A stretch of 64,000 nt of DNA, taken from an uncultured Alphaproteobacteria bacterium. GTDB taxonomy: Bacteria; Pseudomonadota; Alphaproteobacteria; HIMB59; GCA-002718135. The stretch spans positions 11,303 to 75,302 of the forward strand of contig CACKSN010000002.1 of the NCBI GenBank assembly GCA_902602845.1, given 5' to 3'. Position numbers and translations under genes: made by a program. The number at the start of each line of letters is the position of its first letter. Within the stretch, counting starts at the first letter, position 1. Positions 1 through 64,000 of the stretch are shown one piece after another. The notes below the pieces were generated by a model, which worked only from the letters and a program-made list of their open reading frames with translations, was not told the DNA's origin and made no database searches.

Positions 1-588
1 TACTTACCTAAGAATTTAAATCCTCAACTAATTATAGGTAATCATGATAACAGAGATGAGTTTAAAATAAACTTTCCTAATATTGAAACTGATCCAAATG
101 GATTTATTCAATACTTTAAGGATATAGATAATAAACGTCTAATTTTTATAGATACGAATCTGATTAATACTCACCAAGGACATTATTGTGAAAAAAGACA
201 GGAATGGTTAAATAATATTTTAAGTAAGACTAATACAGATACGTATATCTTTATGCATCATAATCCACTTGCATTAGTAAAAGAGGAGAGTGATGGAATA
301 GGATTACAACAAAAAGAAGAGTTTCAAAAAATTTTAATTGAAAATAATAAGATGATAAAACATATTTTTTTTGGTCATCAACATATTACAAGTTCTGGTT
401 CTTATTGTGGTGTTACTTTTTCTTCCCCAAGAAGTACTTGGTCTCCTCTAATACCTAACTTTTCAAATGAATATCGTTTAGGAACAGCAAATACTGATAC
501 AAATTATAATGTTGCAATAATTAGATCTGACGCCCTAATTATTCATACAGAGGATTTTTTAAAAACAGAAGTTAATTGGTTTAAATAA
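1..588 (+). CDS. Calcineurin-like metallophosphoesterase, CpdA/Icc/GpdQ type (5'-truncated by window edge)
   Basis: Frame 1 is open from base 1 (YLPKNLNPQLIIGNHDNRDEF...IFIDT...HQGH...IFMHHNP...FFGHQH). It carries the GNHD, HHxP and GHxH metal-binding motifs. The ORF track start at 253 is internal. Confidence 0.85.
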   Translation, partial: YLPKNLNPQLIIGNHDNRDEFKINFPNIETDPNGFIQYFKDIDNKRLIFIDTNLINTHQGHYCEKRQEWLNNILSKTNTDTYIFMHHNPLALVKEESDGIGLQQKEEFQKILIENNKMIKHIFFGHQHITSSGSYCGVTFSSPRSTWSPLIPNFSNEYRLGTANTDTNYNVAIIRSDALIIHTEDFLKTEVNWFK

Positions 589-591
589 AAA

Positions 592-1698
592 TTATTTTTT
601 TTCGATTACAAAAATTTCGTTGTTAAAATAAAGTCCTTTATTTTTTTTAACTATTTTTTGAACTACTTTTTCATAGTTTTTAGTTTTTTCTATTTTCATT
701 ACTTTGTCGTCATCCATTTGATTGACATATATAGATGCATTCCAAGCAGAAAAAACTAATGATGTCGCTATACCTCCACTGATTTCTGTTGGTAGAGCTC
801 TCAATTTACATTTAATAATTCTTTTTTCTCCAAAAGATAAACTGCTTAATAAATCTTTATCTAAATTTTTCTTAAGATAAGAAATGATACTATTTCCAAG
901 AGAAGGAAAGGGGTTCTCTTTTGGCCAAATTTTTCTAATTATTTCATTAGCAGGATCTTTTCCTGCTGCATGAATAGTTAATAATTTCCCTTTTGATTTT
1001 AATGCTCTAATCATTGGTTCGATGACGTATTTTGATTTCTTTTCTGCAGAAATTCTTGAGCGATAAGGCTGTGAAGCAATAATAAGATCAAATTTATTAT
1101 CTGATTTTTTTTTGGTAGGTATTAATTCATTAACATTAAATTCTTGATCTTCGCGGTAGATAACCATCACTGAAGGTTCTTTATAAGTATGGTTACCTGA
1201 CTTTTTATTAATTTCTATATTCCATTTTTTTTCTAAAAATTCATTTTGTTTTCTTAATTGTTGGGCAAATTCAAGAGAAGTATCTCCTTTTAATTTAACA
1301 ATATTCCAATTAATTTTTTTCTGTTTAACTTCATTTTTTGATTTAAGGTTTGCGGCTTCCGCGTAGTGTAGATTTGAAATGACAAAAACAGTGTTCTTAT
1401 GTTCAACAAACCTGTCGGGTAATTTTTCTAAACCTAACCTTACATCTTCAATACTTATTTCTTTTGTGCAAATTAATAGAGGTACGTTAGGCCTAGCCTC
1501 GTGGCACTGACGCATAACATTCATAAGTAAGGAACCATCACCCATACCAGCATCAAATATTTTTATGCCAGGTTTTTGAGGTTTAATTTTATTTACGTGG
1601 GGGCGAATAGCATCGGCAATTTGATTTTTTTCATTTGTTGTTGTGACAAATAATAAGTATTTTTGTCTGTTATCATAAAACCTAAAATTTTTTTTCAT
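592..1698 (-). CDS. Conserved hypothetical protein, class I SAM-dependent methyltransferase-like
   Basis: 368 aa with IFDAGMGDG (motif I-like), KEIS and FDLIIASQPY (motif IV-like). It starts 2 nt after the Fe-ADH stop. Confidence 0.55.
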   Translation of the reverse strand: MKKNFRFYDNRQKYLLFVTTTNEKNQIADAIRPHVNKIKPQKPGIKIFDAGMGDGSLLMNVMRQCHEARPNVPLLICTKEISIEDVRLGLEKLPDRFVEHKNTVFVISNLHYAEAANLKSKNEVKQKKINWNIVKLKGDTSLEFAQQLRKQNEFLEKKWNIEINKKSGNHTYKEPSVMVIYREDQEFNVNELIPTKKKSDNKFDLIIASQPYRSRISAEKKSKYVIEPMIRALKSKGKLLTIHAAGKDPANEIIRKIWPKENPFPSLGNSIISYLKKNLDKDLLSSLSFGEKRIIKCKLRALPTEISGGIATSLVFSAWNASIYVNQMDDDKVMKIEKTKNYEKVVQKIVKKNKGLYFNNEIFVIEKK

Positions 1699-1700
1699 TA

Positions 1701-2813
1701 CTAATAAAGTCCCATTGATTTAGCAGAAGAGATGAAGGCTTCTTTATTGCCAATAAAGTTTTTACCTCGTTCCCCTAAAAACGCATCATCTACTATATTA
1801 TTCCATTCTTGAACAGGAACTTTTATTTCATTTAAGTTAAGAGGAACCTCTAAAGAACGCATAAATTCACTCAAATGATTTGCAGCATTCTCTAGATTAT
1901 CGTTAAAAATTAATTTTAGTCTTTCCTCAGCTACACTGTCAATTCCAACCATACTTTTAGTAATCATGGGTAAAGTAAATGAACAAGCAATACCATGCTG
2001 AATACCGTAATTGAGTGTCACAGGGTATGATAGATTGTGCGCAATAGCAGTTTTCGTATTGGAAAACGCTAAGCCAGCATGAACGCAAGCACGTGCAATA
2101 TTTGATCGTAATTCAACATTTCTCAGATCTTTTGAAAGCAATGGTAAATTTTCTAATACCAGTTTTGATGCTTGTATTGCATGAGAAGCAGAAATTGGGT
2201 TCGCATTAATATTCCAAATACTTTCCATTGAATGGGATAGTGCATCTAAACCAGTTGAAATGGTCAAGCCTAAAGGCTTATCAACCATAATAGATGGATC
2301 AATAATTGCTTTTTCTACATAAAGAGATTTATGCGCCAAAGATAATTTATTATTTTTTTCTTTATCCCATATTGTGGCCCAACACGTAAGCTCACTTGAT
2401 GTTCCAGAAGTTGTAGGTACCGCAATAATCTTGATTGGATTTTCAACTTTTGGACTTTTCTTATTTCGAACGAAACCTGTTAGATATTCTTGTTTATCTT
2501 TAAATGCGGCAATTGCTTTAGCTGTATCTGTAACAGATCCACCGCCTATAGCTAAAATATAATCTACCGTTTCATTGATTGAAGAAAATTTATTTTGTAA
2601 CTCTAAAATATCCTTATAGTCTGGATTAGGCTGAACATCCGTCATAATAGATAAAGGTGGATTTGAAGATGAATTTAATTCATCGCTATATTTTTTAAAA
2701 ATTTCTTCTGGATGAGTGATTATGATGTAGTTCTTATTTTTAAGAGCATCATGTACTTCTTTAAATCTATTTTCTCCAAAAATAATTTCGACTGGGTTAA
2801 AATAATTCCACAT
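1701..2813 (-). CDS. Iron-containing alcohol dehydrogenase, phosphonate-associated (phosphonoacetaldehyde reductase/PsrA-like, TIGR03405-like)
   Basis: GGGSxxD, PTTSGTSSE, DALSH, AIAHNLSY and HG Fe-ADH motifs. The WxYxNPV N-terminus and GxRGKNFIG C-terminus resemble the phosphonate-associated clade. Confidence 0.8.
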   Translation of the reverse strand: MWNYFNPVEIIFGENRFKEVHDALKNKNYIIITHPEEIFKKYSDELNSSSNPPLSIMTDVQPNPDYKDILELQNKFSSINETVDYILAIGGGSVTDTAKAIAAFKDKQEYLTGFVRNKKSPKVENPIKIIAVPTTSGTSSELTCWATIWDKEKNNKLSLAHKSLYVEKAIIDPSIMVDKPLGLTISTGLDALSHSMESIWNINANPISASHAIQASKLVLENLPLLSKDLRNVELRSNIARACVHAGLAFSNTKTAIAHNLSYPVTLNYGIQHGIACSFTLPMITKSMVGIDSVAEERLKLIFNDNLENAANHLSEFMRSLEVPLNLNEIKVPVQEWNNIVDDAFLGERGKNFIGNKEAFISSAKSMGLY

Positions 2814-2817
2814 TACT

Positions 2818-3897
2818 TTAAATTGATTTTGCCGCTTTAGTTAAAATTGTCATTTTCTCAATTGCTTGTTCTCGCGTAAAGAAACCTAAACCACAATCTG
2901 GTGCAGCTATTAAACGGTGTTCATCAATATGTTCTAGTGAATCTTTGATACGAACTCTTACTTCTTCAACAGACTCCATTCTACTTTTTGCAATATCAAT
3001 AAATCCAAAAATTACTTTTGTTTTAGTAAATTTTTCTAAAAGATTTAAATCATTATGCCTATGTGAATCTTCTAAAGATACTTCATCAATAGTTGAGTCA
3101 TCTACAAGTGATGCAATTCTATCATAAGCATCTAGATCAGCCTTTTTATATCCTTCTGAATCTAATGAGTTAGGATAACCACAACAAATATGGCAAACGC
3201 GTTGCACTTCTTTAGGTATACCATGCATCATTCTTTCTAAATTTTCCATACCGTAAGAATGGGCTTCATCAGGCTTTCTGGCAAATACTGGTTCATCAAT
3301 TTGAATATACTGACAACCTGCATCTACAAGTGCTTTAACTTCTTTATTCAGGGCTAATGCTAAATCAAAACCAAGTTTCTTCATGTCATCATAGTAATTA
3401 TTTGCAATTGAATCTGTAATTGTCATTGGTCCAGGTAGCGTAATTTTAACTGGGTTTTTTGTAAATTGTTGTGCACTCTTCCAGTCTAAATGCATACGTA
3501 TTTCTTTACTTGAAATTGGTGCAACGATAGTTGGAAGGTCTGCTTCGAACGCACCTTGTCTTACTGACTTATGTGTAACTTCCTGAAAACTTACACCATT
3601 TAAAAATCGACATTGATATAATACATAACTCTCGCGCCTAACTTCCCCATCTGTTGGAACATCAATACCCGCACTTACTTGATCAGTTATAACTTCTTTA
3701 ATTGCTGCTAAAAATAATTTTTCAGCATCCGCACCTGCAGACTCTAATGCTTTTTCATATGCGCCAGGTGACCAATTTGATAATAATCCTTTTGATGCTT
3801 TTCTCTCTTCTTCTGATTTTGTACCTAAAAACCAATCTTGAATGGGTGTTTGTTTAGGTTTTGGATAAGCACCTATTGTAGTTGTTTTAAGAGGCAT
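2818..3897 (-). CDS. Cobalamin-independent methionine synthase II family protein (single-barrel MetE catalytic-domain-like, Zn-thiol alkyltransferase)
   Basis: TTTIGAYPKP, DGEVRR, KITLPGPMT, IQIDEP, HICCG (H-x-C Zn ligands), SLE and PDCGLG motifs. At 359 aa it lacks the N-terminal barrel of full MetE. Confidence 0.85.
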   Translation of the reverse strand: MPLKTTTIGAYPKPKQTPIQDWFLGTKSEEERKASKGLLSNWSPGAYEKALESAGADAEKLFLAAIKEVITDQVSAGIDVPTDGEVRRESYVLYQCRFLNGVSFQEVTHKSVRQGAFEADLPTIVAPISSKEIRMHLDWKSAQQFTKNPVKITLPGPMTITDSIANNYYDDMKKLGFDLALALNKEVKALVDAGCQYIQIDEPVFARKPDEAHSYGMENLERMMHGIPKEVQRVCHICCGYPNSLDSEGYKKADLDAYDRIASLVDDSTIDEVSLEDSHRHNDLNLLEKFTKTKVIFGFIDIAKSRMESVEEVRVRIKDSLEHIDEHRLIAAPDCGLGFFTREQAIEKMTILTKAAKSI

Positions 3898-3920
3898 CTA
3901 TTTTTACTCCCATTTAAATT

Positions 3921-3954
3921 TAAAATAAAACAGCGGCTTTTATAAAGCCGCTGT
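3921..3954 (-). terminator. Intrinsic terminator / mRNA-stabilising hairpin after the binding-protein gene
   Basis: ACAGCGGCTTT-TAT-AAAGCCGCTGT forms an 11-bp stem (3930-3954), followed on the minus strand by TTTATTTT. Confidence 0.75.
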
Positions 3955-3984
3955 AATAAAAAGTTAATAATAAATAATCTCAAA

Positions 3985-5238
3985 TTACATAAGATCGTTT
4001 ATTTCTTCCATCATTTCTTCTTGAAGATCTGCCATATCATCAGCGTCGCCTGTAGCAATTTCTTCCGTGAAATCATAGATTACCTGTGTAACAGCTAATC
4101 CATTTTCTCCAGGATACGCAAACCAATCAGCAAGAAGTGGAAGTTGTTCAACAGCAGTAAGTTTATTAGGGTTTTGACTATAGAAGTCACCTAATAAATC
4201 ATTCGCTGCTTTGTTTGGTGGAACATATCCAGTTGTTTCAGCAACTAATGCAGCACCGATACCTGATGTAATGAACTTTAAGAAAGTCCATGCAGCATCA
4301 ACTCTTGCTGGATCATCAGATGTAGACACTAACATTGCAGCGTTTCCACCTGCTGGTAATCTTGCTGGTGTTCCATTGTTTACTCCAGCCATTCCAGGGA
4401 ATGGTGCAGTTTTTAAAACAAAGTCTGCCTTTGCAGCATTAACTGAACCCAAGCTTGAAGTAGACCAGAACATCATACCAATAGTACCTGCGTTAAACGC
4501 AGCTTGACCATCAGCAATTGAATAGTTTGGCATATTACATCCGCTCATGATTGATTTCATTTGCTCTAACGTTGCAAGTCCTGCATCTCCACCCATATTT
4601 ACAGCTCCATCTTTAACCATTGGAACATTCTGAGTATGCATTAATGCTTGGTGGAACCAGTTACCTGTAATGTTCCAACCAAAGTATAGAGTTCCTTTAC
4701 CAGCTGCTTCTAATTTATTACATGCTGCAATAACTTCGTCCCAGTTAGTTGGAATACTATCTACACCTGCTTCAGCTAATAAATCCATATTATAATATCC
4801 AACTGGTGTTGATACAGAAAATGGTAATCCATAAACTTCACCACCGAATGTTGAAAGACTTAACATAGCAGAATGGTAACCATCTTTTTCAAAAGCTGCT
4901 TCTTTTGCGATAAATGGCTCTAAAGATTTAGCAATACCTTTGTCAACTAGAGGTGCCTGTCTGTTAAGACCTTGCATTGTTACATCTGGTAAATTACCTG
5001 AAGTAGACTCTCTGAAGATTGTTGCAGTTGCATCCTCATAGTTTTCATAAGTTGCTCTAAATTTAACTTGAATATCTGGATGTGCTTTTTCAAACTCTGG
5101 CATAATAGCTTGAAACGTAACATCGAATAATCCTGAATAAGGATAAGCTACTTCTATTTCAATAGACTTAGCTGAATTAACAGAACCATAAAAACCGAAA
5201 GCTAATACGGCTGCCAATCCTGTAATTAATTTTTTCAT
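3985..5238 (-). CDS. ABC transporter substrate-binding protein, CUT1/UgpB-like
   Basis: Signal peptide, FEKAHPDIQV, LPDV, YGLPFSVSTPVGYYNMDL, PTNWDE, AAWTFLKF and TGYVP. Strong RBS GGGAGG. Confidence 0.85.
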   Translation of the reverse strand: MKKLITGLAAVLAFGFYGSVNSAKSIEIEVAYPYSGLFDVTFQAIMPEFEKAHPDIQVKFRATYENYEDATATIFRESTSGNLPDVTMQGLNRQAPLVDKGIAKSLEPFIAKEAAFEKDGYHSAMLSLSTFGGEVYGLPFSVSTPVGYYNMDLLAEAGVDSIPTNWDEVIAACNKLEAAGKGTLYFGWNITGNWFHQALMHTQNVPMVKDGAVNMGGDAGLATLEQMKSIMSGCNMPNYSIADGQAAFNAGTIGMMFWSTSSLGSVNAAKADFVLKTAPFPGMAGVNNGTPARLPAGGNAAMLVSTSDDPARVDAAWTFLKFITSGIGAALVAETTGYVPPNKAANDLLGDFYSQNPNKLTAVEQLPLLADWFAYPGENGLAVTQVIYDFTEEIATGDADDMADLQEEMMEEINDLM

Positions 5239-5290
5239 TTAATCCTCCCGATTGAATATAATAATTTAATCTAACATGTAGTCCCAAAGG

Positions 5291-5319
5291 GTTACAATTT
5301 TATTACGAAAATATTACTA
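5291..5319 (-). promoter_or_regulatory. Putative Pho box (three 11-bp-spaced half-sites) upstream of the binding-protein gene
   Basis: Minus strand reads TAGTAAT-ATTT-TCGTAAT-AAAA-TTGTAAC, similar to the PhoB consensus CTGTCAT-A(A/T)A(A/T)-CTGT(C/A)A(C/T). Confidence 0.55.
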
Positions 5320-5374
5320 AAAAATAAGCTTATTTTTCCACAGCAATAGAGAAAAATTAGAGAAAAAATGATTT

Positions 5375-6817
5375 TTACCAGGGTAGTGAGAAGGTTTTTA
5401 CATTAGTAAAGCTTTTCATTGCTTCAATTACACCTTCTTTATAACCAAGACCTGAATCTTTAATTCCTCCAAAAGGAGACATTTCAATTCTATAGCCTGG
5501 AACTTCCCAAATATTTACAGTGCCAACATTTAAGCCTTGAATATATTTTTTTGCTCTCATGAAGTTATTTGTACATACACCAGATGATAATCCGAATGCG
5601 GTTGAATTAGATATTTTCATTACAGCTTCATCGTCATTAGGCACACGAATGATTGGTATAACTGGACCAAATGTTTCTTCTAAAACTAATTCACTTTTAG
5701 GATCAACATGATCTACAACTATTGGAGGTAACAAAGCACCCTTTCTTCCAGGGTGATATAAAATTTTTGCACCGTCTTCTTCAGCCATAGAAACTCTTTT
5801 ATCAAAAAGTTCTGCAGCTTGAGCATTAACAACAGTACCTAAGTCTGTTTCCATATTCATAGGATCACCAAATTTAATTTTCTTAGCACGCTCGAGAGCC
5901 ATTTCAACAAATTGATCTGCAATGGATTCTTGAACCAGTATTCTTTTAACAGCTGTACAACGTTGACCAGAGTTTTTCGTTGCTCCAGTAACAGCTAGCT
6001 CAACAGCTTTTTTAAGATCATCACCATCTAAGTCATTTAAAACAATTAAAGGATCATTACCACCAAGCTCAAGAACTGTTCTTTTGTATCCAGCTTGTTC
6101 AGCAATTAATTTTCCTACACCTACACTGCCTGTAAAAGTAATTAGATCAATATTTGGATTCTTGATCATTTCTGATCCGATATCTTGAGGCCATCCAGTT
6201 ACAACTGAAAACATTTCTGGTGGTAAACCTGCTTCATATAAAACATCAGCAAGTACCATTGCTGTTAAGGGTGTTAATTCTGTTTGTTTACATACAGTAC
6301 AATTATTAGTTGCAATTGAAGGTGCAATTTTATGCGCTACCATATTCAAAGGATGATTGAATGGAGTGATTGCTGAAATTGCCGTTAAAGGTTCTCTTAT
6401 GGTAAATATTTTTCTCGCTTTTCCATGCGGAGTTAAATCACAAGAAAATATTTCTCCATCATCAAGAATACAAAGTTGAGCCGTTAATGAAAAGACATCA
6501 AAAGCTCTTCCTACTTCGTATAAAGAATCTTGTTTTGAGATACCAAGTTCTAAAGTAATAATATCAGAAATTTCTTCTTTTCTTTTAACAAGTACTTCTG
6601 CAGCAGTTTGAAGAATTTTTTGTCTCTCGTATCTTGTAAGTTTAGGTTGGTAATTTGCAGCAATATCTAAAGCCTTTCTAGCATGCTCTGCAGTACCGGC
6701 TGGAACCGTTCCGATTACTTCACCTGTAAAAGGGTACTCAACATTTATTGTTTTATCTGAGGTAACTTTTTCTCCAGCAATACGCATTGCTTCATTAATC
6801 ATTTTTTTGTGCATCAT
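5375..6817 (-). CDS. phnY: Phosphonoacetaldehyde dehydrogenase
   Basis: Aldehyde dehydrogenase motifs (ITPFNHP, ELGG, SGQRCT, EETFGP) plus the PhnY-specific [22 protein letters not shown] and [13 protein letters not shown]. Overlaps the phnA stop. Confidence 0.93.
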
Positions 6818-8055
6818 AGGGCTCCGTTAATTGCATAGTAAAATGCATCATAGTTATATAATTGTTTGTTAGTATCTAAATTTTGTAATTTTAAATTTGA
6901 TATGAATGGCACTTCTCTTTCATGAAGTCCACCGTGTGAACGTAAAGGTTCATTTAATCCAGAAAGATTGTGTTTATCTTCTGATGAACCAATAGTCATA
7001 AATTCTGAAGACATACATATAATATCCCCCATTCTATCTGGAGGTAAATTATAAGAAGAGCATCCTTCGTCTTTTGTTAAAACAACTTCTATATCTTTTA
7101 TTTCTTTTATAGCATCTACAACTGAATCTATCTTACTTTTGTCTTCTAAATAAATTGTTGCAAAAGAACCAAGTGAACCATGATGCACAACATATGGATC
7201 TGTAATTGGAAGAATAACTTTAGCCATGTTTGGTTCAAATTTTTTATCTAAATAATCTTGTAAAAATATTGCATTAGGTGAACCATCTTCTTTTGATTTT
7301 GGTTTCATACCGTGATCTGCTGTGATGATTATAGAAACATTCTCCTTATTTAAAAGACCAATATATTTATCAAACATTGCATAAAATTTATTTGCTGTTT
7401 CATTTCCTGGCGCATATTTGTGTTGAATATAATCCGTAGTCGATAAATACATGATATTTGGTTTGAACTCTTCAAGAAGCTTTACACCTGCAGCCATTAC
7501 AAATTCAGAAAGTCCTTCAGAGTATACTTCTGGCACTGGCATCCCTAACCAATCGTTTACATTATCTATACCATTGAGATCTTTTGTTGCTTGATCAGAT
7601 TTTTCAGCAGAAAAACAAATAGCTCTCTCATCATCAAAACTTAATCCGTTTCCTAAAAGTGTTCTCAGCTTATCTTTTGCAGTAACAAGCGCAATTTTAG
7701 AACCAGAATTGTAAAATTTTTCAAAAATAGTTGGTGCTCGCATATATTTTGGGTCATTCATCATTACTTCTTCACCGGTCTCGGGTGTATAAAAGAAGTT
7801 TCCGCATATACCGTGAACAGAACTTGGTTGGCCTGTTACAATCGAAATATTATTTGGATTTGTAAAACTTGGAATAGCGCTGTGAACTAGTAGGTTTTCA
7901 CCACTTGCAATTAATTTATCAAGGTTTGGTGTAAGATTTGATTTTGATGCTTCTTCGAGATACTCTTTTTGACTACCATCAAGGCAAATCACAATAGCAG
8001 TTTTTGAAAAATTACTTGGATATTCTCTTTTATTAATTTCTAAGTTATCGGACAC
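6814..8055 (-). CDS. phnA: Phosphonoacetate hydrolase
   Basis: Alkaline-phosphatase superfamily: [56 protein letters not shown] and LRSHGG. GTG start. Confidence 0.93.
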
Positions 8056-8133
8056 AATTTCATCTAATATATATTATTAAAAATACGAATTTATAGTTAT
8101 CTGCTAGTTAAACTCAATGATAATTTGAATATT

Positions 8134-8177
8134 TGTTAATAAAATTGAAATAAAACTGAAATAAATCGATTTAAAAT
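8134..8177 (+). promoter_or_regulatory. Putative Pho-box-like promoter for the ABC ATPase/permease operon
   Basis: TGTTAAT-AAAA-TTGAAAT-AAAA-CTGAAAT has an 11-bp period and is followed 9 nt later by a TAAAAT -10 element (8172-8177). Confidence 0.45.
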
Positions 8178-8231
8178 ATTCTCAAATTTAATAAAATTTT
8201 GTAGATTAAAGTTAAGATAGAGGGGGAATGA

Positions 8232-9365
8232 GTGGGGACTATATCACTTAAAAATATTTCAAAGTCATTTGGGTCTACACAAGTACTTAATAATTTGAAT
8301 GTTGATATAAACGATGGAGAATTCTTAACATTAGTTGGTCCATCTGGTTGTGGTAAATCTACATTACTTAGAATAATTGCAGGATTGGAACAACAAACTT
8401 CGGGCGATGTATTAATAGATAATAAAAATGTAAATAGAGTTAGAGCCAGTGAAAGAGATTTGGCAATGGTATTCCAATCATATGCTCTTTATCCTCATCT
8501 CACAGTAAGAAGAAATTTAGAAACTCCATTAAGACTAAGAGACTATAATGCATTTGAAAGACTGCCCTTAATTGGTAATTTTTCTCCAAGCAAAAAGGAT
8601 AAGACAGAATCTATAAATCAATTAGTAAATAAAACTTCTGAAACTCTAAAAATTTCAGAACTATTAGATAGAAAACCTGGACAATTGTCAGGTGGTCAAA
8701 GACAAAGAGTTGCTCTTGGTCGTGCTATGGTTAGAGAGCCTGTTGCCTTTTTAATGGATGAACCTCTTTCAAATTTAGATGCGGCCTTGAGAGTTCACAT
8801 GCGATCTGAACTATCTGAACTTCATAATTCACTTAAAACTACTTTTGTGTACGTAACACATGATCAAGCAGAAGCGTTAACTATGTCTTCTCGAATGGCT
8901 GTTATGATTGATGGAAATTTATTACAACTAGATACACCTCAAGAAGTATATGACAATCCTTCCTCATTAAGTGTGGCTCAATTTGTTGGAAGTCCAAAAA
9001 TAAATATATTTAAAGGAACTGCCGACTCTAGTGGGACTGTAAGTTTTCTCAATGTTAATCTAAAAAGAAAAAGTTCTGAAAGTAATACAGACTTACATAT
9101 TGGTATTCGACCAGAACATTTAGAAATTACAAATGAAAGTAATGAAAATACATTTAGTGGAACAGTAGCATATAGAGAAAATTTAGGTTCAGATATTTTC
9201 TTTCATGTAAATATTGAAGACGGTTCAAATAAAATAATTGTAAGGGGCTTACCACAATTTACAAATCAAATTTCAAACGGTTCTAATGTGAATATTAAAA
9301 GAGTTTCAGATAAAGCATTACTATTTAGTGAAGCAGGAATGAGGGTTCAATTTACTAATGCATAA
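8232..9365 (+). CDS. ABC transporter ATP-binding protein, UgpC/MalK-like
   Basis: GPSGCGKST, VFQSYALYPH, LSGGQRQR, DEPLSNLDA, YVTHDQ and a C-terminal GIRPEH TOBE domain. Confidence 0.93.
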   Translation: MGTISLKNISKSFGSTQVLNNLNVDINDGEFLTLVGPSGCGKSTLLRIIAGLEQQTSGDVLIDNKNVNRVRASERDLAMVFQSYALYPHLTVRRNLETPLRLRDYNAFERLPLIGNFSPSKKDKTESINQLVNKTSETLKISELLDRKPGQLSGGQRQRVALGRAMVREPVAFLMDEPLSNLDAALRVHMRSELSELHNSLKTTFVYVTHDQAEALTMSSRMAVMIDGNLLQLDTPQEVYDNPSSLSVAQFVGSPKINIFKGTADSSGTVSFLNVNLKRKSSESNTDLHIGIRPEHLEITNESNENTFSGTVAYRENLGSDIFFHVNIEDGSNKIIVRGLPQFTNQISNGSNVNIKRVSDKALLFSEAGMRVQFTNA

Positions 9366-10314
9366 TTCAAAAGCTCATATATGGTTTATTGCACCAGCAA
9401 TAATACTGATGATAATTATTTTAATTTTTCCTCTTTTTCTTGCAGGAGGAATTTCTTTTACTGACTATAATTTAGGAAACAAAACATTCGAGTGGGTTGG
9501 ACTAGAAAATTATGACAAAATGTTCAATCGCAAAACATATGTCAAAATGATTTGGGCCACAGCGACGTATGTTATTGTTGTCGTTCCAATTTCTGTTGTA
9601 CTTGGATTATGTGCTGCTATGCTCTTAAATTCACTAAGGTTTGGCGCTGATATATATAAAACAATTTTCTTTCTTCCAGTTATGGCTACTCTTCTTGCAA
9701 TGGCGATTGCATGGGAATTTACTCTTCATCCAACATTAGGAATCGTAAATAGTTTTTTAGCAAATGGGTGTGGAGGAGTTAGAGAATTCATTCTTGGTTT
9801 TCATTGGTTACCTTGGGTAGACTCTCAAGAAAGCTGGTATGCAGTGGCGTGTGCAAACAACATGGATTTTCCATATTGGTTAAAACAAAAAAATACTGCG
9901 ATTTGGACAGTATGTTTCATAGGAATTTGGCAGGCTTTTGGTTTTAATATGGTTTTATATTTAGCTGGCTTAACAAGTATACCAAGGGAGTTATACCAAG
10001 CTGCAGAAATGGATGGAGCAAAATCCACATGGGAACAATTTAAACTTGTTACATGGCCAATGCTTGGTCCAACAACGTTGTTTGTTGTCACTATTACTAC
10101 CATTAGAACATTTCAAGTATTTGATACCATCGAAATACTTACTAAAGGTGGTCCATCAAAAACAACGTATGTCATGATGTATGCAATCTTTGAAAAAGCT
10201 ATTCAACAAAACTTAACAAGTATCGGTGCAGCAATCACTGTCGTCTTTATTGGGTTTATTCTTGTGTTAACGTTTTTCCAAAGATATGTCATTGAGAAGA
10301 GGGTTCATTATTAA
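9358..10314 (+). CDS. CUT1 ABC transporter permease, UgpA/MalF-like
   Basis: About six TM segments and an EAA loop (ELYQAAEMDGA). Confidence 0.9.
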   Translation: MHNSKAHIWFIAPAIILMIIILIFPLFLAGGISFTDYNLGNKTFEWVGLENYDKMFNRKTYVKMIWATATYVIVVVPISVVLGLCAAMLLNSLRFGADIYKTIFFLPVMATLLAMAIAWEFTLHPTLGIVNSFLANGCGGVREFILGFHWLPWVDSQESWYAVACANNMDFPYWLKQKNTAIWTVCFIGIWQAFGFNMVLYLAGLTSIPRELYQAAEMDGAKSTWEQFKLVTWPMLGPTTLFVVTITTIRTFQVFDTIEILTKGGPSKTTYVMMYAIFEKAIQQNLTSIGAAITVVFIGFILVLTFFQRYVIEKRVHY

Positions 10315-11207
10315 TGGAAGCTAAACAATATATTGGGGAAGGTTGGAAGCATGCAATCTTAATTATTGGGGCAATCGTAGTGATGCTCCCTTTTTATATG
10401 ATGGTTTCTATGTCATTAAAGTCTCAGCAAGAAATCCAATCAATATCTGGCGGTCTTATTGGTGCGCAAGAAACTCAAACGTTTCCCGTATGTGTTAAAA
10501 CTGGTTATTCAGAAGAAACATGTACAATGAAACCATATCAATACAACTATTGGTTTGCTTTTGAAAAAGCTCCTATTCCTAGATACTTAATGAATGGTGT
10601 CATTGTTACTTTATCAATCTTCATCATTCAGGTTCTTGTTGCCTTACCGTGCGCCTATGCACTCGCCAAGTTGCGGTTTTACGGGCGAGAGTTTGTTTTC
10701 TCGATGGTTTTATTTTGTTTGCTCATACCAGTACACGGAATTGCGCTTCCATTGTATGTTATGTTGGCCCAGGCAGGATTAGTTGACACCTATTCCGCCT
10801 TAATACTCCCCTGGACAATATCGGTGTTTGGAATCTTTTTAATGCGGCAATTCTTTATGACGGTACCAGATGAATTAATTGATGCCGCCAGGATGGATGG
10901 TATGGGAGAGTACGCTATCGTATGGAAAGTAATGCTTCCAACTGCAATACCAGCGTTACTTGCTTTTGCAATATTCTCAGTTGTTGCACACTGGAATGAT
11001 TATTTCTGGCCTCGAATGGTAATAACAGGAAATAGAGATCTCTTTACGCCACCACTTGGTATAAGAGAATTCAGAGGCGGAATTGATAGTGATGAATTTG
11101 GTCCTATGATGGCTTCGATAGTTACAGTAACCGTTCCTCTAATTGTTGCTTTTATAATCGCGCAAAAACGATTTATTGAAGGAATTACTTTGACAGGCAT
11201 GAAGTAA
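10314..11207 (+). CDS. CUT1 ABC transporter permease, UgpE/MalG-like
   Basis: PDELIDAARMDG, WNDYFWP and QKRFIEGITLTGMK motifs. Confidence 0.9.
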   Translation: MEAKQYIGEGWKHAILIIGAIVVMLPFYMMVSMSLKSQQEIQSISGGLIGAQETQTFPVCVKTGYSEETCTMKPYQYNYWFAFEKAPIPRYLMNGVIVTLSIFIIQVLVALPCAYALAKLRFYGREFVFSMVLFCLLIPVHGIALPLYVMLAQAGLVDTYSALILPWTISVFGIFLMRQFFMTVPDELIDAARMDGMGEYAIVWKVMLPTAIPALLAFAIFSVVAHWNDYFWPRMVITGNRDLFTPPLGIREFRGGIDSDEFGPMMASIVTVTVPLIVAFIIAQKRFIEGITLTGMK

Positions 11208-11221
11208 ATTCTTATCTACTG

Positions 11222-12070
11222 ATGACATTGTCAGTAAATTTTATTTTTATCTTAATTCTTGTATCTGCTCTATGTCATGCAGTTTGGAGTGCTATAATTA
11301 AATCAAGTAAGAACCCTTTATCCTTAATGGGTATAACATCTGTCTTAGAAGTTACTATTTTTTTACCTTTAACATTTACTGTACCATTTCCTACTTTAGA
11401 GGTTTGGTATTTTTTAATTGCAACCGTAATCATTCATGTTATTTATAGATTGAATGTAATTTATTCTTATAGATACGGAGATCTTTCGTACATATACCCA
11501 ATTTCTAGAGGAAGTTCGTGTCTGTTTGTTGCAATCATCAGTATTTTATTTTTAAGTTCCAATATTAGTGTTGCTGGTTTTGTTGGAATATTAATTGTAT
11601 GTATTGGATTATTTTTAATTTCTTATTCTAAAAATTTATCTTTTAACTTCAGAGGTTTTGCTCTTGCGATATCAACAGCTATTCTAATTACTGCTTACAC
11701 TTTAGTTGACGGGGTCGGGGTTAGATTTTCTGAAAATGGATTTTCCTATATTTACTGGCTCTTCACACTTAATGGAATACCTTTGCTAATTATTGGTTTG
11801 ATCTCGAAAGATGGTTTACGAAAAAGAAAAACATACACTTTTAGATCTGGGATTGCTGCTGGTATATTTGCAACAAGTAGTTACGCAATTGTTGTTTGGA
11901 GTATGCAATTTATAGAAATAGCTTATGTCTCTAGTATTAGAGAAATAAGCATTGTGTTTGCTACTATTATTGGAATGCTTTTCTTATTTGAGAAGAATGC
12001 AAAATCTAGGATAATACCTTCTATTTTAATAGTGAGTGGTATTTCGGTTGTTTATTTTCAAATTCTATAA
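11222..12070 (+). CDS. EamA/DMT membrane protein, phosphonate-utilisation-associated type
   Basis: About 10 TM segments. SALCHAVW, GDLSYIYPISRG, YTLVDG and SSIRE resemble the TIGR03340-like subfamily. Confidence 0.75.
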   Translation: MTLSVNFIFILILVSALCHAVWSAIIKSSKNPLSLMGITSVLEVTIFLPLTFTVPFPTLEVWYFLIATVIIHVIYRLNVIYSYRYGDLSYIYPISRGSSCLFVAIISILFLSSNISVAGFVGILIVCIGLFLISYSKNLSFNFRGFALAISTAILITAYTLVDGVGVRFSENGFSYIYWLFTLNGIPLLIIGLISKDGLRKRKTYTFRSGIAAGIFATSSYAIVVWSMQFIEIAYVSSIREISIVFATIIGMLFLFEKNAKSRIIPSILIVSGISVVYFQIL

Positions 12071-12105
12071 GGAAAAAATGTAGACTTTTTGCACGAAAAT
12101 TTTAT

Positions 12106-12276
12106 ATGAATTTTATGACTGAGGATATTGTCGAAGTAGATCCAAAAACTGAAACTATCTCTTGCGATGGTGGTGAAGATGGTTTAGGACATCCCGCAGT
12201 TTATTATACTTTCAATAATGATAACAGAATTGTTTGTGGTTATTGTGGTAAAATATTTATAAAAAAAGAACAGTAA
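12106..12276 (+). CDS. Small zf-CHCC zinc-finger protein (NDUFS6-like); not in the ORF track
   Basis: Hand translation: MNFMTEDIVEVDPKTETISCDGGEDGLGHPAVYYTFNNDNRIVCGYCGKIFIKKEQ*, with the CDGG..LGHP.VY...CxYC signature. Alternative start at 12115. Confidence 0.85.
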   Translation: MNFMTEDIVEVDPKTETISCDGGEDGLGHPAVYYTFNNDNRIVCGYCGKIFIKKEQ

Positions 12277-12278
12277 AA

Positions 12279-12632
12279 ATGTATAAAGAATCTTGGGGTC
12301 AAAAAAGAATTTGTCCAATGTGTAGTAAGCAATACTACGACCTGGGAAGAACGGAACTGGAATGTCCAGAATGTGGTAAACTAATTGAAGTAACTACAAT
12401 GACCAGACCAAGACGTGGTAGAAAACCTGGTAGTACTAATGCTGCCCCTCTAACAAATCCTATTCCTGCAAAACCAAAAGAAAAAGATGATGATCTTGAT
12501 ATCGATAATTTGGATTTGGATAACAACGATGATAATCTTGAGGATGATACTGTTTTATTAGAAGACGAAACAGAAATTGATCCAATAGCCGAAGGTATTA
12601 AGCCTAAAGAAGACGGCGAAGAAGAATACTAA
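12279..12632 (+). CDS. FYDLN acid domain protein (TIGR02300 family)
   Basis: WGQKRICPMC..YYDL....CPECG followed by an acidic tail. Confidence 0.85.
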   Translation: MYKESWGQKRICPMCSKQYYDLGRTELECPECGKLIEVTTMTRPRRGRKPGSTNAAPLTNPIPAKPKEKDDDLDIDNLDLDNNDDNLEDDTVLLEDETEIDPIAEGIKPKEDGEEEY

Positions 12633-12654
12633 AATTTCAATAAAAATTTAGAAG

Positions 12655-13902
12655 ATGTTTAAGGTACTACAAAACACTTGGGCCCTTTTTTTTGGCTTTG
12701 CTCTAATTAGTCTTGGTCATGGATTGCAAGGAACACTAATCGGTGTGCGTTCTGTTTTAGAAGGTTTTAGTTTTTTTGCATCAGGACTTATTATAGCTGG
12801 TTATTACGTTGGATACTTAACTGGCGCATTAACAATTCCAATATTTTTACAACGTGTTGGTCATATAAGAGTTTTTGCTGCTTTAGCATCGCTTGCTTCT
12901 ATCGCTATATTATTACACTCAATATTTGTTCATCCGTATTCATGGATGTTTATACGAATATTAACTGGTTTAAGTCTTGCTGGAATTTATGTGATCATGG
13001 AAAGTTGGTTGAATGAAAAATCAACTAATCAAACTCGCGGTCAATTACTTTCTGTTTACATGATTATTACTTTTGTATTCGTTGGGGCAGGACAATTTTT
13101 ATTAAATTTAGGTGATCCAGCTAAAGTTGATTTATTTATTTTAGTATCAATCTTATTATCATTTGCACTTCTTCCTATTCTTTTATCTTCAACAGAACAA
13201 CCTAGTACAGAAAGTCCTAAATTTTTTTCTTTAAGAGAATTTTATAGTGTTTCACCTTTAGGTTTTGTTGGTGCCTTAGCAACTGGTTTATCGCATAGTG
13301 CAGTTTTTGGATACGGTGCAATTTATGCATCATCTATTAGTTTAAGCTTATTTGAAATTTCTCTGTATATGATGATTATAACGTCAGCTGGCGCCCTATC
13401 TCAATGGCCTATTGGATATTTGTCAGATAGAATTGATAGACGTATTATTCTTATTGGTGTTTCTTTTATGGCTTCAGGTTTGAGTTTATTTTTTGTTTTT
13501 GCAAATTTTATGCCGCTAGCATTATTCTTAATTTTTACTGGTCTTTTCTCTATTGCATGTTTACCAATGTATTCACTTACGGTTGCGCATACAAATGACT
13601 TCTTACAACCTAATGAGATAGTATCAGCAAGTGCAACCTTTGGTATACTTATTGGCATTGGATCAATTATCGGACCTTTGTTTGTTTCTAGTTTCATGGA
13701 AATTTTAGGAGCGGTAGGTTTTTACATCTATTTATTTTTAATACATGGACTGCTAGGACTTTTTGGTTTGTATAGAATGACACAAAGAATTAAACCACGT
13801 GATCTTGAATCACAATACAATCCTTTACCACGAAATATTAGTCCTGCCGGTATGGAAATGAATCCAGTTACTGAGCCAACTGAGGACGAGAAAGTCTTTT
13901 AA
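12655..13902 (+). CDS. MFS transporter, YcaD-like
   Basis: About 12 TM segments with RVGHIRVFAA, ESWLN, QWPIGYLSDRIDRR and AHTND motifs. Confidence 0.85.
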   Translation: MFKVLQNTWALFFGFALISLGHGLQGTLIGVRSVLEGFSFFASGLIIAGYYVGYLTGALTIPIFLQRVGHIRVFAALASLASIAILLHSIFVHPYSWMFIRILTGLSLAGIYVIMESWLNEKSTNQTRGQLLSVYMIITFVFVGAGQFLLNLGDPAKVDLFILVSILLSFALLPILLSSTEQPSTESPKFFSLREFYSVSPLGFVGALATGLSHSAVFGYGAIYASSISLSLFEISLYMMIITSAGALSQWPIGYLSDRIDRRIILIGVSFMASGLSLFFVFANFMPLALFLIFTGLFSIACLPMYSLTVAHTNDFLQPNEIVSASATFGILIGIGSIIGPLFVSSFMEILGAVGFYIYLFLIHGLLGLFGLYRMTQRIKPRDLESQYNPLPRNISPAGMEMNPVTEPTEDEKVF

Positions 13903-14473
13903 ATATTCTGTGAAGTAACAAAAGAATAATTATTCCCATATAAATAACTGGTTCAGTTTTATCAGCGCGAACTAAAACATAAAAATGCATACTAGCTAGA
14001 ATAGCTACAGGATATATTAAGTAATGAATTTTCTTCCACAATTTAAAACCTAATTGCTTAATCATATTGTTCGTTGAAGTGCTAGCAAGCGGGATTAAAA
14101 ATAGAAAACTAATAAAACCAAAAGTTATAAAAGGTCTTTTTATAATATCTTGTATGATAAATTGTATATCTAAGAAATGATCTAAAACGATGTAAGTAGA
14201 GAAATGTAAACAGACATAATAGAAAGCAAAAAGACCAATCATTCTTCGTAAGACAACTATCGATTTTAAAGTTTTAATATTTGATAGACTACTTATTATA
14301 AGAGTTATTATTATTAATCTGAGTGCCATCAGACCTAACTCATCCATTAGCTTTTCAATTGGATTTACTCCAAGATTCCCAGTAACAAATTGATATGCCC
14401 AGAGTAGACTAGGAAATAGAATTAAAATAAATAAGACGGGCTTACTGCGATTAAAATTTCTTGTTGAAAACAT
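13868..14473 (-). CDS. msrQ: Methionine sulfoxide reductase heme-binding membrane subunit
   Basis: LGVNPIE, RRMIGL, YVCLH, KRPFIT, PLASTS and WKKIHYLIY motifs; lies downstream of msrP. Confidence 0.9.
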   Translation of the reverse strand: MFSTRNFNRSKPVLFILILFPSLLWAYQFVTGNLGVNPIEKLMDELGLMALRLIIITLIISSLSNIKTLKSIVVLRRMIGLFAFYYVCLHFSTYIVLDHFLDIQFIIQDIIKRPFITFGFISFLFLIPLASTSTNNMIKQLGFKLWKKIHYLIYPVAILASMHFYVLVRADKTEPVIYMGIIILLLLHRIFKRLSRPQLAQ

Positions 14474-14476
14474 TCA

Positions 14477-15394
14477 TTAATAAAATTTAGTCAAATCTAA
14501 ATCTTTATAGAGATGTGCTACTTCTTCTTCATATCCATTAAACATAAGTGTTTCTCTTCTTTTAAACTCTCCAATTCGTCTCTCTGTTCCTTGACTCCAT
14601 CTTGGATGGTTAACATTGGGATTAACATTAGCATAAAAACCATATTCCCAAGGAGCTAGAGTTTCCCAGGATGTTTCGGGTTGTGTATCTAAAAATCTAA
14701 TTTCCACAATTGATTTAATTGATTTGAAACCATACTTCCATGGCACAACTAATCTTATAGGTGCGCCATTTTGATTAGGCATTTCATGACCATACAATCC
14801 AGTTGCTAATATTGTTAGAGGATTCATTGCTTCATCCATTCGAAGTCCTTCTCTATATGGCCAAATGATTGTTCTTTTTTGCTGACCTGGCATTTCTTCT
14901 GGTCTAAATACAGTTACGAACTGAACAAATTTTGCTGAACTTAGAGGTTCAGCCATTTTTATAAGTTCTGATAATTGAAAACCCTGCCAAGGAATAACCA
15001 TGGACCACGCCTCAACACATCTTAATCGATATACTCTATCCTCTATTGTTACATTTGATAAAATTTTTTCTAAGTCAAATGTTTGAGGTTTTTTCACAAG
15101 ACCGTCTATTTTTATAGACCATGGCCTAGGCTGAAAATTTCCAGAGTTTAAATGAGGGTGTTTTTTATGGGTGCCAAATTCATAAAAATTATTATAGGTT
15201 GTAATTTCTTCATAAGAATTAAGTTTATCATTCTCATTTAAATTTTTATTATAAATTGAAAGATCGCTATCATGATTTGCAAAAGCTGATGATGATACTG
15301 TTGCCAACAAGGCGCTTGCTAATGAGCCCTTAATAAACTTTCGTCTGTTTAAGTAGGTTTTATATGGAGTAATTTCAGAGCCTAAAATCTTCAT
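14477..15394 (-). CDS. msrP: Periplasmic molybdo-methionine sulfoxide reductase catalytic subunit
   Basis: Tat motif NRRKFIK plus TYNNFYEFG, RLRCVEAWSMVIPW, QNGAPIRLVVPWKYGFKSIKSI and HPRWSQ. Confidence 0.93.
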   Translation of the reverse strand: MKILGSEITPYKTYLNRRKFIKGSLASALLATVSSSAFANHDSDLSIYNKNLNENDKLNSYEEITTYNNFYEFGTHKKHPHLNSGNFQPRPWSIKIDGLVKKPQTFDLEKILSNVTIEDRVYRLRCVEAWSMVIPWQGFQLSELIKMAEPLSSAKFVQFVTVFRPEEMPGQQKRTIIWPYREGLRMDEAMNPLTILATGLYGHEMPNQNGAPIRLVVPWKYGFKSIKSIVEIRFLDTQPETSWETLAPWEYGFYANVNPNVNHPRWSQGTERRIGEFKRRETLMFNGYEEEVAHLYKDLDLTKFY

Positions 15395-15480
15395 ATTTTA
15401 AATATATATTAATAAATCTAAAATTGTAGTAATGTTAAGAACATCTTTATCAAATCCATTTAAATTGTTAGTGTAAATAT

Positions 15481-17271
15481 ATGAAAAATCTTTCGATCTT
15501 ACTACTTAGTTTTTTCTTATTTTTATTACCTTTAAAGCTAGCTTCTGCAGAAAAAGTTCATGGAATTGCAATGCATGGCACGCCAAAATATAGCAGTGAC
15601 TTTACATACTTAGATTATGTAAATCCAAATGCACCTAAAGGTGGTACTGTAAAATTTGGATCCTATGGTTCTTTTGATAATCTTAATAGAGTTGCTTTTA
15701 AAGGCTCTAAAGCAGCTGGTCTTGGCTATGTTAATGATACGTTAATGAGAAGAGTGTGGGATGAAGCATTCTCTCTCTATGGTTTAATAGCTGAAAAGGT
15801 GGAATTACCTGAAGATAGATCGTCTATAACTTTTTATTTAAATTCAAAAGCAACATTTCATGATGGTTCATCAATTACACGTGATGATGTATTGTTTAGT
15901 CTAGAAACGTTTCAAACAAAAGGTACTCCAAATCAGAAAAAAACTTATGGCAAAGTTATTAAAACTGAATTGATTGGAAATGATGGAATAAAAATGATTT
16001 TTGAGAATAATGAAGATAAAGAATTACCCCTTATTATTGCAGGCTTTCTTCCTATCATTCCAAAAAAGTTTTATGAAAATCTCGATGTAACTAAAACATT
16101 TTTGGATATTCCTCTTGGTAGTGGTCCATACCAAGTTGATAGTCTTGATCCAGGACGTCAAATTAAATACAAACGTGTTGAAAATTACTGGGCAAAAGAT
16201 TTACCAGTAAATAAAGGTCTCTATAATTTTGATACAATAATTTATGATTATTACAAAGACTCAAATGTCTTAGTTGAAGCTTTTAAAGTTGGCGAATACG
16301 ACTTTAGGAGAGAGTACAACGTTAAACGTTGGTTATCAGAATATAATTTCAAAGCTGTCCAAAATGGTGAGGTAATACTTTCAGAAATGAATAATGATAG
16401 ACCAGTTGGAATGAATGGTCTTGTGATGAACACAAGACGCGACATATTTAATAATAGAAATGTAAGACTTGCCTTAAGTTATGCTTATGATCATGAATGG
16501 ATTAATAAAACCATCTATCAAAATGCATATGTAAGAACAGATAGTTATTTTGATAATTCACCATTAGCTTCCTCAGGTTTACCCTCCAAAGAAGAATTAG
16601 AGTTATTAAATGTTTGGAAAGATCAAATTCCAACAGAAGTATTTACAGAAACATTTATACCTCCTGTAACAGATGGAAGTGGTAATGATCGTAAAAATTT
16701 ATTGAAAGCAAAAGAAATACTCGAAAAAGAGGGATGGTTTGTTGAAAATGGTAAACTCATTAAAGATGGAAAGGAATTCAAGTTTGAGTTCTTAATTGTA
16801 AGCCCATCTGATGAGAAGATTGCCTTAGCCTATCAAAGTAATTTGAAAAAACTTGGTATAACAATGAATGTTAGGACTGTCGATTCATCGCAGTATCAAG
16901 AACGTCTCTTAAGTTATGATTTTGATATGATTAAAAGATACTGGGGCGTTAGTTTAAGCCCAGGAAACGAGCAACAATTTTATTGGGGATCAGAAGTTGG
17001 TCAAAAAGATGGAAGTAGGAATTATCCTGGTATTAATAGTCCTGCTGTTGATGCAATGATTGAAAAACTTATTAATGCAGAAAATAGAGAGGAATTAACA
17101 ACTGCAATTCACGCTCTAGATAGGATATTATTATGGGGTCATTATGTGATTCCTCTTTATCATAGCAACAAGGACAGAATGGCTTATTGGGATTTTTTTG
17201 AATACCCTAATGAAATTCCACTTTACGGAATTGTAATTGAGTCCTGGTGGATAAATAAAGATAAACAATAA
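15481..17271 (+). CDS. Peptide ABC transporter substrate-binding protein, YejA-like (family 5)
   Basis: HGIAMHGTPKY...YVNPNAPKGG, PLGSGPY, YWAKDLPVN and ALDRILLWGHYVIP motifs. Confidence 0.85.
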   Translation: MKNLSILLLSFFLFLLPLKLASAEKVHGIAMHGTPKYSSDFTYLDYVNPNAPKGGTVKFGSYGSFDNLNRVAFKGSKAAGLGYVNDTLMRRVWDEAFSLYGLIAEKVELPEDRSSITFYLNSKATFHDGSSITRDDVLFSLETFQTKGTPNQKKTYGKVIKTELIGNDGIKMIFENNEDKELPLIIAGFLPIIPKKFYENLDVTKTFLDIPLGSGPYQVDSLDPGRQIKYKRVENYWAKDLPVNKGLYNFDTIIYDYYKDSNVLVEAFKVGEYDFRREYNVKRWLSEYNFKAVQNGEVILSEMNNDRPVGMNGLVMNTRRDIFNNRNVRLALSYAYDHEWINKTIYQNAYVRTDSYFDNSPLASSGLPSKEELELLNVWKDQIPTEVFTETFIPPVTDGSGNDRKNLLKAKEILEKEGWFVENGKLIKDGKEFKFEFLIVSPSDEKIALAYQSNLKKLGITMNVRTVDSSQYQERLLSYDFDMIKRYWGVSLSPGNEQQFYWGSEVGQKDGSRNYPGINSPAVDAMIEKLINAENREELTTAIHALDRILLWGHYVIPLYHSNKDRMAYWDFFEYPNEIPLYGIVIESWWINKDKQ

Positions 17272-17292
17272 TATAAGTTAATCAAAATTTTT

Positions 17293-18177
17293 ATGAGTCA
17301 TACAAGAGCTAATATACTAATGTTAATTGCTTCACTTATTTGGGGTACAGCGTTCGTAAGCCAAACTACAGGGATGGGGGCAATAGGTCCTTTTACTTTT
17401 AGCTTTGGAAGATTCTTTTTTGCTTTTTTAACAGTAATTCCATTTGCTTTTTATCTAGAACAGCAAAATGTTTTAAAAATATTGAGTGATAGAAAAAAAA
17501 TTTATCTTTGTTTGGCTACAGGTTTTTTCCTTTTTGGTGGGATGGGTCTGCAACAATACGCTTTACAAAAATCATTAATATCAAATGCAGCCTTTCTTAG
17601 TACTCTTTATGTTCCTTTTGTTGGTGTAATTTCAAGATTTATAATTAAAAAACAGGTGCACTGGATTATTTGGATTGCAATTTTACTTTGTTTATACGGA
17701 TCATATCTTTTGTCCTCTAATCAATCAGTTGAAATTCAACAATCAGATTCGCTCTTGTTTCTTGCTGCTTTATTTTTTGCCTTGCATATTATTTGTATTG
17801 ATATTTTTATAAAAGAACTCAACAGTCCCTTTTTATTTGGAAGTATTCAGTACTTTATTGTTTTTATTTTATCTATGATTTTAGCCTTCATGTGGGAGGA
17901 GCCCAAGCTCTCAAACATGCAGATTGAATGGTTTGAAATTTTATACACAGGAATTTTTTCTGCTGGTATTGGATATACACTTCAAATTATTGCTCAACAT
18001 AAAGCTAATCCTGCTCCAGCTGCTATTATTTTATCAATGGAGTCAGTCTTTGCTGCAATAGCAGGTTGGATACTTTTAAATCAAGTTTTAGACACACAAA
18101 AAATACTTGGATGTCTTGCAATATTTGTTGGAGTCATTATAGTACAATTAATACCAATTATAATTAAACAAAAATGA
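17293..18177 (+). CDS. DMT/EamA family transporter
   Basis: IWGTAFVSQ, LQQYAL and AAIILSMESVFA motifs; about 10 TM segments. Confidence 0.85.
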   Translation: MSHTRANILMLIASLIWGTAFVSQTTGMGAIGPFTFSFGRFFFAFLTVIPFAFYLEQQNVLKILSDRKKIYLCLATGFFLFGGMGLQQYALQKSLISNAAFLSTLYVPFVGVISRFIIKKQVHWIIWIAILLCLYGSYLLSSNQSVEIQQSDSLLFLAALFFALHIICIDIFIKELNSPFLFGSIQYFIVFILSMILAFMWEEPKLSNMQIEWFEILYTGIFSAGIGYTLQIIAQHKANPAPAAIILSMESVFAAIAGWILLNQVLDTQKILGCLAIFVGVIIVQLIPIIIKQK

Positions 18178-19148
18178 GTGATAAGTTAGACGTCGTTGGA
18201 ATTGGAAATGCCATGGTAGATGCCATAATTCCTTCTAATCAAAGTGAAATTGAAAAACATGAAATTAACAGAGATTCTATGAATCTTATTGATGAAAACT
18301 TAAAAAATAATTTGCATGAAAGTTATTCTATTAAAGAAATGGCTGGTGGAGGTTCCCTTGGTAACTCAATGTTTGGAATAACCTCTTTTGGCGGTAATGG
18401 AAGTTTTATTGGAAAAATTAAAAATGATGAAATTGGAGTATACCTTCAAAAAGATATGATACGGGAAGGACTAAAATTTCCATTGGGATTTACATCTCCT
18501 GATATTTCAACTGGATGTTGTACAATTTTTGTTGAAGAAGATGGTACAAGAACAATGTGTACTTTTCTTGGTGCTGGAACATTAATAGGACCGGAAGATA
18601 TAAAAGAGGATGATATTAAAAATCATAAAATCGCATATTTGGAAGGCTACTTGTGGGACAATGAAAATGCAAAAAAGGCTATGAAAAAAATGGTGGAGAT
18701 TTGCAAAGCTGATAAACAAAAAATTGCATTTACTTTATCTGATCTTTTTTGTGTTGATAGACACAGAAACTCTTTTAAAGAATTAATAACTGAGAATGTT
18801 GATATTCTTTTTGCTAACGAAGATGAAATCAAAGCAATGGCACAAACAGAAAGTTTTGAAGAAGGTCTAGAATATGCAAAATCATTAAATATAATTGCTG
18901 CTATTACTAAAGGAAGTAGTGGATCAGTTATTGTTTCTGGTAATGACATAACTGAAGTTGCTGCAAAAAAAGTAGAAAAAGTGGTAGATACAACTGGAGC
19001 TGGGGATTTATTTGCAGCTGGTTTTTTATTTGGTTACTCTAAAGGTAAAGCAATGAATGAATGTGGTAATTATGCATCAATTGCTGCTGCAGAAATTATT
19101 TCGCATTATGGTGCAAGACCTTTAGTAAAATTGTCTAGTTTAATTTAG
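18174..19148 (+). CDS. PfkB-family adenosine kinase
   Basis: GIGNAMVD, GGS, RTMCTFLGA, YLEGYLWD and DTTGAGDLFAAG motifs. Confidence 0.85.
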   Translation: MSDKLDVVGIGNAMVDAIIPSNQSEIEKHEINRDSMNLIDENLKNNLHESYSIKEMAGGGSLGNSMFGITSFGGNGSFIGKIKNDEIGVYLQKDMIREGLKFPLGFTSPDISTGCCTIFVEEDGTRTMCTFLGAGTLIGPEDIKEDDIKNHKIAYLEGYLWDNENAKKAMKKMVEICKADKQKIAFTLSDLFCVDRHRNSFKELITENVDILFANEDEIKAMAQTESFEEGLEYAKSLNIIAAITKGSSGSVIVSGNDITEVAAKKVEKVVDTTGAGDLFAAGFLFGYSKGKAMNECGNYASIAAAEIISHYGARPLVKLSSLI

Positions 19149-20115
19149 CTAATAATTTATTTTTATTTTCTTCATCACAAAAAGAATATTTAATTGCGTT
19201 ATGAGTAAGGGATGTTAGTTCCTTTTCATTTAAACCTAAATCTTCCATAACTTTGTATTCACTGTTTATCGTTGCATTAAAGAAGGGAGGGTCATCTGAG
19301 TTCACTGTTATTTTTACTCCTTGATCAAATAATGTTTTCACAGGATGATGTTTATAATCTTCATAGATCTTAGTTGCAATATTACTTGTTGGACAAGTTT
19401 CTAGAATAATATCTCTATCAATTATTTCTTTGACTAAATCAGGATCCTCTATTGATCGAACTCCATGACCTAATCTTGTTGGATGCAGAAGGTTAATAGC
19501 TTTTCTTATATTTACAGGACCATCCCATTCACCAGCATGAACAGTAATGGGAAAATTTTCTTTCTTTAACATATCAAATGTTTCAACAAATAAATTTGGA
19601 GGAAAATGAAGCTCATCCCCAGCCAAACCAAAACCAACTAAACAAGGATGAGGATTATTTAAAACTTCTCTTGCAGTTCCTTGTACTGACTCTGGTCCTA
19701 AATGTCTGATCCCATTCATTATGTAACGTGAAACAATACCAAAATCCTCTTCAGCTTTTTTGGAAGCTTCATAAACTCCTTCAATAAAAGAATGATACGT
19801 CATACCTTTTGCTTTAGCGTGAGTTGAGGAAATCATCGCTTCAACATAAATTACATTATTAGCGGCACAATCTTTTAAATATTCATAAGTTAATTCAAAA
19901 TAATCTTCTGGCGTATGTATAACAGAAGTAACTATGTCGTATTTTTTTATAAAATCATAAAAATCATCCCATTGATATGCGTATTTTGAACCAAAAATTT
20001 CTTCGGATATTTGATGATTATTTCGTTTGGCAAATTTCTTACATAAATCTGGTGTAATAGTTGCCTCTAAATGAACATGAATTTCTGCTTTTTTAACTGA
20101 ATTAAAAATATTCAT
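19135..20115 (-). CDS. add: Adenosine/adenine deaminase
   Basis: KAEIHVHLE, GLAGDE, TVHAGE, RLGHGVR, CPTSN and NSDDP motifs. Start reset to the ATG at 20115 because the longer ORF overlaps the divergent gene. Confidence 0.88.
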   Translation of the reverse strand: MNIFNSVKKAEIHVHLEATITPDLCKKFAKRNNHQISEEIFGSKYAYQWDDFYDFIKKYDIVTSVIHTPEDYFELTYEYLKDCAANNVIYVEAMISSTHAKAKGMTYHSFIEGVYEASKKAEEDFGIVSRYIMNGIRHLGPESVQGTAREVLNNPHPCLVGFGLAGDELHFPPNLFVETFDMLKKENFPITVHAGEWDGPVNIRKAINLLHPTRLGHGVRSIEDPDLVKEIIDRDIILETCPTSNIATKIYEDYKHHPVKTLFDQGVKITVNSDDPPFFNATINSEYKVMEDLGLNEKELTSLTHNAIKYSFCDEENKNKLLAKLN

Positions 20116-20144
20116 ATAAATAAAAATACCTATATAATAATAAT

Positions 20145-21056
20145 ATGGAAGCAAGAATAAACCGAAGAAGCTTTGTTTTTGGCGCAAGTTGTTCTTTATG
20201 TGGTTCATTGATTTTACCATCTTGTACACAAGTGCCATTAACAAATCGAAGTCAGCTAAATTTATATGATAGTAACTTGCCTATAATTTTAATGGGTGGT
20301 GGTGTAGCTGGTCTTCCAAAAATTTATCCAAATGAAAGAGCTCTAAATCAAGAAGTTGATAAAACATATTCAAGATTTTTATCAAAGGCAAAAGAAGATA
20401 AAATTCTTTTAGATAACACGGATGAATCAAAAAAAATTGAAGAAATAGGAACAGAAATTTATACCTCTTTAGATACATATTATCTAAATAAGCGTGAAAA
20501 AAATCCAGTAGAAAATTTTAATTGGCAATTTGCTCTAATTGAATCTGATACAAAAAATGCTTGGTGTATGCCTGGTGGTAAAATTGCTTTCTATACTGGA
20601 ATACTTCCTGTTTGTAAAAATGATGATGGAATTGCAGCTGTCATGGGACATGAAATTGCGCATGCATTTGCTAGACATACAGTAGAAAAATTAACTCAAG
20701 CATCTATGATTCAAATGGCAACTATTGGAATATCACGAACTAGATACGCAGAACTTTTAAACAAATCTTTAAGAGTAGGTAACGTAGGTGGTAATGTTTA
20801 CAACTCAGTCGTCAAGTATGGAATTTTTCTTCCTTTTAGTAGAAAAATGGAAAGTGAAGCTGATTATTTAGGTATGGGATTTATGAATCTTGCAGGATTT
20901 AATATTAAAGAACCCGCTAAACTATGGCAAAGAATGATGGCAGGTCAAGAGGGAAGAGTGCCTGAATTTATGGGATCACATCCAAGTCCTGATAATAGAT
21001 CTAAAAAGTTTATTGAATGGGAAAGTGAAATTATAGATAAATTTCCTCAAGTTTAA
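20145..21056 (+). CDS. M48 family metallopeptidase (LoiP/YfgC-like), likely exported lipoprotein
   Basis: NAWCMPGGK, HEIAH, FSRKMESEAD and SHP motifs; RRSF near the N-terminus and a lipobox-like LPSC. Confidence 0.85.
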   Translation: MEARINRRSFVFGASCSLCGSLILPSCTQVPLTNRSQLNLYDSNLPIILMGGGVAGLPKIYPNERALNQEVDKTYSRFLSKAKEDKILLDNTDESKKIEEIGTEIYTSLDTYYLNKREKNPVENFNWQFALIESDTKNAWCMPGGKIAFYTGILPVCKNDDGIAAVMGHEIAHAFARHTVEKLTQASMIQMATIGISRTRYAELLNKSLRVGNVGGNVYNSVVKYGIFLPFSRKMESEADYLGMGFMNLAGFNIKEPAKLWQRMMAGQEGRVPEFMGSHPSPDNRSKKFIEWESEIIDKFPQV

Positions 21057-21077
21057 TTTTAGTGTAATAGGTATTTT

Positions 21078-22124
21078 ATGATTGCTGTTGAAGTTAAAGA
21101 TCTTACTCACTCTATTAGTAATAAAAAAATTTTAAATAATATTAATTTTAATCTCAATAAAGATAGTATCTCTTGTATTTTGGGACCGTCAGGTAGTGGA
21201 AAAACTACTTTATTAAAGCTTATAGCAGGTCTTGAAAAAGTACAGTCAGGTAAAATTATTATTAATGGTGAAGAAGTAAGCAGTACAGCAAAACACTTAC
21301 CTACAGAAAAAAGAAAAATTGGTTTTTTATTTCAAGATTACGCTTTATTCCCGCATTTGACAGTAAAAGAAAATTTGAGATTTCCAACTAATGCTAAAAA
21401 TTCAACTAATAATGTTGATGAAATTATTGAATTAATAAAATTACCAAATTCACTAGATAAATACCCACACGAGTTAAGTGGTGGTGAACAACAGAGAGTT
21501 GCTCTTGCACGATCTATAATTTCACAACCCGATTTACTATTATTAGATGAACCTTTTTCAAGTTTGGATTTAAGCCTTCGAGAGGAGGTGAGAGATGATA
21601 CGCTGCATCTTTTACAAAAATCAAATGTGTCTGTAATTATAGTCACTCATGATCCTTTCGAAGCAATGTTTATCTCAAATCATATAAATATTTTTGATAA
21701 ATCAGGTTCGATTGTGCAGTCAGGAACTCCAAATGATCTCTATAACAATCCAAAAAATTCATATGTTACAGGTTTTTTTGGTGAAACAAATAAATTTGAA
21801 GGTGTCGTTAAAGAATCTCATATTTACACACCGGTTGGGAAAATTAAAACACCTGGAAATTTAGAAGGTGAAAAAGTTGTAGTACACATAAGACCCCAAG
21901 GTATAAAACTCAACAAACAACCAACGCCAGTTAATGGAATTAAGGGAACCGTTATGGCATCAAAATTAATGGGGTCATTTAGTTTTATCCATTTATCTGT
22001 GTTAGATAATAATAATGAAGTTGTTCATGTTCATAGCCACATGCCTGCTGACTTTAATCCAAAACAATCGTCTGCAGTCGAGATAGAAATTGATAATGAT
22101 CAGGCTTACATATTTAAGAATTAA
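21078..22124 (+). CDS. fbpC: Fe3+ ABC transporter ATP-binding protein
   Basis: GPSGSGKTT, FQDYALFPH and LSGGEQQR motifs; converges on the Fe3+ permease. Confidence 0.8.
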   Translation: MIAVEVKDLTHSISNKKILNNINFNLNKDSISCILGPSGSGKTTLLKLIAGLEKVQSGKIIINGEEVSSTAKHLPTEKRKIGFLFQDYALFPHLTVKENLRFPTNAKNSTNNVDEIIELIKLPNSLDKYPHELSGGEQQRVALARSIISQPDLLLLDEPFSSLDLSLREEVRDDTLHLLQKSNVSVIIVTHDPFEAMFISNHINIFDKSGSIVQSGTPNDLYNNPKNSYVTGFFGETNKFEGVVKESHIYTPVGKIKTPGNLEGEKVVVHIRPQGIKLNKQPTPVNGIKGTVMASKLMGSFSFIHLSVLDNNNEVVHVHSHMPADFNPKQSSAVEIEIDNDQAYIFKN

Positions 22125-22127
22125 GTT

Positions 22128-23723
22128 TTAGTTTTTTATTGATTTAGTAATTGTTCTGTTAAGAAAAATTACCGGTCCTAATCCAGCAATAATGATAATT
22201 AGAGCTGCAAATGCTGACTCCTCCAACATTTCATCAGAGGCATATTGATAAACATAGGTTGCTAGTGTCTCAAAATTAAATGGTCTTAATAAAAGAGTTA
22301 TTGGAAGTTCTTTTAAGATGTCTACGAAAACTAATATTCCTCCAACTAATAAATTTGTATACAGCAAGGGTAATATAATTTTTCTTATACTTTTGAAAAA
22401 ACTAACACCCATTGTTCTTGATGCATCTAATAAGTTCGGATGAATTCTTGAAATACCTGATGTAATGGCTCCATTACCAACAGCTAAAAATCTTATACTA
22501 TACGCAAATAATAAAATTATAAATCCACCAACAGCATAACTCATACGAAAATAAATTAAATCATTAAGCCACCCAACAAATACCACTATTCCAACAGCAA
22601 GAATTGTTCCTGGAAAAGCATAACCAGAAGAAGCAAAAAATATTAAAATTTTTTGGAAATTATTTGATTTATATACTCCGACTATAATCATTAATAAAGA
22701 GAGCAACATAATGAATGATGAAGAAATAAATGCTAAAGATATGCTTGATAGTGTTATTTGAAAAATCTCAATAAAATTTATTATAGAATAACCTTTAATT
22801 ACAAAATTCAATAAAATTGAAACAGGTATTATAAAACCAAGACTTAAAGGTATTAGGCAAATTAAAAACAATAAAGAATTTTTAAGACTAGAAACTGTTT
22901 GGGTTGGTGTATAAGATGCACCACTGTACTTTTCATGAAATTTTCTGCTACGCCTACCCAAATACTCTAAAGTTAAAAGTACTATTACAATCATAAATAA
23001 AATACTAGAAATCTGTGATGCGCCAGATAGACTATTCATTCCTAGCCAAACATTAAATACACCTAAGGTTAATGTTTCAATTGCAAAATAATCAACTGTC
23101 CCAAAATCAGAAATTGTTTCCATTAGTACTAAGGCCAAACCAGCGATTATACCTGGACGACCAAATGGAATAGCAACATTGAAGAAGGAATTCCTTCCAT
23201 AAATAGAACTAGTTTGAAAAAAAGATATAGGTGTCGTTATAAATGATGCTCTAGTCATTAAATACACATATGGATACAGTACAGAAGACATTACCAAAAT
23301 TGCACCTCCCATTGATCGCACATTTGGAAACCAATAATCTTTCGAACTCGTCCAACCAAAGATGTCTCTTAATAATGATTGAAGAGGACCAGCATATTCA
23401 AAAAAGTCAGTATAAGTATAGGCAATAATATAAGCTGGGACAGCAGCTGGTAATAATAACATCCATTCAAAAAATTTTTTCCCAAAAAAATTATATCTTG
23501 TCACTATCCAAGCAGTAGTCAAACCAAAGACTAAACTTAATCCTCCAACACCAAACATTAGAATTATTGTATTGGTGAGATATCTGGGCAAAACAGTAGA
23601 AAATAGATGTGGCCACAGTGATGTATCGCCTAAGATCGCGTAATAAAATATTGAAAAAATAGGGGCGATAATTACTAGAGCAATTATCGCCACAGAATTG
23701 GACCATAAATTAAAATTTATCAA
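22128..23723 (-). CDS. fbpB: Fe3+ ABC transporter permease
   Basis: Duplicated permease with LYPYVY, METISDFGTV and KELPITLLLRPFNFETLA. Confidence 0.88.
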   Translation of the reverse strand: MINFNLWSNSVAIIALVIIAPIFSIFYYAILGDTSLWPHLFSTVLPRYLTNTIILMFGVGGLSLVFGLTTAWIVTRYNFFGKKFFEWMLLLPAAVPAYIIAYTYTDFFEYAGPLQSLLRDIFGWTSSKDYWFPNVRSMGGAILVMSSVLYPYVYLMTRASFITTPISFFQTSSIYGRNSFFNVAIPFGRPGIIAGLALVLMETISDFGTVDYFAIETLTLGVFNVWLGMNSLSGASQISSILFMIVIVLLTLEYLGRRSRKFHEKYSGASYTPTQTVSSLKNSLLFLICLIPLSLGFIIPVSILLNFVIKGYSIINFIEIFQITLSSISLAFISSSFIMLLSLLMIIVGVYKSNNFQKILIFFASSGYAFPGTILAVGIVVFVGWLNDLIYFRMSYAVGGFIILLFAYSIRFLAVGNGAITSGISRIHPNLLDASRTMGVSFFKSIRKIILPLLYTNLLVGGILVFVDILKELPITLLLRPFNFETLATYVYQYASDEMLEESAFAALIIIIAGLGPVIFLNRTITKSIKN

Positions 23724-23740
23724 AACAGTTAACCTATAAT

Positions 23741-24754
23741 TTACCAGCCTACTCTATCAATGATTTTCTGAGCTACGGGAGCAAGTTCTGCAAGTTTTTC
23801 AACAGGCAGTTTATCTTCTTTAAACTCGCCCCATGATTTTAACTCATCAGTTAATTGCATATCTGGATTAACCGGATATTCATAGTTTATAGAACTGTAA
23901 AGGACTTGTGCTTTTGGCTGAGTCAGAAATTCAAGTAGTGCAATCGCATTGTCTTTATTTTTAGAGTACTTAATTACACCTCCGCCAGCAACGTTAATGT
24001 GATTCCCTCTGTCTTCTTGATTAGTAAAAACTAACTCTATTGATTTAGCCCACTCTTTTTGTTCTGCATTCTTTTCATTAAATTTCATTTTTCCAAAATA
24101 ATAGGTATTCATTACAGCAATATCACAGACACCTTCATAAATTGCTTTTGCTTGAGCTCTGTCATTACCCTCAGGTTTACGTGCTAAATTTGCAACAACG
24201 CCTGCAGCCCATTCTTCAGCAATAACTTCACCATTTGCAGCAATAATTGAAGCTAAAAGTGATCTATTGTAGTCATGGCTACCAGGTCTTGTACAAATTT
24301 TACCTTTCCATTTTGGATCAGATAAATCTTCTATTCTTTTAATTGAGTCTGTAGATACTCTTTCTTTTGATATTGCAACAATTCTAGCTCTCTTTGAAAG
24401 TGCAAACCATTTATTATTACTGTCTCTTAAATGATTTGGAATATTCATATTCAAAATATCTGAGTTAATTGGTTGCAAAATATCTTTTTCGACAAATTGG
24501 TTTAACCTTGCTATATCAACTGTTAATACCAAGTCAGCAGGTGTATCTTCACCTTCAGCTAAAACTCTTTCTAGTAATCCTTTTTTTGCATGTAAAACAT
24601 TTACCTCTATGCCAGTCGATTTTGTAAATTCCTCAAAGAAAGGATCTATTAAAATCGGCTGCCTGTAAGAATAAACATTAACCTCTTTGGCAAACAATTT
24701 TAGTGAAATGGTAGATGCAATTAGTATCAATAGTAATCTAAAAATAATTTTCAT
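23741..24754 (-). CDS. fbpA: Fe3+ ABC transporter substrate-binding protein (FutA/FbpA-like)
   Basis: VNVYSYRQ, RARI, YNRSL, GNDRAQ, NTYY and NYEYP motifs. Start reset to MKIIF (24754) after AAGAAGG. Confidence 0.9.
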   Translation of the reverse strand: MKIIFRLLLILIASTISLKLFAKEVNVYSYRQPILIDPFFEEFTKSTGIEVNVLHAKKGLLERVLAEGEDTPADLVLTVDIARLNQFVEKDILQPINSDILNMNIPNHLRDSNNKWFALSKRARIVAISKERVSTDSIKRIEDLSDPKWKGKICTRPGSHDYNRSLLASIIAANGEVIAEEWAAGVVANLARKPEGNDRAQAKAIYEGVCDIAVMNTYYFGKMKFNEKNAEQKEWAKSIELVFTNQEDRGNHINVAGGGVIKYSKNKDNAIALLEFLTQPKAQVLYSSINYEYPVNPDMQLTDELKSWGEFKEDKLPVEKLAELAPVAQKIIDRVGW

Positions 24755-24914
24755 ATAACCTTCTTTTTTTGTGGAGATAATAAATATCTCCACGTTCTAT
24801 GATTAAGAATCTTATTAAAAATTATCAGAATACGAATGAAGATCTATATAAATTTTTTTTTAATATCAGTGTTGTTAAAATTCATAAAGTTAGATTTATT
24901 CTAAATTTAAAGTT

Positions 24915-24941
24915 AAAAATGTTGGGGCCACTTTGGGCCCC
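24915..24941 (-). terminator. Intrinsic terminator of ibpA
   Basis: Minus strand reads GGGGCC-CAAAGT-GGCCCC then AACATTTTT, just after the stop at 24951. Confidence 0.7.
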
Positions 24942-24950
24942 TATCCAAAA

Positions 24951-25388
24951 CTACTTTATTGAAATAAGTCTAGCCTTTTTTTCTTCTGGAATAATTCTCT
25001 CCAAATCAATCGCTAAAAGTCCATTTTTCAATTCAGCATCTTTAACTTTGATGTCTTCTGAAATTGTGAACGATCTTTCAAACTGTCTTGTTGAGATTCC
25101 TTTATGAATTACACCATTACCATTTTCATTAACCACTTTTTCTTTAGGTTTATTTCTAACAGTTAGGTTGTTTTCTTTTAATTCAATCTCAATATCTTCC
25201 TTACTATATCCTGCAAGAGCAACTTCAATTTTATAGTTATGCTCATCAACTCTATGAATATTGTAAGGTGGATAATTTGTATTATATCGTTCTGTAGACT
25301 CTAACATTCTATCAAATTCATCAAAAATTGAGTCAAATCCGACAGAGAATGGTCTTAGAGAATTCCAAACGGATAGGTTTCTAGTCAT
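24951..25388 (-). CDS. ibpA: Small heat-shock protein Hsp20 (class A)
   Basis: SVGFD, YPPYNI, VALAGY, HKGISTRQFERSF and NGLLAIDLERIIPEEKK motifs. Start at 25388 after AAGGAG. Confidence 0.92.
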   Translation of the reverse strand: MTRNLSVWNSLRPFSVGFDSIFDEFDRMLESTERYNTNYPPYNIHRVDEHNYKIEVALAGYSKEDIEIELKENNLTVRNKPKEKVVNENGNGVIHKGISTRQFERSFTISEDIKVKDAELKNGLLAIDLERIIPEEKKARLISIK

Positions 25389-25446
25389 AATAACTCCTTT
25401 ATTAAGCAAGTTTCTTGTCCGCACCCACAATGGCATACAGACAATA
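25386..25446 (-). promoter_or_regulatory. ROSE-like RNA thermometer in the ibpA 5' UTR
   Basis: A 5' hairpin TTGTC...GACAA is followed by AACTTGCTT-AAT-AAAGGAGTT, where the U(U/C)GCU motif pairs with the AGGA Shine-Dalgarno. Confidence 0.7.
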
Positions 25447-25449
25447 ATA

Positions 25450-25477
25450 ATGTGGGGATGATTGTGTTTAATTCAAG
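25450..25477 (-). promoter_or_regulatory. Sigma32 (RpoH) promoter of ibpA
   Basis: Minus strand CTTGAA-N14-CCCCACAT. Confidence 0.75.
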
Positions 25478-25483
25478 TCTTTA

Positions 25484-26140
25484 TTATTTTTTTCTTATAA
25501 ACGATAATCCATCAGATAATGGCAAAAGAGAGAATTCCACTCTTGTGTCATTTTGTATTTTTAAATTTAAATCACGGATAGTTTTTGTTTGAGAGTCTTG
25601 TTTAGTTTCGTCAGCAACATCACCGTGCCAAAGCATATTATCAATAATTATTATTCCATTTGAAACTAATAGGTTTAGCGATAGTTCGTAATAATTTGGA
25701 TAATTATTCTTATCAGCATCTATAAAAATTAAATCATAACTTTGTTGACGATCTATCATGCTTTGCATTACCTCAACACCATCTCCAATAATCGATTCAA
25801 TTTTTGAACTTATATTATCTAATTCCCAATATTTTTTTGCTAAGGGTAAAAATTCATCTGAATTATCAACAGTTACAATTTTTCCTGATTCAGGTAGACC
25901 TCTAGCCAAAAACAAAGTACTCATCCCTGTAAATCTTCCAATTTCTAAACAATTTTTAGCATTAGAAATTTTAGTTATCACTTCTAAAAACTGACCTTGT
26001 TCTTTTGCAATCTGCATTTGTGAAACACTGCCAAGTTTTAAAGTTTCATTTTCTAGTTCACTAATTATTTTATCTTCTCTGTAACCTACGGTTTGTAAAT
26101 ATTGAACAAGTGCTTCATTAATTTCAGTTTGGGTACTCAT
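25484..26140 (-). CDS. Class I O-methyltransferase (caffeoyl-CoA OMT family)
   Basis: MQIAKEQGQFL, LEIGRFTG, FIDADK and DNMLWHG motifs. Confidence 0.88.
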   Translation of the reverse strand: MSTQTEINEALVQYLQTVGYREDKIISELENETLKLGSVSQMQIAKEQGQFLEVITKISNAKNCLEIGRFTGMSTLFLARGLPESGKIVTVDNSDEFLPLAKKYWELDNISSKIESIIGDGVEVMQSMIDRQQSYDLIFIDADKNNYPNYYELSLNLLVSNGIIIIDNMLWHGDVADETKQDSQTKTIRDLNLKIQNDTRVEFSLLPLSDGLSFIRKK

Positions 26141-27450
26141 TAGTTTATGGTTTCAAATATTTCAGATAGTTTGTGAGTTTTTTTATCTGAAATGATGAAA
26201 CAACTTTGTATTTTATTTATTAAATTATCATCTATATTTTTATTTGAGTATAAACTTAATAAAGGAGTTGAGGAATTCACTTCATCACCAATATTGAGTA
26301 CATTATCATATCCAATTCCGTAATCTATTTTATCGGTAACCTGTTTTCTTCCACCCCCTAGTTCAATAAGTATAAGGCCTAATTCTCTGGTATGAATTTT
26401 TTCTATCCAGCCTTGTTCACTAGAAAATACATCTTTACGAACTGAAGTATTTATTAAATCTTTTTCATAAGATGATAAAATATTTTTTGGTCCACCCAAG
26501 GCCGCAACCATCATTTCAAATTTTTCTGCAGCTAGTCCATTATTAATAACCGTATTAATTTTATTATAAGCCTCTTCTTTAGAAATTTTATAAATGTTTA
26601 CTAATAGCGAAGATATTAATTCATTAGTGATCTTTTCTAATCGGTGATCTTTAAAATCATTTTTAATATATTTTATGCATTCTAATATCTCTAGTGTATG
26701 ACCAGCACTTTTACCTAAGACCTGGTTCATATCTGTTAATATAGCTTCGCAATGTAAACCTGCTCCTTTAGCAACTCTTACTAAGGAGTTGGATAAATCT
26801 CTTGCTATATCAATAGTGCTATTAAATGATCCATTACCAACTTTTACATCAAGTACTAAAGATGAAAGACCACTTGCAATTTTTTTTGAAAGAATAGATG
26901 ATGTTATTAAAGGTAAAGATTCAACAGTACCTACAATATCTCTTATAGAATATAATTTTTTATCAGCTGGTGCTAAGTTAGAGGTTTGACCGATAATTGC
27001 ACAACCAACGTCTTTTACAACTTTTTTAAAAGTCTCTAAATCAGGCTTTGTATTGTACCCAGGTATCGAATCAAATTTATCTAGGGTACCGCCGGTATGA
27101 CCTAAACCTCTACCTGAAATCATAGGTACATACAGTCCACAAGCTGCAAGTATTGGCGCTAATATAACGCTCGTCTTGTCTCCAACACCACCAGTTGAGT
27201 GCTTATCACAAACCAACTCAGAATCTACAATCTCAGACCAATTAAGTGTATCACCAGAGTTTGTCATCGCCTCAGTCAAACAAACAGTTTCTTCAGGAGT
27301 CATTCCATTTGCAAATATTGCCATGCTCATTGCTGCAATTTGCGCATCTGAAAAAGATCCATTGGTTAAACCGTCTACAAAAAAGTTGATGTCTTCTTTT
27401 GATAGATCTTGGCTGTCTCTTTTTTTTCTAATTATTTCTTGAGGTATCAT
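26140..27450 (-). CDS. deoA: Thymidine/pyrimidine-nucleoside phosphorylase
   Basis: PQEIIRKKRD, DKHSTGGVGD, SGRGLGHTGGTLDK, SILSKK and DVKVGNG motifs. Confidence 0.92.
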   Translation of the reverse strand: MIPQEIIRKKRDSQDLSKEDINFFVDGLTNGSFSDAQIAAMSMAIFANGMTPEETVCLTEAMTNSGDTLNWSEIVDSELVCDKHSTGGVGDKTSVILAPILAACGLYVPMISGRGLGHTGGTLDKFDSIPGYNTKPDLETFKKVVKDVGCAIIGQTSNLAPADKKLYSIRDIVGTVESLPLITSSILSKKIASGLSSLVLDVKVGNGSFNSTIDIARDLSNSLVRVAKGAGLHCEAILTDMNQVLGKSAGHTLEILECIKYIKNDFKDHRLEKITNELISSLLVNIYKISKEEAYNKINTVINNGLAAEKFEMMVAALGGPKNILSSYEKDLINTSVRKDVFSSEQGWIEKIHTRELGLILIELGGGRKQVTDKIDYGIGYDNVLNIGDEVNSSTPLLSLYSNKNIDDNLINKIQSCFIISDKKTHKLSEIFETIN

Positions 27451-28258
27451 CGAATTGAACTTCTTGTATAAATTGTTTAATTAAATTTAAAACATTGTTC
27501 TCTGCTAAACTTGCATTCTCTAAAGTTTCTTGATGACTTAATTTTGTTTTATTCATACCAGCAGCTAAGTTGGTAATTACACTGATGCCAATAACAGGAA
27601 GTCCGCAATGATTAGCAACTAAAACTTCTGGTACCGTAGACATTCCAACAGCATTTCCACCTATTACTTTTAAGGCATTGATTTCAGCAGGTGTTTCAAA
27701 ATTTGGTCCTGAGTACATACAATAAATACCTTCATAAATTTTTTGATCTATTTTTTTAGCGACTTGAATTAACTGATCTCTATAAAACTTATGATACCCA
27801 TCACTCATGTCATGAAAGCGAGGGCCATACTTTTCAGCATTAGGTCCAATAAGTGGATTGAAACCACTCCAGTTAATGTGATCCTTAATTGCCATCAGAC
27901 TGCCAGCCGGCATAGCTTCATCTAAACTGCCTGCTGCATTTGTAACAATTAATAACTTAGACCCAATGTCTTTTAAAACTCTTATAGGTGAAGCCAAGCT
28001 TTGAGGATTGTGTCCTTCATAAATATGGGATCTTCCATACATACAAACAACATTTAAAGTATTTATTTTTCCTAAAACTAATTTACCGGCATGACCTTTA
28101 ACAGTTGGCTGTGGAAAGTCAGCTAACTGTTCATATGAGATTGATTCTTGAATATCTTTTTCTTCAAAAAAATTAGTTAGTCCACTTCCTAAAATTACGG
28201 CAATATCGGGTGAAGTATTATTTGTTATTTCTAAAAATTTTTTGGCTGAAGATAGCAT
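27428..28258 (-). CDS. punA: Purine-nucleoside phosphorylase (trimeric PunA/XapA type)
   Basis: LGSGL, GHAG, GRSHIYEG, TNAAG, GPNFETPAE and VGMSTVPE motifs. Confidence 0.9.
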   Translation of the reverse strand: MLSSAKKFLEITNNTSPDIAVILGSGLTNFFEEKDIQESISYEQLADFPQPTVKGHAGKLVLGKINTLNVVCMYGRSHIYEGHNPQSLASPIRVLKDIGSKLLIVTNAAGSLDEAMPAGSLMAIKDHINWSGFNPLIGPNAEKYGPRFHDMSDGYHKFYRDQLIQVAKKIDQKIYEGIYCMYSGPNFETPAEINALKVIGGNAVGMSTVPEVLVANHCGLPVIGISVITNLAAGMNKTKLSHQETLENASLAENNVLNLIKQFIQEVQFDDTSRNN

Positions 28259-28674
28259 CAAAGATTCTCTGGTCCAAAAGAATCTGGAAGTAATTCTTCG
28301 AGTGTAGATGTTTTCATATGACCATTTTCATTACACATATGAATCTTAGTATCTAAAGTAGCAAATTCTCTTAACCTCTGTCTACAACCACCACAAGGTG
28401 AGCATAATAATTCACCTGAACCTATAACCACAACTTCTAAAATTTTTTTGTTTCCATTAGATATCATATTTCCAATTGCAGTTGCTTCGGCACACTGGGA
28501 TTGAGGATAGGCAGCATTTTCAACATTACAACCAGTAATAATTTTACTATCTTCTGTTAGAAAAGCTGCTCCTACTTTAAAATTTGAATATGGCACATGA
28601 GCTTGCTCTCTAACTTTTTTTGCAGCCTTGAATAAACTATCAAAATTTTCTGAAACCATATTCTTGTTTAACAT
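28258..28674 (-). CDS. cdd: Cytidine deaminase (tetrameric)
   Basis: PYSNFKVGAA, NVENAAY, CAE and PCGGCRQ motifs. The start may instead be 28659. Confidence 0.92.
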   Translation of the reverse strand: MLNKNMVSENFDSLFKAAKKVREQAHVPYSNFKVGAAFLTEDSKIITGCNVENAAYPQSQCAEATAIGNMISNGNKKILEVVVIGSGELLCSPCGGCRQRLREFATLDTKIHMCNENGHMKTSTLEELLPDSFGPENL

Positions 28675-28700
28675 GAAATTACTAAAAAAATTATTTATTT

Positions 28701-29852
28701 TTAAATCTTAAATAATTCTTGAGACAAATCAGGAAGTTCGTCTCCCCAAAAAACTTCTTTACGTAAAAATTCTGGATCTTGGTTAAAACAAACAGACATT
28801 GCAGAATTATAAACAGCCCTTGAGTCAATAGTCGAATTTAGATCTCTTCCCTCAAATAATTCTTTCTTTTTTAGTCCAGGCCAATCTGTATAAACTTGAG
28901 ATTTTTTTAGCAAGCCTCCAGCCATTAGTATTGCACTTCCATATCCATGCTCAGTTCCATAGCCTCCATTTTGTTTTATAGTTCGGCCAAATTCAGTCAG
29001 AGTAAGAATAAGCGTATTGTCAAACGCTTGGCCAAGATTTTTATGTAAAATAGTAACAATTTTATTTACTTCTTCTAGTTCATCAGCATGCGCTCCATCA
29101 ACACCTCCTTGAGCAGCATGGGTATCAAAACCATCTAAATCAAATACAGCAACTCGAGGACCACTTTGATCTTTTAATTGTTTAGCAGCTTCAAGAGCAA
29201 GTTTTTTTCTATCATCAGAGTCAGTAGCTATTTGCATAGACAATGGTCTTTGTCTAATTGTATCAAGTGTAGATTTAATTAGCTCGTTATGCTCACCCTT
29301 AAATTCATTATAAATTTGATCTATTAACTTTGTTTCAACAAAATCTGGTGATGGGAAGAAATTATTATTCTGTGGCACACCTCTTAATAAAAGTGGCATT
29401 GGTAAAGATATTGCCAGACCTTTACCTATAATGTTTGACGCTAGTAATCCCCTACCAAGCCATCCAGTTTTTTCTTTGTATGGAATGTGTGCTCCAGTTT
29501 CCATTAAATTTTGCCCATCAAAATGTGATCTGCCTGTGTAAGGAATATTTGTTGCATGAACAAATGCCGCTTGATTTTTTTGCCAGAGTTTATGGAAAAT
29601 TTCTAATTTAGGGTGAATACCAAAGTCACTGTTCAAATTAAGAACGTTTTCCAGAATAAGTTTTTTTCTCAATTTTTTTAGACGTTTATCTCCAATAACA
29701 GGGACAGCTGTTAAACCATCCATTCCCCCACGAAGTGATATAATAATTAGATTTTTTTTCTGCATTGAAGCAAAACTTATTTTTGGAAAATATCCAGAAA
29801 GAAATAATGTTGTTGATCCTCCAATTAAAAAATTTCTTCTTGTGCAGTTCAT
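28701..29852 (-). CDS. DUF1501 domain protein
   Basis: Tat-like TRRNFL plus LRGGMDGL, RSHFDGQ, GWLGR, GFDTH, TEFGRT and GTEHG. Confidence 0.85.
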   Translation of the reverse strand: MNCTRRNFLIGGSTTLFLSGYFPKISFASMQKKNLIIISLRGGMDGLTAVPVIGDKRLKKLRKKLILENVLNLNSDFGIHPKLEIFHKLWQKNQAAFVHATNIPYTGRSHFDGQNLMETGAHIPYKEKTGWLGRGLLASNIIGKGLAISLPMPLLLRGVPQNNNFFPSPDFVETKLIDQIYNEFKGEHNELIKSTLDTIRQRPLSMQIATDSDDRKKLALEAAKQLKDQSGPRVAVFDLDGFDTHAAQGGVDGAHADELEEVNKIVTILHKNLGQAFDNTLILTLTEFGRTIKQNGGYGTEHGYGSAILMAGGLLKKSQVYTDWPGLKKKELFEGRDLNSTIDSRAVYNSAMSVCFNQDPEFLRKEVFWGDELPDLSQELFKI

Positions 29853-31285
29853 ATTTTTAATACTCCTGGCAAATTACAAATAACTCCATACTTTTGCCCT
29901 AAATCATAATCTGATGTACCAAATCTAAAATTATCAATAAGTGATGCCATATTTTCATGATCTTCAAAATTATTTTTAAGACAACCTAAAATAAAATCAT
30001 GTGATCTGTTTCCAGATTTAATAAGCATTGGAAGTTCAACTGAAGCAAACCAAAAGCGGCGTAATAATAATTCTGGTGATACCCAATCTACCTCCAAATC
30101 GCTCCAACCATTAGGTTGTTTGGCACGATAAGGTGAATGACCTATTTCTCTAAGTATCCATGATAATTGTCTTTGTCTATTATTTGGCTTTGACTTAAAA
30201 GTATAATTCATTTTTTCAAAAGAAAGCGGAATATTTAAATCAAACATTCTTGATAATTGCATTAACCATATTTCAGGTGGATGAAATTTATGTGTATTCT
30301 CATTATACTTATAAGCTTGCGTTATAACTGCTTTGTGAATTTCAATTAAGCTTCCATTGGATTTGTTCCATGCTTCTATTACTGGATCTATCATTTCTTC
30401 TGTTGGTTCATCTGTAATAAAATGCCTGCATAATTTTGTTGATACAAATTTGATACAGATTGGGTGTGTTGCCAAATCATGAATTACTTTAGCAAGTTCT
30501 CTTTTTGCGTCATTTTTATATTTAACTCCTAAAACAATTTTATCTCCTTTTTGATGCATTTCTTGATCAAACCATATATCGCCAGTTTCTAAATTTTTTC
30601 TATCCCATTTGTGAGCCCAACCTGTCATAATATAGGCTAACTGAATCACATCTTCCTGTGTGTATCCAGCATTTGGAGATACTGTATGTAACTCTAATAA
30701 TTCTCTTGCATGATTTTCGTTTATAGTTTCTCCCCACTCCATTCCTTTTTTAGAATTGGGACCAAAAGATTCTGAATTATCAAGGTGATGAATCATACAC
30801 CATGAAGTCGTAACTGACTGGACCATCTCTTCAAAAGTTTTAACCATGTTAGGTCTAATAATTTCACGTTGATAGGGTCCGGTACTAAACTCTGCTAGAA
30901 AATCTTTTTCACTTATTGCAAAATGATTTCCCCAAAAAAGCCAGAAACGCTCGAATACAGGTTGTTGTGAATACTTTGTTTGAAAATGACGAATAGCATG
31001 TTCATTTAATTCAAAATATCTTTCACCAGTTTTTATTCTTAATTCATCTTTTGCCTTTCTATAAGCATGTTTATCATTTTTAAATTTTTTTCTTAAAACT
31101 TCTCTATCTCCATAAACCCATTCACCATATTTTTTTCTTAAATCTTTTTCTGTTGGGATTGTTCCAGGCCACAAGAGATCAGGTATGGTATCTAATTGAT
31201 TTATTGCCCAATTAAGAGGATCTTTATCTGGATTTTCATTTGGCGACAGGCCAAACGCTACTCGTCTATAAAAATTTAATGACAT
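29849..31285 (-). CDS. DUF1800 domain protein
   Basis: RRVAFG, ERFWLFWGNHF, LDN, NENHARELLELHT and PNGW motifs; coupled to DUF1501. Confidence 0.85.
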   Translation of the reverse strand: MSLNFYRRVAFGLSPNENPDKDPLNWAINQLDTIPDLLWPGTIPTEKDLRKKYGEWVYGDREVLRKKFKNDKHAYRKAKDELRIKTGERYFELNEHAIRHFQTKYSQQPVFERFWLFWGNHFAISEKDFLAEFSTGPYQREIIRPNMVKTFEEMVQSVTTSWCMIHHLDNSESFGPNSKKGMEWGETINENHARELLELHTVSPNAGYTQEDVIQLAYIMTGWAHKWDRKNLETGDIWFDQEMHQKGDKIVLGVKYKNDAKRELAKVIHDLATHPICIKFVSTKLCRHFITDEPTEEMIDPVIEAWNKSNGSLIEIHKAVITQAYKYNENTHKFHPPEIWLMQLSRMFDLNIPLSFEKMNYTFKSKPNNRQRQLSWILREIGHSPYRAKQPNGWSDLEVDWVSPELLLRRFWFASVELPMLIKSGNRSHDFILGCLKNNFEDHENMASLIDNFRFGTSDYDLGQKYGVICNLPGVLKI

Positions 31286-31336
31286 ATATAAAAAAAATAG
31301 TTTACATATATTTATAATTTTTAAAAATAAAATTTA

Positions 31337-31987
31337 ATGAAAAATATACCTCTTAAAATTTGTGGCATAACAAATGTGAAATCTGTTGAAGTGGCATATA
31401 AAAATAAAATAAAATCATTGGGTTTTGCAAGTAAAAATTTAAATGGACCAAACACAGTTAGTGATAAAAAAATACAATCATTAATTAAAGAATGTAAGAA
31501 TTATAAAATAGAATCAGTTCTTCTGACTCGGTATGTATCTTTAGACAAGCTAATAGAACAAATAGATTTTACAAAACCAAAGACAATTTCATGTTCATAT
31601 CATTTTCCCAAAAAAGATTTATTAAAAATAAAAAAAATATTTAGAAGACTAAAAATTGGTATTGCAATTAATCCAGAAAATTTTGATAAAAAATACATTG
31701 AATCTATTAGAAAAATTGTAGATGTTATTTATTTTGATATGAATGTTTATAGGAAAAAGAGTATTAAAAAGTACTCATTGAGAAAAAGTATTAAACAAAT
31801 AAAGTTCATAAAAAGTAAAAATATTCCGGTTTATATTGGTGGTGGTATAGACAAAAAAAATGTTTCCAACATTCTAAAACAAATAACACCTTTTGGATTA
31901 GATATCTCTAGAAGCTTGAAAAATCAGAGAAATTTAATTTCTAAATCAAAACTCAAAGATTTATTAAATCAAATTTCGGTAGGATAA
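31337..31987 (+). CDS. Divergent phosphoribosylanthranilate isomerase (TrpF)-like TIM-barrel protein
   Basis: LKICGIT, LGF, YFD, IGGGI..NV and PFGLDISRS are present. The QLHG and GGTG motifs are not recognisable. Confidence 0.6.
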   Translation: MKNIPLKICGITNVKSVEVAYKNKIKSLGFASKNLNGPNTVSDKKIQSLIKECKNYKIESVLLTRYVSLDKLIEQIDFTKPKTISCSYHFPKKDLLKIKKIFRRLKIGIAINPENFDKKYIESIRKIVDVIYFDMNVYRKKSIKKYSLRKSIKQIKFIKSKNIPVYIGGGIDKKNVSNILKQITPFGLDISRSLKNQRNLISKSKLKDLLNQISVG

Positions 31988-32464
31988 TCGTTTAATAATA
32001 TATTTATTTTGCAACTCTTTCGATAATACTTTTATTGATTTTTTTTTAAGCGGATGTCTGAGAAATGGATCAATATCAAGTATTGGATATAACACAAAGT
32101 CCCTTTCGGCTGCTCTTGGATGAGGAATTATTAAATTTTTTTTATTAAATTTTTGTTTGCCAAAAAAAATAATATCCAAATCGATGTTTCTAGGACCATT
32201 GATAATTTTTTTATTTTTTTTTAATTTTTTTTCAATTTCATATATATTATTTATTAATTCTAATGGCTGCTGATTAGTTAATAGTTTTATTGCAGTATTA
32301 AAAAAATTACTTTGTGATTTATATCCATAAGGAGAAGAAATATAAATATTTGCAAATTTTTTTATATTACCAATATTTTCTAACTCTCTAACGGCACAGC
32401 GTAAATTAAATACAGCATTACCTAGATTTGAGCCAAGTGCGATTATTGTTTCAGTTTGATACAC
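31964..32464 (-). CDS. folK: 6-hydroxymethyl-7,8-dihydropterin pyrophosphokinase
   Basis: IALGSNLG, FFNTA, GPRNIDLDII and PHPR..ERDFVL motifs. Confidence 0.9.
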   Translation of the reverse strand: MYQTETIIALGSNLGNAVFNLRCAVRELENIGNIKKFANIYISSPYGYKSQSNFFNTAIKLLTNQQPLELINNIYEIEKKLKKNKKIINGPRNIDLDIIFFGKQKFNKKNLIIPHPRAAERDFVLYPILDIDPFLRHPLKKKSIKVLSKELQNKYIIKRLSYRNLI

Positions 32465-32795
32465 TTAGTGATTCAGCTCCATATTTTTTTGCTACAGCTG
32501 TTTTGTTAATTGTAATTTTAACATTTTTTATTTTAAATTTTTTTTCAAGAACATTGGATGTATTTATAATTAAATGTTCAAGAGTATGCGATTGAGATTC
32601 CTTTATGAAAGTTTTTAAATATTTTGTAATTGATGAATAATCCTTAACATTATTTATATTATTTAAATCTAGTGAGTTTTTAACAGGATAACTAAATTCT
32701 AATGTTACCTTTAATAGCTGCTTTTTCTTTCTCTCTTGGGCAGTGATACCTATATGTGCACTGATGGATAAGTTTTTAATTTCTACTTTGAACAT
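32451..32795 (-). CDS. folB: Dihydroneopterin aldolase
   Basis: HIG...ER...Q, DYS, TLEHL and ITINK motifs; lies between folP and folK. Confidence 0.8.
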   Translation of the reverse strand: MFKVEIKNLSISAHIGITAQERKKKQLLKVTLEFSYPVKNSLDLNNINNVKDYSSITKYLKTFIKESQSHTLEHLIINTSNVLEKKFKIKNVKITINKTAVAKKYGAESLSVSN

Positions 32796-33601
32796 AGTTT
32801 TTCAAAAATTTTTAAAGATTGAGACGTTTCTTTTATGTCGTGAACTCTAAATATATCAACTCCCTTTTGATAACAATATAATGCAGAAGCGATTGAACCT
32901 CCCAGTCTTTGATTTGTTTCACTCTTATCTATGAAGTTGATCCAGCTTTTTCTAGATGATCCTAATAATAATCCATATCCCTTAAATTTAAACTGATTAA
33001 TTTTTTGCATGATTTCTATATTTTGTTTAAAATTTTTTCCAAAACCAATACCCGGGTCAAACCAAACTTTGGACGAAGGAATTTTTATTTTTTCTAATTG
33101 TTTAATTTTCTGAAGAAATATTTTTTTAATATCTTGTACAACATTATTGTATGAGTGTATTTTCTTTTGCATTATTTTGGGTGGTGCAGGCGTGTGCATT
33201 AAAATTAAACCCGTTTTAAATTTTTTAGTTAAAAAGAATAAATCATCTGAACCACCGAAGACATCATTTATAATATGTGCTCCCATATTTAATGCATATT
33301 CTTGAGTTTCAATTTTATTAGTATCAACCGATATGACAAATTTATTTTTTGGCAATTTTTTTAATATTGGGTCTAATCTTTTAACTTCTTCTTTGTATGT
33401 TAATGGATCTGAGCCAGGTCTTGTACTTTCTGCTCCAATATCAATAATACTTGCTCCATTTTGTATCATTTCTTTGATATTTTTTAGTGCATCTGAAGTT
33501 TTAAAACTCTTGCCACCATCACTGAAAGAGTCGGGGGTAACATTGCATATTCCCATTACCGTTGGACTAGATAGTTTAAAATTATATTTTCCTAATTTCA
33601 T
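32783..33601 (-). CDS. folP: Dihydropteroate synthase
   Basis: MGICNVTPDSFSDGG, IDIGAESTRPG, DPGIGFGK, SRKS and RVHD motifs. Confidence 0.93.
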   Translation of the reverse strand: MKLGKYNFKLSSPTVMGICNVTPDSFSDGGKSFKTSDALKNIKEMIQNGASIIDIGAESTRPGSDPLTYKEEVKRLDPILKKLPKNKFVISVDTNKIETQEYALNMGAHIINDVFGGSDDLFFLTKKFKTGLILMHTPAPPKIMQKKIHSYNNVVQDIKKIFLQKIKQLEKIKIPSSKVWFDPGIGFGKNFKQNIEIMQKINQFKFKGYGLLLGSSRKSWINFIDKSETNQRLGGSIASALYCYQKGVDIFRVHDIKETSQSLKIFEKLCSK

Positions 33602-34353
33602 TTCAATAATATTTTTGAATATTTTTTTGATAATAAATTATATATTTTCATTGAAGACCTATACCAATTAAATTGTTTAATAAAAGAAATACTAACCACA
33701 CCTTTACCAGAACCAACTAAAAGTATTTCATTAAATTGACGTAAACTAGAAATATTAATATCTTTTCTATGAATTTTATAAGGCAGATTTTTTATTAAAT
33801 ATTCAAGAGTAATTCCATAATAATAGTAATTTTTTGGAATAAATAATTTATTACCATTTACAAAAATTACATTAGTCGTAGAGCCTTCTAAAATTTTATT
33901 TTTAACATAAAAAAGAATTTCTTCTTTTTGTAAATTAATTTCTTTTTGTAAAGAAATTATTTTTTTGTACTGTAAGTTTTTGAAGTTAGGTAAAGCCCGT
34001 TGGTATCTAAAAAATTTTGCAGTAAAATACTTATGATCTTTGTTTCGTTTACGTAAAGATAATGAGATTATTTTTTTTGTGACTGCAATTCTTAATAGAT
34101 GGTCATAATTTTTTATTTTAGAATATTTATTTAAAAAATTAGTTAAAAAATTTTTTGAAATTTTAACATCAATACCAAAATATCTTGAATCTTTATTTAG
34201 TTTTATTAAATGCTGATCAACTAAGATAAAATTTGGTTCTTTGCCAAATAGTCTAATAGTTGTAAAGATACCCTTATGTCCCCAAAGAGAATTGAACTTT
34301 AGTAATTTAAAATTCTTAGCGTGAAAGGATTTTTTTAATAAGATACTTTCCAT
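33598..34353 (-). CDS. pabC: Aminodeoxychorismate lyase (class IV aminotransferase fold)
   Basis: GIFTTIR, a PLP lysine in FKNLQY, LEGSTTN, GIT and EILLVGSGKGV; lies within the pab/fol operon. Confidence 0.7.
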   Translation of the reverse strand: MESILLKKSFHAKNFKLLKFNSLWGHKGIFTTIRLFGKEPNFILVDQHLIKLNKDSRYFGIDVKISKNFLTNFLNKYSKIKNYDHLLRIAVTKKIISLSLRKRNKDHKYFTAKFFRYQRALPNFKNLQYKKIISLQKEINLQKEEILFYVKNKILEGSTTNVIFVNGNKLFIPKNYYYYGITLEYLIKNLPYKIHRKDINISSLRQFNEILLVGSGKGVVSISFIKQFNWYRSSMKIYNLLSKKYSKILLK

Positions 34354-34873
34354 CTGGAGTTAAAAATGAATCTGGGTGAAACTGTAATCCATAGACTTTA
34401 TTAATATCATCTTCAACCGCCATTGCCACATTTGTTTTTACACAACGCATTGTAATTATCATTGATTGAGAAACAAACGGTTCAGCCATTTTTAAGGAAT
34501 GATATCGACCCCCTAAGAAATTAAAATTTTTTTTAAAAATTGATTTATTGTTAATAACTTTAATATGGCTCTGATAACCATGAAGAATATTTTTTTGTTG
34601 AAGTATTTTAGCCCCTTCGCAAAAAACTATTTGTTGGAAACCTAAACATATTCCTAATATTTTTTTCTTTCCTTTATATTTATTATAAATCTTAGTTGTT
34701 AATGGATAATCTTTTGGTTCACCAGGGCCTGGTGAAAGTACGATGGTTGAAGATTTTTCTAGTTTAATTTGATCTATTTCAAAATAATTTGAAACAAATG
34801 TAGGCTCAATACTATCTAGTAGATGAGCTAAATTGTATGTAAATGAGTCTTCGTGATCAATTAGGTAAATCAT
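34316..34873 (-). CDS. pabA: Aminodeoxychorismate synthase glutamine amidotransferase subunit
   Basis: DSFTYNL, SPGPG, GICLG, RYHSL and QFHPD motifs. Confidence 0.85.
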   Translation of the reverse strand: MIYLIDHEDSFTYNLAHLLDSIEPTFVSNYFEIDQIKLEKSSTIVLSPGPGEPKDYPLTTKIYNKYKGKKKILGICLGFQQIVFCEGAKILQQKNILHGYQSHIKVINNKSIFKKNFNFLGGRYHSLKMAEPFVSQSMIITMRCVKTNVAMAVEDDINKVYGLQFHPDSFLTPDGKYLIKKILSR

Positions 34874-36078
34874 TAGTTGAATAAATCTAAAAGCGATTTA
34901 GCTTTAATGTAATTTTCATTATACTCTTTATTTGCCATACTTCCTAGAATCACACCACTAGCAACTGATAATTCAATATCATTTTTAAAATTAAGTAGCG
35001 TTCTAATCATTATATTAAACCGCATATCGCCATTTGAATGTATAATACCAAAACTGCCTGTATAAATGTTTCTATCAAATTTTTCTTTTCTATTTAAAAG
35101 TTTGATAGTACTAATTTTTGGACAGCCAATGACTGAGCCGCCCGGCATTAAAGAAGAGATTATATCATGGTTACTAATCTTATTTTTTATAACACCCTTG
35201 ATTGTCGTTACATAATGAAAAAGATCTCGATATTCCTCAACCTTTTTTAGTTTATCTATTTTTACTGATCCTGTTTTACAAATTTTAGACAGATCATTTC
35301 TTTCCATATCAACAATCATATTATGTTCTTTGGTTTCTTTTTCATTGCTTCTAAAATAAGTGAGTGCTTCATTTTTATTTAACTGCCTTGTTTTTTTTAA
35401 TGTTCCAGCAATAGGTTTAGTTCTAATTGTGTTACCTTTTTTCAATATGAGTGTCTCTGGTGAACAGCTTATTATATTATAGTCTTTTTCCCTAATAAGA
35501 AAACTTTCAGGCGATTCATTCATCTTCATTAGCTTCCAGAAAAGATCAATAGAATTGATATTACCTTTTTTCGAATAAGTTTGAGCTATTTTAATTTGAT
35601 ACGTTTTTCCTTGTTTAATATTTTTAGAGAAATCATTAAATAGCTTAGAGTACTGTTGTAAAGATAAATTAAGATTAAACTTTTTATTTAACTTTAAATA
35701 TTTTTTTGTATTGATACTTATATTTCTAAAATTGGGATTAATGCTTTTGATTATTATTTTTTTACCAATACTAATTTTAGTATGTGGTTTGTAAAATACA
35801 CCACTATGAAAATTTTTTGATTTCTGTTTTGGAAACTTTATACCTATATTTTCACAAAGAAGTTTATAGCCAAAAAAACCTATGTAACAATTCAATTCTT
35901 CAATCTTAGATTTTTTTAATTTTGACTGGTTATTAAGAAAATCTTTTAAATTTTTTTTATTGATAATAATTCTTCTAGAAAAATCAGTATATATATCATA
36001 ACCCTTATCTGTTTTGTAAATTATAAGAGGTTTATCTGATTGATATAGTCTATTTAGATATTCTTTATTGTTCAACAC
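34873..36078 (-). CDS. pabB: Aminodeoxychorismate synthase component I
   Basis: SPE, KPIAGT, EHNMIVDMERNDL, PGGSVIGCPK and YTGSFG motifs; folate context favours PabB over TrpE. Confidence 0.82.
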   Translation of the reverse strand: MLNNKEYLNRLYQSDKPLIIYKTDKGYDIYTDFSRRIIINKKNLKDFLNNQSKLKKSKIEELNCYIGFFGYKLLCENIGIKFPKQKSKNFHSGVFYKPHTKISIGKKIIIKSINPNFRNISINTKKYLKLNKKFNLNLSLQQYSKLFNDFSKNIKQGKTYQIKIAQTYSKKGNINSIDLFWKLMKMNESPESFLIREKDYNIISCSPETLILKKGNTIRTKPIAGTLKKTRQLNKNEALTYFRSNEKETKEHNMIVDMERNDLSKICKTGSVKIDKLKKVEEYRDLFHYVTTIKGVIKNKISNHDIISSLMPGGSVIGCPKISTIKLLNRKEKFDRNIYTGSFGIIHSNGDMRFNIMIRTLLNFKNDIELSVASGVILGSMANKEYNENYIKAKSLLDLFN

Positions 36079-36106
36079 TTGATTCTATTATAATTAGGAT
36101 ACTTAT

Positions 36107-36529
36107 ATGAAAATTTTTCTTACTAAAATATTCTTTTTTTGCTTAACAGTCACATGGTCATTAAGTCTTTTTTCTCATGGAACTATCATTTTTCCAAATG
36201 TAGAACATGGTGATGGTTATATTGATGTTAAGATATATGACTCAAAAGATAGCTTTTTGGATGAAGAATTAGCTATTGAGAGAGTTAGAAAAAGAGTGCA
36301 AAAGGGTGAGGTTGTTGTTCCTTTAAGTAAAATACATGAAGGAAAAATAGCAATTGTTGCCTATCACGATGAAGATTCAGACGGCAAATTAAAGACTGGG
36401 TTATTCTGGAGACCAAAAGAAGGTTTTGCCTTTAGTAATAATTATCAACCAAAAGGTCCACCATCATTTGAAAAAGCCGCAATCATTTTAGTTCATGGCG
36501 AACCCGTGGTAATAGAACTTAATTATTAA
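36107..36529 (+). CDS. DUF2141 family exported protein
   Basis: Signal peptide plus YHDEDSDGKL, PKEGFAFSNN and GPPSF. Confidence 0.8.
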   Translation: MKIFLTKIFFFCLTVTWSLSLFSHGTIIFPNVEHGDGYIDVKIYDSKDSFLDEELAIERVRKRVQKGEVVVPLSKIHEGKIAIVAYHDEDSDGKLKTGLFWRPKEGFAFSNNYQPKGPPSFEKAAIILVHGEPVVIELNY

Positions 36530-36540
36530 AAATTATATTG

Positions 36541-37923
36541 ATGTCATTACAGTTACAAAACACATTGAGTGGTAAAAAAGAAATTTTTAAACCAGTTAAT
36601 CCAGATCATGTAAGAATATATGCTTGCGGTCCAACTGTTTACAATTTTGCACATATTGGTAATGCGCGTATGGCAGTTGTAAATGATTTATTAGTCCGTG
36701 TATTAAAAACACAATATAAACAGGTAACTTATGTATCTAATATTACTGACATTGATGACAAGATTATAGAAGCTTCTAAAGAAACAGGTGAAGACATTAG
36801 TGTTATCACAAATAAATATACAGAGATTTATAATAATGACATGAGCGCACTTGGTGTCAATCTTCCTGATATTCAACCAAGGGCAACTGATCATATTAAT
36901 GAAATGATCGAGTTGATAAAAAAATTAATTAATGAAAATAAAGCTTATGAAAAAGAGGGTCATGTTTTATTTCATGTACCTAGTTTTGATAATTATGGTA
37001 TTCTTTCAAAAAGAAATAGAGATGAACAAATAGCTGGAAGCCGTGTTGAAGTAGCACCATTCAAAAAAGATCCAGCAGATTTTATTTTATGGAAACCATC
37101 TCCATCACCTTTACCTGGTTGGGATTCACCTTGGGGGTTTGGAAGACCAGGATGGCATTTAGAATGCTCAGTTATGTCAGAAAAATCATTAGGTCTTCCT
37201 TTTGATATCCATAGTGGTGGTATTGACTTAGTGTTTCCACATCATGAAAATGAAATAGCACAAACTTGTTCCATATCTGAAAATAAAGATCCTAAAGATT
37301 TTGCAACTTATTGGTTTCATAATGGATTTGTTAATGTTGAAGGAGAAAAAATGTCAAAGTCAATTGGCAATATTAGACTCGTTCATGATCTCAATAAAAA
37401 ATACAAGGGAGAGGTTTTACGATTAACATTGTTATCAGCTCATTACAAACAGCCATTGAACTGGACAAAAGAAATCATTGAACAAAATAGCAAAATGATA
37501 GATCGACTTTATAGAGTTCTATTGGAGTTGTCAGAAGCTAAGATAGATTCTAACTTACCTTCTGATTCTATAATGGAATCATTTTTAGATGATTTGAATA
37601 CACCTAAAGTCATTGCAAAACTTAATGAAGAGGCAAATGATGCTTCATCTGCATCTGATGAAAGAAAAAAAGAAATCAAAAAAAATCTTCTTTCTGCTGG
37701 TAAAATATTAGGTATTCTTGAAGATGATCCAGAAAATTGGTTAGGCTATAATCAAAAAGATACTGGAAATACTGAAGAAATTGAAAGGTTGATAAATGAA
37801 CGTAATGAAGCTAGACGAAGTAAAAATTTTAATTTGGCAGATAGTATTAGGGACACATTAAAAGATAAAGGCATAGAAATAGAAGATACTGATAAAGGAA
37901 CGATTTGGCGGAAATCTAGATGA
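36541..37923 (+). CDS. cysS: Cysteine--tRNA ligase
   Basis: [28 protein letters not shown] and KMSKS motifs. Confidence 0.97.
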
Positions 37924-39845
37924 GTGAAAAGATAATAATTACATTTCCAGATGGAAATAAAAAGGAAGTTGATAAAGGTATCAATGGTCTAGAATTGGCA
38001 TCGCAAATTTCTAAATCTCTTGCCAAAGAATCAGTCGCTATAAAAATTAATAATGAGATAAAAGATATTAGTTTACCTATTAATGGTGATGCTGCTGTAG
38101 CGATTTTAAAAAGAGATAGCGAGGAAGCACTTGAATTAATACGACATGATTGTGCTCATGTAATGGCAGAAGCTGTCCAGGAATTATTCCCTGGAACACA
38201 AGTTACAATTGGTCCAGCAATTGAAAATGGTTTCTATTATGATTTTGCAAGAGATGAACCTTTTACTGTTGCAGATCTTCCAAAAATTGAAAAGAAGATG
38301 CACGATATCATTCAAAGAAATAAAAATTTTATAAAAGAAGTATGGTCTAAAGAAGAATCGATAAAATATTTTAAAGACAGAGGTGAAGACTATAAAGTTG
38401 AATTAATTAATGATCTGCCTAATAATGAGGAAATCAGTATTTACAAACAAGGTGATTGGTTGGACTTGTGCCGAGGCCCTCATATGGTTTCAACAAAACA
38501 AATTGGCAAAGCATTTAAACTAATGAAAGTTGCTGGTGCTTACTGGCGAGGTGATTCATCTAATACAATGCTAACAAGAATTTATGGAACGGCCTGGGCA
38601 ACAGAAAAAGATCTTGAGCAACACCTTTTACAAATTGAAGAAGCAGAAAAAAGAGATCACCGAAAACTAGGAAGAGAGATGGATTTATTTCATTTTCAGG
38701 AAGAGGCTCCTGGAGCAGTGTTTTGGCATCCTAAGGGTTGGACATTATTCCAATCATTAATAAATTATATGCGAGACAGACAAGACAAAGCAGGTTACGT
38801 AGAAACCAATACACCAGACATGATGGATAAGTCTCTATGGGAAACGTCTGGTCACTGGGACAAATTTAGTGACATGATGTTTAGAACTGAAGCAAAAGAT
38901 GATAAAATTTATGCTATTAAACCAATGAATTGCCCTGGTGCTGTAGAAATTTTTAAACAAGGGTTAAAAAGTTATAGAGACTTACCATTTCTTTTATCTG
39001 AATTTGGAAAAGTACATCGTTATGAACCATCGGGTGCTCTTCATGGATTAATGAGGGTACGAGCATTCACACAAGATGATGCTCATATATTTTGTACAGA
39101 AGATCAAATTACACAAGAAAGTAAAATAGTATGTGATTTGATACTCAGTATCTATAAGGACTTTGGTTTCGATAATGTTAGAATTAAATTTTCTGACCGT
39201 CCTGAAAAACGAGTAGGGGATGATGTTATTTGGGATAAAGCTGAGGCTGCATTAATGCAGGCCATGGAAGCAACAGGTCTAGAATACACACTCAACCCAG
39301 GAGAAGGTGCTTTTTACGGACCAAAATTAGAGTTTGTTTTACGTGATGCAATTGGCAGAGACTGGCAATGTGGAACATTACAAGTAGATTTAAATTTACC
39401 TGGAAGATTGGGAGCTACTTATATTGGTGAAGATGGTAATAAAAAAATACCAGTCATGTTGCATCGAGCTTTATTTGGTTCCTTAGAGAGATTTACCGGC
39501 ATTTTAATTGAACATTATGCAGGCCATCTTCCGTTTTGGCTTTCACCATTGCAAGCAGTAGTTGCTACAATTACATCTGATACTGATGAGTATGCTTATG
39601 AGGTACAAAAAGCATTAGTATCAAAAGGAATTAGATCCAAAATAGATACACGTAATGAAAAAATTGGTTATAAAATACGTGAACACAGTAATAGTAAAGT
39701 GCCAACGATTATCGCTGTTGGAAAAAAAGAGGCTCAAGATAAAACAGTATCTGTTAGAAGAATTGGATCTTCTGAAACAAAGACCTTTAAATTAGAAGAA
39801 ATTGTTACTAGTTTATCAAAAGAAGCAAAATCACCAATAGAATAA
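37920..39845 (+). CDS. thrS: Threonine--tRNA ligase
   Basis: TGS domain plus DLCRGPH, RDHRKLG, KPMNCP, FYGPK and [11 protein letters not shown]. Confidence 0.97.
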
Positions 39846-39848
39846 AAA

Positions 39849-40850
39849 ATGAATAACATGCAAGGTAAGTTTCCAAGTACTAGACTTAGACGTAATAGAA
39901 TGAAAGAATTTTCTCGTCGTTTAGTTTCTGAAAATACTCTTAGTGTTAATGATTTAATCCTGCCTCTATTTGTATGTGAGGGAAACAAGGTTGATGATCC
40001 TATCAATTCGATGCCTGGTGTTAGCAGATACTCTATTGATAAACTTTTAAGCAAAGTAGAAAAAGCTGTTAAACTAAAAATTCCTGCTATTGCAATTTTT
40101 CCTCAAATTGAAAGTGGTCTTAAAAATTCTGAGGGAAGTTTAGCTGTAGATGAAAACAATTTGGTGTGCAGATCGATTAAAAGTATAAAAAAAGATTTTC
40201 CAAATATTGGTATTGTATGTGATGTTGCGTTAGATCCTTTTACGGATCATGGACATGATGGTTTGGTTATAAATGACAAAATAGATAATGATAAAACCTT
40301 GGAGGTTTTGGAACGACAAGCTCTAATTCAAGCAAATGCTGGTTGTGATGTAATCGCCCCGTCAGATATGATGGACGGTAGAGTTGGAAGAATAAGAAGT
40401 GCATTAGATTCAAATAATTTAATAGATACCCTTATACTATCTTACGCTGCTAAATATGCTTCAGGTTTTTATGGTCCTTTTAGAGATGCTATAGGCTCTG
40501 GTTCTAATTTAGGTAAAGATGGTAAATTAACATATCAAATGGACCCATCAAATAGTGATGAAGCAATTAGAGAAGTTGGATTAGATATAAGTGAAGGAGC
40601 GGATTTGGTAATGGTTAAACCTGGTATGCCGTATCTTGATATTATTTCTAGGATAAAATCAGAATTTAAAATTCCAACCTTTGCCTATCAAGTATCTGGT
40701 GAATATTCCATGATAAAAGAGTCAATTAATAAAGGTTGGCTTAATGAAAAAGTTATAATGGAATCTCTTTTATCTTTTAAAAGAGCTGGAGCAAATGGTA
40801 TACTAACCTACTTTGCATTAGAAGCTGCTGAAAAATTAAAAAATGAATAA
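39849..40850 (+). CDS. hemB: Porphobilinogen synthase (non-zinc, Asp-rich metal site)
   Basis: [33 protein letters not shown] and AYQVSGEY motifs. Confidence 0.95.
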
Positions 40851-41316
40851 CATTCAATTTGAAAAAAGAAAATCTATAGAACAAGTTGAGGAGTCAGATG
40901 AACTTGCTCCAAAATTTGATTCAAATGGTCTAATACCTGTTGTAACAACAGATTTTTCGTCTGGTGAACTACTTATGCAAGGATATATGAATGAAGAGGC
41001 TTTTAAAAAAACCATAAGTTTAGGCGAAGCAGTTTATTTTTCTAGAAGTAGAAATACACTTTGGCATAAGGGCAAAACAAGTGGATTAACTCAGAAGATA
41101 AAAGAAATAAGAATTGATGATGATCAAGATTGTGTATGGTTAAGAGTTGATGTCATAGGTGGAGCTAGCTGTCATGTGGGATATAGATCATGTTTTTATA
41201 GAAGTATTCCTTTAGATAATTCTAGCTCTAAAGTTGTTCTTAAATTTGAAGAGAAAGAAAAAGTTTTTGATCCTGAAGAAGTATACAAGAGTGCCCCAAA
41301 TCCGACTAAACTATAA
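40843..41316 (+). CDS. hisI: Phosphoribosyl-AMP cyclohydrolase
   Basis: [26 protein letters not shown] and [10 protein letters not shown] motifs. Confidence 0.92.
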
Positions 41317-41906
41317 TGTCAGACAAATTAAAGTTTATTGAAACTAGCAAACTTCCAACAGATATTGGAGAGTTCACTGTACATGCCTTTACAGATGAAA
41401 ACGAATCTAAAGATCATTTAGCAATATGTATGGGTGACCTGCTTACCGATGAACCAGTTTTATCAAGAATTCATTCGCAATGTATTACAGGAGAATCTTT
41501 TTTTAGTATGAGGTGTGATTGTAGATTTCAACTAACTGAATCATTAAAACAAATTGCTCAAATTGGCAGAGGGGTGATTTTTTATCTTCAACAAGAAGGA
41601 AGAGGCATTGGTCTTTCAAATAAAATTAAAGCATATAGTTTACAAGACAAGGGGCTAGATACAGTTGAAGCTAATCATCAATTAGGCTTCAAAGATGATG
41701 AGAGAACATACGAAAATATTGCTGGAATGGTAAAATATTTAGCAATCAAAAAATTAGATTTGATGACTAATAATCCAAAAAAAATAAAAGCGCTCGAAGA
41801 TATGGGTATCAAAGTAAACCAAAGAATTCCTATTTTCTCAGATACAAATAAATATAATGAAAAATATATCTCAACTAAGAAAAGTAAACTTGGTCATTTA
41901 ATCTAA
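41316..41906 (+). CDS. ribA: GTP cyclohydrolase II
   Basis: RIHSQCITGE..S.RCDC, QEGRGIGL, DTVEAN and MTNNP motifs. Confidence 0.93.
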   Translation: MSDKLKFIETSKLPTDIGEFTVHAFTDENESKDHLAICMGDLLTDEPVLSRIHSQCITGESFFSMRCDCRFQLTESLKQIAQIGRGVIFYLQQEGRGIGLSNKIKAYSLQDKGLDTVEANHQLGFKDDERTYENIAGMVKYLAIKKLDLMTNNPKKIKALEDMGIKVNQRIPIFSDTNKYNEKYISTKKSKLGHLI

Positions 41907-42311
41907 GTGGAAGCAGATAACTTAATAAAAAAACTCAAAATGATTAGTCACCCTGAAGGGGGGTATTATGTTGAAAAATTTAAAAACGATAATGTTAGTC
42001 AAATTTATTACTTATTAAAAAAGAGTGAGAAATCTCATTGGCATCGATTGACAAAAAATGAAATATTACATTTTTATTCTGGAGATCCTCTAGAAGTTTT
42101 TACATCAAGTGATGGAATTGATTATGAAGTTTTTTCTTTAGGGTCAGATCATAATTATATTTATACTGTAACAGCAAACACATGGTTTGCGATGAAATCT
42201 TCTGGTTCTTTCAGTTTAATTGGGTGCACTGTCGCACCTGCTTTTGATTTTAATGATTTTGAACTCGCACCTGCGACGTGGCGACCTAAAAAATTCAAAA
42301 TTGAGTTATAG
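41907..42311 (+). CDS. Cupin domain protein (DUF985/Cupin_5)
   Basis: HPEGGYY, IYYLL, SHWHR, HFYSG and GCTVAPAFDF motifs. Confidence 0.85.
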   Translation: MEADNLIKKLKMISHPEGGYYVEKFKNDNVSQIYYLLKKSEKSHWHRLTKNEILHFYSGDPLEVFTSSDGIDYEVFSLGSDHNYIYTVTANTWFAMKSSGSFSLIGCTVAPAFDFNDFELAPATWRPKKFKIEL

Positions 42312-42371
42312 TTTTCACTTTTATTTAATTTAAATTCTTTATATATTAGACATAAATAACGGAGGTTCTAA

Positions 42372-44507
<2,136 letters not shown>

Positions 44508-44517
44508 TTCATTTTGA

Positions 44518-44548
44518 AAGAGTGGGTTTAGCCCACTCTTATTTTTTT
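44518..44548 (+). terminator. Intrinsic terminator of katG
   Basis: AAGAGTGGGT-TTA-GCCCACTCTT followed by ATTTTTTT. Confidence 0.8.
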
Positions 44549-44559
44549 ATTAGAATACT

Positions 44560-45003
44560 TTAGTAATTTTTTTCAATTTCTTCAATTAATTGTGCTGCAA
44601 ATTTTTTTGTTGGTCCTCGATATTTAAGTTCTTTTATATTCTCTAAATTACTTTTATCGTTTCCAACAATTACAAAACCAACCATTTTCCCTGTTTTATG
44701 GGGTGAACAAATATAAGCGTATATCCCTGGAATTGTAAAAGTAAATTCAGCATCTTGACTTATTGCTGATTTAAAATCTCCTACTCCTTCAGGAACACCA
44801 CCTTTCATAAATTCAACATTATGACTCTTTTCAACAGACTTCCAAATAATTGTATCACCGACATCTATTGAAGCAATTAATGGTTCATATCTTTGATTCT
44901 TTTTTTCTCCATTAAAGTTGGTCCACATTTCTACCTCAACTGTTTTTGCAAAAACATTAGTTGTAAAAAAAGAAATTAAAAATAAAATAAAATATAATCT
45001 CAT
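44560..45003 (-). CDS. Pseudoazurin/plastocyanin-like blue copper protein
   Basis: Signal peptide plus type-1 Cu ligands (SHNV and YICSPH...M). Start reset to 45003. Confidence 0.82.
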   Translation of the reverse strand: MRLYFILFLISFFTTNVFAKTVEVEMWTNFNGEKKNQRYEPLIASIDVGDTIIWKSVEKSHNVEFMKGGVPEGVGDFKSAISQDAEFTFTIPGIYAYICSPHKTGKMVGFVIVGNDKSNLENIKELKYRGPTKKFAAQLIEEIEKNY

Positions 45004-45007
45004 TTTA

Positions 45008-45328
45008 TTATTTTGGCATATTTGTAGCACCAGTTTCTAAAGAAACAATTTTACCATTTTCAATTTTAAAAACAGACATTACTGCCTGAGTATTGCCATC
45101 ATTAAAAGTAACGAATGAATGATGAACAGCTATTTCGTCATTCTCATATACAATTCTATCTTTATCAGAATTTATATCATCAGACATAGCCCAACCAACA
45201 ACATCAGATTTTGATAAAACATTTCCAGATGAATGCATTGTAAATTTAAAGTCATCGTGCAAGATGTCATTCATTTCAGCTTCATTTTTGTCTTTCATGG
45301 CTTTTTGGTATCTTTCCATTAAACTCAT
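45008..45328 (-). CDS. NTF2/SnoaL-like small protein
   Basis: 106 aa with ILHDDF and a C-terminal FKIENGKIV pattern. Confidence 0.65.
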   Translation of the reverse strand: MSLMERYQKAMKDKNEAEMNDILHDDFKFTMHSSGNVLSKSDVVGWAMSDDINSDKDRIVYENDEIAVHHSFVTFNDGNTQAVMSVFKIENGKIVSLETGATNMPK

Positions 45329-45346
45329 ATCTTTTTCCTTTCTTAA

Positions 45347-45640
45347 CTAACCTGAAAAGTTAGTGACCGCTTCAGAAGTCATTGGTGTCATTACTGTAGT
45401 TTCCACCATAGCACCAGCGTCAATTCTTCTTTGTGTTAATTCTTCATCATTTTTGAAACCCATCATACCCTCAGGTGTAGCAAAATCTATAATGACAGTT
45501 AACTTGTTATCGTTATCTTTTTCAGTTGCTGCAAATATACACGTCATACCATGTTCTTTGAGTTTATGGCCATTGGCTAGAAGCATTTCTTTCCAAGGCC
45601 CAAAACCATTTTTTAAATCTTGCGTTAATTTAACTAACAT
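45347..45640 (-). CDS. Small hypothetical protein (dimeric alpha-beta barrel / DUF3764-like)
   Basis: 97 aa from the ATG at 45640, preceded by AAGGAG. F..W...........G....F......N.L.VI pattern with C-terminal AGA. Confidence 0.5.
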   Translation of the reverse strand: MLVKLTQDLKNGFGPWKEMLLANGHKLKEHGMTCIFAATEKDNDNKLTVIIDFATPEGMMGFKNDEELTQRRIDAGAMVETTVMTPMTSEAVTNFSG

Positions 45641-45710
45641 ACTAGCTCCTTTTTTTATTTCTATATATATAATGTTAAAAAGTTTAAAAATTATTAAAAT
45701 GAAACAATAA

Positions 45711-46682
45711 TTATCTTTCTTTAATATAGGGCTGTCCAATTGCATTAGGCGCAATTGCTTTTCCTACAAAACCAGCAAGTAGTACGACTGTTAATACATA
45801 TGGTATTGCTTGTATTAACTGTACTGGTATTTCACCTATCGCTGGTAATTCTACTCCTTGAAGTCGTATTTGAAGAGCATCAGTAAATCCAAATAGTAAA
45901 CAAGCAATTAAAGCAGTTTTAGGGTGCCACTTGCCAAATATCATAGCTGCTAAAGCTAAATATCCCCTTCCAGCTGACATCTCTCTAAAGAAATTTGCAT
46001 TAACTGCTGTTGATAGATGTGCGCCTGCAAAAGCAATTAAAACTCCGTTGATTGCTAGCGCTTTATATCTCATCGCAAAAACATTGATACCAGCAGTATC
46101 AACAGCACTTGGGTTTTCTCCCACTGCTCTTAGTCTTAATCCAAAGCTGGTTTTAAAAACAACCCAAAAAACTAGTGGAACTGAAAGATAGGCTAAGTAA
46201 ACAAAAATGTAATGTCCACTTAGTATATCGCTATAAATTGTACCCACTATTGGAACATCTTTTAAACTCTCTGCAAACGGAAGGTTAACTTCTAAAAATC
46301 GTTGATCCTCATTAAGAGTTGGTGTCAGACCTGCTTGACCAAACCAGGCAGCTGCGAGAGCTGTGGTCAAACCAATTATTAAAATATTAATAGCAACGCA
46401 TGATACAACTTGATCACCCTTATAAGTAACAGATGCAAAACCATGTAACATCGATAGACTAACACAAGCAATGATAGCCAGCAAAAGACCAAGCCATGGA
46501 TTTCCTAAAAAATAAGAACCAACTGCTGCTACAAAAGCTGCCATTAGCATTTTTCCCTCCAAGCTAAAATCAATGACACCTGATCTTTCAGCAAAAATAC
46601 CTGCCATAGCTGCAAAAACTAATGGTGTTGATATTCTTAAAGTAGAATTTATTAAGGATGCAATATCAGATAAAAATTCCAT
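45711..46682 (-). CDS. Nucleoside ABC transporter permease (CUT2, NupC-like)
   Basis: ERSGV...LEG, FGLRLRAVGENP and GRGYLALAAMIFGKW motifs. Confidence 0.88.
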   Translation of the reverse strand: MEFLSDIASLINSTLRISTPLVFAAMAGIFAERSGVIDFSLEGKMLMAAFVAAVGSYFLGNPWLGLLLAIIACVSLSMLHGFASVTYKGDQVVSCVAINILIIGLTTALAAAWFGQAGLTPTLNEDQRFLEVNLPFAESLKDVPIVGTIYSDILSGHYIFVYLAYLSVPLVFWVVFKTSFGLRLRAVGENPSAVDTAGINVFAMRYKALAINGVLIAFAGAHLSTAVNANFFREMSAGRGYLALAAMIFGKWHPKTALIACLLFGFTDALQIRLQGVELPAIGEIPVQLIQAIPYVLTVVLLAGFVGKAIAPNAIGQPYIKER

Positions 46683-47797
46683 TAAGCATTTGCCTTCATG
46701 TTTAGTCTATTTACGAAGAAGCTTTCAATTTGTGGTCTAAATAAATTCTCTAGAGCACCACTAAATAAAATAATTACTCCTTGAACAGCTACAAACATGT
46801 ATCTTGTAATGTTTGGCATATCAAATGTTACTTCAGATCCACCTTGGTACAAGATACCAAATAAAAATGCAGCTGGAAAAATTCCTATTGGGTGATTTCT
46901 TCCCATTAACGCAACAGCTATTCCCGTGAAGCCATATCCTGCTGGAAAACCTGCTACTATTTTATGATGAACGCCTAATATTTCATTAACCCCTAATAAT
47001 CCTGCTAAACCTCCAGAAATACACATTGCAATAATTATATTTTTATATGGCGAGATACCTGCATAAATTGCTGCTTGCGTATTGTGGCCAACAGCTCTCA
47101 TTTCATAACCCCATCTGGTTTTCCAAACTAAGAACCATACAAAAACAGACGCGGCAATTGCCAACAAAAAAGAAATATTTAAAGGAGAGTATCTTATCTT
47201 GATTCCAAATAGAGCAGCAAAATCTTTAAAACTTGGAAACCATTGCTCCTCTGGTAAAGCAATTGTATGTGGGCCCATTTGTGCCGTGTCTCTTATTACA
47301 TCGACTAATAAGAAAACCATCAGTGATGCGGCTATAAAATTAAACATGATTGTGGTAATTACTACGTGACTACCTCTAGTTGCCTGAAGATATGCGGGTA
47401 TAAATGCCCAAGCTGCTCCAAAGACAACAGCGCCGGCGATAGATAATAACCATATTATTGGCACGGGTAAAAAACTAAAATTTATCGCAACTAAAAAAAC
47501 ACCAAGTCCACCAATATAGGCTTGGCCCTCTCCACCTATATTGAAAAGCCTACAATGAAATGCGACCGCAAATGCTAAACCGGTAAATACAAAATTTGTA
47601 GTATAATAAAGTGTATAGGCAAAACCTTCAATATAGCCAAAAGAACCATAAATGATTAATCTTACAGCCTCGTAAGGATTTTCTCCTGCAATAAATATAA
47701 ACAAACCTGATACGAGTAATGCTAAGGTTAGATTTACAAGTGGGACAATAAGATTTGAAACCCACCAAGGTACTTTAGATTTATCTACAGGTGCCAT
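46682..47797 (-). CDS. Nucleoside ABC transporter permease (CUT2, NupB-like)
   Basis: LFNIGGEGQ, VITTIMFNF and GYGFTGIAVALMGRNHP motifs. Confidence 0.88.
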   Translation of the reverse strand: MAPVDKSKVPWWVSNLIVPLVNLTLALLVSGLFIFIAGENPYEAVRLIIYGSFGYIEGFAYTLYYTTNFVFTGLAFAVAFHCRLFNIGGEGQAYIGGLGVFLVAINFSFLPVPIIWLLSIAGAVVFGAAWAFIPAYLQATRGSHVVITTIMFNFIAASLMVFLLVDVIRDTAQMGPHTIALPEEQWFPSFKDFAALFGIKIRYSPLNISFLLAIAASVFVWFLVWKTRWGYEMRAVGHNTQAAIYAGISPYKNIIIAMCISGGLAGLLGVNEILGVHHKIVAGFPAGYGFTGIAVALMGRNHPIGIFPAAFLFGILYQGGSEVTFDMPNITRYMFVAVQGVIILFSGALENLFRPQIESFFVNRLNMKANA

Positions 47798-49317
47798 TAT
47801 ACAACTCCTGCCATCAATAAACCTAATTCACGATCAGTTACATTTTTATTGTCTTTTTCACCAACTATCTTTCCATCAAACATTACAACAATTCTATCCG
47901 ACAATGAAAGTACCTCATCTAATTCAACAGATACCAAAAGTATAGCTGCTCCTCTGTCTCTCATGTCTATCAATCTTTGATGAATAAATTCAATTGCACC
48001 AATGTCTACACCTCTTGTTGGCTGACCAACTAATAATACTTTTGGATTTTCATTAAGTTCTCTGCTTAAGATTATTTTTTGTTGATTTCCACCAGAAAAA
48101 TTAGATGTAATTAAGTTTGGCGATTGAGGTCTTACATCATACTCTTCCATAATTTTCTTAGAATGAGAAATTATATCGCTATGATTTAAAACTGATGACT
48201 TAGAAAAAGGTTGTTGATCGTGGTAACCAAAAATTAAATTTTCATAAGCTTTAAAATCTGTAACTAGACCCATCCTCTGTCTATCCTCAGGAACATGAGC
48301 TAACCCTTTGTCTTTTAACTCTCTTGGATCCAAGAAGTTTTGACTATCCGATACTTTTTTTCCTTCTAAATATATTTCTCCAGACTCAACTTTTCTTATA
48401 CCAGAGAGCGCTTCTAATAATTCTGTTTGTCCATTTCCAGTAACACCCGCTAGACCTAATATCTCTCCAGCACGAATTTCTAAATCAACATTCTTTACTC
48501 TTGTTACATCTAGATCATCTTTAACTGTAAGATTCTTAACTTTGAATAAAACCTCTCCTGCTTTTAACTGAGATTTATCAAGTCTTAACAACACACTTCT
48601 CCCAACCATCATCTCAGCCAATTGTTCTTTATTTGTGTTTGCTGTTTTTGTATGACCAACCATTTCACCTTGGCGCATCACTGATACTTCACTTGTTAAA
48701 TCCATAATTTCAATTAATTTATGAGTAATTAAAACTATAGTTTTACCTTCATCTTTAAGAGATCTTAATATTTTGAATAATTCATCAACCTCTTGAGGTG
48801 TCAAAACACCTGTGGGCTCATCTAATATAAGAATTTCTGCACCTCTGTATAATGATTTTAAAATTTCAACTCTTTGACGAAATCCAACTGATAGATCTGA
48901 TATAGTTGAGTTTAGATCAATATTTAGTTTGTAGGTGTCACATAAATTTTTTAAATCTTTTTTGGCTTTTTCTAAATTTTTACCGAATACTAATTCACCT
49001 TCAAATCCTAAAATAATATTTTCAAGAACTGTAAAATTTTCTACCAGCATAAAATGTTGGTGCACCATACCAATACCATTTGTTATAGAGTCTTTAGGGG
49101 ACTTAAGATTTATTTCCTTTCCATTAACTTTGATTGTTCCTGAGTTCGCTTGATAAAGACCAAACACGATACTCATCAACGTTGATTTACCAGCTCCATT
49201 TTCACCTATAATTCCATGGATTGTTCCTTTGTTAATCTTAAGATTTATATTTTTATTAGCATGAACATGCCCAAAGGATTTATTTATATTTGTTAATTCT
49301 AGGATTGGCGAGACCAT
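47797..49317 (-). CDS. Nucleoside ABC transporter ATP-binding protein (two-domain)
   Basis: GENGAGKST, GMVHQHF, SGGNQQK and QPTRGVD motifs. Confidence 0.9.
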   Translation of the reverse strand: MVSPILELTNINKSFGHVHANKNINLKINKGTIHGIIGENGAGKSTLMSIVFGLYQANSGTIKVNGKEINLKSPKDSITNGIGMVHQHFMLVENFTVLENIILGFEGELVFGKNLEKAKKDLKNLCDTYKLNIDLNSTISDLSVGFRQRVEILKSLYRGAEILILDEPTGVLTPQEVDELFKILRSLKDEGKTIVLITHKLIEIMDLTSEVSVMRQGEMVGHTKTANTNKEQLAEMMVGRSVLLRLDKSQLKAGEVLFKVKNLTVKDDLDVTRVKNVDLEIRAGEILGLAGVTGNGQTELLEALSGIRKVESGEIYLEGKKVSDSQNFLDPRELKDKGLAHVPEDRQRMGLVTDFKAYENLIFGYHDQQPFSKSSVLNHSDIISHSKKIMEEYDVRPQSPNLITSNFSGGNQQKIILSRELNENPKVLLVGQPTRGVDIGAIEFIHQRLIDMRDRGAAILLVSVELDEVLSLSDRIVVMFDGKIVGEKDNKNVTDRELGLLMAGVV

Positions 49318-49364
49318 AAAACTTTTAAATCTTAGGTCTCACCAAATGATTTATAATATTGCTA

Positions 49365-50342
49365 CTACTCTTGTGACCAGTCAGCTACTTCCATTGAGCC
49401 ACTAACAATTTCAGCTGCTGCTGCTTCTACTGCTGACTCCATTGCAGAAGTTACCATACCATCTGCAGTGGCATATCCTACCATACCTTCAGCCAAACCT
49501 AGGATATGTATTCCAGCTTCAAACCTTCCCGCCTCTGTCTTTTGTGCTTGCTCAAATATTGTTAAGTCCAGACGCTTTAACATAGATGTAAGCATATTGC
49601 CTGGGTGCATCCAATTTTGATTTGTATCAACACCAATACCCATGATACCTGCATCAGCTGCTGCTTGAAGAACACCAATACCGGTTCCACCTGCTGCTTG
49701 ATAAACAACATCGGCACCACCATCAATCTGCGCTTTTGTTAATTCGGCGCCCTTAGTTGGATTGTTCCAAGCTTCTGGAGTTGTACCAGTCATGTTAGCT
49801 AAAACAGTAATGTTAGGATTAACATACTGCGCCCCTTGTTCGTATCCACCTTGGAACTTTCTAATTAATGGAATATCCATTCCACCAACAAATCCAATTG
49901 TTCCGCTTTCAGACGCCATAGCTGCAATCATACCAACTAAAAATGAGCCCTCATGTTCTTTATAACAAGCTTGATAAATATTACTTGCCGGATCATCTAC
50001 CCAACAAACATCAACTGCAACAAAATTTATGTCAGGATAGTCTGGAGCCACTGCTGCTACAGCATCAGCTTGAGCAAATCCCATTGCTACGATTAATGAC
50101 GCACCTCTATCTGCAATTTTACGCATACCTTGTTCAATTTGCGTATTATTAGAGGCTTCAAATTCAACCATGTCCCAACCAAGTTCATTTTGAACTCTTA
50201 GCGCACTTTCATATGCTAATTCGTTAAATGATTTATCGAACTTACCTCCAGAATCATAAACAACTCCGATTTTGTTTGCAAACGCACTTGAAGAAAATAC
50301 AAGAGCGAAAGAAACAGTAAAAATACTTAAAATTTTCTTCAT
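49365..50342 (-). CDS. BMP-family nucleoside-binding protein
   Basis: GGKFDKSFN, EHEGSFLVG, GFVGGMDIP, AAGGTG, IGVD and LTSMLKR motifs. Confidence 0.9.
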   Translation of the reverse strand: MKKILSIFTVSFALVFSSSAFANKIGVVYDSGGKFDKSFNELAYESALRVQNELGWDMVEFEASNNTQIEQGMRKIADRGASLIVAMGFAQADAVAAVAPDYPDINFVAVDVCWVDDPASNIYQACYKEHEGSFLVGMIAAMASESGTIGFVGGMDIPLIRKFQGGYEQGAQYVNPNITVLANMTGTTPEAWNNPTKGAELTKAQIDGGADVVYQAAGGTGIGVLQAAADAGIMGIGVDTNQNWMHPGNMLTSMLKRLDLTIFEQAQKTEAGRFEAGIHILGLAEGMVGYATADGMVTSAMESAVEAAAAEIVSGSMEVADWSQE

Positions 50343-50459
50343 ATCAAAAATCCCCCTTAAATATGAATTATAGATATCCCATTGATAACATTTTCTTGAT
50401 AAAAAAATGCATTAAAAAATAAGATAATAGATAAATAATATGATTTTTTATGGATAACT

Positions 50460-51080
50460 TCAAGTTCCCATGTACCTATCGCCTGCGTCACCTAGGCCTG
50501 GTACAATGAACTTATTTTTATTCAGCTTAGCATCGATATTACACGTAAATATATGAATACCTTTTTGCTTTTTTTGGATATTTTTAATACCCTCGGGAGC
50601 AGCAAGTAAAGACACCAAAAATATATCTTTAATATTAACACCTTTATTTTTAATTAAATTGATTGCAGCAATTGAAGAATTGCCTGTGGCCAACATTGGG
50701 TCTAAGATCAGCACTTTCTTATTTTTAACTCTAGGCAGTTTAAACAGATATTCTACAGGCTCATAAGTTTGTTCGTCACGGTATAAACCAATATGACCTT
50801 TTTCAGCTTCTGGTAAAAACTTTGCAAAGCCCTCAAGCAGCCCTAAACCAGCGCGTAGAATTGGCACTAAGATAATTGGTTGACCTAGGTCTGTTCCGCT
50901 CATTTTTTTTAGCGGGGTTTCAATTGTTTGTTTTTTAAATGCTACGTATTGTAGGACATCAGCAGCGATAAGGTAACTAATTTCATTCATAGTTTGTCTA
51001 AAAACAGTATTTGATGTTTTTTTATTTCGTAAAATTGTTAATTTGTATTGAACGAATGGTGATTTAATTACTGTAATCAT
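50460..51080 (-). CDS. upp: Uracil phosphoribosyltransferase
   Basis: PILRAG, GHIGLYRDE, DPMLATGNS and PGLGDAGDR motifs. Confidence 0.95.
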   Translation of the reverse strand: MITVIKSPFVQYKLTILRNKKTSNTVFRQTMNEISYLIAADVLQYVAFKKQTIETPLKKMSGTDLGQPIILVPILRAGLGLLEGFAKFLPEAEKGHIGLYRDEQTYEPVEYLFKLPRVKNKKVLILDPMLATGNSSIAAINLIKNKGVNIKDIFLVSLLAAPEGIKNIQKKQKGIHIFTCNIDAKLNKNKFIVPGLGDAGDRYMGT

Positions 51081-51115
51081 ATACGATTACATATATAGAA
51101 ATCTCACTAAGAGCA

Positions 51116-51601
51116 ATGCGGTTATCAATTTATTTTTTAACATTAATTTTTTTGTCTAGCTGTACGTCTATTGAAGTTGGAAGAGAAGTTGTTAAAGTTG
51201 GGACCGTTGTAAAAGATAAAGTTGAGGAAACTATTATAAGAAAAGAGCCAGAAATTATTGAAGATAAAACTATTGTTGAAGAACAAGAGGTTATAACTGA
51301 AGAAAAAGAAGAGAAAAAAACTATAATTAAGGAACAACAAAAAATTGCGGAAGTGAATTTTATGGGAAAACAACTTTCTGAGATAAAACAAAAGCTAGGA
51401 AAGCCTAATTTAGCACGCTCTGATGGTTCAGTTCATATGATTCGATATGATAGTAGCTCATGCAGATTATTTATCTTCTTCAATTTACATTCTAGTATTA
51501 AAAGGGTAGAATATTTTGAGTTTCGAGACTCTATAGGAGAACTTTTAGATACAAAACAGTCGATAGAAGAATGTTATAAAGAATACGACTTTACTAGCTA
51601 A
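51116..51601 (+). CDS. Hypothetical lipoprotein
   Basis: Lipobox LSSC, a Glu/Lys-rich linker and an LGKP...RY....CRL.IF domain. Confidence 0.6.
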   Translation: MRLSIYFLTLIFLSSCTSIEVGREVVKVGTVVKDKVEETIIRKEPEIIEDKTIVEEQEVITEEKEEKKTIIKEQQKIAEVNFMGKQLSEIKQKLGKPNLARSDGSVHMIRYDSSSCRLFIFFNLHSSIKRVEYFEFRDSIGELLDTKQSIEECYKEYDFTS

Positions 51602-54600
51602 TTTCAACAAGCAGATCTTTTGCTTCCACATTATCACCAGATGCAACATTAATGGATTTGATTGTTCCACTTTTATCAGCGTTTATTGTAGTTTCCATTT
51701 TCATGGCTTCGATCACTAGTAACTTATCACCCTTAATAACTTTGCTACCTGATTGAACAAATATTTTTGCAACCTGACCTGGTAAAGGTGATCCGATATG
51801 TTCCGAATTATTATCATCTGCTTTCGCTCTTTGTGTTATATTTTTTGAAAATTCTTTATTTTCTATATCAATTGTTCTTGGTTGTCCGTTAATTTCAAAA
51901 AAAACAGAGCACTTACCATTGCTATTAACTTCACTTTTTGCTAAGTATCGTAATATAAGATTTTTTCCTTTATCAATTTCTATCGTGTATTCTTTATCCT
52001 GTTGAGGACCATAAAAAAATAATTCTGTTGAAAGAATTGATGTATCACTGAACTCCTTAAAGTGATCAACATAATCTTTAAAAACTTTTGGATACATTAA
52101 GTAAGACGCTAAATGTGTTTGATTAATTTCCATCCCTATTTCATCTTCTAAATTTTTGGCTTCTTTGTCTAAATCAACTGACTCTAAAACTTCACCTGGT
52201 CTTTGAGTTAAAGGTTTTATATCTCCAAGAACTTTCTTTTGAAGTTCTTTTGGAAAACCTCCATGTGGTATACCAATTTCCCCTTTAAAGAACTCAATGA
52301 CAGATGCAGGAAAAGAGATTTCTTTTTTTGGATCTAATACATCTTCTTTAGATAAATCATTAGCAATCATATAAAGCGCCATATCGCCTACAATTTTTGA
52401 AGAAGGGGTTACCTTCACAATATCACCAAAAAGTTGGTTTACCTCTGCATATTTATTAGCAACCATTCCCCACTTATCAGTTGTAATTCCTAAAGATCTG
52501 GCTTGTTCTTTTAAATTCGTAAACTGACCACCAGGCATTTGGTGAAGATACACGTCAGAGCTTCCACCTTTAAAGTCAGTTTCAAAAGCATGATAATTTT
52601 GACGTACCTGCTCCCAATATAAAGATAGTGTTCTTATTGATTCTTCATCAAGATGCGGATCTTGATTATTTTGTTTCATTATAGATACGATTGAACCAAG
52701 CGCAGGTTGTGATGTTAATCCACTCATCGAGTCAATCGCAAGATCAACTATATCTACCTTTTCTTCAATAGCAGCAAGAACTGAAGCTGATGAAGTTCCA
52801 GATGTATCGTGAGTATGGAAATGGATTGGAAGAGCAGTTGTTTGTTTAATTTCGTTAACTAATTTTTTTATAGCATTAGGTTTTGCTAGTCCCGCCATAT
52901 CTTTAATGGCAATTATATGTGCGCCTGCTTTTTCTAAATCTTTAACAAGATCAATGTAATATTTTAATGTATATTTTTTCTCATTTAGATCAGTTACATC
53001 ATTTGTATAACATATAGTTCCTTCACAAATTTTATTTTGATTACATACTTCATCAATTGCAACACGCATATTATCAATTAAGTTTAATGAGTCAAAAACT
53101 CGGAATACATCAATCCCAGCTTGAGCTGATTGTTGAATGAAATGTTTAACAACGTTATCTGGATAATTTTTATATCCAACAGCATTAGATCCTCTAAAGA
53201 GCATTTGTTTAAGAAGGTTTGGGGCCCTTTTGTTTAACCTTGCTAATCTATCCCAAGGATCCTCTTTTAAAAAACGCATCGATGTATCAAAGGTTGCGCC
53301 ACCCCAACATTCTAATGAGAATAAATTGCTTAGATTTTCACTATAATATTCAGCAATGTTAATAAGATCATCAGTTCTCATTCTTGTAGCAAGAAGCGAT
53401 TGGTGTGCATCACGCATCGTTGTGTCAGTAATTAGGGTGAAAGGTGTTTCTTTTATTTTTTTTGCGAATTTTTCTGGACCTAAAGTTTGTAAGTCTTTTA
53501 CATAATTGTTTTTTTCACTTTTAATATTTGAAGTAGGAATTTGAACCTCTACAGTCGAATTACTGCTGACTCTTCCAGATATATCATTGTGTCCATTTAC
53601 AATTATATTTCCAAGATAAGATACGATTTTTGATGCTCGATCTTTTTGAGGATTATAAGCATAAAGCTCTTTTTTAGTATCCACAAAATTTGTATTGTAG
53701 TTTCCCGCAAGGAAATCTCTATTATTAATAAGGGACTCAAGAAAAACTAAATTTGTTTTAACGCCTCTAATTCTAAATTCTCGTAAAGCTCTATCCATCC
53801 TTTTAATACAATCATCTTGGTGTTTTGCCCAAGTTGTTACCTTTACAAGTAAAGAGTCATAATATGGTGTAATAATTGAACCAGAAGATGCATTAGCTGC
53901 ATCCAGTCTTACTCCAAAACCAGCTGCTGATCGATAAGTCATGATCTTTCCATAATCCGGCATAAAATTATTGAGGGGGTCTTCTGTAGTAACTCGACAT
54001 TGAATTGCATAACCATTTAGGTGAATGTCTTCTTGTTTTGGCAGTGCGGGATGACTGCCAATTTTTTCACCCTCTGCAATTTTAATCTGAGCTTTTACAA
54101 TATCAATACCAGTTACTTCTTCTGTTACTGTATGCTCAACTTGAATTCTTGGATTAACTTCGATGAAATAAAATTTACCAGATTTTTTATCAAACAAAAA
54201 TTCAACAGTTCCTGCGCCAAAATATTTTACTTGTTTTGCAATTTTAATTGCTGCATTACAAATTTCTTCTCGAGTTTTATTTTCAAGAAAATGTGCAGGT
54301 GCTCTTTCAATAATCTTTTGATGCCTTCTTTGAAGAGAGCAATCTCTTTCAAAAAGATGGATAATATTTCCGTGACTATCACCTAGAATTTGTACTTCTA
54401 TATGCGCTGCATCTTCTAAAAATTTTTCTATAAATACTTCATCTTTACCAAAAGCTTTAAGTGACTCACTTTGAGCTGTTTTAATTTGATCTATTAACTC
54501 TTTGCTTGATTTTACAACACGCATTCCTCGACCACCGCCACCCCAGCTAGCTTTAACAATTACAGGATAACCAATTTTATCAACTTCTTTTTCAACACTT

Positions 54601-55034
54601 TTTAGATTTTCCTTTGTTACTAAAACAGAAGGTACTGTTCCTACATTTGCTTCTTCAGCAACTTTTTTTGCTTCTGTTTTATTTCCAAATCTTTTTAGTA
54701 TTTCTTTACTGGGACCAATAAATTTTATGTCATTTTTTTCACACTGCTCAGCTAGTTCAGGACTTTCAGATAAAAATCCATAACCTGGGTGGATAGCATC
54801 AACATGTGCATCTTTAGCAATTTTAATTATAGAGTCTATATCTAAATATGCTTGAATTGGCCCTTTGCCTTCACCAACTAAATAACTTTCATCCGTCTTA
54901 AAACGATGAATAGCAAAACGATCTTCTTTAGAATATATAGCGGCTGTTTTAATACCAGACTCTTCTGCAGCCCTAAATATTCGAATGGCAATTTCACTTC
55001 TGTTTGCAGCTAAAATTTTACTAATCTTTTTCAT
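51594..55034 (-). CDS. pyc: Pyruvate carboxylase
   Basis: Biotin carboxylase (ANRSEIA, GGGGRGMR), carboxyltransferase (RDAHQSL, WGGATFD, HFHTHD) and biotin-attachment (EAMKM) domains; 1146 aa. Confidence 0.96.
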   Translation of the reverse strand: MKKISKILAANRSEIAIRIFRAAEESGIKTAAIYSKEDRFAIHRFKTDESYLVGEGKGPIQAYLDIDSIIKIAKDAHVDAIHPGYGFLSESPELAEQCEKNDIKFIGPSKEILKRFGNKTEAKKVAEEANVGTVPSVLVTKENLKSVEKEVDKIGYPVIVKASWGGGGRGMRVVKSSKELIDQIKTAQSESLKAFGKDEVFIEKFLEDAAHIEVQILGDSHGNIIHLFERDCSLQRRHQKIIERAPAHFLENKTREEICNAAIKIAKQVKYFGAGTVEFLFDKKSGKFYFIEVNPRIQVEHTVTEEVTGIDIVKAQIKIAEGEKIGSHPALPKQEDIHLNGYAIQCRVTTEDPLNNFMPDYGKIMTYRSAAGFGVRLDAANASSGSIITPYYDSLLVKVTTWAKHQDDCIKRMDRALREFRIRGVKTNLVFLESLINNRDFLAGNYNTNFVDTKKELYAYNPQKDRASKIVSYLGNIIVNGHNDISGRVSSNSTVEVQIPTSNIKSEKNNYVKDLQTLGPEKFAKKIKETPFTLITDTTMRDAHQSLLATRMRTDDLINIAEYYSENLSNLFSLECWGGATFDTSMRFLKEDPWDRLARLNKRAPNLLKQMLFRGSNAVGYKNYPDNVVKHFIQQSAQAGIDVFRVFDSLNLIDNMRVAIDEVCNQNKICEGTICYTNDVTDLNEKKYTLKYYIDLVKDLEKAGAHIIAIKDMAGLAKPNAIKKLVNEIKQTTALPIHFHTHDTSGTSSASVLAAIEEKVDIVDLAIDSMSGLTSQPALGSIVSIMKQNNQDPHLDEESIRTLSLYWEQVRQNYHAFETDFKGGSSDVYLHQMPGGQFTNLKEQARSLGITTDKWGMVANKYAEVNQLFGDIVKVTPSSKIVGDMALYMIANDLSKEDVLDPKKEISFPASVIEFFKGEIGIPHGGFPKELQKKVLGDIKPLTQRPGEVLESVDLDKEAKNLEDEIGMEINQTHLASYLMYPKVFKDYVDHFKEFSDTSILSTELFFYGPQQDKEYTIEIDKGKNLILRYLAKSEVNSNGKCSVFFEINGQPRTIDIENKEFSKNITQRAKADDNNSEHIGSPLPGQVAKIFVQSGSKVIKGDKLLVIEAMKMETTINADKSGTIKSINVASGDNVEAKDLLVEIS

Positions 55035-55246
55035 AAAACCACCATCTTAATAAAGATTATCTTTTATTATTTTTTTGGGGATGCATCTATATGTTCCTTA
55101 CTAAATTAGCAAGAGATCATAGGAATTTAGGCATTTTTTAGGATTTGGAGCAATTATAAATTAATAATAAACTGTAAATTATTGATTTAATATATGTGCA
55201 CATTTGTCTCTTTATCACGAAGGTTTTTTTATATTATTATAAAAAA

Positions 55247-55693
55247 ATGAATTCAATGAATGAAAATATAAGACCTTATCAAAGCTGCTCTAAATCAGTC
55301 TTCTTAATTTTAGGAATTATTTTTATAAGTTGGATTTCGTTATTCTCAATTTTTTTAATTGTACAAGGTGCTTGGCCAGTATCCATATTTCTTGGACTTG
55401 AATACTTGATAATTTTTTATTTAATTCGTTTATATTTCAAAGAAAAAAATATTAAGGATGAAATTAATATTAATCAAAAAGAAATATCTATTAAAAAATT
55501 CAAAGGTGATAAACTTTTATATTCATCCAAATTTAATACTTATTGGTCTAAAGTATTTTTTACAAAATTTAAAAATACCTCTAAATTATCTATAAAAGAA
55601 TCAGATAAAGAAACTGAAGTTGCAACTTTCTTGCATGCTGATTTAAAGGAAAGTTTGTACTTAAGAATTAAAAGACAATTAAGCTATTATTAA
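55247..55693 (+). CDS. DUF2244 family membrane protein
   Basis: Two TM segments with GAWPV..FLGLE and FN.YW motifs. Start is 55247 or 55256. Confidence 0.7.
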   Translation: MNSMNENIRPYQSCSKSVFLILGIIFISWISLFSIFLIVQGAWPVSIFLGLEYLIIFYLIRLYFKEKNIKDEININQKEISIKKFKGDKLLYSSKFNTYWSKVFFTKFKNTSKLSIKESDKETEVATFLHADLKESLYLRIKRQLSYY

Positions 55694-56493
55694 AATAACA
55701 AATTATTCATATTGAAAAGACCTGTTTTCTTTTTAGAAATAAAGATTGCTGCTTTGATGGCTCCATCTACAAAAATTGATCGATTACTAGCTTTATGAAC
55801 TAGATCAACTCTATCATTGGTACCAATAAAACTTACTGTATGTTCACCTGCAATTTCACCACCTCTTGTAACAGAAAAGCCAATGTCACCTTTTTTTCTA
55901 GATGATAGTTTTTTTGTACGATCTAAAACTTTTGATTTATTTAATTTAGTTTTTCTTCCCTCAGCTGCATATTCACCCAGAGATAATGCAGTTCCGGAAG
56001 GAGCATCTTTTTTATGTTTATGATGAGTCTCAGCAATTTCAATATCATAATCAGTATCTTTTAAAGCTGATGCTGTTTGTTTTACTAAGTTAAACAATAG
56101 GTTAACGCCCAAACTCATGTTAGAAGACATGAGTATAGGTATTTTTTTAGAATAACTTTTTACTTTCTTTTTTTGTGCATCCGTCATTCCGGTTGTGCCA
56201 ATAACAACTGCTGTTTTATTTGCAGAGGCGATCTTAAGATTATCTAACGTAGACTCAGGTGTTGTAAAATCAATGATGACGTTTGCTTCTTTGATTAACT
56301 GAGCTGCATTAGCTGTAACTAATTTTGCAGAGTGTATACTTGAAACTTTGTTTAAAGGTTTGTTTATATCTTTATGTTTTTTGTGTTCAAAACCACCGAC
56401 AAATTCTAAATTTTTATTTTGTAAAATTTGTTTCGATATTTCCTGACCCATTCGGCCAAGACAACCTGCAACTGCTATTTTAATTTTTGCCAT
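55690..56493 (-). CDS. dapB: 4-hydroxy-tetrahydrodipicolinate reductase
   Basis: GCLGRMG, IDFT, GTTG, NMSLGV, ETHHKHKKDAPSGTA and GEH motifs. Confidence 0.95.
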   Translation of the reverse strand: MAKIKIAVAGCLGRMGQEISKQILQNKNLEFVGGFEHKKHKDINKPLNKVSSIHSAKLVTANAAQLIKEANVIIDFTTPESTLDNLKIASANKTAVVIGTTGMTDAQKKKVKSYSKKIPILMSSNMSLGVNLLFNLVKQTASALKDTDYDIEIAETHHKHKKDAPSGTALSLGEYAAEGRKTKLNKSKVLDRTKKLSSRKKGDIGFSVTRGGEIAGEHTVSFIGTNDRVDLVHKASNRSIFVDGAIKAAIFISKKKTGLFNMNNLLF

Positions 56494-56534
56494 AGAAACA
56501 TCTTATACTTTGGTGATTGTAAGTTGAAAAGAAA

Positions 56535-57668
56535 TTAAGTTAAATCTTCCCAGACTTCTTTTAATTTTGAGAAAAAACCTTGCGATTTTGGGCTATGTTT
56601 TTTTGATGTCCCACCTTCATTTTCAAACTCTCTCAAAATATCTCTTTGTTTGCTATTTAGGTTGACTGGTATTTCAACGTTTGCTTGCACATACATATCT
56701 CCGCGTCTGCTTTGTCGTAGAATGCTCATTCCTTTGCCGCGAAGTCTAAATTGTGTCTCAGATTGAGTTCCCGCTGGAATATTAAGTCTGGCTTTTTTTC
56801 CCTCGATAGTTGGTACTTCTATTTCACCGCCTAAAATAGCAGTAGTAATTGAAATTGGTATTTCACAAAATAAATTCTCTTCTTCTCTTTCAAAAAGTTT
56901 ATCCTTTTGAACCTCGACAAAAATATACAGATCTCCATTTCCTGCACCTCTTTCACCAGGTTCTCCTTCACCAGCTATTCGAATTCTTGTACCCGTGTCA
57001 ACACCAGCAGGAATAGTAACAGAAATTGTTTTTTGCTTTTTTATATTCCCTGTTCCTGAACATTTCAGACATGGATTTTTTATACTTGAACCTTCTCCAC
57101 CACATGTAGGACATGGTCTTTCAATTGAAAAGAATCCTTGTTGAGATCGAACTTTTCCTGCACCACCACAAGTAGAACAAGTACTTGGTCCAGATTTATC
57201 TGCACTTCCAGTTGCTGCACAAGCATCACAGCCAACGTATGTAGGTATTCTTATTTGTGGTTTTTTACCCGTAAAGGCTTCATAAAGTGAAACAGACATG
57301 TTATAACGAAGGTCACTTCCTCTTTGTGGACCTCTTCTTCTTGATGATTGTCCTCCAAACCCTCCACCAAAGAACTCTTCAAAGATATCAGAAAAGCCAC
57401 CTGCAAAATCTCCAAAGCCTTGCGCTCCACCCATTCCACCTTGTTTGAAAGCGTCATGTCCATATTGATCATAAGCCGATCTTTTTTCTGAATCTTTTAA
57501 AACTTCATAAGCAGCAGCTGCTTCTTTAAATTTTCTTTCAGCAGTTTTATCGTCCTTATTACGGTCTGGATGATATTTCATGGCTTGCTTTCTATAAGCT
57601 TTTTTAATTTCATCATCACTGGCATTTCGTTGAACGCCTAGTATCTCATAGAAATCTTTATCAGCCAC
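56535..57668 (-). CDS. dnaJ: Chaperone DnaJ
   Basis: J domain with HPD, a G/F-rich region and four CxxCxGxG-type repeats. Confidence 0.97.
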
Positions 57669-57697
57669 ATCTCCTCCTTATTAAAAATTATGGAGCG

Positions 57698-59620
57698 TTA
57701 ATCTTTTTTATCTTCGTCTACTTCTTCAAATTCAGCATCTACAACCTTTTCGTCTTTTGTATTATCAGCTGATGGTTCAGCACCAGATGGATCAGGTTGA
57801 GGTCCAGCACCTTGAGGGTTTTGTTTGTAAATTGCTTCACCCATTTTCAAAGACGATTGAACTAGTGCTTCTGTTTTAGATTTTATAGCTTCTAAATCTT
57901 CGCCGTCTTTTACTTTTTTAAGCTCTTCAATATCTTCTGTGATTTTATTTCTATCAGCTTCAGGAATTTTATCTCCATGCTCTTTTAAGTTCTTTTCAGT
58001 TTCATTAATTAAACTATCAGCATGGTTTCTAGTATCAACAGCTTCTCTTTTCTTTTTGTCAGCTTCGGCATTTTCTTCTGCTTCTTTGACCATTTTTTCA
58101 ATCTCTTCATCTGATAATCCACCAGAAGCCTGGATTTTGATTTGTTGTTCTTTACCAGTTGATTTGTCTTTAGCTGAAACATTTACAATACCGTTCGCAT
58201 CAATATCAAAAGTTACTTCAATTTGAGGCATTCCTCTTGCGGCAGGTGGAATACCTACTAAATCAAACTGACCTAGTAATTTGTTATCAGCAGCCATTTC
58301 TCTTTCACCTTGAAATACTCTAATTGTTACTGCACTCTGATTATCTTCAGCTGTAGAAAATACCTGGCTCTTCTTTGTTGGGATAGTTGTGTTTTTATCA
58401 ATTAGTTTTGTGAATACACCGCCAAGTGTTTCAATACCAAGTGATAAAGGTGTAACATCAAGTAATAATACATCTTTGACATCACCTTGTAATACACCTG
58501 CTTGAATAGCAGCACCAGATGCTACAACTTCATCTGGGTTAACACCTTTGTTAGGCTCTTTACCAAAGAAGTTTTTTACTATCTCTGTTACTTTAGGCAT
58601 TCTTGTCATACCACCAACTAAAATAACATCATCGATTTCAGCAGCTTGTAAACCGGCATCTTTAAGTGCCATTTCGCAAGGTTTTAAACTTTGGTTTAAA
58701 AGTTCGCCTACGATAGCTTCAAGTTTTGCTCTCGATAACTTAATTGTTAAATGTTTAGGACCAGATTGATCGGCTGTTATGAATGGTAAGTTAACTTCTG
58801 TTTCGGTTGAACTTGATAATTCAATTTTTGCTTTCTCAGCAGCCTCTTTCAAACGTTGAAGGGCGAGTTTATCTGATCGTAAATCAATACCATTATCTTT
58901 TTTGAATTCGTCAGCAAGATAATCAATAATCTTAAGATCAAAATCTTCACCACCAAGATGCGTATCACCATTGGTTGATTTAACTTCAAAAACACCGTCA
59001 CCAATTTCTAAGATAGAAATATCAAATGTACCTCCACCAAGATCGTAAACAGCAACTGTACCTGTTTTCTTTTTATCTAAACCATATGCTAACGCTGCAG
59101 CAGTAGGCTCGTTAATAATTCTTAAAACTTCTAGTCCAGCTATTTTTCCAGCATCTTTTGTTGCTTGTCTTTGAGCATCATTAAAATATGCAGGAACTGT
59201 TATAACTGCTTGTGTAACAGTATCTCCTAAATAAGACTCTGCTGTCTCTTTCATTTTTTGTAAGATAAATGCACTAATTTGACTTGGACTATATTTATCT
59301 CCACGTGCTTCTACCCAAGCATCACCGTTATCACCTTTTACTATTTTATAAGGCACTAGTCCGCTGTCAGACTTAACAGCTTCATCCTCGAATGTTCTTC
59401 CAATTAATCTTTTTATGGCAAATAAAGTATTTTCAGAATTAGTTACTGCTTGTCTTTTAGCTGATTGTCCAACAAGTTTTTCTTTTGTGTCACTGAACGC
59501 CACCATTGATGGTGTTGTTCTTCCACCTTCAGAGTTTTCAATTACTTTTGCTTCCTTACCGTCCATTACTGCAACGCAGGAGTTTGTAGTACCTAAATCA
59601 ATACCAATTACTTTTGCCAT
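57698..59620 (-). CDS. dnaK: Chaperone DnaK
   Basis: [25 protein letters not shown] and VDAEFEEV motifs. Confidence 0.98.
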
Positions 59621-59672
59621 ATTTTTTATCCTCTTTACTTAATTATTTACCAATCAACATTGGCTACATTAA

Positions 59673-59700
59673 ATATGGGAAAGAAGTTTTAAAATACAAG
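59673..59700 (-). promoter_or_regulatory. Sigma32 (RpoH) promoter of dnaKJ
   Basis: Minus strand CTTGTA-N15-CCCATAT. Confidence 0.7.
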
Positions 59701-59745
59701 GATGTTTGGGATTTATATTAAAAAAAACAAATAATTTAAGGCTTT

Positions 59746-60417
59746 TTATGACTTTTCTTTACTCTCATTTTCAGGTTTATCTTCTTCGCTGTCTTGTTTA
59801 GGTTGTTCTTTTTTAGCGACTGGTTTTTTGGAAACTCCAACCATTGCTGCTCTGAGCAATCGGTCATGCATTGTATAGCCAGATTGAACTTCTTGTACTA
59901 CTGTTCCTTCTTCAACATCATTATTTTCAACTTCCATCATTGCCTGATGAAAATTGTGATCAAATTTTTGATTTAAAGTTTCAATTTTTTTGACTCCATG
60001 TTTTTCAAGAGTACTTTTATATTCTTTAAGCACCATTTTTAAACCATCGATAAGATTTTTTATACTTTCTGAATGATTTTCATCCTCTGGCAAAGCATCT
60101 AGTGCTCTCTCTAAATTATCTCCCGGTGATAGAATATCTCTTGCTAAATTTATACTGCCAAACTTTATCGTTTCAACTTTTTCTCGTTCAAATCTTTTTC
60201 TAAGATTTTCCATTTCAGCGAGTAATCTGATTTTTTCTTCTTTTAGTGTTTCAATTTCTTTTTCTAAATTATCTTCTTCTTTATTTTCATCTTCCTTTGT
60301 CTCTTCTATATCTATATTTTCTTGACTATCGTTATTATCTTGTTCATTTTCAATATTCTCAGAATCAGGTTCTTTAATTTCTTCTTGTTGGTTATCTTGT
60401 TCTTTTTTCTCAACCAT
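59746..60417 (-). CDS. grpE: Nucleotide exchange factor GrpE
   Basis: AEMENLRKR, DNLERAL, FDHNFHQAM and GY...DRLLRAAMV motifs. Confidence 0.95.
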   Translation of the reverse strand: MVEKKEQDNQQEEIKEPDSENIENEQDNNDSQENIDIEETKEDENKEEDNLEKEIETLKEEKIRLLAEMENLRKRFEREKVETIKFGSINLARDILSPGDNLERALDALPEDENHSESIKNLIDGLKMVLKEYKSTLEKHGVKKIETLNQKFDHNFHQAMMEVENNDVEEGTVVQEVQSGYTMHDRLLRAAMVGVSKKPVAKKEQPKQDSEEDKPENESKEKS

Positions 60418-61463
60418 TAATCAATCACCTTTCCAATAATTTTAGACGTATAATCAACAAGAGGGACTATTTTGGAGTAATTTAATCTTGTTGGACCAAC
60501 TACGCCTATAGCGCCTATGATTTCTTGATCATTATTTTTATATGGGGCCATTACCATAGAAAGACCAGAGTGTTTAAATAAAAAATTTTTAGATCCAATA
60601 AAAATCTGTACTCCTTTAGCTTTTCCTGCATTATCTAATATATCTACGAAACTAGATTTTTTCTCAATTTCATCAAAAAGATTTCGAATTTGATCTAAAT
60701 CTTTTGAAACTATTTCATCTTTTAATAAATTTGATTGACCATGTAAAAAAATATAAGGATTTTTAATATTTGGAGTTGTCTGAATTATACCTTGTTGAAT
60801 TAATCTCGAAGAAATTGAATCTAATTTATTTTCTGAGTGTTTTATGTCCTTTTGTAGGTATTTTTTGATTTGTGATATGTTTTTGTTTGTAAATTTTGAT
60901 GTAAGATAATTAGAAGCTTGAACTAATAAAGACGCGTTATACTTTCCATTATCTTCAATAATTCTATTTTCAACCTCTCCATTTTCATATGCTAATATTA
61001 ACATTAACTGAGCCTGATTTAGTCTTATAAACTCAAGGTGTTTTAGGTTTTTTTGAAATTTTGGTGCAATGACAATTCCTGCATAATTTGACAAACCGGA
61101 TATAGCTTTAGATGCTAAATTTAATACTTCCTCGTATGATTTTCCTTTGGATGTACATTGTTGTTTAATATTTTCTTTATCTGATTTTGTAATTCTACCA
61201 AATTCTAAAAGACCATCTACAAAAAAACGCATTCCTTTCTCTGTGGGCATTCTTCCGGCTGACCTGTGAGGAGCATAAAGAAGGCCTTCTTTTTGAAGAT
61301 CAGACAAGATTGATCTTATTGATGCTGAGGAGAGGTTAACGCCTCCCATTTTCATAATTGTCTCTGATCCGGCTGGTGAGCCTGTCTTAAGATAAGACTC
61401 CACTAATTTTTTAAAAATCAGTTTAGACCTATCGTTTATTTCTGCATATAAATTATCAATCAT
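60417..61463 (-). CDS. hrcA: Heat-inducible transcription repressor
   Basis: YLKTGSPAGS, SSASIR, PHRSAGRMPT and GVVGPTRLNY motifs. Confidence 0.93.
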   Translation of the reverse strand: MIDNLYAEINDRSKLIFKKLVESYLKTGSPAGSETIMKMGGVNLSSASIRSILSDLQKEGLLYAPHRSAGRMPTEKGMRFFVDGLLEFGRITKSDKENIKQQCTSKGKSYEEVLNLASKAISGLSNYAGIVIAPKFQKNLKHLEFIRLNQAQLMLILAYENGEVENRIIEDNGKYNASLLVQASNYLTSKFTNKNISQIKKYLQKDIKHSENKLDSISSRLIQQGIIQTTPNIKNPYIFLHGQSNLLKDEIVSKDLDQIRNLFDEIEKKSSFVDILDNAGKAKGVQIFIGSKNFLFKHSGLSMVMAPYKNNDQEIIGAIGVVGPTRLNYSKIVPLVDYTSKIIGKVID

Positions 61464-61512
61464 AAGAATTTATTGTTTAAAATTAATTTTTATCTACTAT
61501 TATTAAATTTAT

Positions 61513-62223
61513 ATGCGAAAAGATAGATCGTTCAACGAAATGCGTCAGATTTCATTTGAAAAAAATGTAAATATGCACGCAGATGGTTCTTGTCTTGTTA
61601 AATTTGGAAATACACATGTGCTTTGTCTGGCTTCTATTGATGACAAAGTACCTCATTGGTTAAGAAATACGGGAAAGGGTTGGATAACTGCTGAATATGG
61701 AATGCTGCCAAGATCTACAAACATACGCATGGATAGAGAGGCCGCAAAGGGTAAACAGTCTGGACGTACTCAAGAAATACAGCGATTAATTGGAAGAAGC
61801 TTGAGATCTATAGTTGATTTATCAAATTTAGGCGAAAGACAAATTAAAATAGACTGCGATGTAATACAGGCTGATGGAGGTACAAGGACCGCATCAATTA
61901 GTGGTGGCTTTGTTGCCCTATATCTCGCAGTACAAAAAATACAAAATAACTATAATATTCAAAAACCAATAATTAAAAATCATATTGGTGCAATTTCTGC
62001 AGGTATTATAGACGACAAACCTTTTTTAGATTTAGATTATAATGAAGATTCTAATGCTCAAGTTGATGCAAATTTTGTAATAGCAGATAACGAAAAAATT
62101 TCTGAAATTCAGGTAACTGGTGAAGAATTTTTTTTTAGCAAAGATCAATATAATGAATTATTTTTATTAGCCAATAAAGGTATAAAAAAAATAATTGAAA
62201 TTCAAAAACAAACATTGAATTAA
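61513..62223 (+). CDS. rph: Ribonuclease PH
   Basis: [25 protein letters not shown] and [14 protein letters not shown] motifs. Confidence 0.96.
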
Positions 62224-62224
62224 A

Positions 62225-62803
62225 TTGGAAAAATTATTATTTTTTTCTCAAAATTGTGGCAAAATAAGTGAGGTTCAAAAATTATTCAAAGGTTTAAGTA
62301 TTAATTTAATATCGTTAAAGGATTTGGATATAAAAAATCAACCAAATGAAACTGGAAAATCTTTTCCCGAAAATGCAAGAATTAAATCAATGTTTGGTTA
62401 TAAGCATTTTAATATTCCTTGTTTCGCTGATGACTCTGGCATATGTGTAGAAGCCTTAGATTGGAAGCCTGGCGTTTTGTCAAAAAATTACTTAGAGAGT
62501 TTTGAAACTAATGTTGATTGCCTAAAAAATATAATTAATCAAGTTAAGCAAACTGGTAAAAAAAAAGCTCTTTTTAAAACATCAATTTGCTTAACATTAA
62601 AAGAAAATTATCACATAGTGTTTGAAGGAAAAATAGAAGGAGAAATCTCTAGTAATATCATAGGAGGCGGGGGCTTCGGTTACGACCCAATTTTTATACC
62701 AAAAGGCCATAATGAAACATTTGCTGAAATGAGCACTTATAGAAAAAATCTTTTAAGCCATCGATCAATTGCGATAAGTAAATTAATTAATTTTTTTAGC
62801 TAA
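62225..62803 (+). CDS. rdgB: Non-canonical purine NTP pyrophosphatase
   Basis: N.GK..E, ETG.SF.ENA..K, ADDSG, GFGYDPIF and SHR motifs. Confidence 0.92.
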   Translation: MEKLLFFSQNCGKISEVQKLFKGLSINLISLKDLDIKNQPNETGKSFPENARIKSMFGYKHFNIPCFADDSGICVEALDWKPGVLSKNYLESFETNVDCLKNIINQVKQTGKKKALFKTSICLTLKENYHIVFEGKIEGEISSNIIGGGGFGYDPIFIPKGHNETFAEMSTYRKNLLSHRSIAISKLINFFS

Positions 62804-64000
62804 ACCTTTTGAAATTATTAGTATATCTAAGTCTCTTTCTATTTTGTTGTCTTTAAAATAAAATTTACCATCCACTCCATCAAATTGGACTGTTGAGCTG
62901 TTCAAAAGATTCTTTGTTTGCATATAGTTTATCTGTCTTGAGTAGATAAAATTTAATAATCCAACTAAATCATAAGACAATGTTGATATTCTTAATAAAT
63001 TTTCTTCATAAATTTCTTGATACTGAACCAGTAAATCATTCCTTTTACTTTTTTCAATACCAGGGAAAATCGTACCTTGTAATGAAGGTTCAAAAAAGAA
63101 ATTTTCATCATCAATAACACCAGTGCTTAAAAACTGTACAACGTTTGGATCAATGTCATAATATGGAAGAAGAGGTGCAACTTTAAGTAAATTGATACCA
63201 TAATCAGCAATTAATATATGCGAAAAATCATAATCACTGGTTGTTTTAAATCTTTGTAATTTTTTTAGTCTATCCTTAGATTGGTTATCATTTTTTTTTG
63301 AAAGTATTTTTTTTTGTCTATCAAGCTCATATTTTCTTAACTCATACTTTCCCAGCTCTTTGATAGAATCTCTAACATTAGATAAGTCTTTTTTGTATGA
63401 TGATCTATTTACTAGAATAACATCACTTTCATCTAAAACATTATCAATTAAAGAATTAATTTTATAGCCATAATCATTTTCAGGATAAAGGAGGGCCAAT
63501 TTAGAGTCTTTTTTTAGTGAGAAAATAAGTTGTTCTAATTCATTTTTTGGAAAAAAATTAAATAAATATATGCAGTCGCCAGCGACACTATCACTAGAAG
63601 AGAAGCTAAAAAAAATGACTTTATCTTCACAAAAACTCCTCACAACTTTTGTATTCTCGGTAATAATTGGGCCTATATAAATTTTTCCTTCTTTTTTTGT
63701 GTCATCTATTATTTTTAATAGATCTTTTTTATCTTCAAAAAATTTTATTTCGAATGAGACGTTTTTTAATTTTTTGTTATAAACTGCTAATTCCAAAACA
63801 TTAATGAATTGCTCAACGAATTCTTGATTATTTTTATTTGAAAAAATTATGGTTATATCTTTTTTTATATTAATTTTTTCTGCATTTTTATCATGTTCAA
63901 TATCAACATTTTTACTTGTTTTTTTTTCTAAACTGTCAAAATCTACAGTCTTTATTTGATTATTTTTTAAATCTTGAGTATTTTGTTGTTCTGATTGTGT
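62783..64000 (-). CDS. Penicillin-binding protein activator LpoA/LppC-like periplasmic protein (5' end beyond window)
   Basis: The frame stays open from 64000 through the TTG at 63796. Periplasmic-binding-protein fold features: IGP, LLYPENDYG, PLLPYYD, SYD and FDGVDGKFYF. Confidence 0.6.
   Translation of the reverse strand, partial: TQSEQQNTQDLKNNQIKTVDFDSLEKKTSKNVDIEHDKNAEKINIKKDITIIFSNKNNQEFVEQFINVLELAVYNKKLKNVSFEIKFFEDKKDLLKIIDDTKKEGKIYIGPIITENTKVVRSFCEDKVIFFSFSSSDSVAGDCIYLFNFFPKNELEQLIFSLKKDSKLALLYPENDYGYKINSLIDNVLDESDVILVNRSSYKKDLSNVRDSIKELGKYELRKYELDRQKKILSKKNDNQSKDRLKKLQRFKTTSDYDFSHILIADYGINLLKVAPLLPYYDIDPNVVQFLSTGVIDDENFFFEPSLQGTIFPGIEKSKRNDLLVQYQEIYEENLLRISTLSYDLVGLLNFIYSRQINYMQTKNLLNSSTVQFDGVDGKFYFKDNKIERDLDILIISKGLAKKIN

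Follow-up and report, generated by a model that had tools for sequence, protein, structure and literature searches.

A probable SAR11 phosphorus-scavenging island in which optional modules surround an ordinary PhnW–PhnY–PhnA core

The first 12,070 nucleotides of the analysed window—64,000 nucleotides of one contig (C2:11303-75302, the first base being contig base 11303)—probably form the right-hand portion of a ~15-kb phosphorus-scavenging cluster of SAR11 (Pelagibacteraceae), an abundant bacterium of the ocean. To this reading as a whole, including the roles proposed below, we give a joint probability of about 0.68. At the core of the cluster, 2-aminoethylphosphonate (AEP) would be degraded by the ordinary hydrolytic pathway: the AEP:pyruvate transaminase PhnW, whose gene lies 0.9 kb beyond the window's left edge, would form phosphonoacetaldehyde from AEP, PhnY would convert the aldehyde to phosphonoacetate, and PhnA would cleave the latter to acetate and phosphate. 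This chemistry follows established knowledge of the three families, and every chemical step proposed here is predicted from family membership. Optional modules, apparently gained and lost between SAR11 genomes, would surround the core: a PhnZ-like HD oxygenase, a PhpC-type iron-family alcohol dehydrogenase (Fe-ADH), a GpdQ-like diesterase, and a Ugp-like importer together with a core-MetE-like enzyme. The pathway is a known one; the novelty lies in how the island is assembled.

All genes listed in a preliminary description of this DNA (phnA, phnY, an ABC system, an esterase, an Fe-ADH, and MetE-like, methyltransferase-like and EamA genes) were recovered within window positions 1-12070:

1-588, plus strand: GpdQ-like metallophosphoesterase, 3′ two thirds of the gene (Pfam Metallophos)
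592-1698, minus strand: SAM-dependent methyltransferase (weak Methyltransf_31 match; histamine-N-methyltransferase-like fold)
1701-2813, minus strand: PhpC-type iron-family alcohol dehydrogenase (Pfam Fe-ADH and ADH_Fe_C; TIGR03405 best)
2818-3897, minus strand: core-MetE-like zinc methyltransferase (Pfam Meth_synt_2, 121.7 bits, cut-off 21)
3930-3954, minus strand: terminator-like hairpin just 3′ of the binding-protein gene (11-pair stem with 6 G-C pairs, then a T run)
3985-5238, minus strand: CUT1/UgpB-like periplasmic substrate-binding protein (SBP_bac_1 and SBP_bac_8)
5375-6817, minus strand: PhnY, phosphonoacetaldehyde dehydrogenase (TIGR03250, 797.4 bits, cut-off 635.65)
6814-8055, minus strand: PhnA, phosphonoacetate hydrolase (TIGR02335, 469.4 bits, cut-off 407.55)
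8232-9365, plus strand: UgpC/MalK-type ABC ATPase, divergent from phnA (ABC_tran and TOBE_2; UgpC subfamily, 387.6 bits, cut-off 432)
9358-10314, plus strand: UgpA-like permease (BPD_transp_1; UgpA, 103 bits, cut-off 335)
10314-11207, plus strand: UgpE-like permease (BPD_transp_1; UgpE, 128 bits, cut-off 297)
11222-12070, plus strand: EamA/DMT membrane protein (Pfam EamA)

The preliminary description had read these genes as a PhnW-free pathway. phnW is indeed absent inside the window, but it lies ~0.9 kb left of base 1: an ORF at C2:9300-10439 (likely ATG at 9342; family match 9354-10412) scores above both PhnW cut-offs (NF010006, 512 bits against 296; TIGR02326, 461 bits against 400.8). This is the sole PhnW match of the genome, and its absence from the window is an edge artefact. 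The same edge, correctly suspected of cutting the locus, truncates the esterase, whose complete gene (C2:11102-11890, 262 aa) begins 201 nt before the window and is the last of an apparent operon in which an AllA-like gene adjoins phnW and separates it from the esterase. Finding phnW left of base 1 is half of what the description itself had named beforehand as speaking against a PhnW-free pathway, and since the gene lies just upstream here and recurs in all related SAR11 loci that extend far enough to reveal it, the route is not a phnW-less one.

Profile scores exceeding curated cut-offs identify the predicted proteins PhnW, PhnY and PhnA. The PhnY equivalog match is full-length (runner-up family, 420.6 bits), as is that of PhnA (residues 6-411 of 413). 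The best NCBIfam match of the EamA protein, TIGR03340 ('phosphonate utilization associated putative membrane protein'), stays under its cut-off (143.7 against 288.15 bits), and by synteny the gene adjoins phnA in almost all SAR11 variants examined. Gene spacing suggests three operons: phnW/AllA-like/esterase (gaps of 7 and 22 nt), MetE-like/Fe-ADH/methyltransferase (4 and 2 nt) and ATPase/permeases/EamA. As in the phnWAY hydrolytic AEP pathway, the three enzymes are clustered, each above its curated cut-off; phnAWYZ metagenomic reads map to Pelagibacterales among other Alphaproteobacteria, according to PMC9381506. Unlike in that pathway, the SAR11 genes are divided between two convergent apparent operons, with the AllA-like, GpdQ-like esterase, SAM methyltransferase, core-MetE-like and CUT1 ABC importer genes interleaved, and the cluster contains neither a LysR regulator nor an AepX/PhnS-type binding protein.

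That the window holds no PhnX, FAD amine oxidase or C-P lyase gene was borne out: profile searches of the genome returned no PhnX at cut-off, zero PhnJ matches and 11 DAO-family matches, none of them on the window's contig. With this genome only 67.6% complete, genome-wide absences are weak. Divergent from phnW lies a gene for a PhnZ-like HD-domain oxygenase of the TIGR03276 type, which scores below the cut-off of that model (201.8 against 214.6 bits) and of TmpB and PhnZ1 (156 and 157 bits, each against 300). This arrangement recalls the TmpA/TmpB and PhnY*/PhnZ oxidative cleavage systems; unlike there, no partner 2-oxoglutarate dioxygenase (PhnY*/TmpA) was seen, with neither a TauD nor a PhyH match among the cluster proteins. 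We found no evidence of the AllA-like protein being an oxygenase.

Searching with the MetE-like protein yielded 70 related SAR11 loci with the cluster. phnW was found in 59 of them—every locus long enough to show it—and the remaining 11 either break off 0-318 nt beyond the outermost gene detected on the phnW side or contain none of those genes; among the 53 loci spanning phnW to EamA, 49 have the full 14-gene pattern. The modularity emerged from 20 loci chosen from PhnA matches at 67-92% identity, plus L106. Three of these show a minimal form, phnW/AllA-like/phnY/phnA/EamA (L184, L192, L197), and some add the methyltransferase and/or the esterase. The Fe-ADH occurs without MetE-like or ABC genes in L189, L190 and L191, directly adjoining phnY, and the MetE-like, binding-protein, ATPase and permease genes are jointly present in L185, L198, L199 and L200. 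We conclude that phnW, the AllA-like gene, phnY, phnA and EamA constitute the core of the island, and that the PhnZ-like oxygenase, GpdQ-like esterase, SAM methyltransferase and Fe-ADH are optional. Family-wide, PhnA occurs in 101 of 116 genomes and the binding protein in 70, 68 of which also have PhnA; wherever the contig permitted checking, the SAR11 binding protein was located in the phn island. The accessory genes co-occur with phnAY as the preliminary description had anticipated, though within SAR11 and not outside it.

The esterase has as its closest solved structures GpdQ (2zo9/2dxl, E 1.5e-13) and Rv0805, and aligned to GpdQ 2zo9 it keeps five GpdQ-type motifs: SDPH (DxH), GD, GNHD, HH and GHQH (GHxH). 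The DxH, GD, GNH(D/E), H and GHxH motifs are what we take to be the metal ligands of this family. The protein falls below the named-phosphodiesterase equivalogs (SpdA, 174.4 against 400 bits; CpdA, 63.9 against 225) and has no evident signal peptide. The binding protein matches SBP_bac_1 and SBP_bac_8 (PF01547 and PF13416) at ~119 bits (Pfam cut-offs 26-27), and the UgpB equivalog for sn-glycerol-3-phosphate binding at only 66 bits (cut-off 411). Its better solved relatives include the UgpB-type 9lff, 4mfi, 6r1b and 4aq4, the top ones being named merely 'sugar ABC transporter' binding proteins. An AepX/AepS/PhnS type was considered and rejected: the protein matches only PF01547 and PF13416, not PF13343 (SBP_bac_6), the family of the AepX/PhnS AEP-binding proteins (PMC8316502). 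Taken together, the CUT1 binding protein, two permeases, UgpC-like ATPase and GpdQ metal-ligand motifs resemble Ugp glycerophosphodiester uptake coupled to a GpdQ-type enzyme; unlike there, all Ugp equivalog scores lie far below cut-off and the SAR11 genes are scattered among phn genes, the esterase sitting in the phnW operon.

In other Alphaproteobacteria, the binding protein has homologues (43-66% identity) that belong, in nine of twelve non-SAR11 loci, to an ATPase/permease/permease/binding protein/Metallophos operon, and none of the twelve contains phn genes. The pairing of importer and esterase, which the preliminary description had tied to phosphonate esters, is therefore real but not a specific pointer to them. 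Because it forms a self-standing operon without phosphonate genes in these bacteria, we read it as a general module by which phosphodiesters or phosphonate monoesters would be taken up and then hydrolysed. For the esterase itself, which apparently forms an operon with phnW and is retained in SAR11 variants without ABC genes, a phosphonate-specific role fits better than a general one. The island also lacks a recognised AEP importer, the binding protein not being of the AepX/PhnS family and no PhnD-family match having been found, so that the Ugp-like system could be its phosphonate importer after all; import of phosphonate esters by the cluster is possible.

The MetE-like protein (359 aa) is a catalytic domain only: it matches TIGR01371 at positions 457-750, and the N-terminal folate-binding domain (full length ~750 aa) is absent. 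Aligned to its closest solved relative, 3rpd (E 5e-44), it shows the HxC, E and C motifs as HICCGY, SLE and PDCGL, residues that we presume to be zinc ligands, as in MetE. A lone catalytic domain with these motifs conserved resembles the core methionine synthases (core-MetE/Mes) treated in Price et al. 2021 (PMC7857596); unlike them, it scores about half of the named methionine-synthase model cut-offs (195 against 406 bits), neither a corrinoid protein nor a MesX-type partner appeared in the vicinity of its gene, and in SAR11 loci the gene instead always accompanies the ABC importer genes, a tight linkage for which our preferred explanation does not account. The methyltransferase-like protein has no Pfam family above cut-off. 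Its AF2 model (pLDDT 90.7) finds 1jqd as top Foldseek match (E 9e-11), and in its motif FDAGMGDG residues F48, D49, A50, G51, G53 and D54 are invariant and G55 nearly so across 28 sequences; of its 5146 homologues, the 120 best carry only a few source names, which read 'hypothetical protein'. The AllA-like protein, the SAM methyltransferase and the MetE-like enzyme are conserved accessories without an assigned step.

These relationships admit a different account, tentative and in our judgement rather unlikely, in which the island is a mosaic and the importer, esterase and MetE-like enzyme are unrelated to phosphonates. Glycerophosphodiesters such as glycerophosphocholine would be imported, the esterase would free the phosphate-bearing part, and the MetE-like enzyme would take a methyl group from the choline- or betaine-type product for methionine; the neighbourhood of phnWYA would reflect shared phosphate-starvation control only. 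The genes upstream of the cluster are typical of phosphate stress (PhoR, a PlcP-like phosphoesterase with a GT4 glycosyltransferase, PhoU_div with PHO4, and a DSP phosphatase), which suits this account, as do the phn-free operons of other Alphaproteobacteria. So does the context of the MetE-like homologues (~50% identity) in other Alphaproteobacteria, where they lie beside TmpA/TmpB-like pairs: in three of eleven non-SAR11 loci they directly follow a TmpB-like HD oxygenase, and in G155 one lies between a TmpA-like dioxygenase/HD pair and a DAO+GCV_T (dimethylglycine-dehydrogenase-like) gene, where glycine betaine would be the expected product, given TmpA/TmpB chemistry (PMC10574752). AEP, moreover, could be imported instead by a second, PhnS2T2U2-like ABC system at window positions 21078-24793, which includes a PF13343 protein (23741-24793). 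Against the mosaic stand the confinement of the SAR11 binding protein to the phn island wherever checkable and its co-occurrence with PhnA, the apparent operons that join the esterase to phnW and the MetE-like gene to the Fe-ADH, and the cluster itself, in which we saw no gene for glycerol-3-phosphate or choline catabolism.

The Fe-ADH is likely a 2-hydroxyethylphosphonate (HEP) dehydrogenase that yields phosphonoacetaldehyde, the product of PhnW. It scores 361 bits against TIGR03405 (Phn_Fe-ADH), below the cut-off of 423.7 but ~200 bits ahead of the next family (159 bits), and its gene lies within a phn cluster. In vitro, PhpC-type Fe-ADHs oxidise HEP to phosphonoacetaldehyde, which feeds PhnX or PhnY/PhnA, coupling to PhnX having been shown (Piazza et al. 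2026, PMC13576164); phpC in phnW/phnAY operons had been noted in 2022 (PMC9381506). The SAR11 gene resembles those degradative clusters in placing a pf00465 Fe-ADH with phnY-phnA and in its best match, and differs from them in its score under the TIGR03405 cut-off and in its company, phpC being, according to that paper, seldom found in clusters with phnW and both occurring here. That the enzyme feeds HEP to PhnY/PhnA, as the preliminary description had proposed, is plausible by analogy, but with PhpC-type activity already published in that source the step is no longer new.

The full scheme of that description—in which glyceryl- or sugar-HEP esters would enter through the Ugp-like system, the GpdQ-like enzyme would free HEP, the Fe-ADH would oxidise it and PhnY/PhnA would finish, self-sufficiently and without PhnW—strikes us as improbable. 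Several of its parts are sound: importer and esterase are functionally coupled in one operon elsewhere (nine of twelve loci), the GpdQ-type metal site is complete, phosphodiesterases that hydrolyse phosphonate monoesters are described in PMC9371700, and PMC13576164 reports HEP oxidation by the PhpC type and discusses polysaccharide-bound HEP in marine dissolved organic matter (section 3.3). Yet the present cluster contains phnW, as does each of the 59 related loci of sufficient length, and the importer-esterase operons outside SAR11 lack phn genes. Some loci have the Fe-ADH but no importer (L189-L191), and others the esterase but neither of these; the three are not an indivisible unit. A phnY-phnA cluster lacking phnW was seen only once, in G505 (85% complete), and the 15 kb covered there contain neither Fe-ADH nor importer nor esterase. 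A reductive Fe-ADH, which would take the phosphonoacetaldehyde that PhnW forms from imported AEP and reduce it to HEP to supply phosphonates produced by the cell itself, is more improbable still: the equilibrium favours HEP (PMC13576164, section 2.3), this role has been proposed for phpC in phnW-bearing catabolic operons (PMC9381506) and a SAM methyltransferase gene adjoins the Fe-ADH, but no PEP mutase was found in the 67.6%-complete genome, no HEP-consuming biosynthetic gene (mpnS, hepD) was noticed in the cluster, catabolic use of PhpC-type enzymes is documented in PMC13576164, and the gene is set among phosphate-scavenging genes beside phnY and phnA, which would draw the aldehyde forward.

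Returning to the ordinary AEP pathway with optional modules as our preferred reading, the observation of the preliminary description is partly confirmed and its interpretation partly supported. The importer/diesterase module would be parked in the SAR11 phosphonate island, perhaps serving it, and would not replace PhnW; what remains new is the modular build of the island.

The source genome (GCA_902602845.1; 1.03 Mb in 57 contigs, 67.6% complete, ~31% G+C) is that of a SAR11 bacterium. Profile matches confirmed every gene that the preliminary description had named at the left end of the window, each at its coordinates, and profile searches of the 11.3 kb to the left of the window let us read the gene order from PhoR to the esterase on contig CACKSN010000002.1 (C2).

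Genes of the island within the window
1–588, + strand: metallophosphoesterase (esterase), 3′ part, cut by the window edge
592–1698, − strand: methyltransferase-like gene
1701–2813, − strand: Fe-ADH
2818–3897, − strand: MetE-like gene
3985–5238, − strand: CUT1 binding protein
5375–6817, − strand: PhnY (797 bits, cut-off 636)
6814–8055, − strand: PhnA (469 bits, cut-off 408)
8232–11207, + strand: UgpC-like ATPase and two permeases
11222–12070, + strand: EamA protein

Left flank on contig C2, in order towards the window (L003, the stretch left of the window)
PhoR
PlcP-like metallophosphoesterase with a GT4 glycosyltransferase (lipid-renovation-type pair)
PhoU_div with a PHO4 phosphate transporter
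DSP-type phosphatase
PhnZ-like HD oxygenase (TIGR03276, 201.8 bits, cut-off 214.6)
phnW, divergent from the PhnZ-like gene (NF010006, 512 bits vs. 296; TIGR02326, 461 bits vs. 401)
L003:10447–11079, ureidoglycolate-lyase-like (AllA-like) gene, 210 aa
Esterase, cut by the window edge

The sole PhnW match of the genome lies at C2:9354–10412, ~0.9 kb left of window base 1. The earlier statement that the 64 kb contain no phnW is therefore literally true but an artefact of the window edge, and the central inference of a new, phnW-less pathway is not supported, since the gene sits just outside. The other recorded absences were upheld, within the limits of an assembly that is 67.6% complete: neither PhnX above cut-off nor PhnJ was detected in the genome, nor a DAO-family gene on contig C2, and searches of the same partial genome for a PhnD-family binding protein and a PEP mutase were likewise negative. 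The run of phosphate-stress genes from PhoR to the DSP-type phosphatase (L003:2641–8675) lies directly upstream of the phn genes, so that the cluster belongs to a larger phosphate-starvation island. As a whole, the phn cluster is best explained by a PhnW-dependent pathway for 2-aminoethylphosphonate (AEP) that carries add-on modules.

In an operon layout read from gene spacing alone, phnW, the AllA-like gene and the esterase stand in series (gaps of 7 and 22 nt), with the overlapping phnA and phnY on the opposite strand. The binding-protein gene follows phnY after 136 nt and has a strong terminator-like hairpin at its end (3954–3930); then come the MetE-like, Fe-ADH and methyltransferase genes, with gaps of 4 and 2 nt, while the ATPase, permease and EamA genes diverge from phnA. 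Searches for Pho boxes and promoters gave sigma-70 consensus hits no more often than shuffled sequences (27 vs. 27.5; 38 vs. 57.8), and the AT-rich intergenic regions of the island yielded no trustworthy motif. Fourteen seawater metatranscriptome runs from six studies contain 36–44% of the words sampled from window 1–10000, contigs from four runs of four studies (RNA libraries) cover all 30 bins of window 1–12100, and word depth in RNA libraries is much higher over the binding-protein gene; because transcription is not proven by the presence of contigs in an RNA library and the depths are not valid for ranking genes, we counted neither the cover nor the word depth as evidence.

Searching with the MetE-like protein returned 70 distinct loci at 81–99% identity (three being partial matches), exclusively in SAR11-type assemblies. 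In tblastn with 22 proteins of the region, almost every locus had the entire cluster. Of the 53 loci that reach from phnW to EamA, 49 show the full pattern of 14 genes, which begins with the PhnZ-like gene and ends with EamA. phnW itself was detected at 59 of the 70 loci; of the other eleven, ten end 0–318 nt past the last gene detected on that side, and the eleventh is without those genes. An extra ABC transporter separates the esterase from the AllA-like gene in three of these eleven and in genome G461, where phnW was recovered ~2 kb beyond the stretch first examined. Some SAR11 loci harbor a divergent esterase (62–68% identity; L012:14255–17255, L068:14256–17256; L040, L050, L070:16300–18950), and in these an extra transporter fills the esterase-to-AllA-like gap: either permeases with a second CUT1-like binding protein or a different ABC set. 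Across this SAR11 family, many of whose genomes are incomplete, 101 of the 116 genomes gave a PhnA match; the Ugp-like binding protein was detected in 70, and 68 of these also have PhnA.

Median nucleotide identity of window 1–12100 to loci L006–L075 is 95–97% from the MetE-like through the permease genes, peaking over the MetE-like, binding-protein and phnY genes (96–97%), and 85–93% on the left side from PhoU_div to the AllA-like gene (PHO4, PhnZ-like and PhoU_div, 85–91%); the right-flank MFS gene also has a median of 95%. Because the loci were chosen by MetE-like similarity and are biased accordingly, this contrast may be a selection effect, and we drew no conclusion from it about a sweep.

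Modularity was assessed in 20 loci with a divergent PhnA (67–92% identity) from the 101 PhnA-positive genomes, plus locus L106; genomes with PhnA at ≥93% identity match the long form already sampled and were left out.

Forms of the island in the modularity sample
Minimal form (phnW, AllA-like, phnY, phnA, EamA): L184, L192, L197
Minimal form plus methyltransferase: L183, L193, L195
Minimal form plus esterase: L181, L182
Minimal form plus methyltransferase and esterase: L186, L187, L188, L194, L106
Methyltransferase, esterase and Fe-ADH, without MetE-like and ABC genes: L189, L190, L191
Full set: L185, L199, L200; L198 without the methyltransferase

From this distribution, no other accessory gene is tied as tightly to phnW as the AllA-like gene, the Fe-ADH is also found where the importer is missing, and the MetE-like, binding-protein, ATPase and permease genes always occur together in the SAR11 loci sampled. 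The only possible phnW-less case is G505, a genome from a sister genus (85% complete): in its locus (L196, G505:C8:1–15000) a PhnZ-like gene adjoins phnY–phnA, PhnW above cut-off was found nowhere in the 85% complete assembly, and the 15 kb of the locus contain none of the accessory genes.

In every SAR11 locus in which both were seen, the AllA-like gene directly follows phnW. The modelled product (pLDDT 88.6) has its nearest structural relatives among the ureidoglycolate lyases (E = 1.3e-8, TM 0.54/0.67); H119, D121, H169 and H189 are invariant in the family and R191 nearly so. This H-x-D/H/H/R pattern suggested a metal site and hence a cupin-type oxygenase, but such a role seems less likely because the fold search gives ureidoglycolate lyases and reaches 2-oxoglutarate oxygenases only at E > 5e-3. 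The methyltransferase (model pLDDT 90.7) belongs to class I of the SAM methyltransferases, with histamine N-methyltransferase as its closest match (E = 9e-11), and the EamA protein has TIGR03340, a family of putative membrane proteins associated with phosphonate utilization, as its best family, at half of the cut-off. Within a comparison sample of ~400 alphaproteobacterial genomes, the methyltransferase occurs in 38 of 401 (genome G240 included) and the AllA-like protein in 20. Neither a recurrent neighbor nor nearby phn genes were seen at 19 methyltransferase loci outside the genus (38–45% identity; 36–43% by tblastn), and 16 AllA-like loci outside SAR11 (39–55% identity over the tblastn match) showed no recurrent partner and no phn genes beside them, a PhnZ-like neighbor at L201 being the sole exception. 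Reading either function from non-SAR11 neighbors was abandoned for this lack of a recurrent partner.

The Fe-ADH scores best against TIGR03405, the phosphonate-associated Fe-ADH family (NCBI name PsrA), with 361 bits—below the cut-off of 423.7 and 200 bits above any other family. The role proposed for it earlier, oxidation of 2-hydroxyethylphosphonate (HEP) to phosphonoacetaldehyde, is plausible but not new: Piazza et al. 2026 (PMC13576164) assign this step both to pf00465 dehydrogenases of the PhpC type and to another class, PbfG, couple HEP oxidation to PhnX in vitro, and place HEP dehydrogenase genes with phnX or phnY–phnA, seldom with phnW. phpC inside phnW/phnAY operons was already noted by Lockwood et al. 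2022 (PMC9381506), who also mapped phnAWYZ reads to Pelagibacterales among others. In the SAR11 island, the Fe-ADH probably gives HEP a second way into the pathway. We found no description in the literature of the importer/esterase/MetE-like/AllA-like set in SAR11—supplements may hold such clusters—and a term search within two Peracchi-group papers returned no mention of cupin, ureidoglycolate, methionine synthase or phosphodiesterase. Neither the pathway core nor the HEP-dehydrogenase idea is new; the novelty of the cluster lies in its conserved accessory genes.

Among these, the MetE-like protein consists of the catalytic domain alone; its motifs H-x-C, E and C line up with 3rpd. Homologues, ~50% identical in other genomes, are present in 84 of the 401 (G240 again included), and at three of eleven non-SAR11 loci (L158 of G155, L165, L166) the gene directly follows a PhnZ/TmpB-like HD gene. 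Genome G155 (L158:7805–12991) has the order SBP_bac_5 ABC system, TauD-family dioxygenase (best match TmpA, 107 bits), HD oxygenase (TIGR03276, 199 bits; TmpB, 171 bits), MetE-like gene and DAO+GCV_T protein. According to PMC10574752, TmpA and TmpB convert trimethyl-AEP to glycine betaine and phosphate. The G155 genes may form an extended trimethyl-AEP/betaine demethylation cluster. Their arrangement hints—a lead, not a result—that the MetE-like family would handle the methyl group of an onium compound. The SAR11 source genome itself encodes a 49% identical paralogue on contig C13 (about 8123–9172; L168), whose neighbors are an AptA-type omega-aminotransferase, alanine dehydrogenase, a PTA-family gene, an EamA gene, a CehA/McbA-family metallohydrolase and an SBP_bac_5 ABC system; a taurine-type context was dropped, as the aminotransferase is AptA-type (590 bits, cut-off 500) and not clearly taurine:pyruvate.

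The esterase aligns with GpdQ (2zo9, E = 1.5e-13), keeps the DxH, GD, GNHD, HH and GHxH motifs and, because this alignment starts at residue 2, has no visible leader peptide. Binding-protein homologues occur in 15 of the 401 genomes (E ≤ 1e-40). At nine of 12 loci outside SAR11, an ATPase/permease/permease/binding-protein operon is directly followed by a Metallophos gene (28–37% identity with the esterase of SAR11; the Pfam assignment was confirmed in two cases), and none of the 12 holds a phn gene, an Fe-ADH or a MetE-like gene. Importer and esterase thus form a functional pair that is conserved but not phosphonate-specific. The preliminary description had rightly joined the two, but the tie to phosphonates does not extend to these loci; the co-occurrence of accessory genes with phnAY that its argument called for holds within SAR11 (70 loci) but not at the loci examined elsewhere.

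These operons without phn genes, together with a general phosphate-stress island as surroundings, make it unlikely that the cluster is a dedicated route by which SAR11 feeds on esterified phosphonates, the head groups of phosphonolipids and phosphonoglycans, even though the esterase belongs to the phnW operon, the SAR11 importer is confined to the phn island, and the cluster has no recognised AEP importer. Under such a scheme, the Ugp-like ABC system would import glyceryl-AEP, N-methylated forms and glyceryl- or sugar-HEP, and the GpdQ-like enzyme would free the phosphonate; the core-MetE-like enzyme would demethylate an onium-type head group with homocysteine as the methyl acceptor, phosphonoacetaldehyde for PhnY/PhnA would come from PhnW or the PhpC-type Fe-ADH, and the AllA-like protein, bound to phnW in nearly every variant, would be a new phosphonate-pathway enzyme. 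Murphy et al. 2021 (PMC8316502) place AepX, AepS and PhnS, the AEP binding proteins already known, in pfam13343; the binding protein of the cluster is of another family. Against a dedicated ester route also speaks a second ABC system 9 kb downstream (window 21078–24793: ATPase, +; fused 531-aa permease, −; SBP_bac_6 binding protein, −), which, judged from its best NCBIfam matches to the 2-AEP transporter families PhnT2 (286 bits, cut-off 458), PhnU2 and PhnS/PhnS2—all far below cut-off—could be an AepXVW-like (PhnS2T2U2-like) AEP importer. In genome G209, a PF13343 match likewise lies ~13 kb from phnA. The window further contains a methionine-sulfoxide reductase pair, MsrQ and MsrP (13868–15394; 164 and 463 bits, both above cut-off), and nucleoside-salvage genes for a ribokinase-like kinase, adenosine deaminase and thymidine phosphorylase (18174–27450).

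In a PhnW-dependent AEP pathway with add-on modules, importer and esterase would take up and cleave esters of phosphate or phosphonate. No heterotroph of the surface ocean is more abundant than SAR11, phosphonates make up a large share of marine organic phosphorus, and their main natural form is esterified. Given this abundance, and PhnA and the binding protein in 101 and 70 of the 116 family genomes, the substrate that the island imports likely matters for the marine phosphorus cycle. Were a phosphonate ester the ligand of the importer, this would show how esterified phosphonates enter a hydrolytic pathway, and the island would be the first dedicated phosphonate-ester route, in the ocean's most abundant heterotroph.

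Follow-up and report, generated by a model that had tools for sequence, protein, structure and literature searches.

What does a half-length MetE-like protein do in a phosphonate operon, and which compound would supply its methyl group? The window (the whole 64,000-nucleotide stretch of DNA that was analysed) contains, according to its ORF list, a complete open reading frame of 359 aa on the minus strand at positions 2818..3897, and the plus strand across the same positions is stop-rich. A Pfam scan of the protein found PF01717 (Meth_synt_2) over residues 53-357 (E 5.2e-35) and no N-terminal PF08267 domain. The first-pass annotation had proposed a zinc-thiol alkyltransferase fold of half the length of MetE, and both points are borne out by a PF01717 barrel without the folate domain PF08267 and by the comparison of 359 aa with the 2265-nt metE coding sequence of Salmonella. 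The protein scored below the cut-off of every NCBIfam methionine-synthase model, with 92 bits against a cut-off of 930 for TIGR01371 (MetE), and 195 against 406 and 115 against 258 for archaeal-type models. The top fold match of its AlphaFold model (pLDDT 84.6) was the MesD structure 3RPD (TM 0.82/0.87), which was also the top PDB sequence match (E 5e-44). The predicted barrel matches MetE structures as well, at approximately 24% identity in fold alignments. In the model the H-x-C...E...C zinc site lies within a (β/α)8 barrel, which places the protein in the MetE superfamily; full-length MetE, in contrast, has two barrels, about 750 aa and PF08267, whereas only PF01717 is present here. The C-terminal catalytic barrel, the zinc site and, presumably, the thiol-activation chemistry are the features shared with MetE, and the product can be described as a single-barrel MetE-fold zinc thiol methyltransferase-like protein.

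The predicted zinc ligands are H236, C238, E276 and C335. This site, which had been called intact at the outset, did not vary in any of 16 aligned relatives or in any row of a larger residue table, comprising 54 family rows, three MesD rows and one MetE row. Faulty ORF extraction on high-GC contigs had produced six further rows (L131, L153, L095, L154, L134 and L111), which were retained in the phylogeny, where their branch lengths were near 10, and were left out of the residue table and the neighbourhood counts. In 3RPD, homocysteine or methionine is contacted by Ser22, Glu73, Asp188 and Tyr226, as described by Price et al. (2021, PMC7857596). E85 and D201, which align with the homocysteine amino-group contacts of MesD and MetE, and Y241, which aligns with a tyrosine specific to MesD, were each found in 54/54 family rows. 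The serine that contacts the homocysteine carboxylate in both MetE and MesD is replaced by alanine in 49/54 family rows, which allows for a thiol other than homocysteine; judged from the sequence, homocysteine is most probably the thiol used. Six cationic residues, all missing from MesD and MetE, are conserved in the family: R97, R207, K252 and H279 in all 54 rows, and R87 and R280 in 49 rows each. W22 and F23 are likewise family-specific in this comparison. Such a pattern of cationic and aromatic residues would fit an anionic donor carrying an onium or ester methyl group.

Relatives were taken as the best 80 of 539 matches in a genome collection and the best 80 of 530 in metagenomes. Among 401 Pseudomonadota genomes, two, including G000, the genome of the window, had a match at E <=1e-60. 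A phylogeny with MesD and MetE, a check that the first-pass annotation had suggested, placed 60 family rows in a clade of their own (SH-aLRT 90), separate from three MesX-adjacent MesD proteins. MesD (3RPD) is the closest characterised relative of the 359-aa protein and is, according to Price et al., a MesX- and oxygen-dependent core methionine synthase whose methyl donor is not a folate (PMC7857596). The two share a single (β/α)8 barrel of approximately 350 aa, the absence of a folate domain, and the zinc ligands and Glu, Asp and Tyr residues described above. They differ in an N-terminal insert of approximately 20-35 residues (DWF...) in the query family, to which the query clade adds GLL..W, and in the six cationic residues and the Ser to Ala change; moreover, the partner is an importer in the query clade and an oxygenase in the case of MesD. 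Identity to plasmid MesD genes adjoining MesX was 30.9-32.8% (157-174 bits), against the yardstick for MesD given by Price et al. (PMC7857596), approximately 72% identity or a BLAST score of 390 bits or more. The 31-33% identity and the separate clade rule out identity as MesD. MesX (PF08908, DUF1852) gave no match in G000, a genome of 67.6% completeness, nor in the control genomes; PF08908 was also not found among any of the scanned neighbour genes. The family thus appears from its sequences to be a core methionine synthase group that is related to MesD yet distinct from it. No corrinoid-protein genes of the kind that serve as methyl carriers, such as MtrA or CoFeSP, for the MesA/MesB/MesC-type core synthases of anaerobes were seen in the scanned loci.

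In BHMT and MmuM-type enzymes (PF02574), a zinc-thiolate of homocysteine attacks an onium methyl group directly, with no cofactor. The chemistry that we propose for the query enzyme would be analogous, but the two are not homologous at the level of sequence families, and G000 carries its own PF02574 gene elsewhere.

The MetE-like gene lies in a minus-strand phnA-phnY operon on the SAR11 Pho island. PhnA, phosphonoacetate hydrolase (6814..8055; TIGR02335, 469 bits against a cut-off of 408), and PhnY, phosphonoacetaldehyde dehydrogenase (5375..6817; TIGR03250, 797 bits against 636), are followed by the 417-aa substrate-binding protein of an ABC importer (3985..5238), assigned by Pfam to a Ugp-like (CUT1, SBP_bac_1/8) type. 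The binding protein scored 66 bits against a cut-off of 411 with the UgpB model, and its ligand cannot be inferred because its PDB matches are only distant sugar-binding and UgpB proteins (E 6e-18 or weaker). AepX was considered for this protein and ruled out by its PF13416/PF01547 assignment, since AepX carries pfam13343 as reported in PMC8316502. A divergent MalK-like ATPase gene with a TOBE domain and two permease genes of the same importer (8232..11207, plus strand; Pfam, ORFs) precede an EamA-family membrane protein gene (11222..12070, plus strand; Pfam).

The MetE-like gene ends at 2818 and the downstream gene, at 1701..2813 on the same strand, starts at 2813. The placement between the binding-protein gene and an Fe-alcohol dehydrogenase gene with a 4-nt gap, as originally described, is therefore correct. 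The dehydrogenase is PhpC-like and a candidate 2-hydroxyethylphosphonate (HEP) dehydrogenase; TIGR03405 was by far its top match at 361 bits, which is nevertheless below the cut-off of 423.7. It is followed on the minus strand by a 368-aa protein with a class-I SAM-methyltransferase fold and no assigned substrate (592..1698; motif and fold match). The motif FDAGMGDG is invariant in this protein, which had no curated family in Pfam or NCBIfam and no PDB sequence match. A fold search with its model (pLDDT 85.2) returned only generic small-molecule methyltransferases, with histamine N-methyltransferase as the predicted top match (TMt 0.63). Convergent with the operon is the 3′ part of a Metallophos phosphodiesterase gene (1..588, plus strand; SpdA/CpdA-like by Pfam and NCBIfam), of which the full-length counterpart encodes 262 aa (L170:11102-11890). 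The coincidence of zinc site, half length and placement in a phosphonate operon is far more than would be expected by chance.

A HEP dehydrogenase-family gene together with PhnY and PhnA is the combination that defines a HEP cluster, and it appears to be present here, with the Fe-ADH below the TIGR03405 cut-off. The function of the PhpC class of Fe-ADH in 2-hydroxyethylphosphonate catabolism is described by Piazza et al. (2026, PMC13576164), whose PhpC and PhnY-PhnA clusters resemble the present operon in combining a PhpC-like Fe-ADH with a transporter and genuine PhnY and PhnA, and in having no PhnW inside the operon. In contrast, the main text of that paper names no MetE-like or methyltransferase gene, whereas here the two flank the Fe-ADH. 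We found no published description of a MetE-family enzyme in phosphonate catabolism in the literature searched, in agreement with the first-pass annotation, and none of the 359-aa MetE-like gene itself.

Neighbourhoods were compared in the 12 informative rows of the query clade, those whose upstream sequence reached 1.5 kb or more. An orthologous binding protein was encoded directly upstream in 9 of the 12, and also in L095, the contig excluded from the counts. In non-SAR11 loci the binding-protein orthologues directly upstream of the MetE-like gene were 60-63% identical; the ATPase and permease genes were syntenic in all SAR11 loci and 58-73% identical in non-SAR11 loci. The other three informative rows (L094, L076 and L098) had no adjoining importer. 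PhnA or PhnY above cut-off was found within 9 kb in SAR11 (four rows), the L087 group and L094. The SAR11 loci, being related to one another, were counted as a single lineage, and phosphonate genes recur near the MetE-like gene in three lineages. L076 and L093 had as neighbours only a succinate-semialdehyde dehydrogenase and a glutathione reductase, and a search of the L076 genome revealed no PhnA; around L080 and L116 the importer and a phosphodiesterase were present and phosphonate enzymes were absent, and the L080 genome carries its two PhnA genes at other locations. The association with phosphonate operons that had been claimed thus stands for three lineages but does not extend to L076, L093, L080 and L116, and the commonest neighbour in the clade is instead the Ugp-like importer. 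Sister clades sit in taurine and aminoethylphosphonate clusters, with PotD-like binding proteins, a taurine-pyruvate-type aminotransferase, AlaDH, Xsc, PhnW and a PehA-like phosphonate-monoester hydrolase as neighbours.

Adjoining the gene or close to it are dehydrogenases of four unrelated classes: Fe-ADH, an HIBADH-like type (as in L087), Zn-ADH (TIGR03366-like, 209-271 bits against a family cut-off of 328) and SDR (as in L127). The dehydrogenase is directly downstream in SAR11 (4-nt gap), the L087 group (approximately 25 nt) and L127 (approximately 96 nt). In the Xanthobacter epoxide pathway a dehydrogenase likewise follows the epoxyalkane:CoM transferase, and an XecA-like alkyltransferase would share the fold and zinc site; the query enzyme could then couple a thiol to a phosphonate at an epoxide or another activated carbon, giving a hydroxy-thioether that the dehydrogenase would oxidise. 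The L127 SDR weakly resembles IsoH, a dehydrogenase of the isoprene-epoxide pathway (124 bits against 350). However, the retained homocysteine-type amino-group contacts point to an amino-acid thiol, none of the scanned loci showed epoxide-forming or CoM genes, and an epoxide phosphonate is implausible as a bulk ocean nutrient for an island that was seen in dozens of SAR11 single-cell genomes. We consider this reading very improbable; the opening of an epoxide phosphonate, offered at first as an alternative, gained no positive support beyond the downstream dehydrogenase. Of 576 matching records, the 40 plasmid rows that were listed included no XecA.

The position of the MetE-like gene beside importer and phosphonate genes suggests that methyl groups are drawn from an imported methylated compound. 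The reading that we prefer, with a probability of about one half, is a zinc thiol S-methyltransferase that uses an imported methyl donor and feeds the SAR11 phosphonate route. The zinc at H236, C238, E276 and C335 would activate an amino-acid thiol, most probably that of homocysteine, and the thiolate would attack a donor at its methyl carbon, the donor being small, anionic, chemically activated and neither a folate nor a product of MesX. In the query clade the donor or its precursor would enter through the adjoining Ugp-like importer. In SAR11 the demethylated remainder would then pass to the alcohol dehydrogenase, PhnY and PhnA, with PhnW nearby. Taking a methyl group from a secondary or tertiary amine, or from a methyl ether, is chemically difficult for a thiolate, which narrows the range of plausible donors. 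Within this reading, an N-methylated 2-aminoethylphosphonate, especially the trimethyl form, is a possible donor though a doubtful one taken singly, and the same holds for a P-O-methyl ester of 2-hydroxyethylphosphonate or of another phosphonate or phosphate. The remaining share belongs to some other imported methylated organophosphorus compound. The choice of donor is itself a guess, and betaine or choline-type compounds are also candidates, which we treat as a rival to the imported organophosphorus donor.

According to that rival, the enzyme would be a general or back-up methionine synthase of the SAM cycle with a donor that lacks phosphorus, such as glycine betaine, choline-derived betaine or DMSP. 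Choline-derived betaine could come from imported glycerophosphocholine split by the phosphodiesterase, and the Ugp-like nature of the importer agrees with this. The Pho-island location would reflect a methyl demand raised by starvation, or scavenging of choline phosphodiesters, the phosphonate genes being neighbours and not partners. MetK is encoded directly upstream in L094 and within approximately 3.5 kb in a SAR11 clade of 72% identity; a SAM-methyltransferase-fold gene accompanies the MetE-like gene in SAR11 and in L086/L088; and in L157 a choline/ethanolamine-kinase-fold gene and a methyltransferase gene follow the phosphodiesterase. G000 and G402 have no MetH or full-length MetE above the family cut-off, and L076 and L093 carry the gene without importer or phosphonate genes. 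The generic ALDHs in L087, L091 and L094 have betaine-aldehyde dehydrogenase as their best models, but all of these matches are below cut-off and near those of other ALDH models, so the second ALDHs were dropped as evidence. Against a back-up role, G000 already holds, besides the BHMT-type gene, two further core MetE-like genes, and MetH is present in G401. Both informative ADH classes match the phosphonate-associated models TIGR03405 and TIGR03366 and not the choline dehydrogenase GbsB (119-136 bits), and the recurrence of PhnA and PhnY in three lineages also counts against this rival. A back-up synthase is on this evidence unlikely.

The dehydrogenase immediately downstream in SAR11, the L087 group and L127 would also suit an O-demethylase for phosphonate or phosphate methyl esters, freeing either a sugar phosphate or 2-hydroxyethylphosphonate, the latter to be consumed by the dehydrogenase and PhnY-PhnA. 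This possibility is included above as one of the donor options; as an explanation in its own right, put forward by analogy with the Ada protein, which strips methyl phosphotriesters of their methyl groups, it is quite improbable. Esterases of two unrelated folds adjoin family members, namely Metallophos (L080, L116 and L157) and PehA-like (L119, L138 and L128), and the importer is of a sugar or glycerophosphodiester type. The kinase and methyltransferase pair of L157 is of a kind that makes methyl phosphate esters, with a weak GntI match (153 bits against 357). However, O-methyl 2-hydroxyethylphosphonate is not known to us as a natural compound, nor was it met in the literature searched. Sulfonate methyl esters cannot account for the sister clades in taurine clusters, and the O-demethylase would be redundant if the phosphodiesterase hydrolyses such an ester.

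If the donor is an imported organophosphorus compound, a new substrate class could be named for marine phosphorus scavenging, and methionine regeneration without folate, B12 or MesX would be explained. The unannotated 'methionine synthase II' genes of phosphonate and sulfonate clusters, an entire family, would likewise gain a suggested function, and the family may help to explain which methyl donor is used by MesD-type enzymes. If the donor is glycine betaine or similar, the enzyme would be an ordinary analogue of BHMT. More broadly, and only tentatively, the query protein could be the founding member of an importer-coupled family that makes methionine directly from methylated C2 phosphonates, the sister clades doing likewise with methylated C2 sulfonates. 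The donors would be mono-, di- or trimethyl-aminoethylphosphonate or phosphonate methyl esters, with the demethylated skeleton passing to PhnW, HEP dehydrogenase, PhnY and PhnA; sulfonates such as N-methylated taurines would lead to Tpa and Xsc. Among the heterotrophic bacteria of the ocean, SAR11 is the most abundant group. If this broader view is true, a cofactor-free, B12- and folate-independent link would connect the marine phosphonate or sulfonate cycles with the methionine/SAM cycle in SAR11, and a second trimethyl-AEP route would exist besides TmpA/TmpB.

The binding-protein and MetE-like genes are separated by 87 nt, in which folding of the intergenic sequence revealed a GC-rich, terminator- or attenuator-like hairpin followed by a T-run (3930..3954, minus strand), with an 11-bp stem and six GC pairs. 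A hairpin was present at the equivalent place in eight of nine loci folded, and seven of those eight had the T-run. Co-expression of the two genes may be attenuated, as the hairpin separates them. An Rfam scan of window positions 1-13000 at E up to 1 gave no match, and hence no SAM riboswitch precedes the MetE-like gene. RNA-library contigs bridged the junction of the binding-protein and MetE-like genes in runs X2 and X4, and that of the MetE-like and Fe-ADH genes in runs X1, X4 and X8; such contigs may include DNA and cannot prove a single transcript. Contig depth, a measure that cannot rank genes, was far greater for the binding-protein gene than for the MetE-like one. The island was represented in metatranscriptome libraries from four studies.

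The MetE-like gene lies at 2818-3897 of the window, where stop codons close the plus strand and leave no open frame; it is therefore a minus-strand gene. Its 359-residue product matched PF01717 (E 5e-35), and the PF08267 N-terminal domain was not found in it by Pfam. All NCBIfam methionine synthase models scored far under their cut-offs (195 versus 406 and 194 versus 392), the full-length MetE model giving 92 bits against a cut-off of 930. As zinc ligands the protein has H236, C238, E276 and C335, all four invariant. The first-pass annotation of a half-length, MetE-like gene with a zinc site, 4 nt from an Fe-alcohol dehydrogenase gene, was thus borne out, with the strand now added. By sequence, the best solved structure was 3RPD (E 5e-44; MetE structures E 6e-18 and weaker), which was also the best fold match of an AlphaFold model of the protein (pLDDT 84.6; TM 0.82/0.87, 29% identity). 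According to Price et al. 2021 (PMC7857596), 3RPD is a MesD, a core methionine synthase that makes no use of methyl-folate and depends on oxygen and on MesX (DUF1852), and its methionine contacts are Ser22, Glu73, Asp188 and Tyr226.

A tree of 67 sequences was made by IQ-TREE quick search with SH-aLRT support only, using as references three plasmid MesD genes adjoining annotated MesX/DUF1852 genes and the C-terminal barrel of Salmonella MetE; six rows are faulty ORFs with very long branches and are to be ignored. The family of the query, 60 rows, formed one clade (SH-aLRT 90) apart from MesD (support 100), and identity between query and MesD was 31-33%. MesX was beside none of the family members scanned, and its absence from the genome that carries the window (G000) is a weak result, as this assembly is 67.6% complete and control genomes gave no response either. 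Taken together, the match to 3RPD in fold and sequence, the separate clade, the low identity and the lack of a visible MesX point to a protein that would work like MesD, yet is not a MesD. The gene itself is intact and real, a member of a family that is related to MesD but separate from it.

Residues were tabulated for 54 family rows. All 54 retain the zinc ligands, the amino-group contacts E85 and D201, and Y241, the Tyr of MesD type. In 49 of them Ala takes the place of the Ser with which MetE and MesD contact the homocysteine carboxylate. R97, R207, K252 and H279 were each found in every row, R87 and R280 in 49 each, and W22 and F23 are likewise family-specific; none of these occurs in MesD or MetE. 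An N-terminal insert is common to the family and missing from MesD and MetE, and a further insert with G37, L38 and W42 is restricted to the query's clade (16/16 rows). The majority of the family-specific residues lie near catalytic residues in sequence. If clustered in the fold, these cationic and aromatic residues would fit an anionic donor with an onium or ester methyl.

The window has a G+C content of about 31%, and its nearest relatives are single-cell genomes of SAR11 (Pelagibacterales). The gene is part of a tight minus-strand operon comprising phnA (6814-8055; 469 bits, above the cut-off of 408), phnY (5375-6817; 797 bits, above 636), a Ugp-like substrate-binding protein (3985-5238), the MetE-like gene, an Fe-alcohol dehydrogenase (1701-2813) and a 368-residue protein (592-1698). 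TIGR03405 (Phn_Fe-ADH/PsrA) was by far the best model for the dehydrogenase, at 361 bits below its cut-off of 423.7. The importer ATPase and two permeases (8232-11207, plus strand) diverge from the operon. The part of the contig left of the window encodes pstC, pstS and phoR, a PlcP-like metallophosphoesterase with a GT4 glycosyltransferase, a PhoU-like gene and permease, PhnW above its cut-offs and a full phosphodiesterase gene. Because of this gene content, the Pho-type island should be able to handle 2-aminoethylphosphonate (AEP) as well as 2-hydroxyethylphosphonate (HEP). A dehydrogenase with PhnY-PhnA is explained as a dedicated HEP route by Piazza et al. 2026 (PMC13576164).

Other genes were observed on the same contig (L170, G000 contig 2). 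A PhnZ/TmpB-like HD-domain oxygenase (8151-9251, minus strand) scored 202 bits against a cut-off of 215, and its partner is a 174-residue dual-specificity-phosphatase-like protein, not a recognisable Fe/2OG hydroxylase. At 4246-6073 the metallophosphoesterase (270 residues) and then the glycosyltransferase (350 residues) adjoin phoR and pstS, a pair that looks to us like the PlcP-Agt lipid-renovation pair of phosphate-starved SAR11. The roles in the island of a 166-residue SET-domain protein beside phoR (3650-4150, minus strand) and of a 210-residue cupin/ureidoglycolate-lyase-like protein between PhnW and the phosphodiesterase (10447-11079, plus strand) are not obvious.

Neighbourhoods were compared across genomes and metagenomes. 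SAR11 genome loci were syntenic down to 72% identity (best 80 of 539 genome relatives) and, being kin, were treated as a single lineage. In metagenomes, a distant family member served as the centre of the scan (best 80 of 530 relatives). Clustering at 92% identity gave 16 rows in the query's clade. An orthologous binding protein was found upstream in 9 of the 12 such rows with at least 1.5 kb of upstream sequence, the exceptions being loci L094, L076 and L098, and was 60-63% identical outside SAR11. The same permeases and ATPase usually accompany it where the contig extends that far; L095, a contig outside these counts, also has the importer upstream. In this fold, zinc binding lowers the pKa of the thiol, yielding a thiolate that attacks a methyl carbon. 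Without corrinoid or folate, the realistic donors are activated methyl groups only: onium (N+ or S+) methyls of the kind BHMT takes, or the methyl of a strong-acid ester, of the kind removed in Ada-type repair. From this chemistry, together with the link to an importer and the signature of cationic and aromatic residues, we propose that an imported anionic donor would pass its activated methyl group to homocysteine.

Four unrelated dehydrogenase folds accompany the gene: the Fe-ADH 4 nt downstream in SAR11, an HIBADH-like enzyme about 25 nt downstream in L086-L088, a Zn-ADH in L091 and L094 (best model TIGR03366, 'phosphonate catabolism associated alcohol dehydrogenase', 209-271 bits, below the cut-off of 328) and a generic SDR about 96 nt downstream in L127. 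Within 9 kb, SAR11 (four rows), L094 and the L087 group have PhnA or PhnY above cut-off. The position of a Metallophos phosphodiesterase varies: in L080 and L116 it separates the importer from the gene, in L157 it comes after the gene, and in SAR11 it converges on the operon. The donor may be a methyl ester, either of HEP or of another phosphonate. This candidate is favoured by the dehydrogenase as the most regular enzyme partner in the clade, by esterases of two folds beside family members and by an importer of sugar or glycerophosphodiester type.

In L094 the gene immediately upstream is MetK, which in the 72% SAR11 clade occurs about 3.5 kb from the MetE-like gene; a methyltransferase-fold gene is beside the importer in L086 and L088. 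In L076 and L093 the only neighbours are succinate-semialdehyde dehydrogenase and glutathione reductase, and PhnA was not found in the L076 genome. A betaine or choline-type donor is a further candidate. In its favour are the proximity of MetK and of methyltransferase genes, the occurrence of a Ugp-like importer with a phosphodiesterase, and the family members without phosphonate genes. In L062 (62-2453; 72%-identity SAR11 clade) a methyltransferase-fold gene, at 33-36% identity to its counterpart in the window, is on the far side of the importer and overlaps with the start of an M24 peptidase/creatinase-family gene. In L157 (887-3963) a truncated MetE-like gene (72% identity) precedes a phosphodiesterase, then a gene of choline/APH-kinase fold, weakly matching the guanitoxin kinase GntI (153 versus 357 bits), and a class-I methyltransferase; the kinase and methyltransferase could make methyl phosphate esters or phosphocholine.

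Sister clades, into which a 48%-identical paralogue from G000 (contig 13) falls, have PotD-like binding proteins or Opp-type transporters. Their neighbours include class-III aminotransferase, alanine dehydrogenase, a sulfoacetaldehyde acetyltransferase-type TPP enzyme, acetate kinase or Pta, PhnW-PhnA-PhnY (L119) and PehA-like phosphonate-monoester hydrolases. The neighbours in both sets of clades thus link the family as a whole with importers and with two-carbon phosphonate and sulfonate breakdown. N-methylated AEP is the third candidate donor, in keeping with transaminases that require a primary amine beside sister-clade members and with PhnW in the Pho island. Also counted in its favour is a statement by Zangelmi et al. 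2023 (PMC10590968) that trimethyl-AEP occurs frequently in nature and is not a substrate of the FAD enzymes studied, TmpA/TmpB being the only route stated for it. Sequence alone cannot choose between N-methylated AEP, a methyl ester and a betaine or choline compound. The family, related to MesD yet distinct from it, accompanies importers across phosphonate and sulfonate clusters, and the gene described here merits a biochemical test.

No relevant report linking phosphonate, cobalamin-independent methionine synthase and gene cluster was found, the lone match being an unrelated genome paper. The terms 'methionine synthase', 'MetE' and 'methyltransferase' are absent from the main text of PMC13576164, whose supplementary cluster tables might list SAR11 clusters or the MetE-like neighbour. 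Likewise absent are 'phosphon' and 'Pelagibacter' from Price 2021, 'methionine', 'PF01717' and 'methyltransferase' from Zangelmi 2023 and 'methionine' from Murphy 2021; a 2023 review (PMC10574752) has methionine only as SAM. In the MesX/DUF1852 literature we found no follow-up naming the MesD methyl donor.

A GC-rich hairpin with a T-run (3930-3954) separates the binding-protein gene from the MetE-like gene, and was present at the same position, with differing sequence, in 8 of 9 loci folded. Only about 25 nt, including a GGGAG ribosome-binding site, lie between hairpin and start codon, and there is therefore scant space for a separate promoter. No Rfam family was found in region 1-13000 of the window, hence no SAM riboswitch. 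RNA-library contigs from four studies covered the operon, bridging the junction with the binding-protein gene in runs X2 and X4 and that with the Fe-ADH gene in runs X1, X4 and X8; contigs of this kind can contain DNA and are no proof of one continuous transcript. The gene is probably expressed, judging from these contigs, which do not amount to proof. Summed contig depth in two runs was 1100-2000 over 3985-5238 and 16-94 over 2818-3897, a measure that cannot rank genes.

Besides three core MetE-like genes, G000 has one of BHMT type (PF02574), with no MetH or full-length MetE above family cut-off. The L080 genome has MetH, genome G338 has pieces of a split MetH, and the L076 genome has neither MetH nor full-length MetE above family cut-off. 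The family enzyme is therefore neither uniformly the sole methionine synthase nor uniformly a spare.

The second core gene of G000 (contig 13, L084:8123-9172, minus strand; 349 residues, 48% identical to the query) is flanked on one side by a taurine-type group of Pta, class-III aminotransferase and alanine dehydrogenase, and on the other by a 302-residue gene of no known function and then an Opp-type transporter with a 705-residue binding protein. The third is a distant PF01717 gene of about 26% identity (contig 11, L167:1216-2133, plus strand; G000:C11:16994-18031), with one in-frame TGA within the extended match, which could mean that the gene is broken, that the frame was extended wrongly or that the codon is recoded. 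On plasmid pUSP2 of Aminobacter sp. MSH1 (L174:6001-7026), a 341-residue relative (28.5% identity), annotated as uroporphyrinogen decarboxylase family, lies in an operon with a TRAP transporter, CocE/NonD hydrolase, citryl-CoA lyase, CoA-transferase and extradiol dioxygenase, and is another importer-linked core MetE-fold enzyme, in an aromatic-catabolic context.
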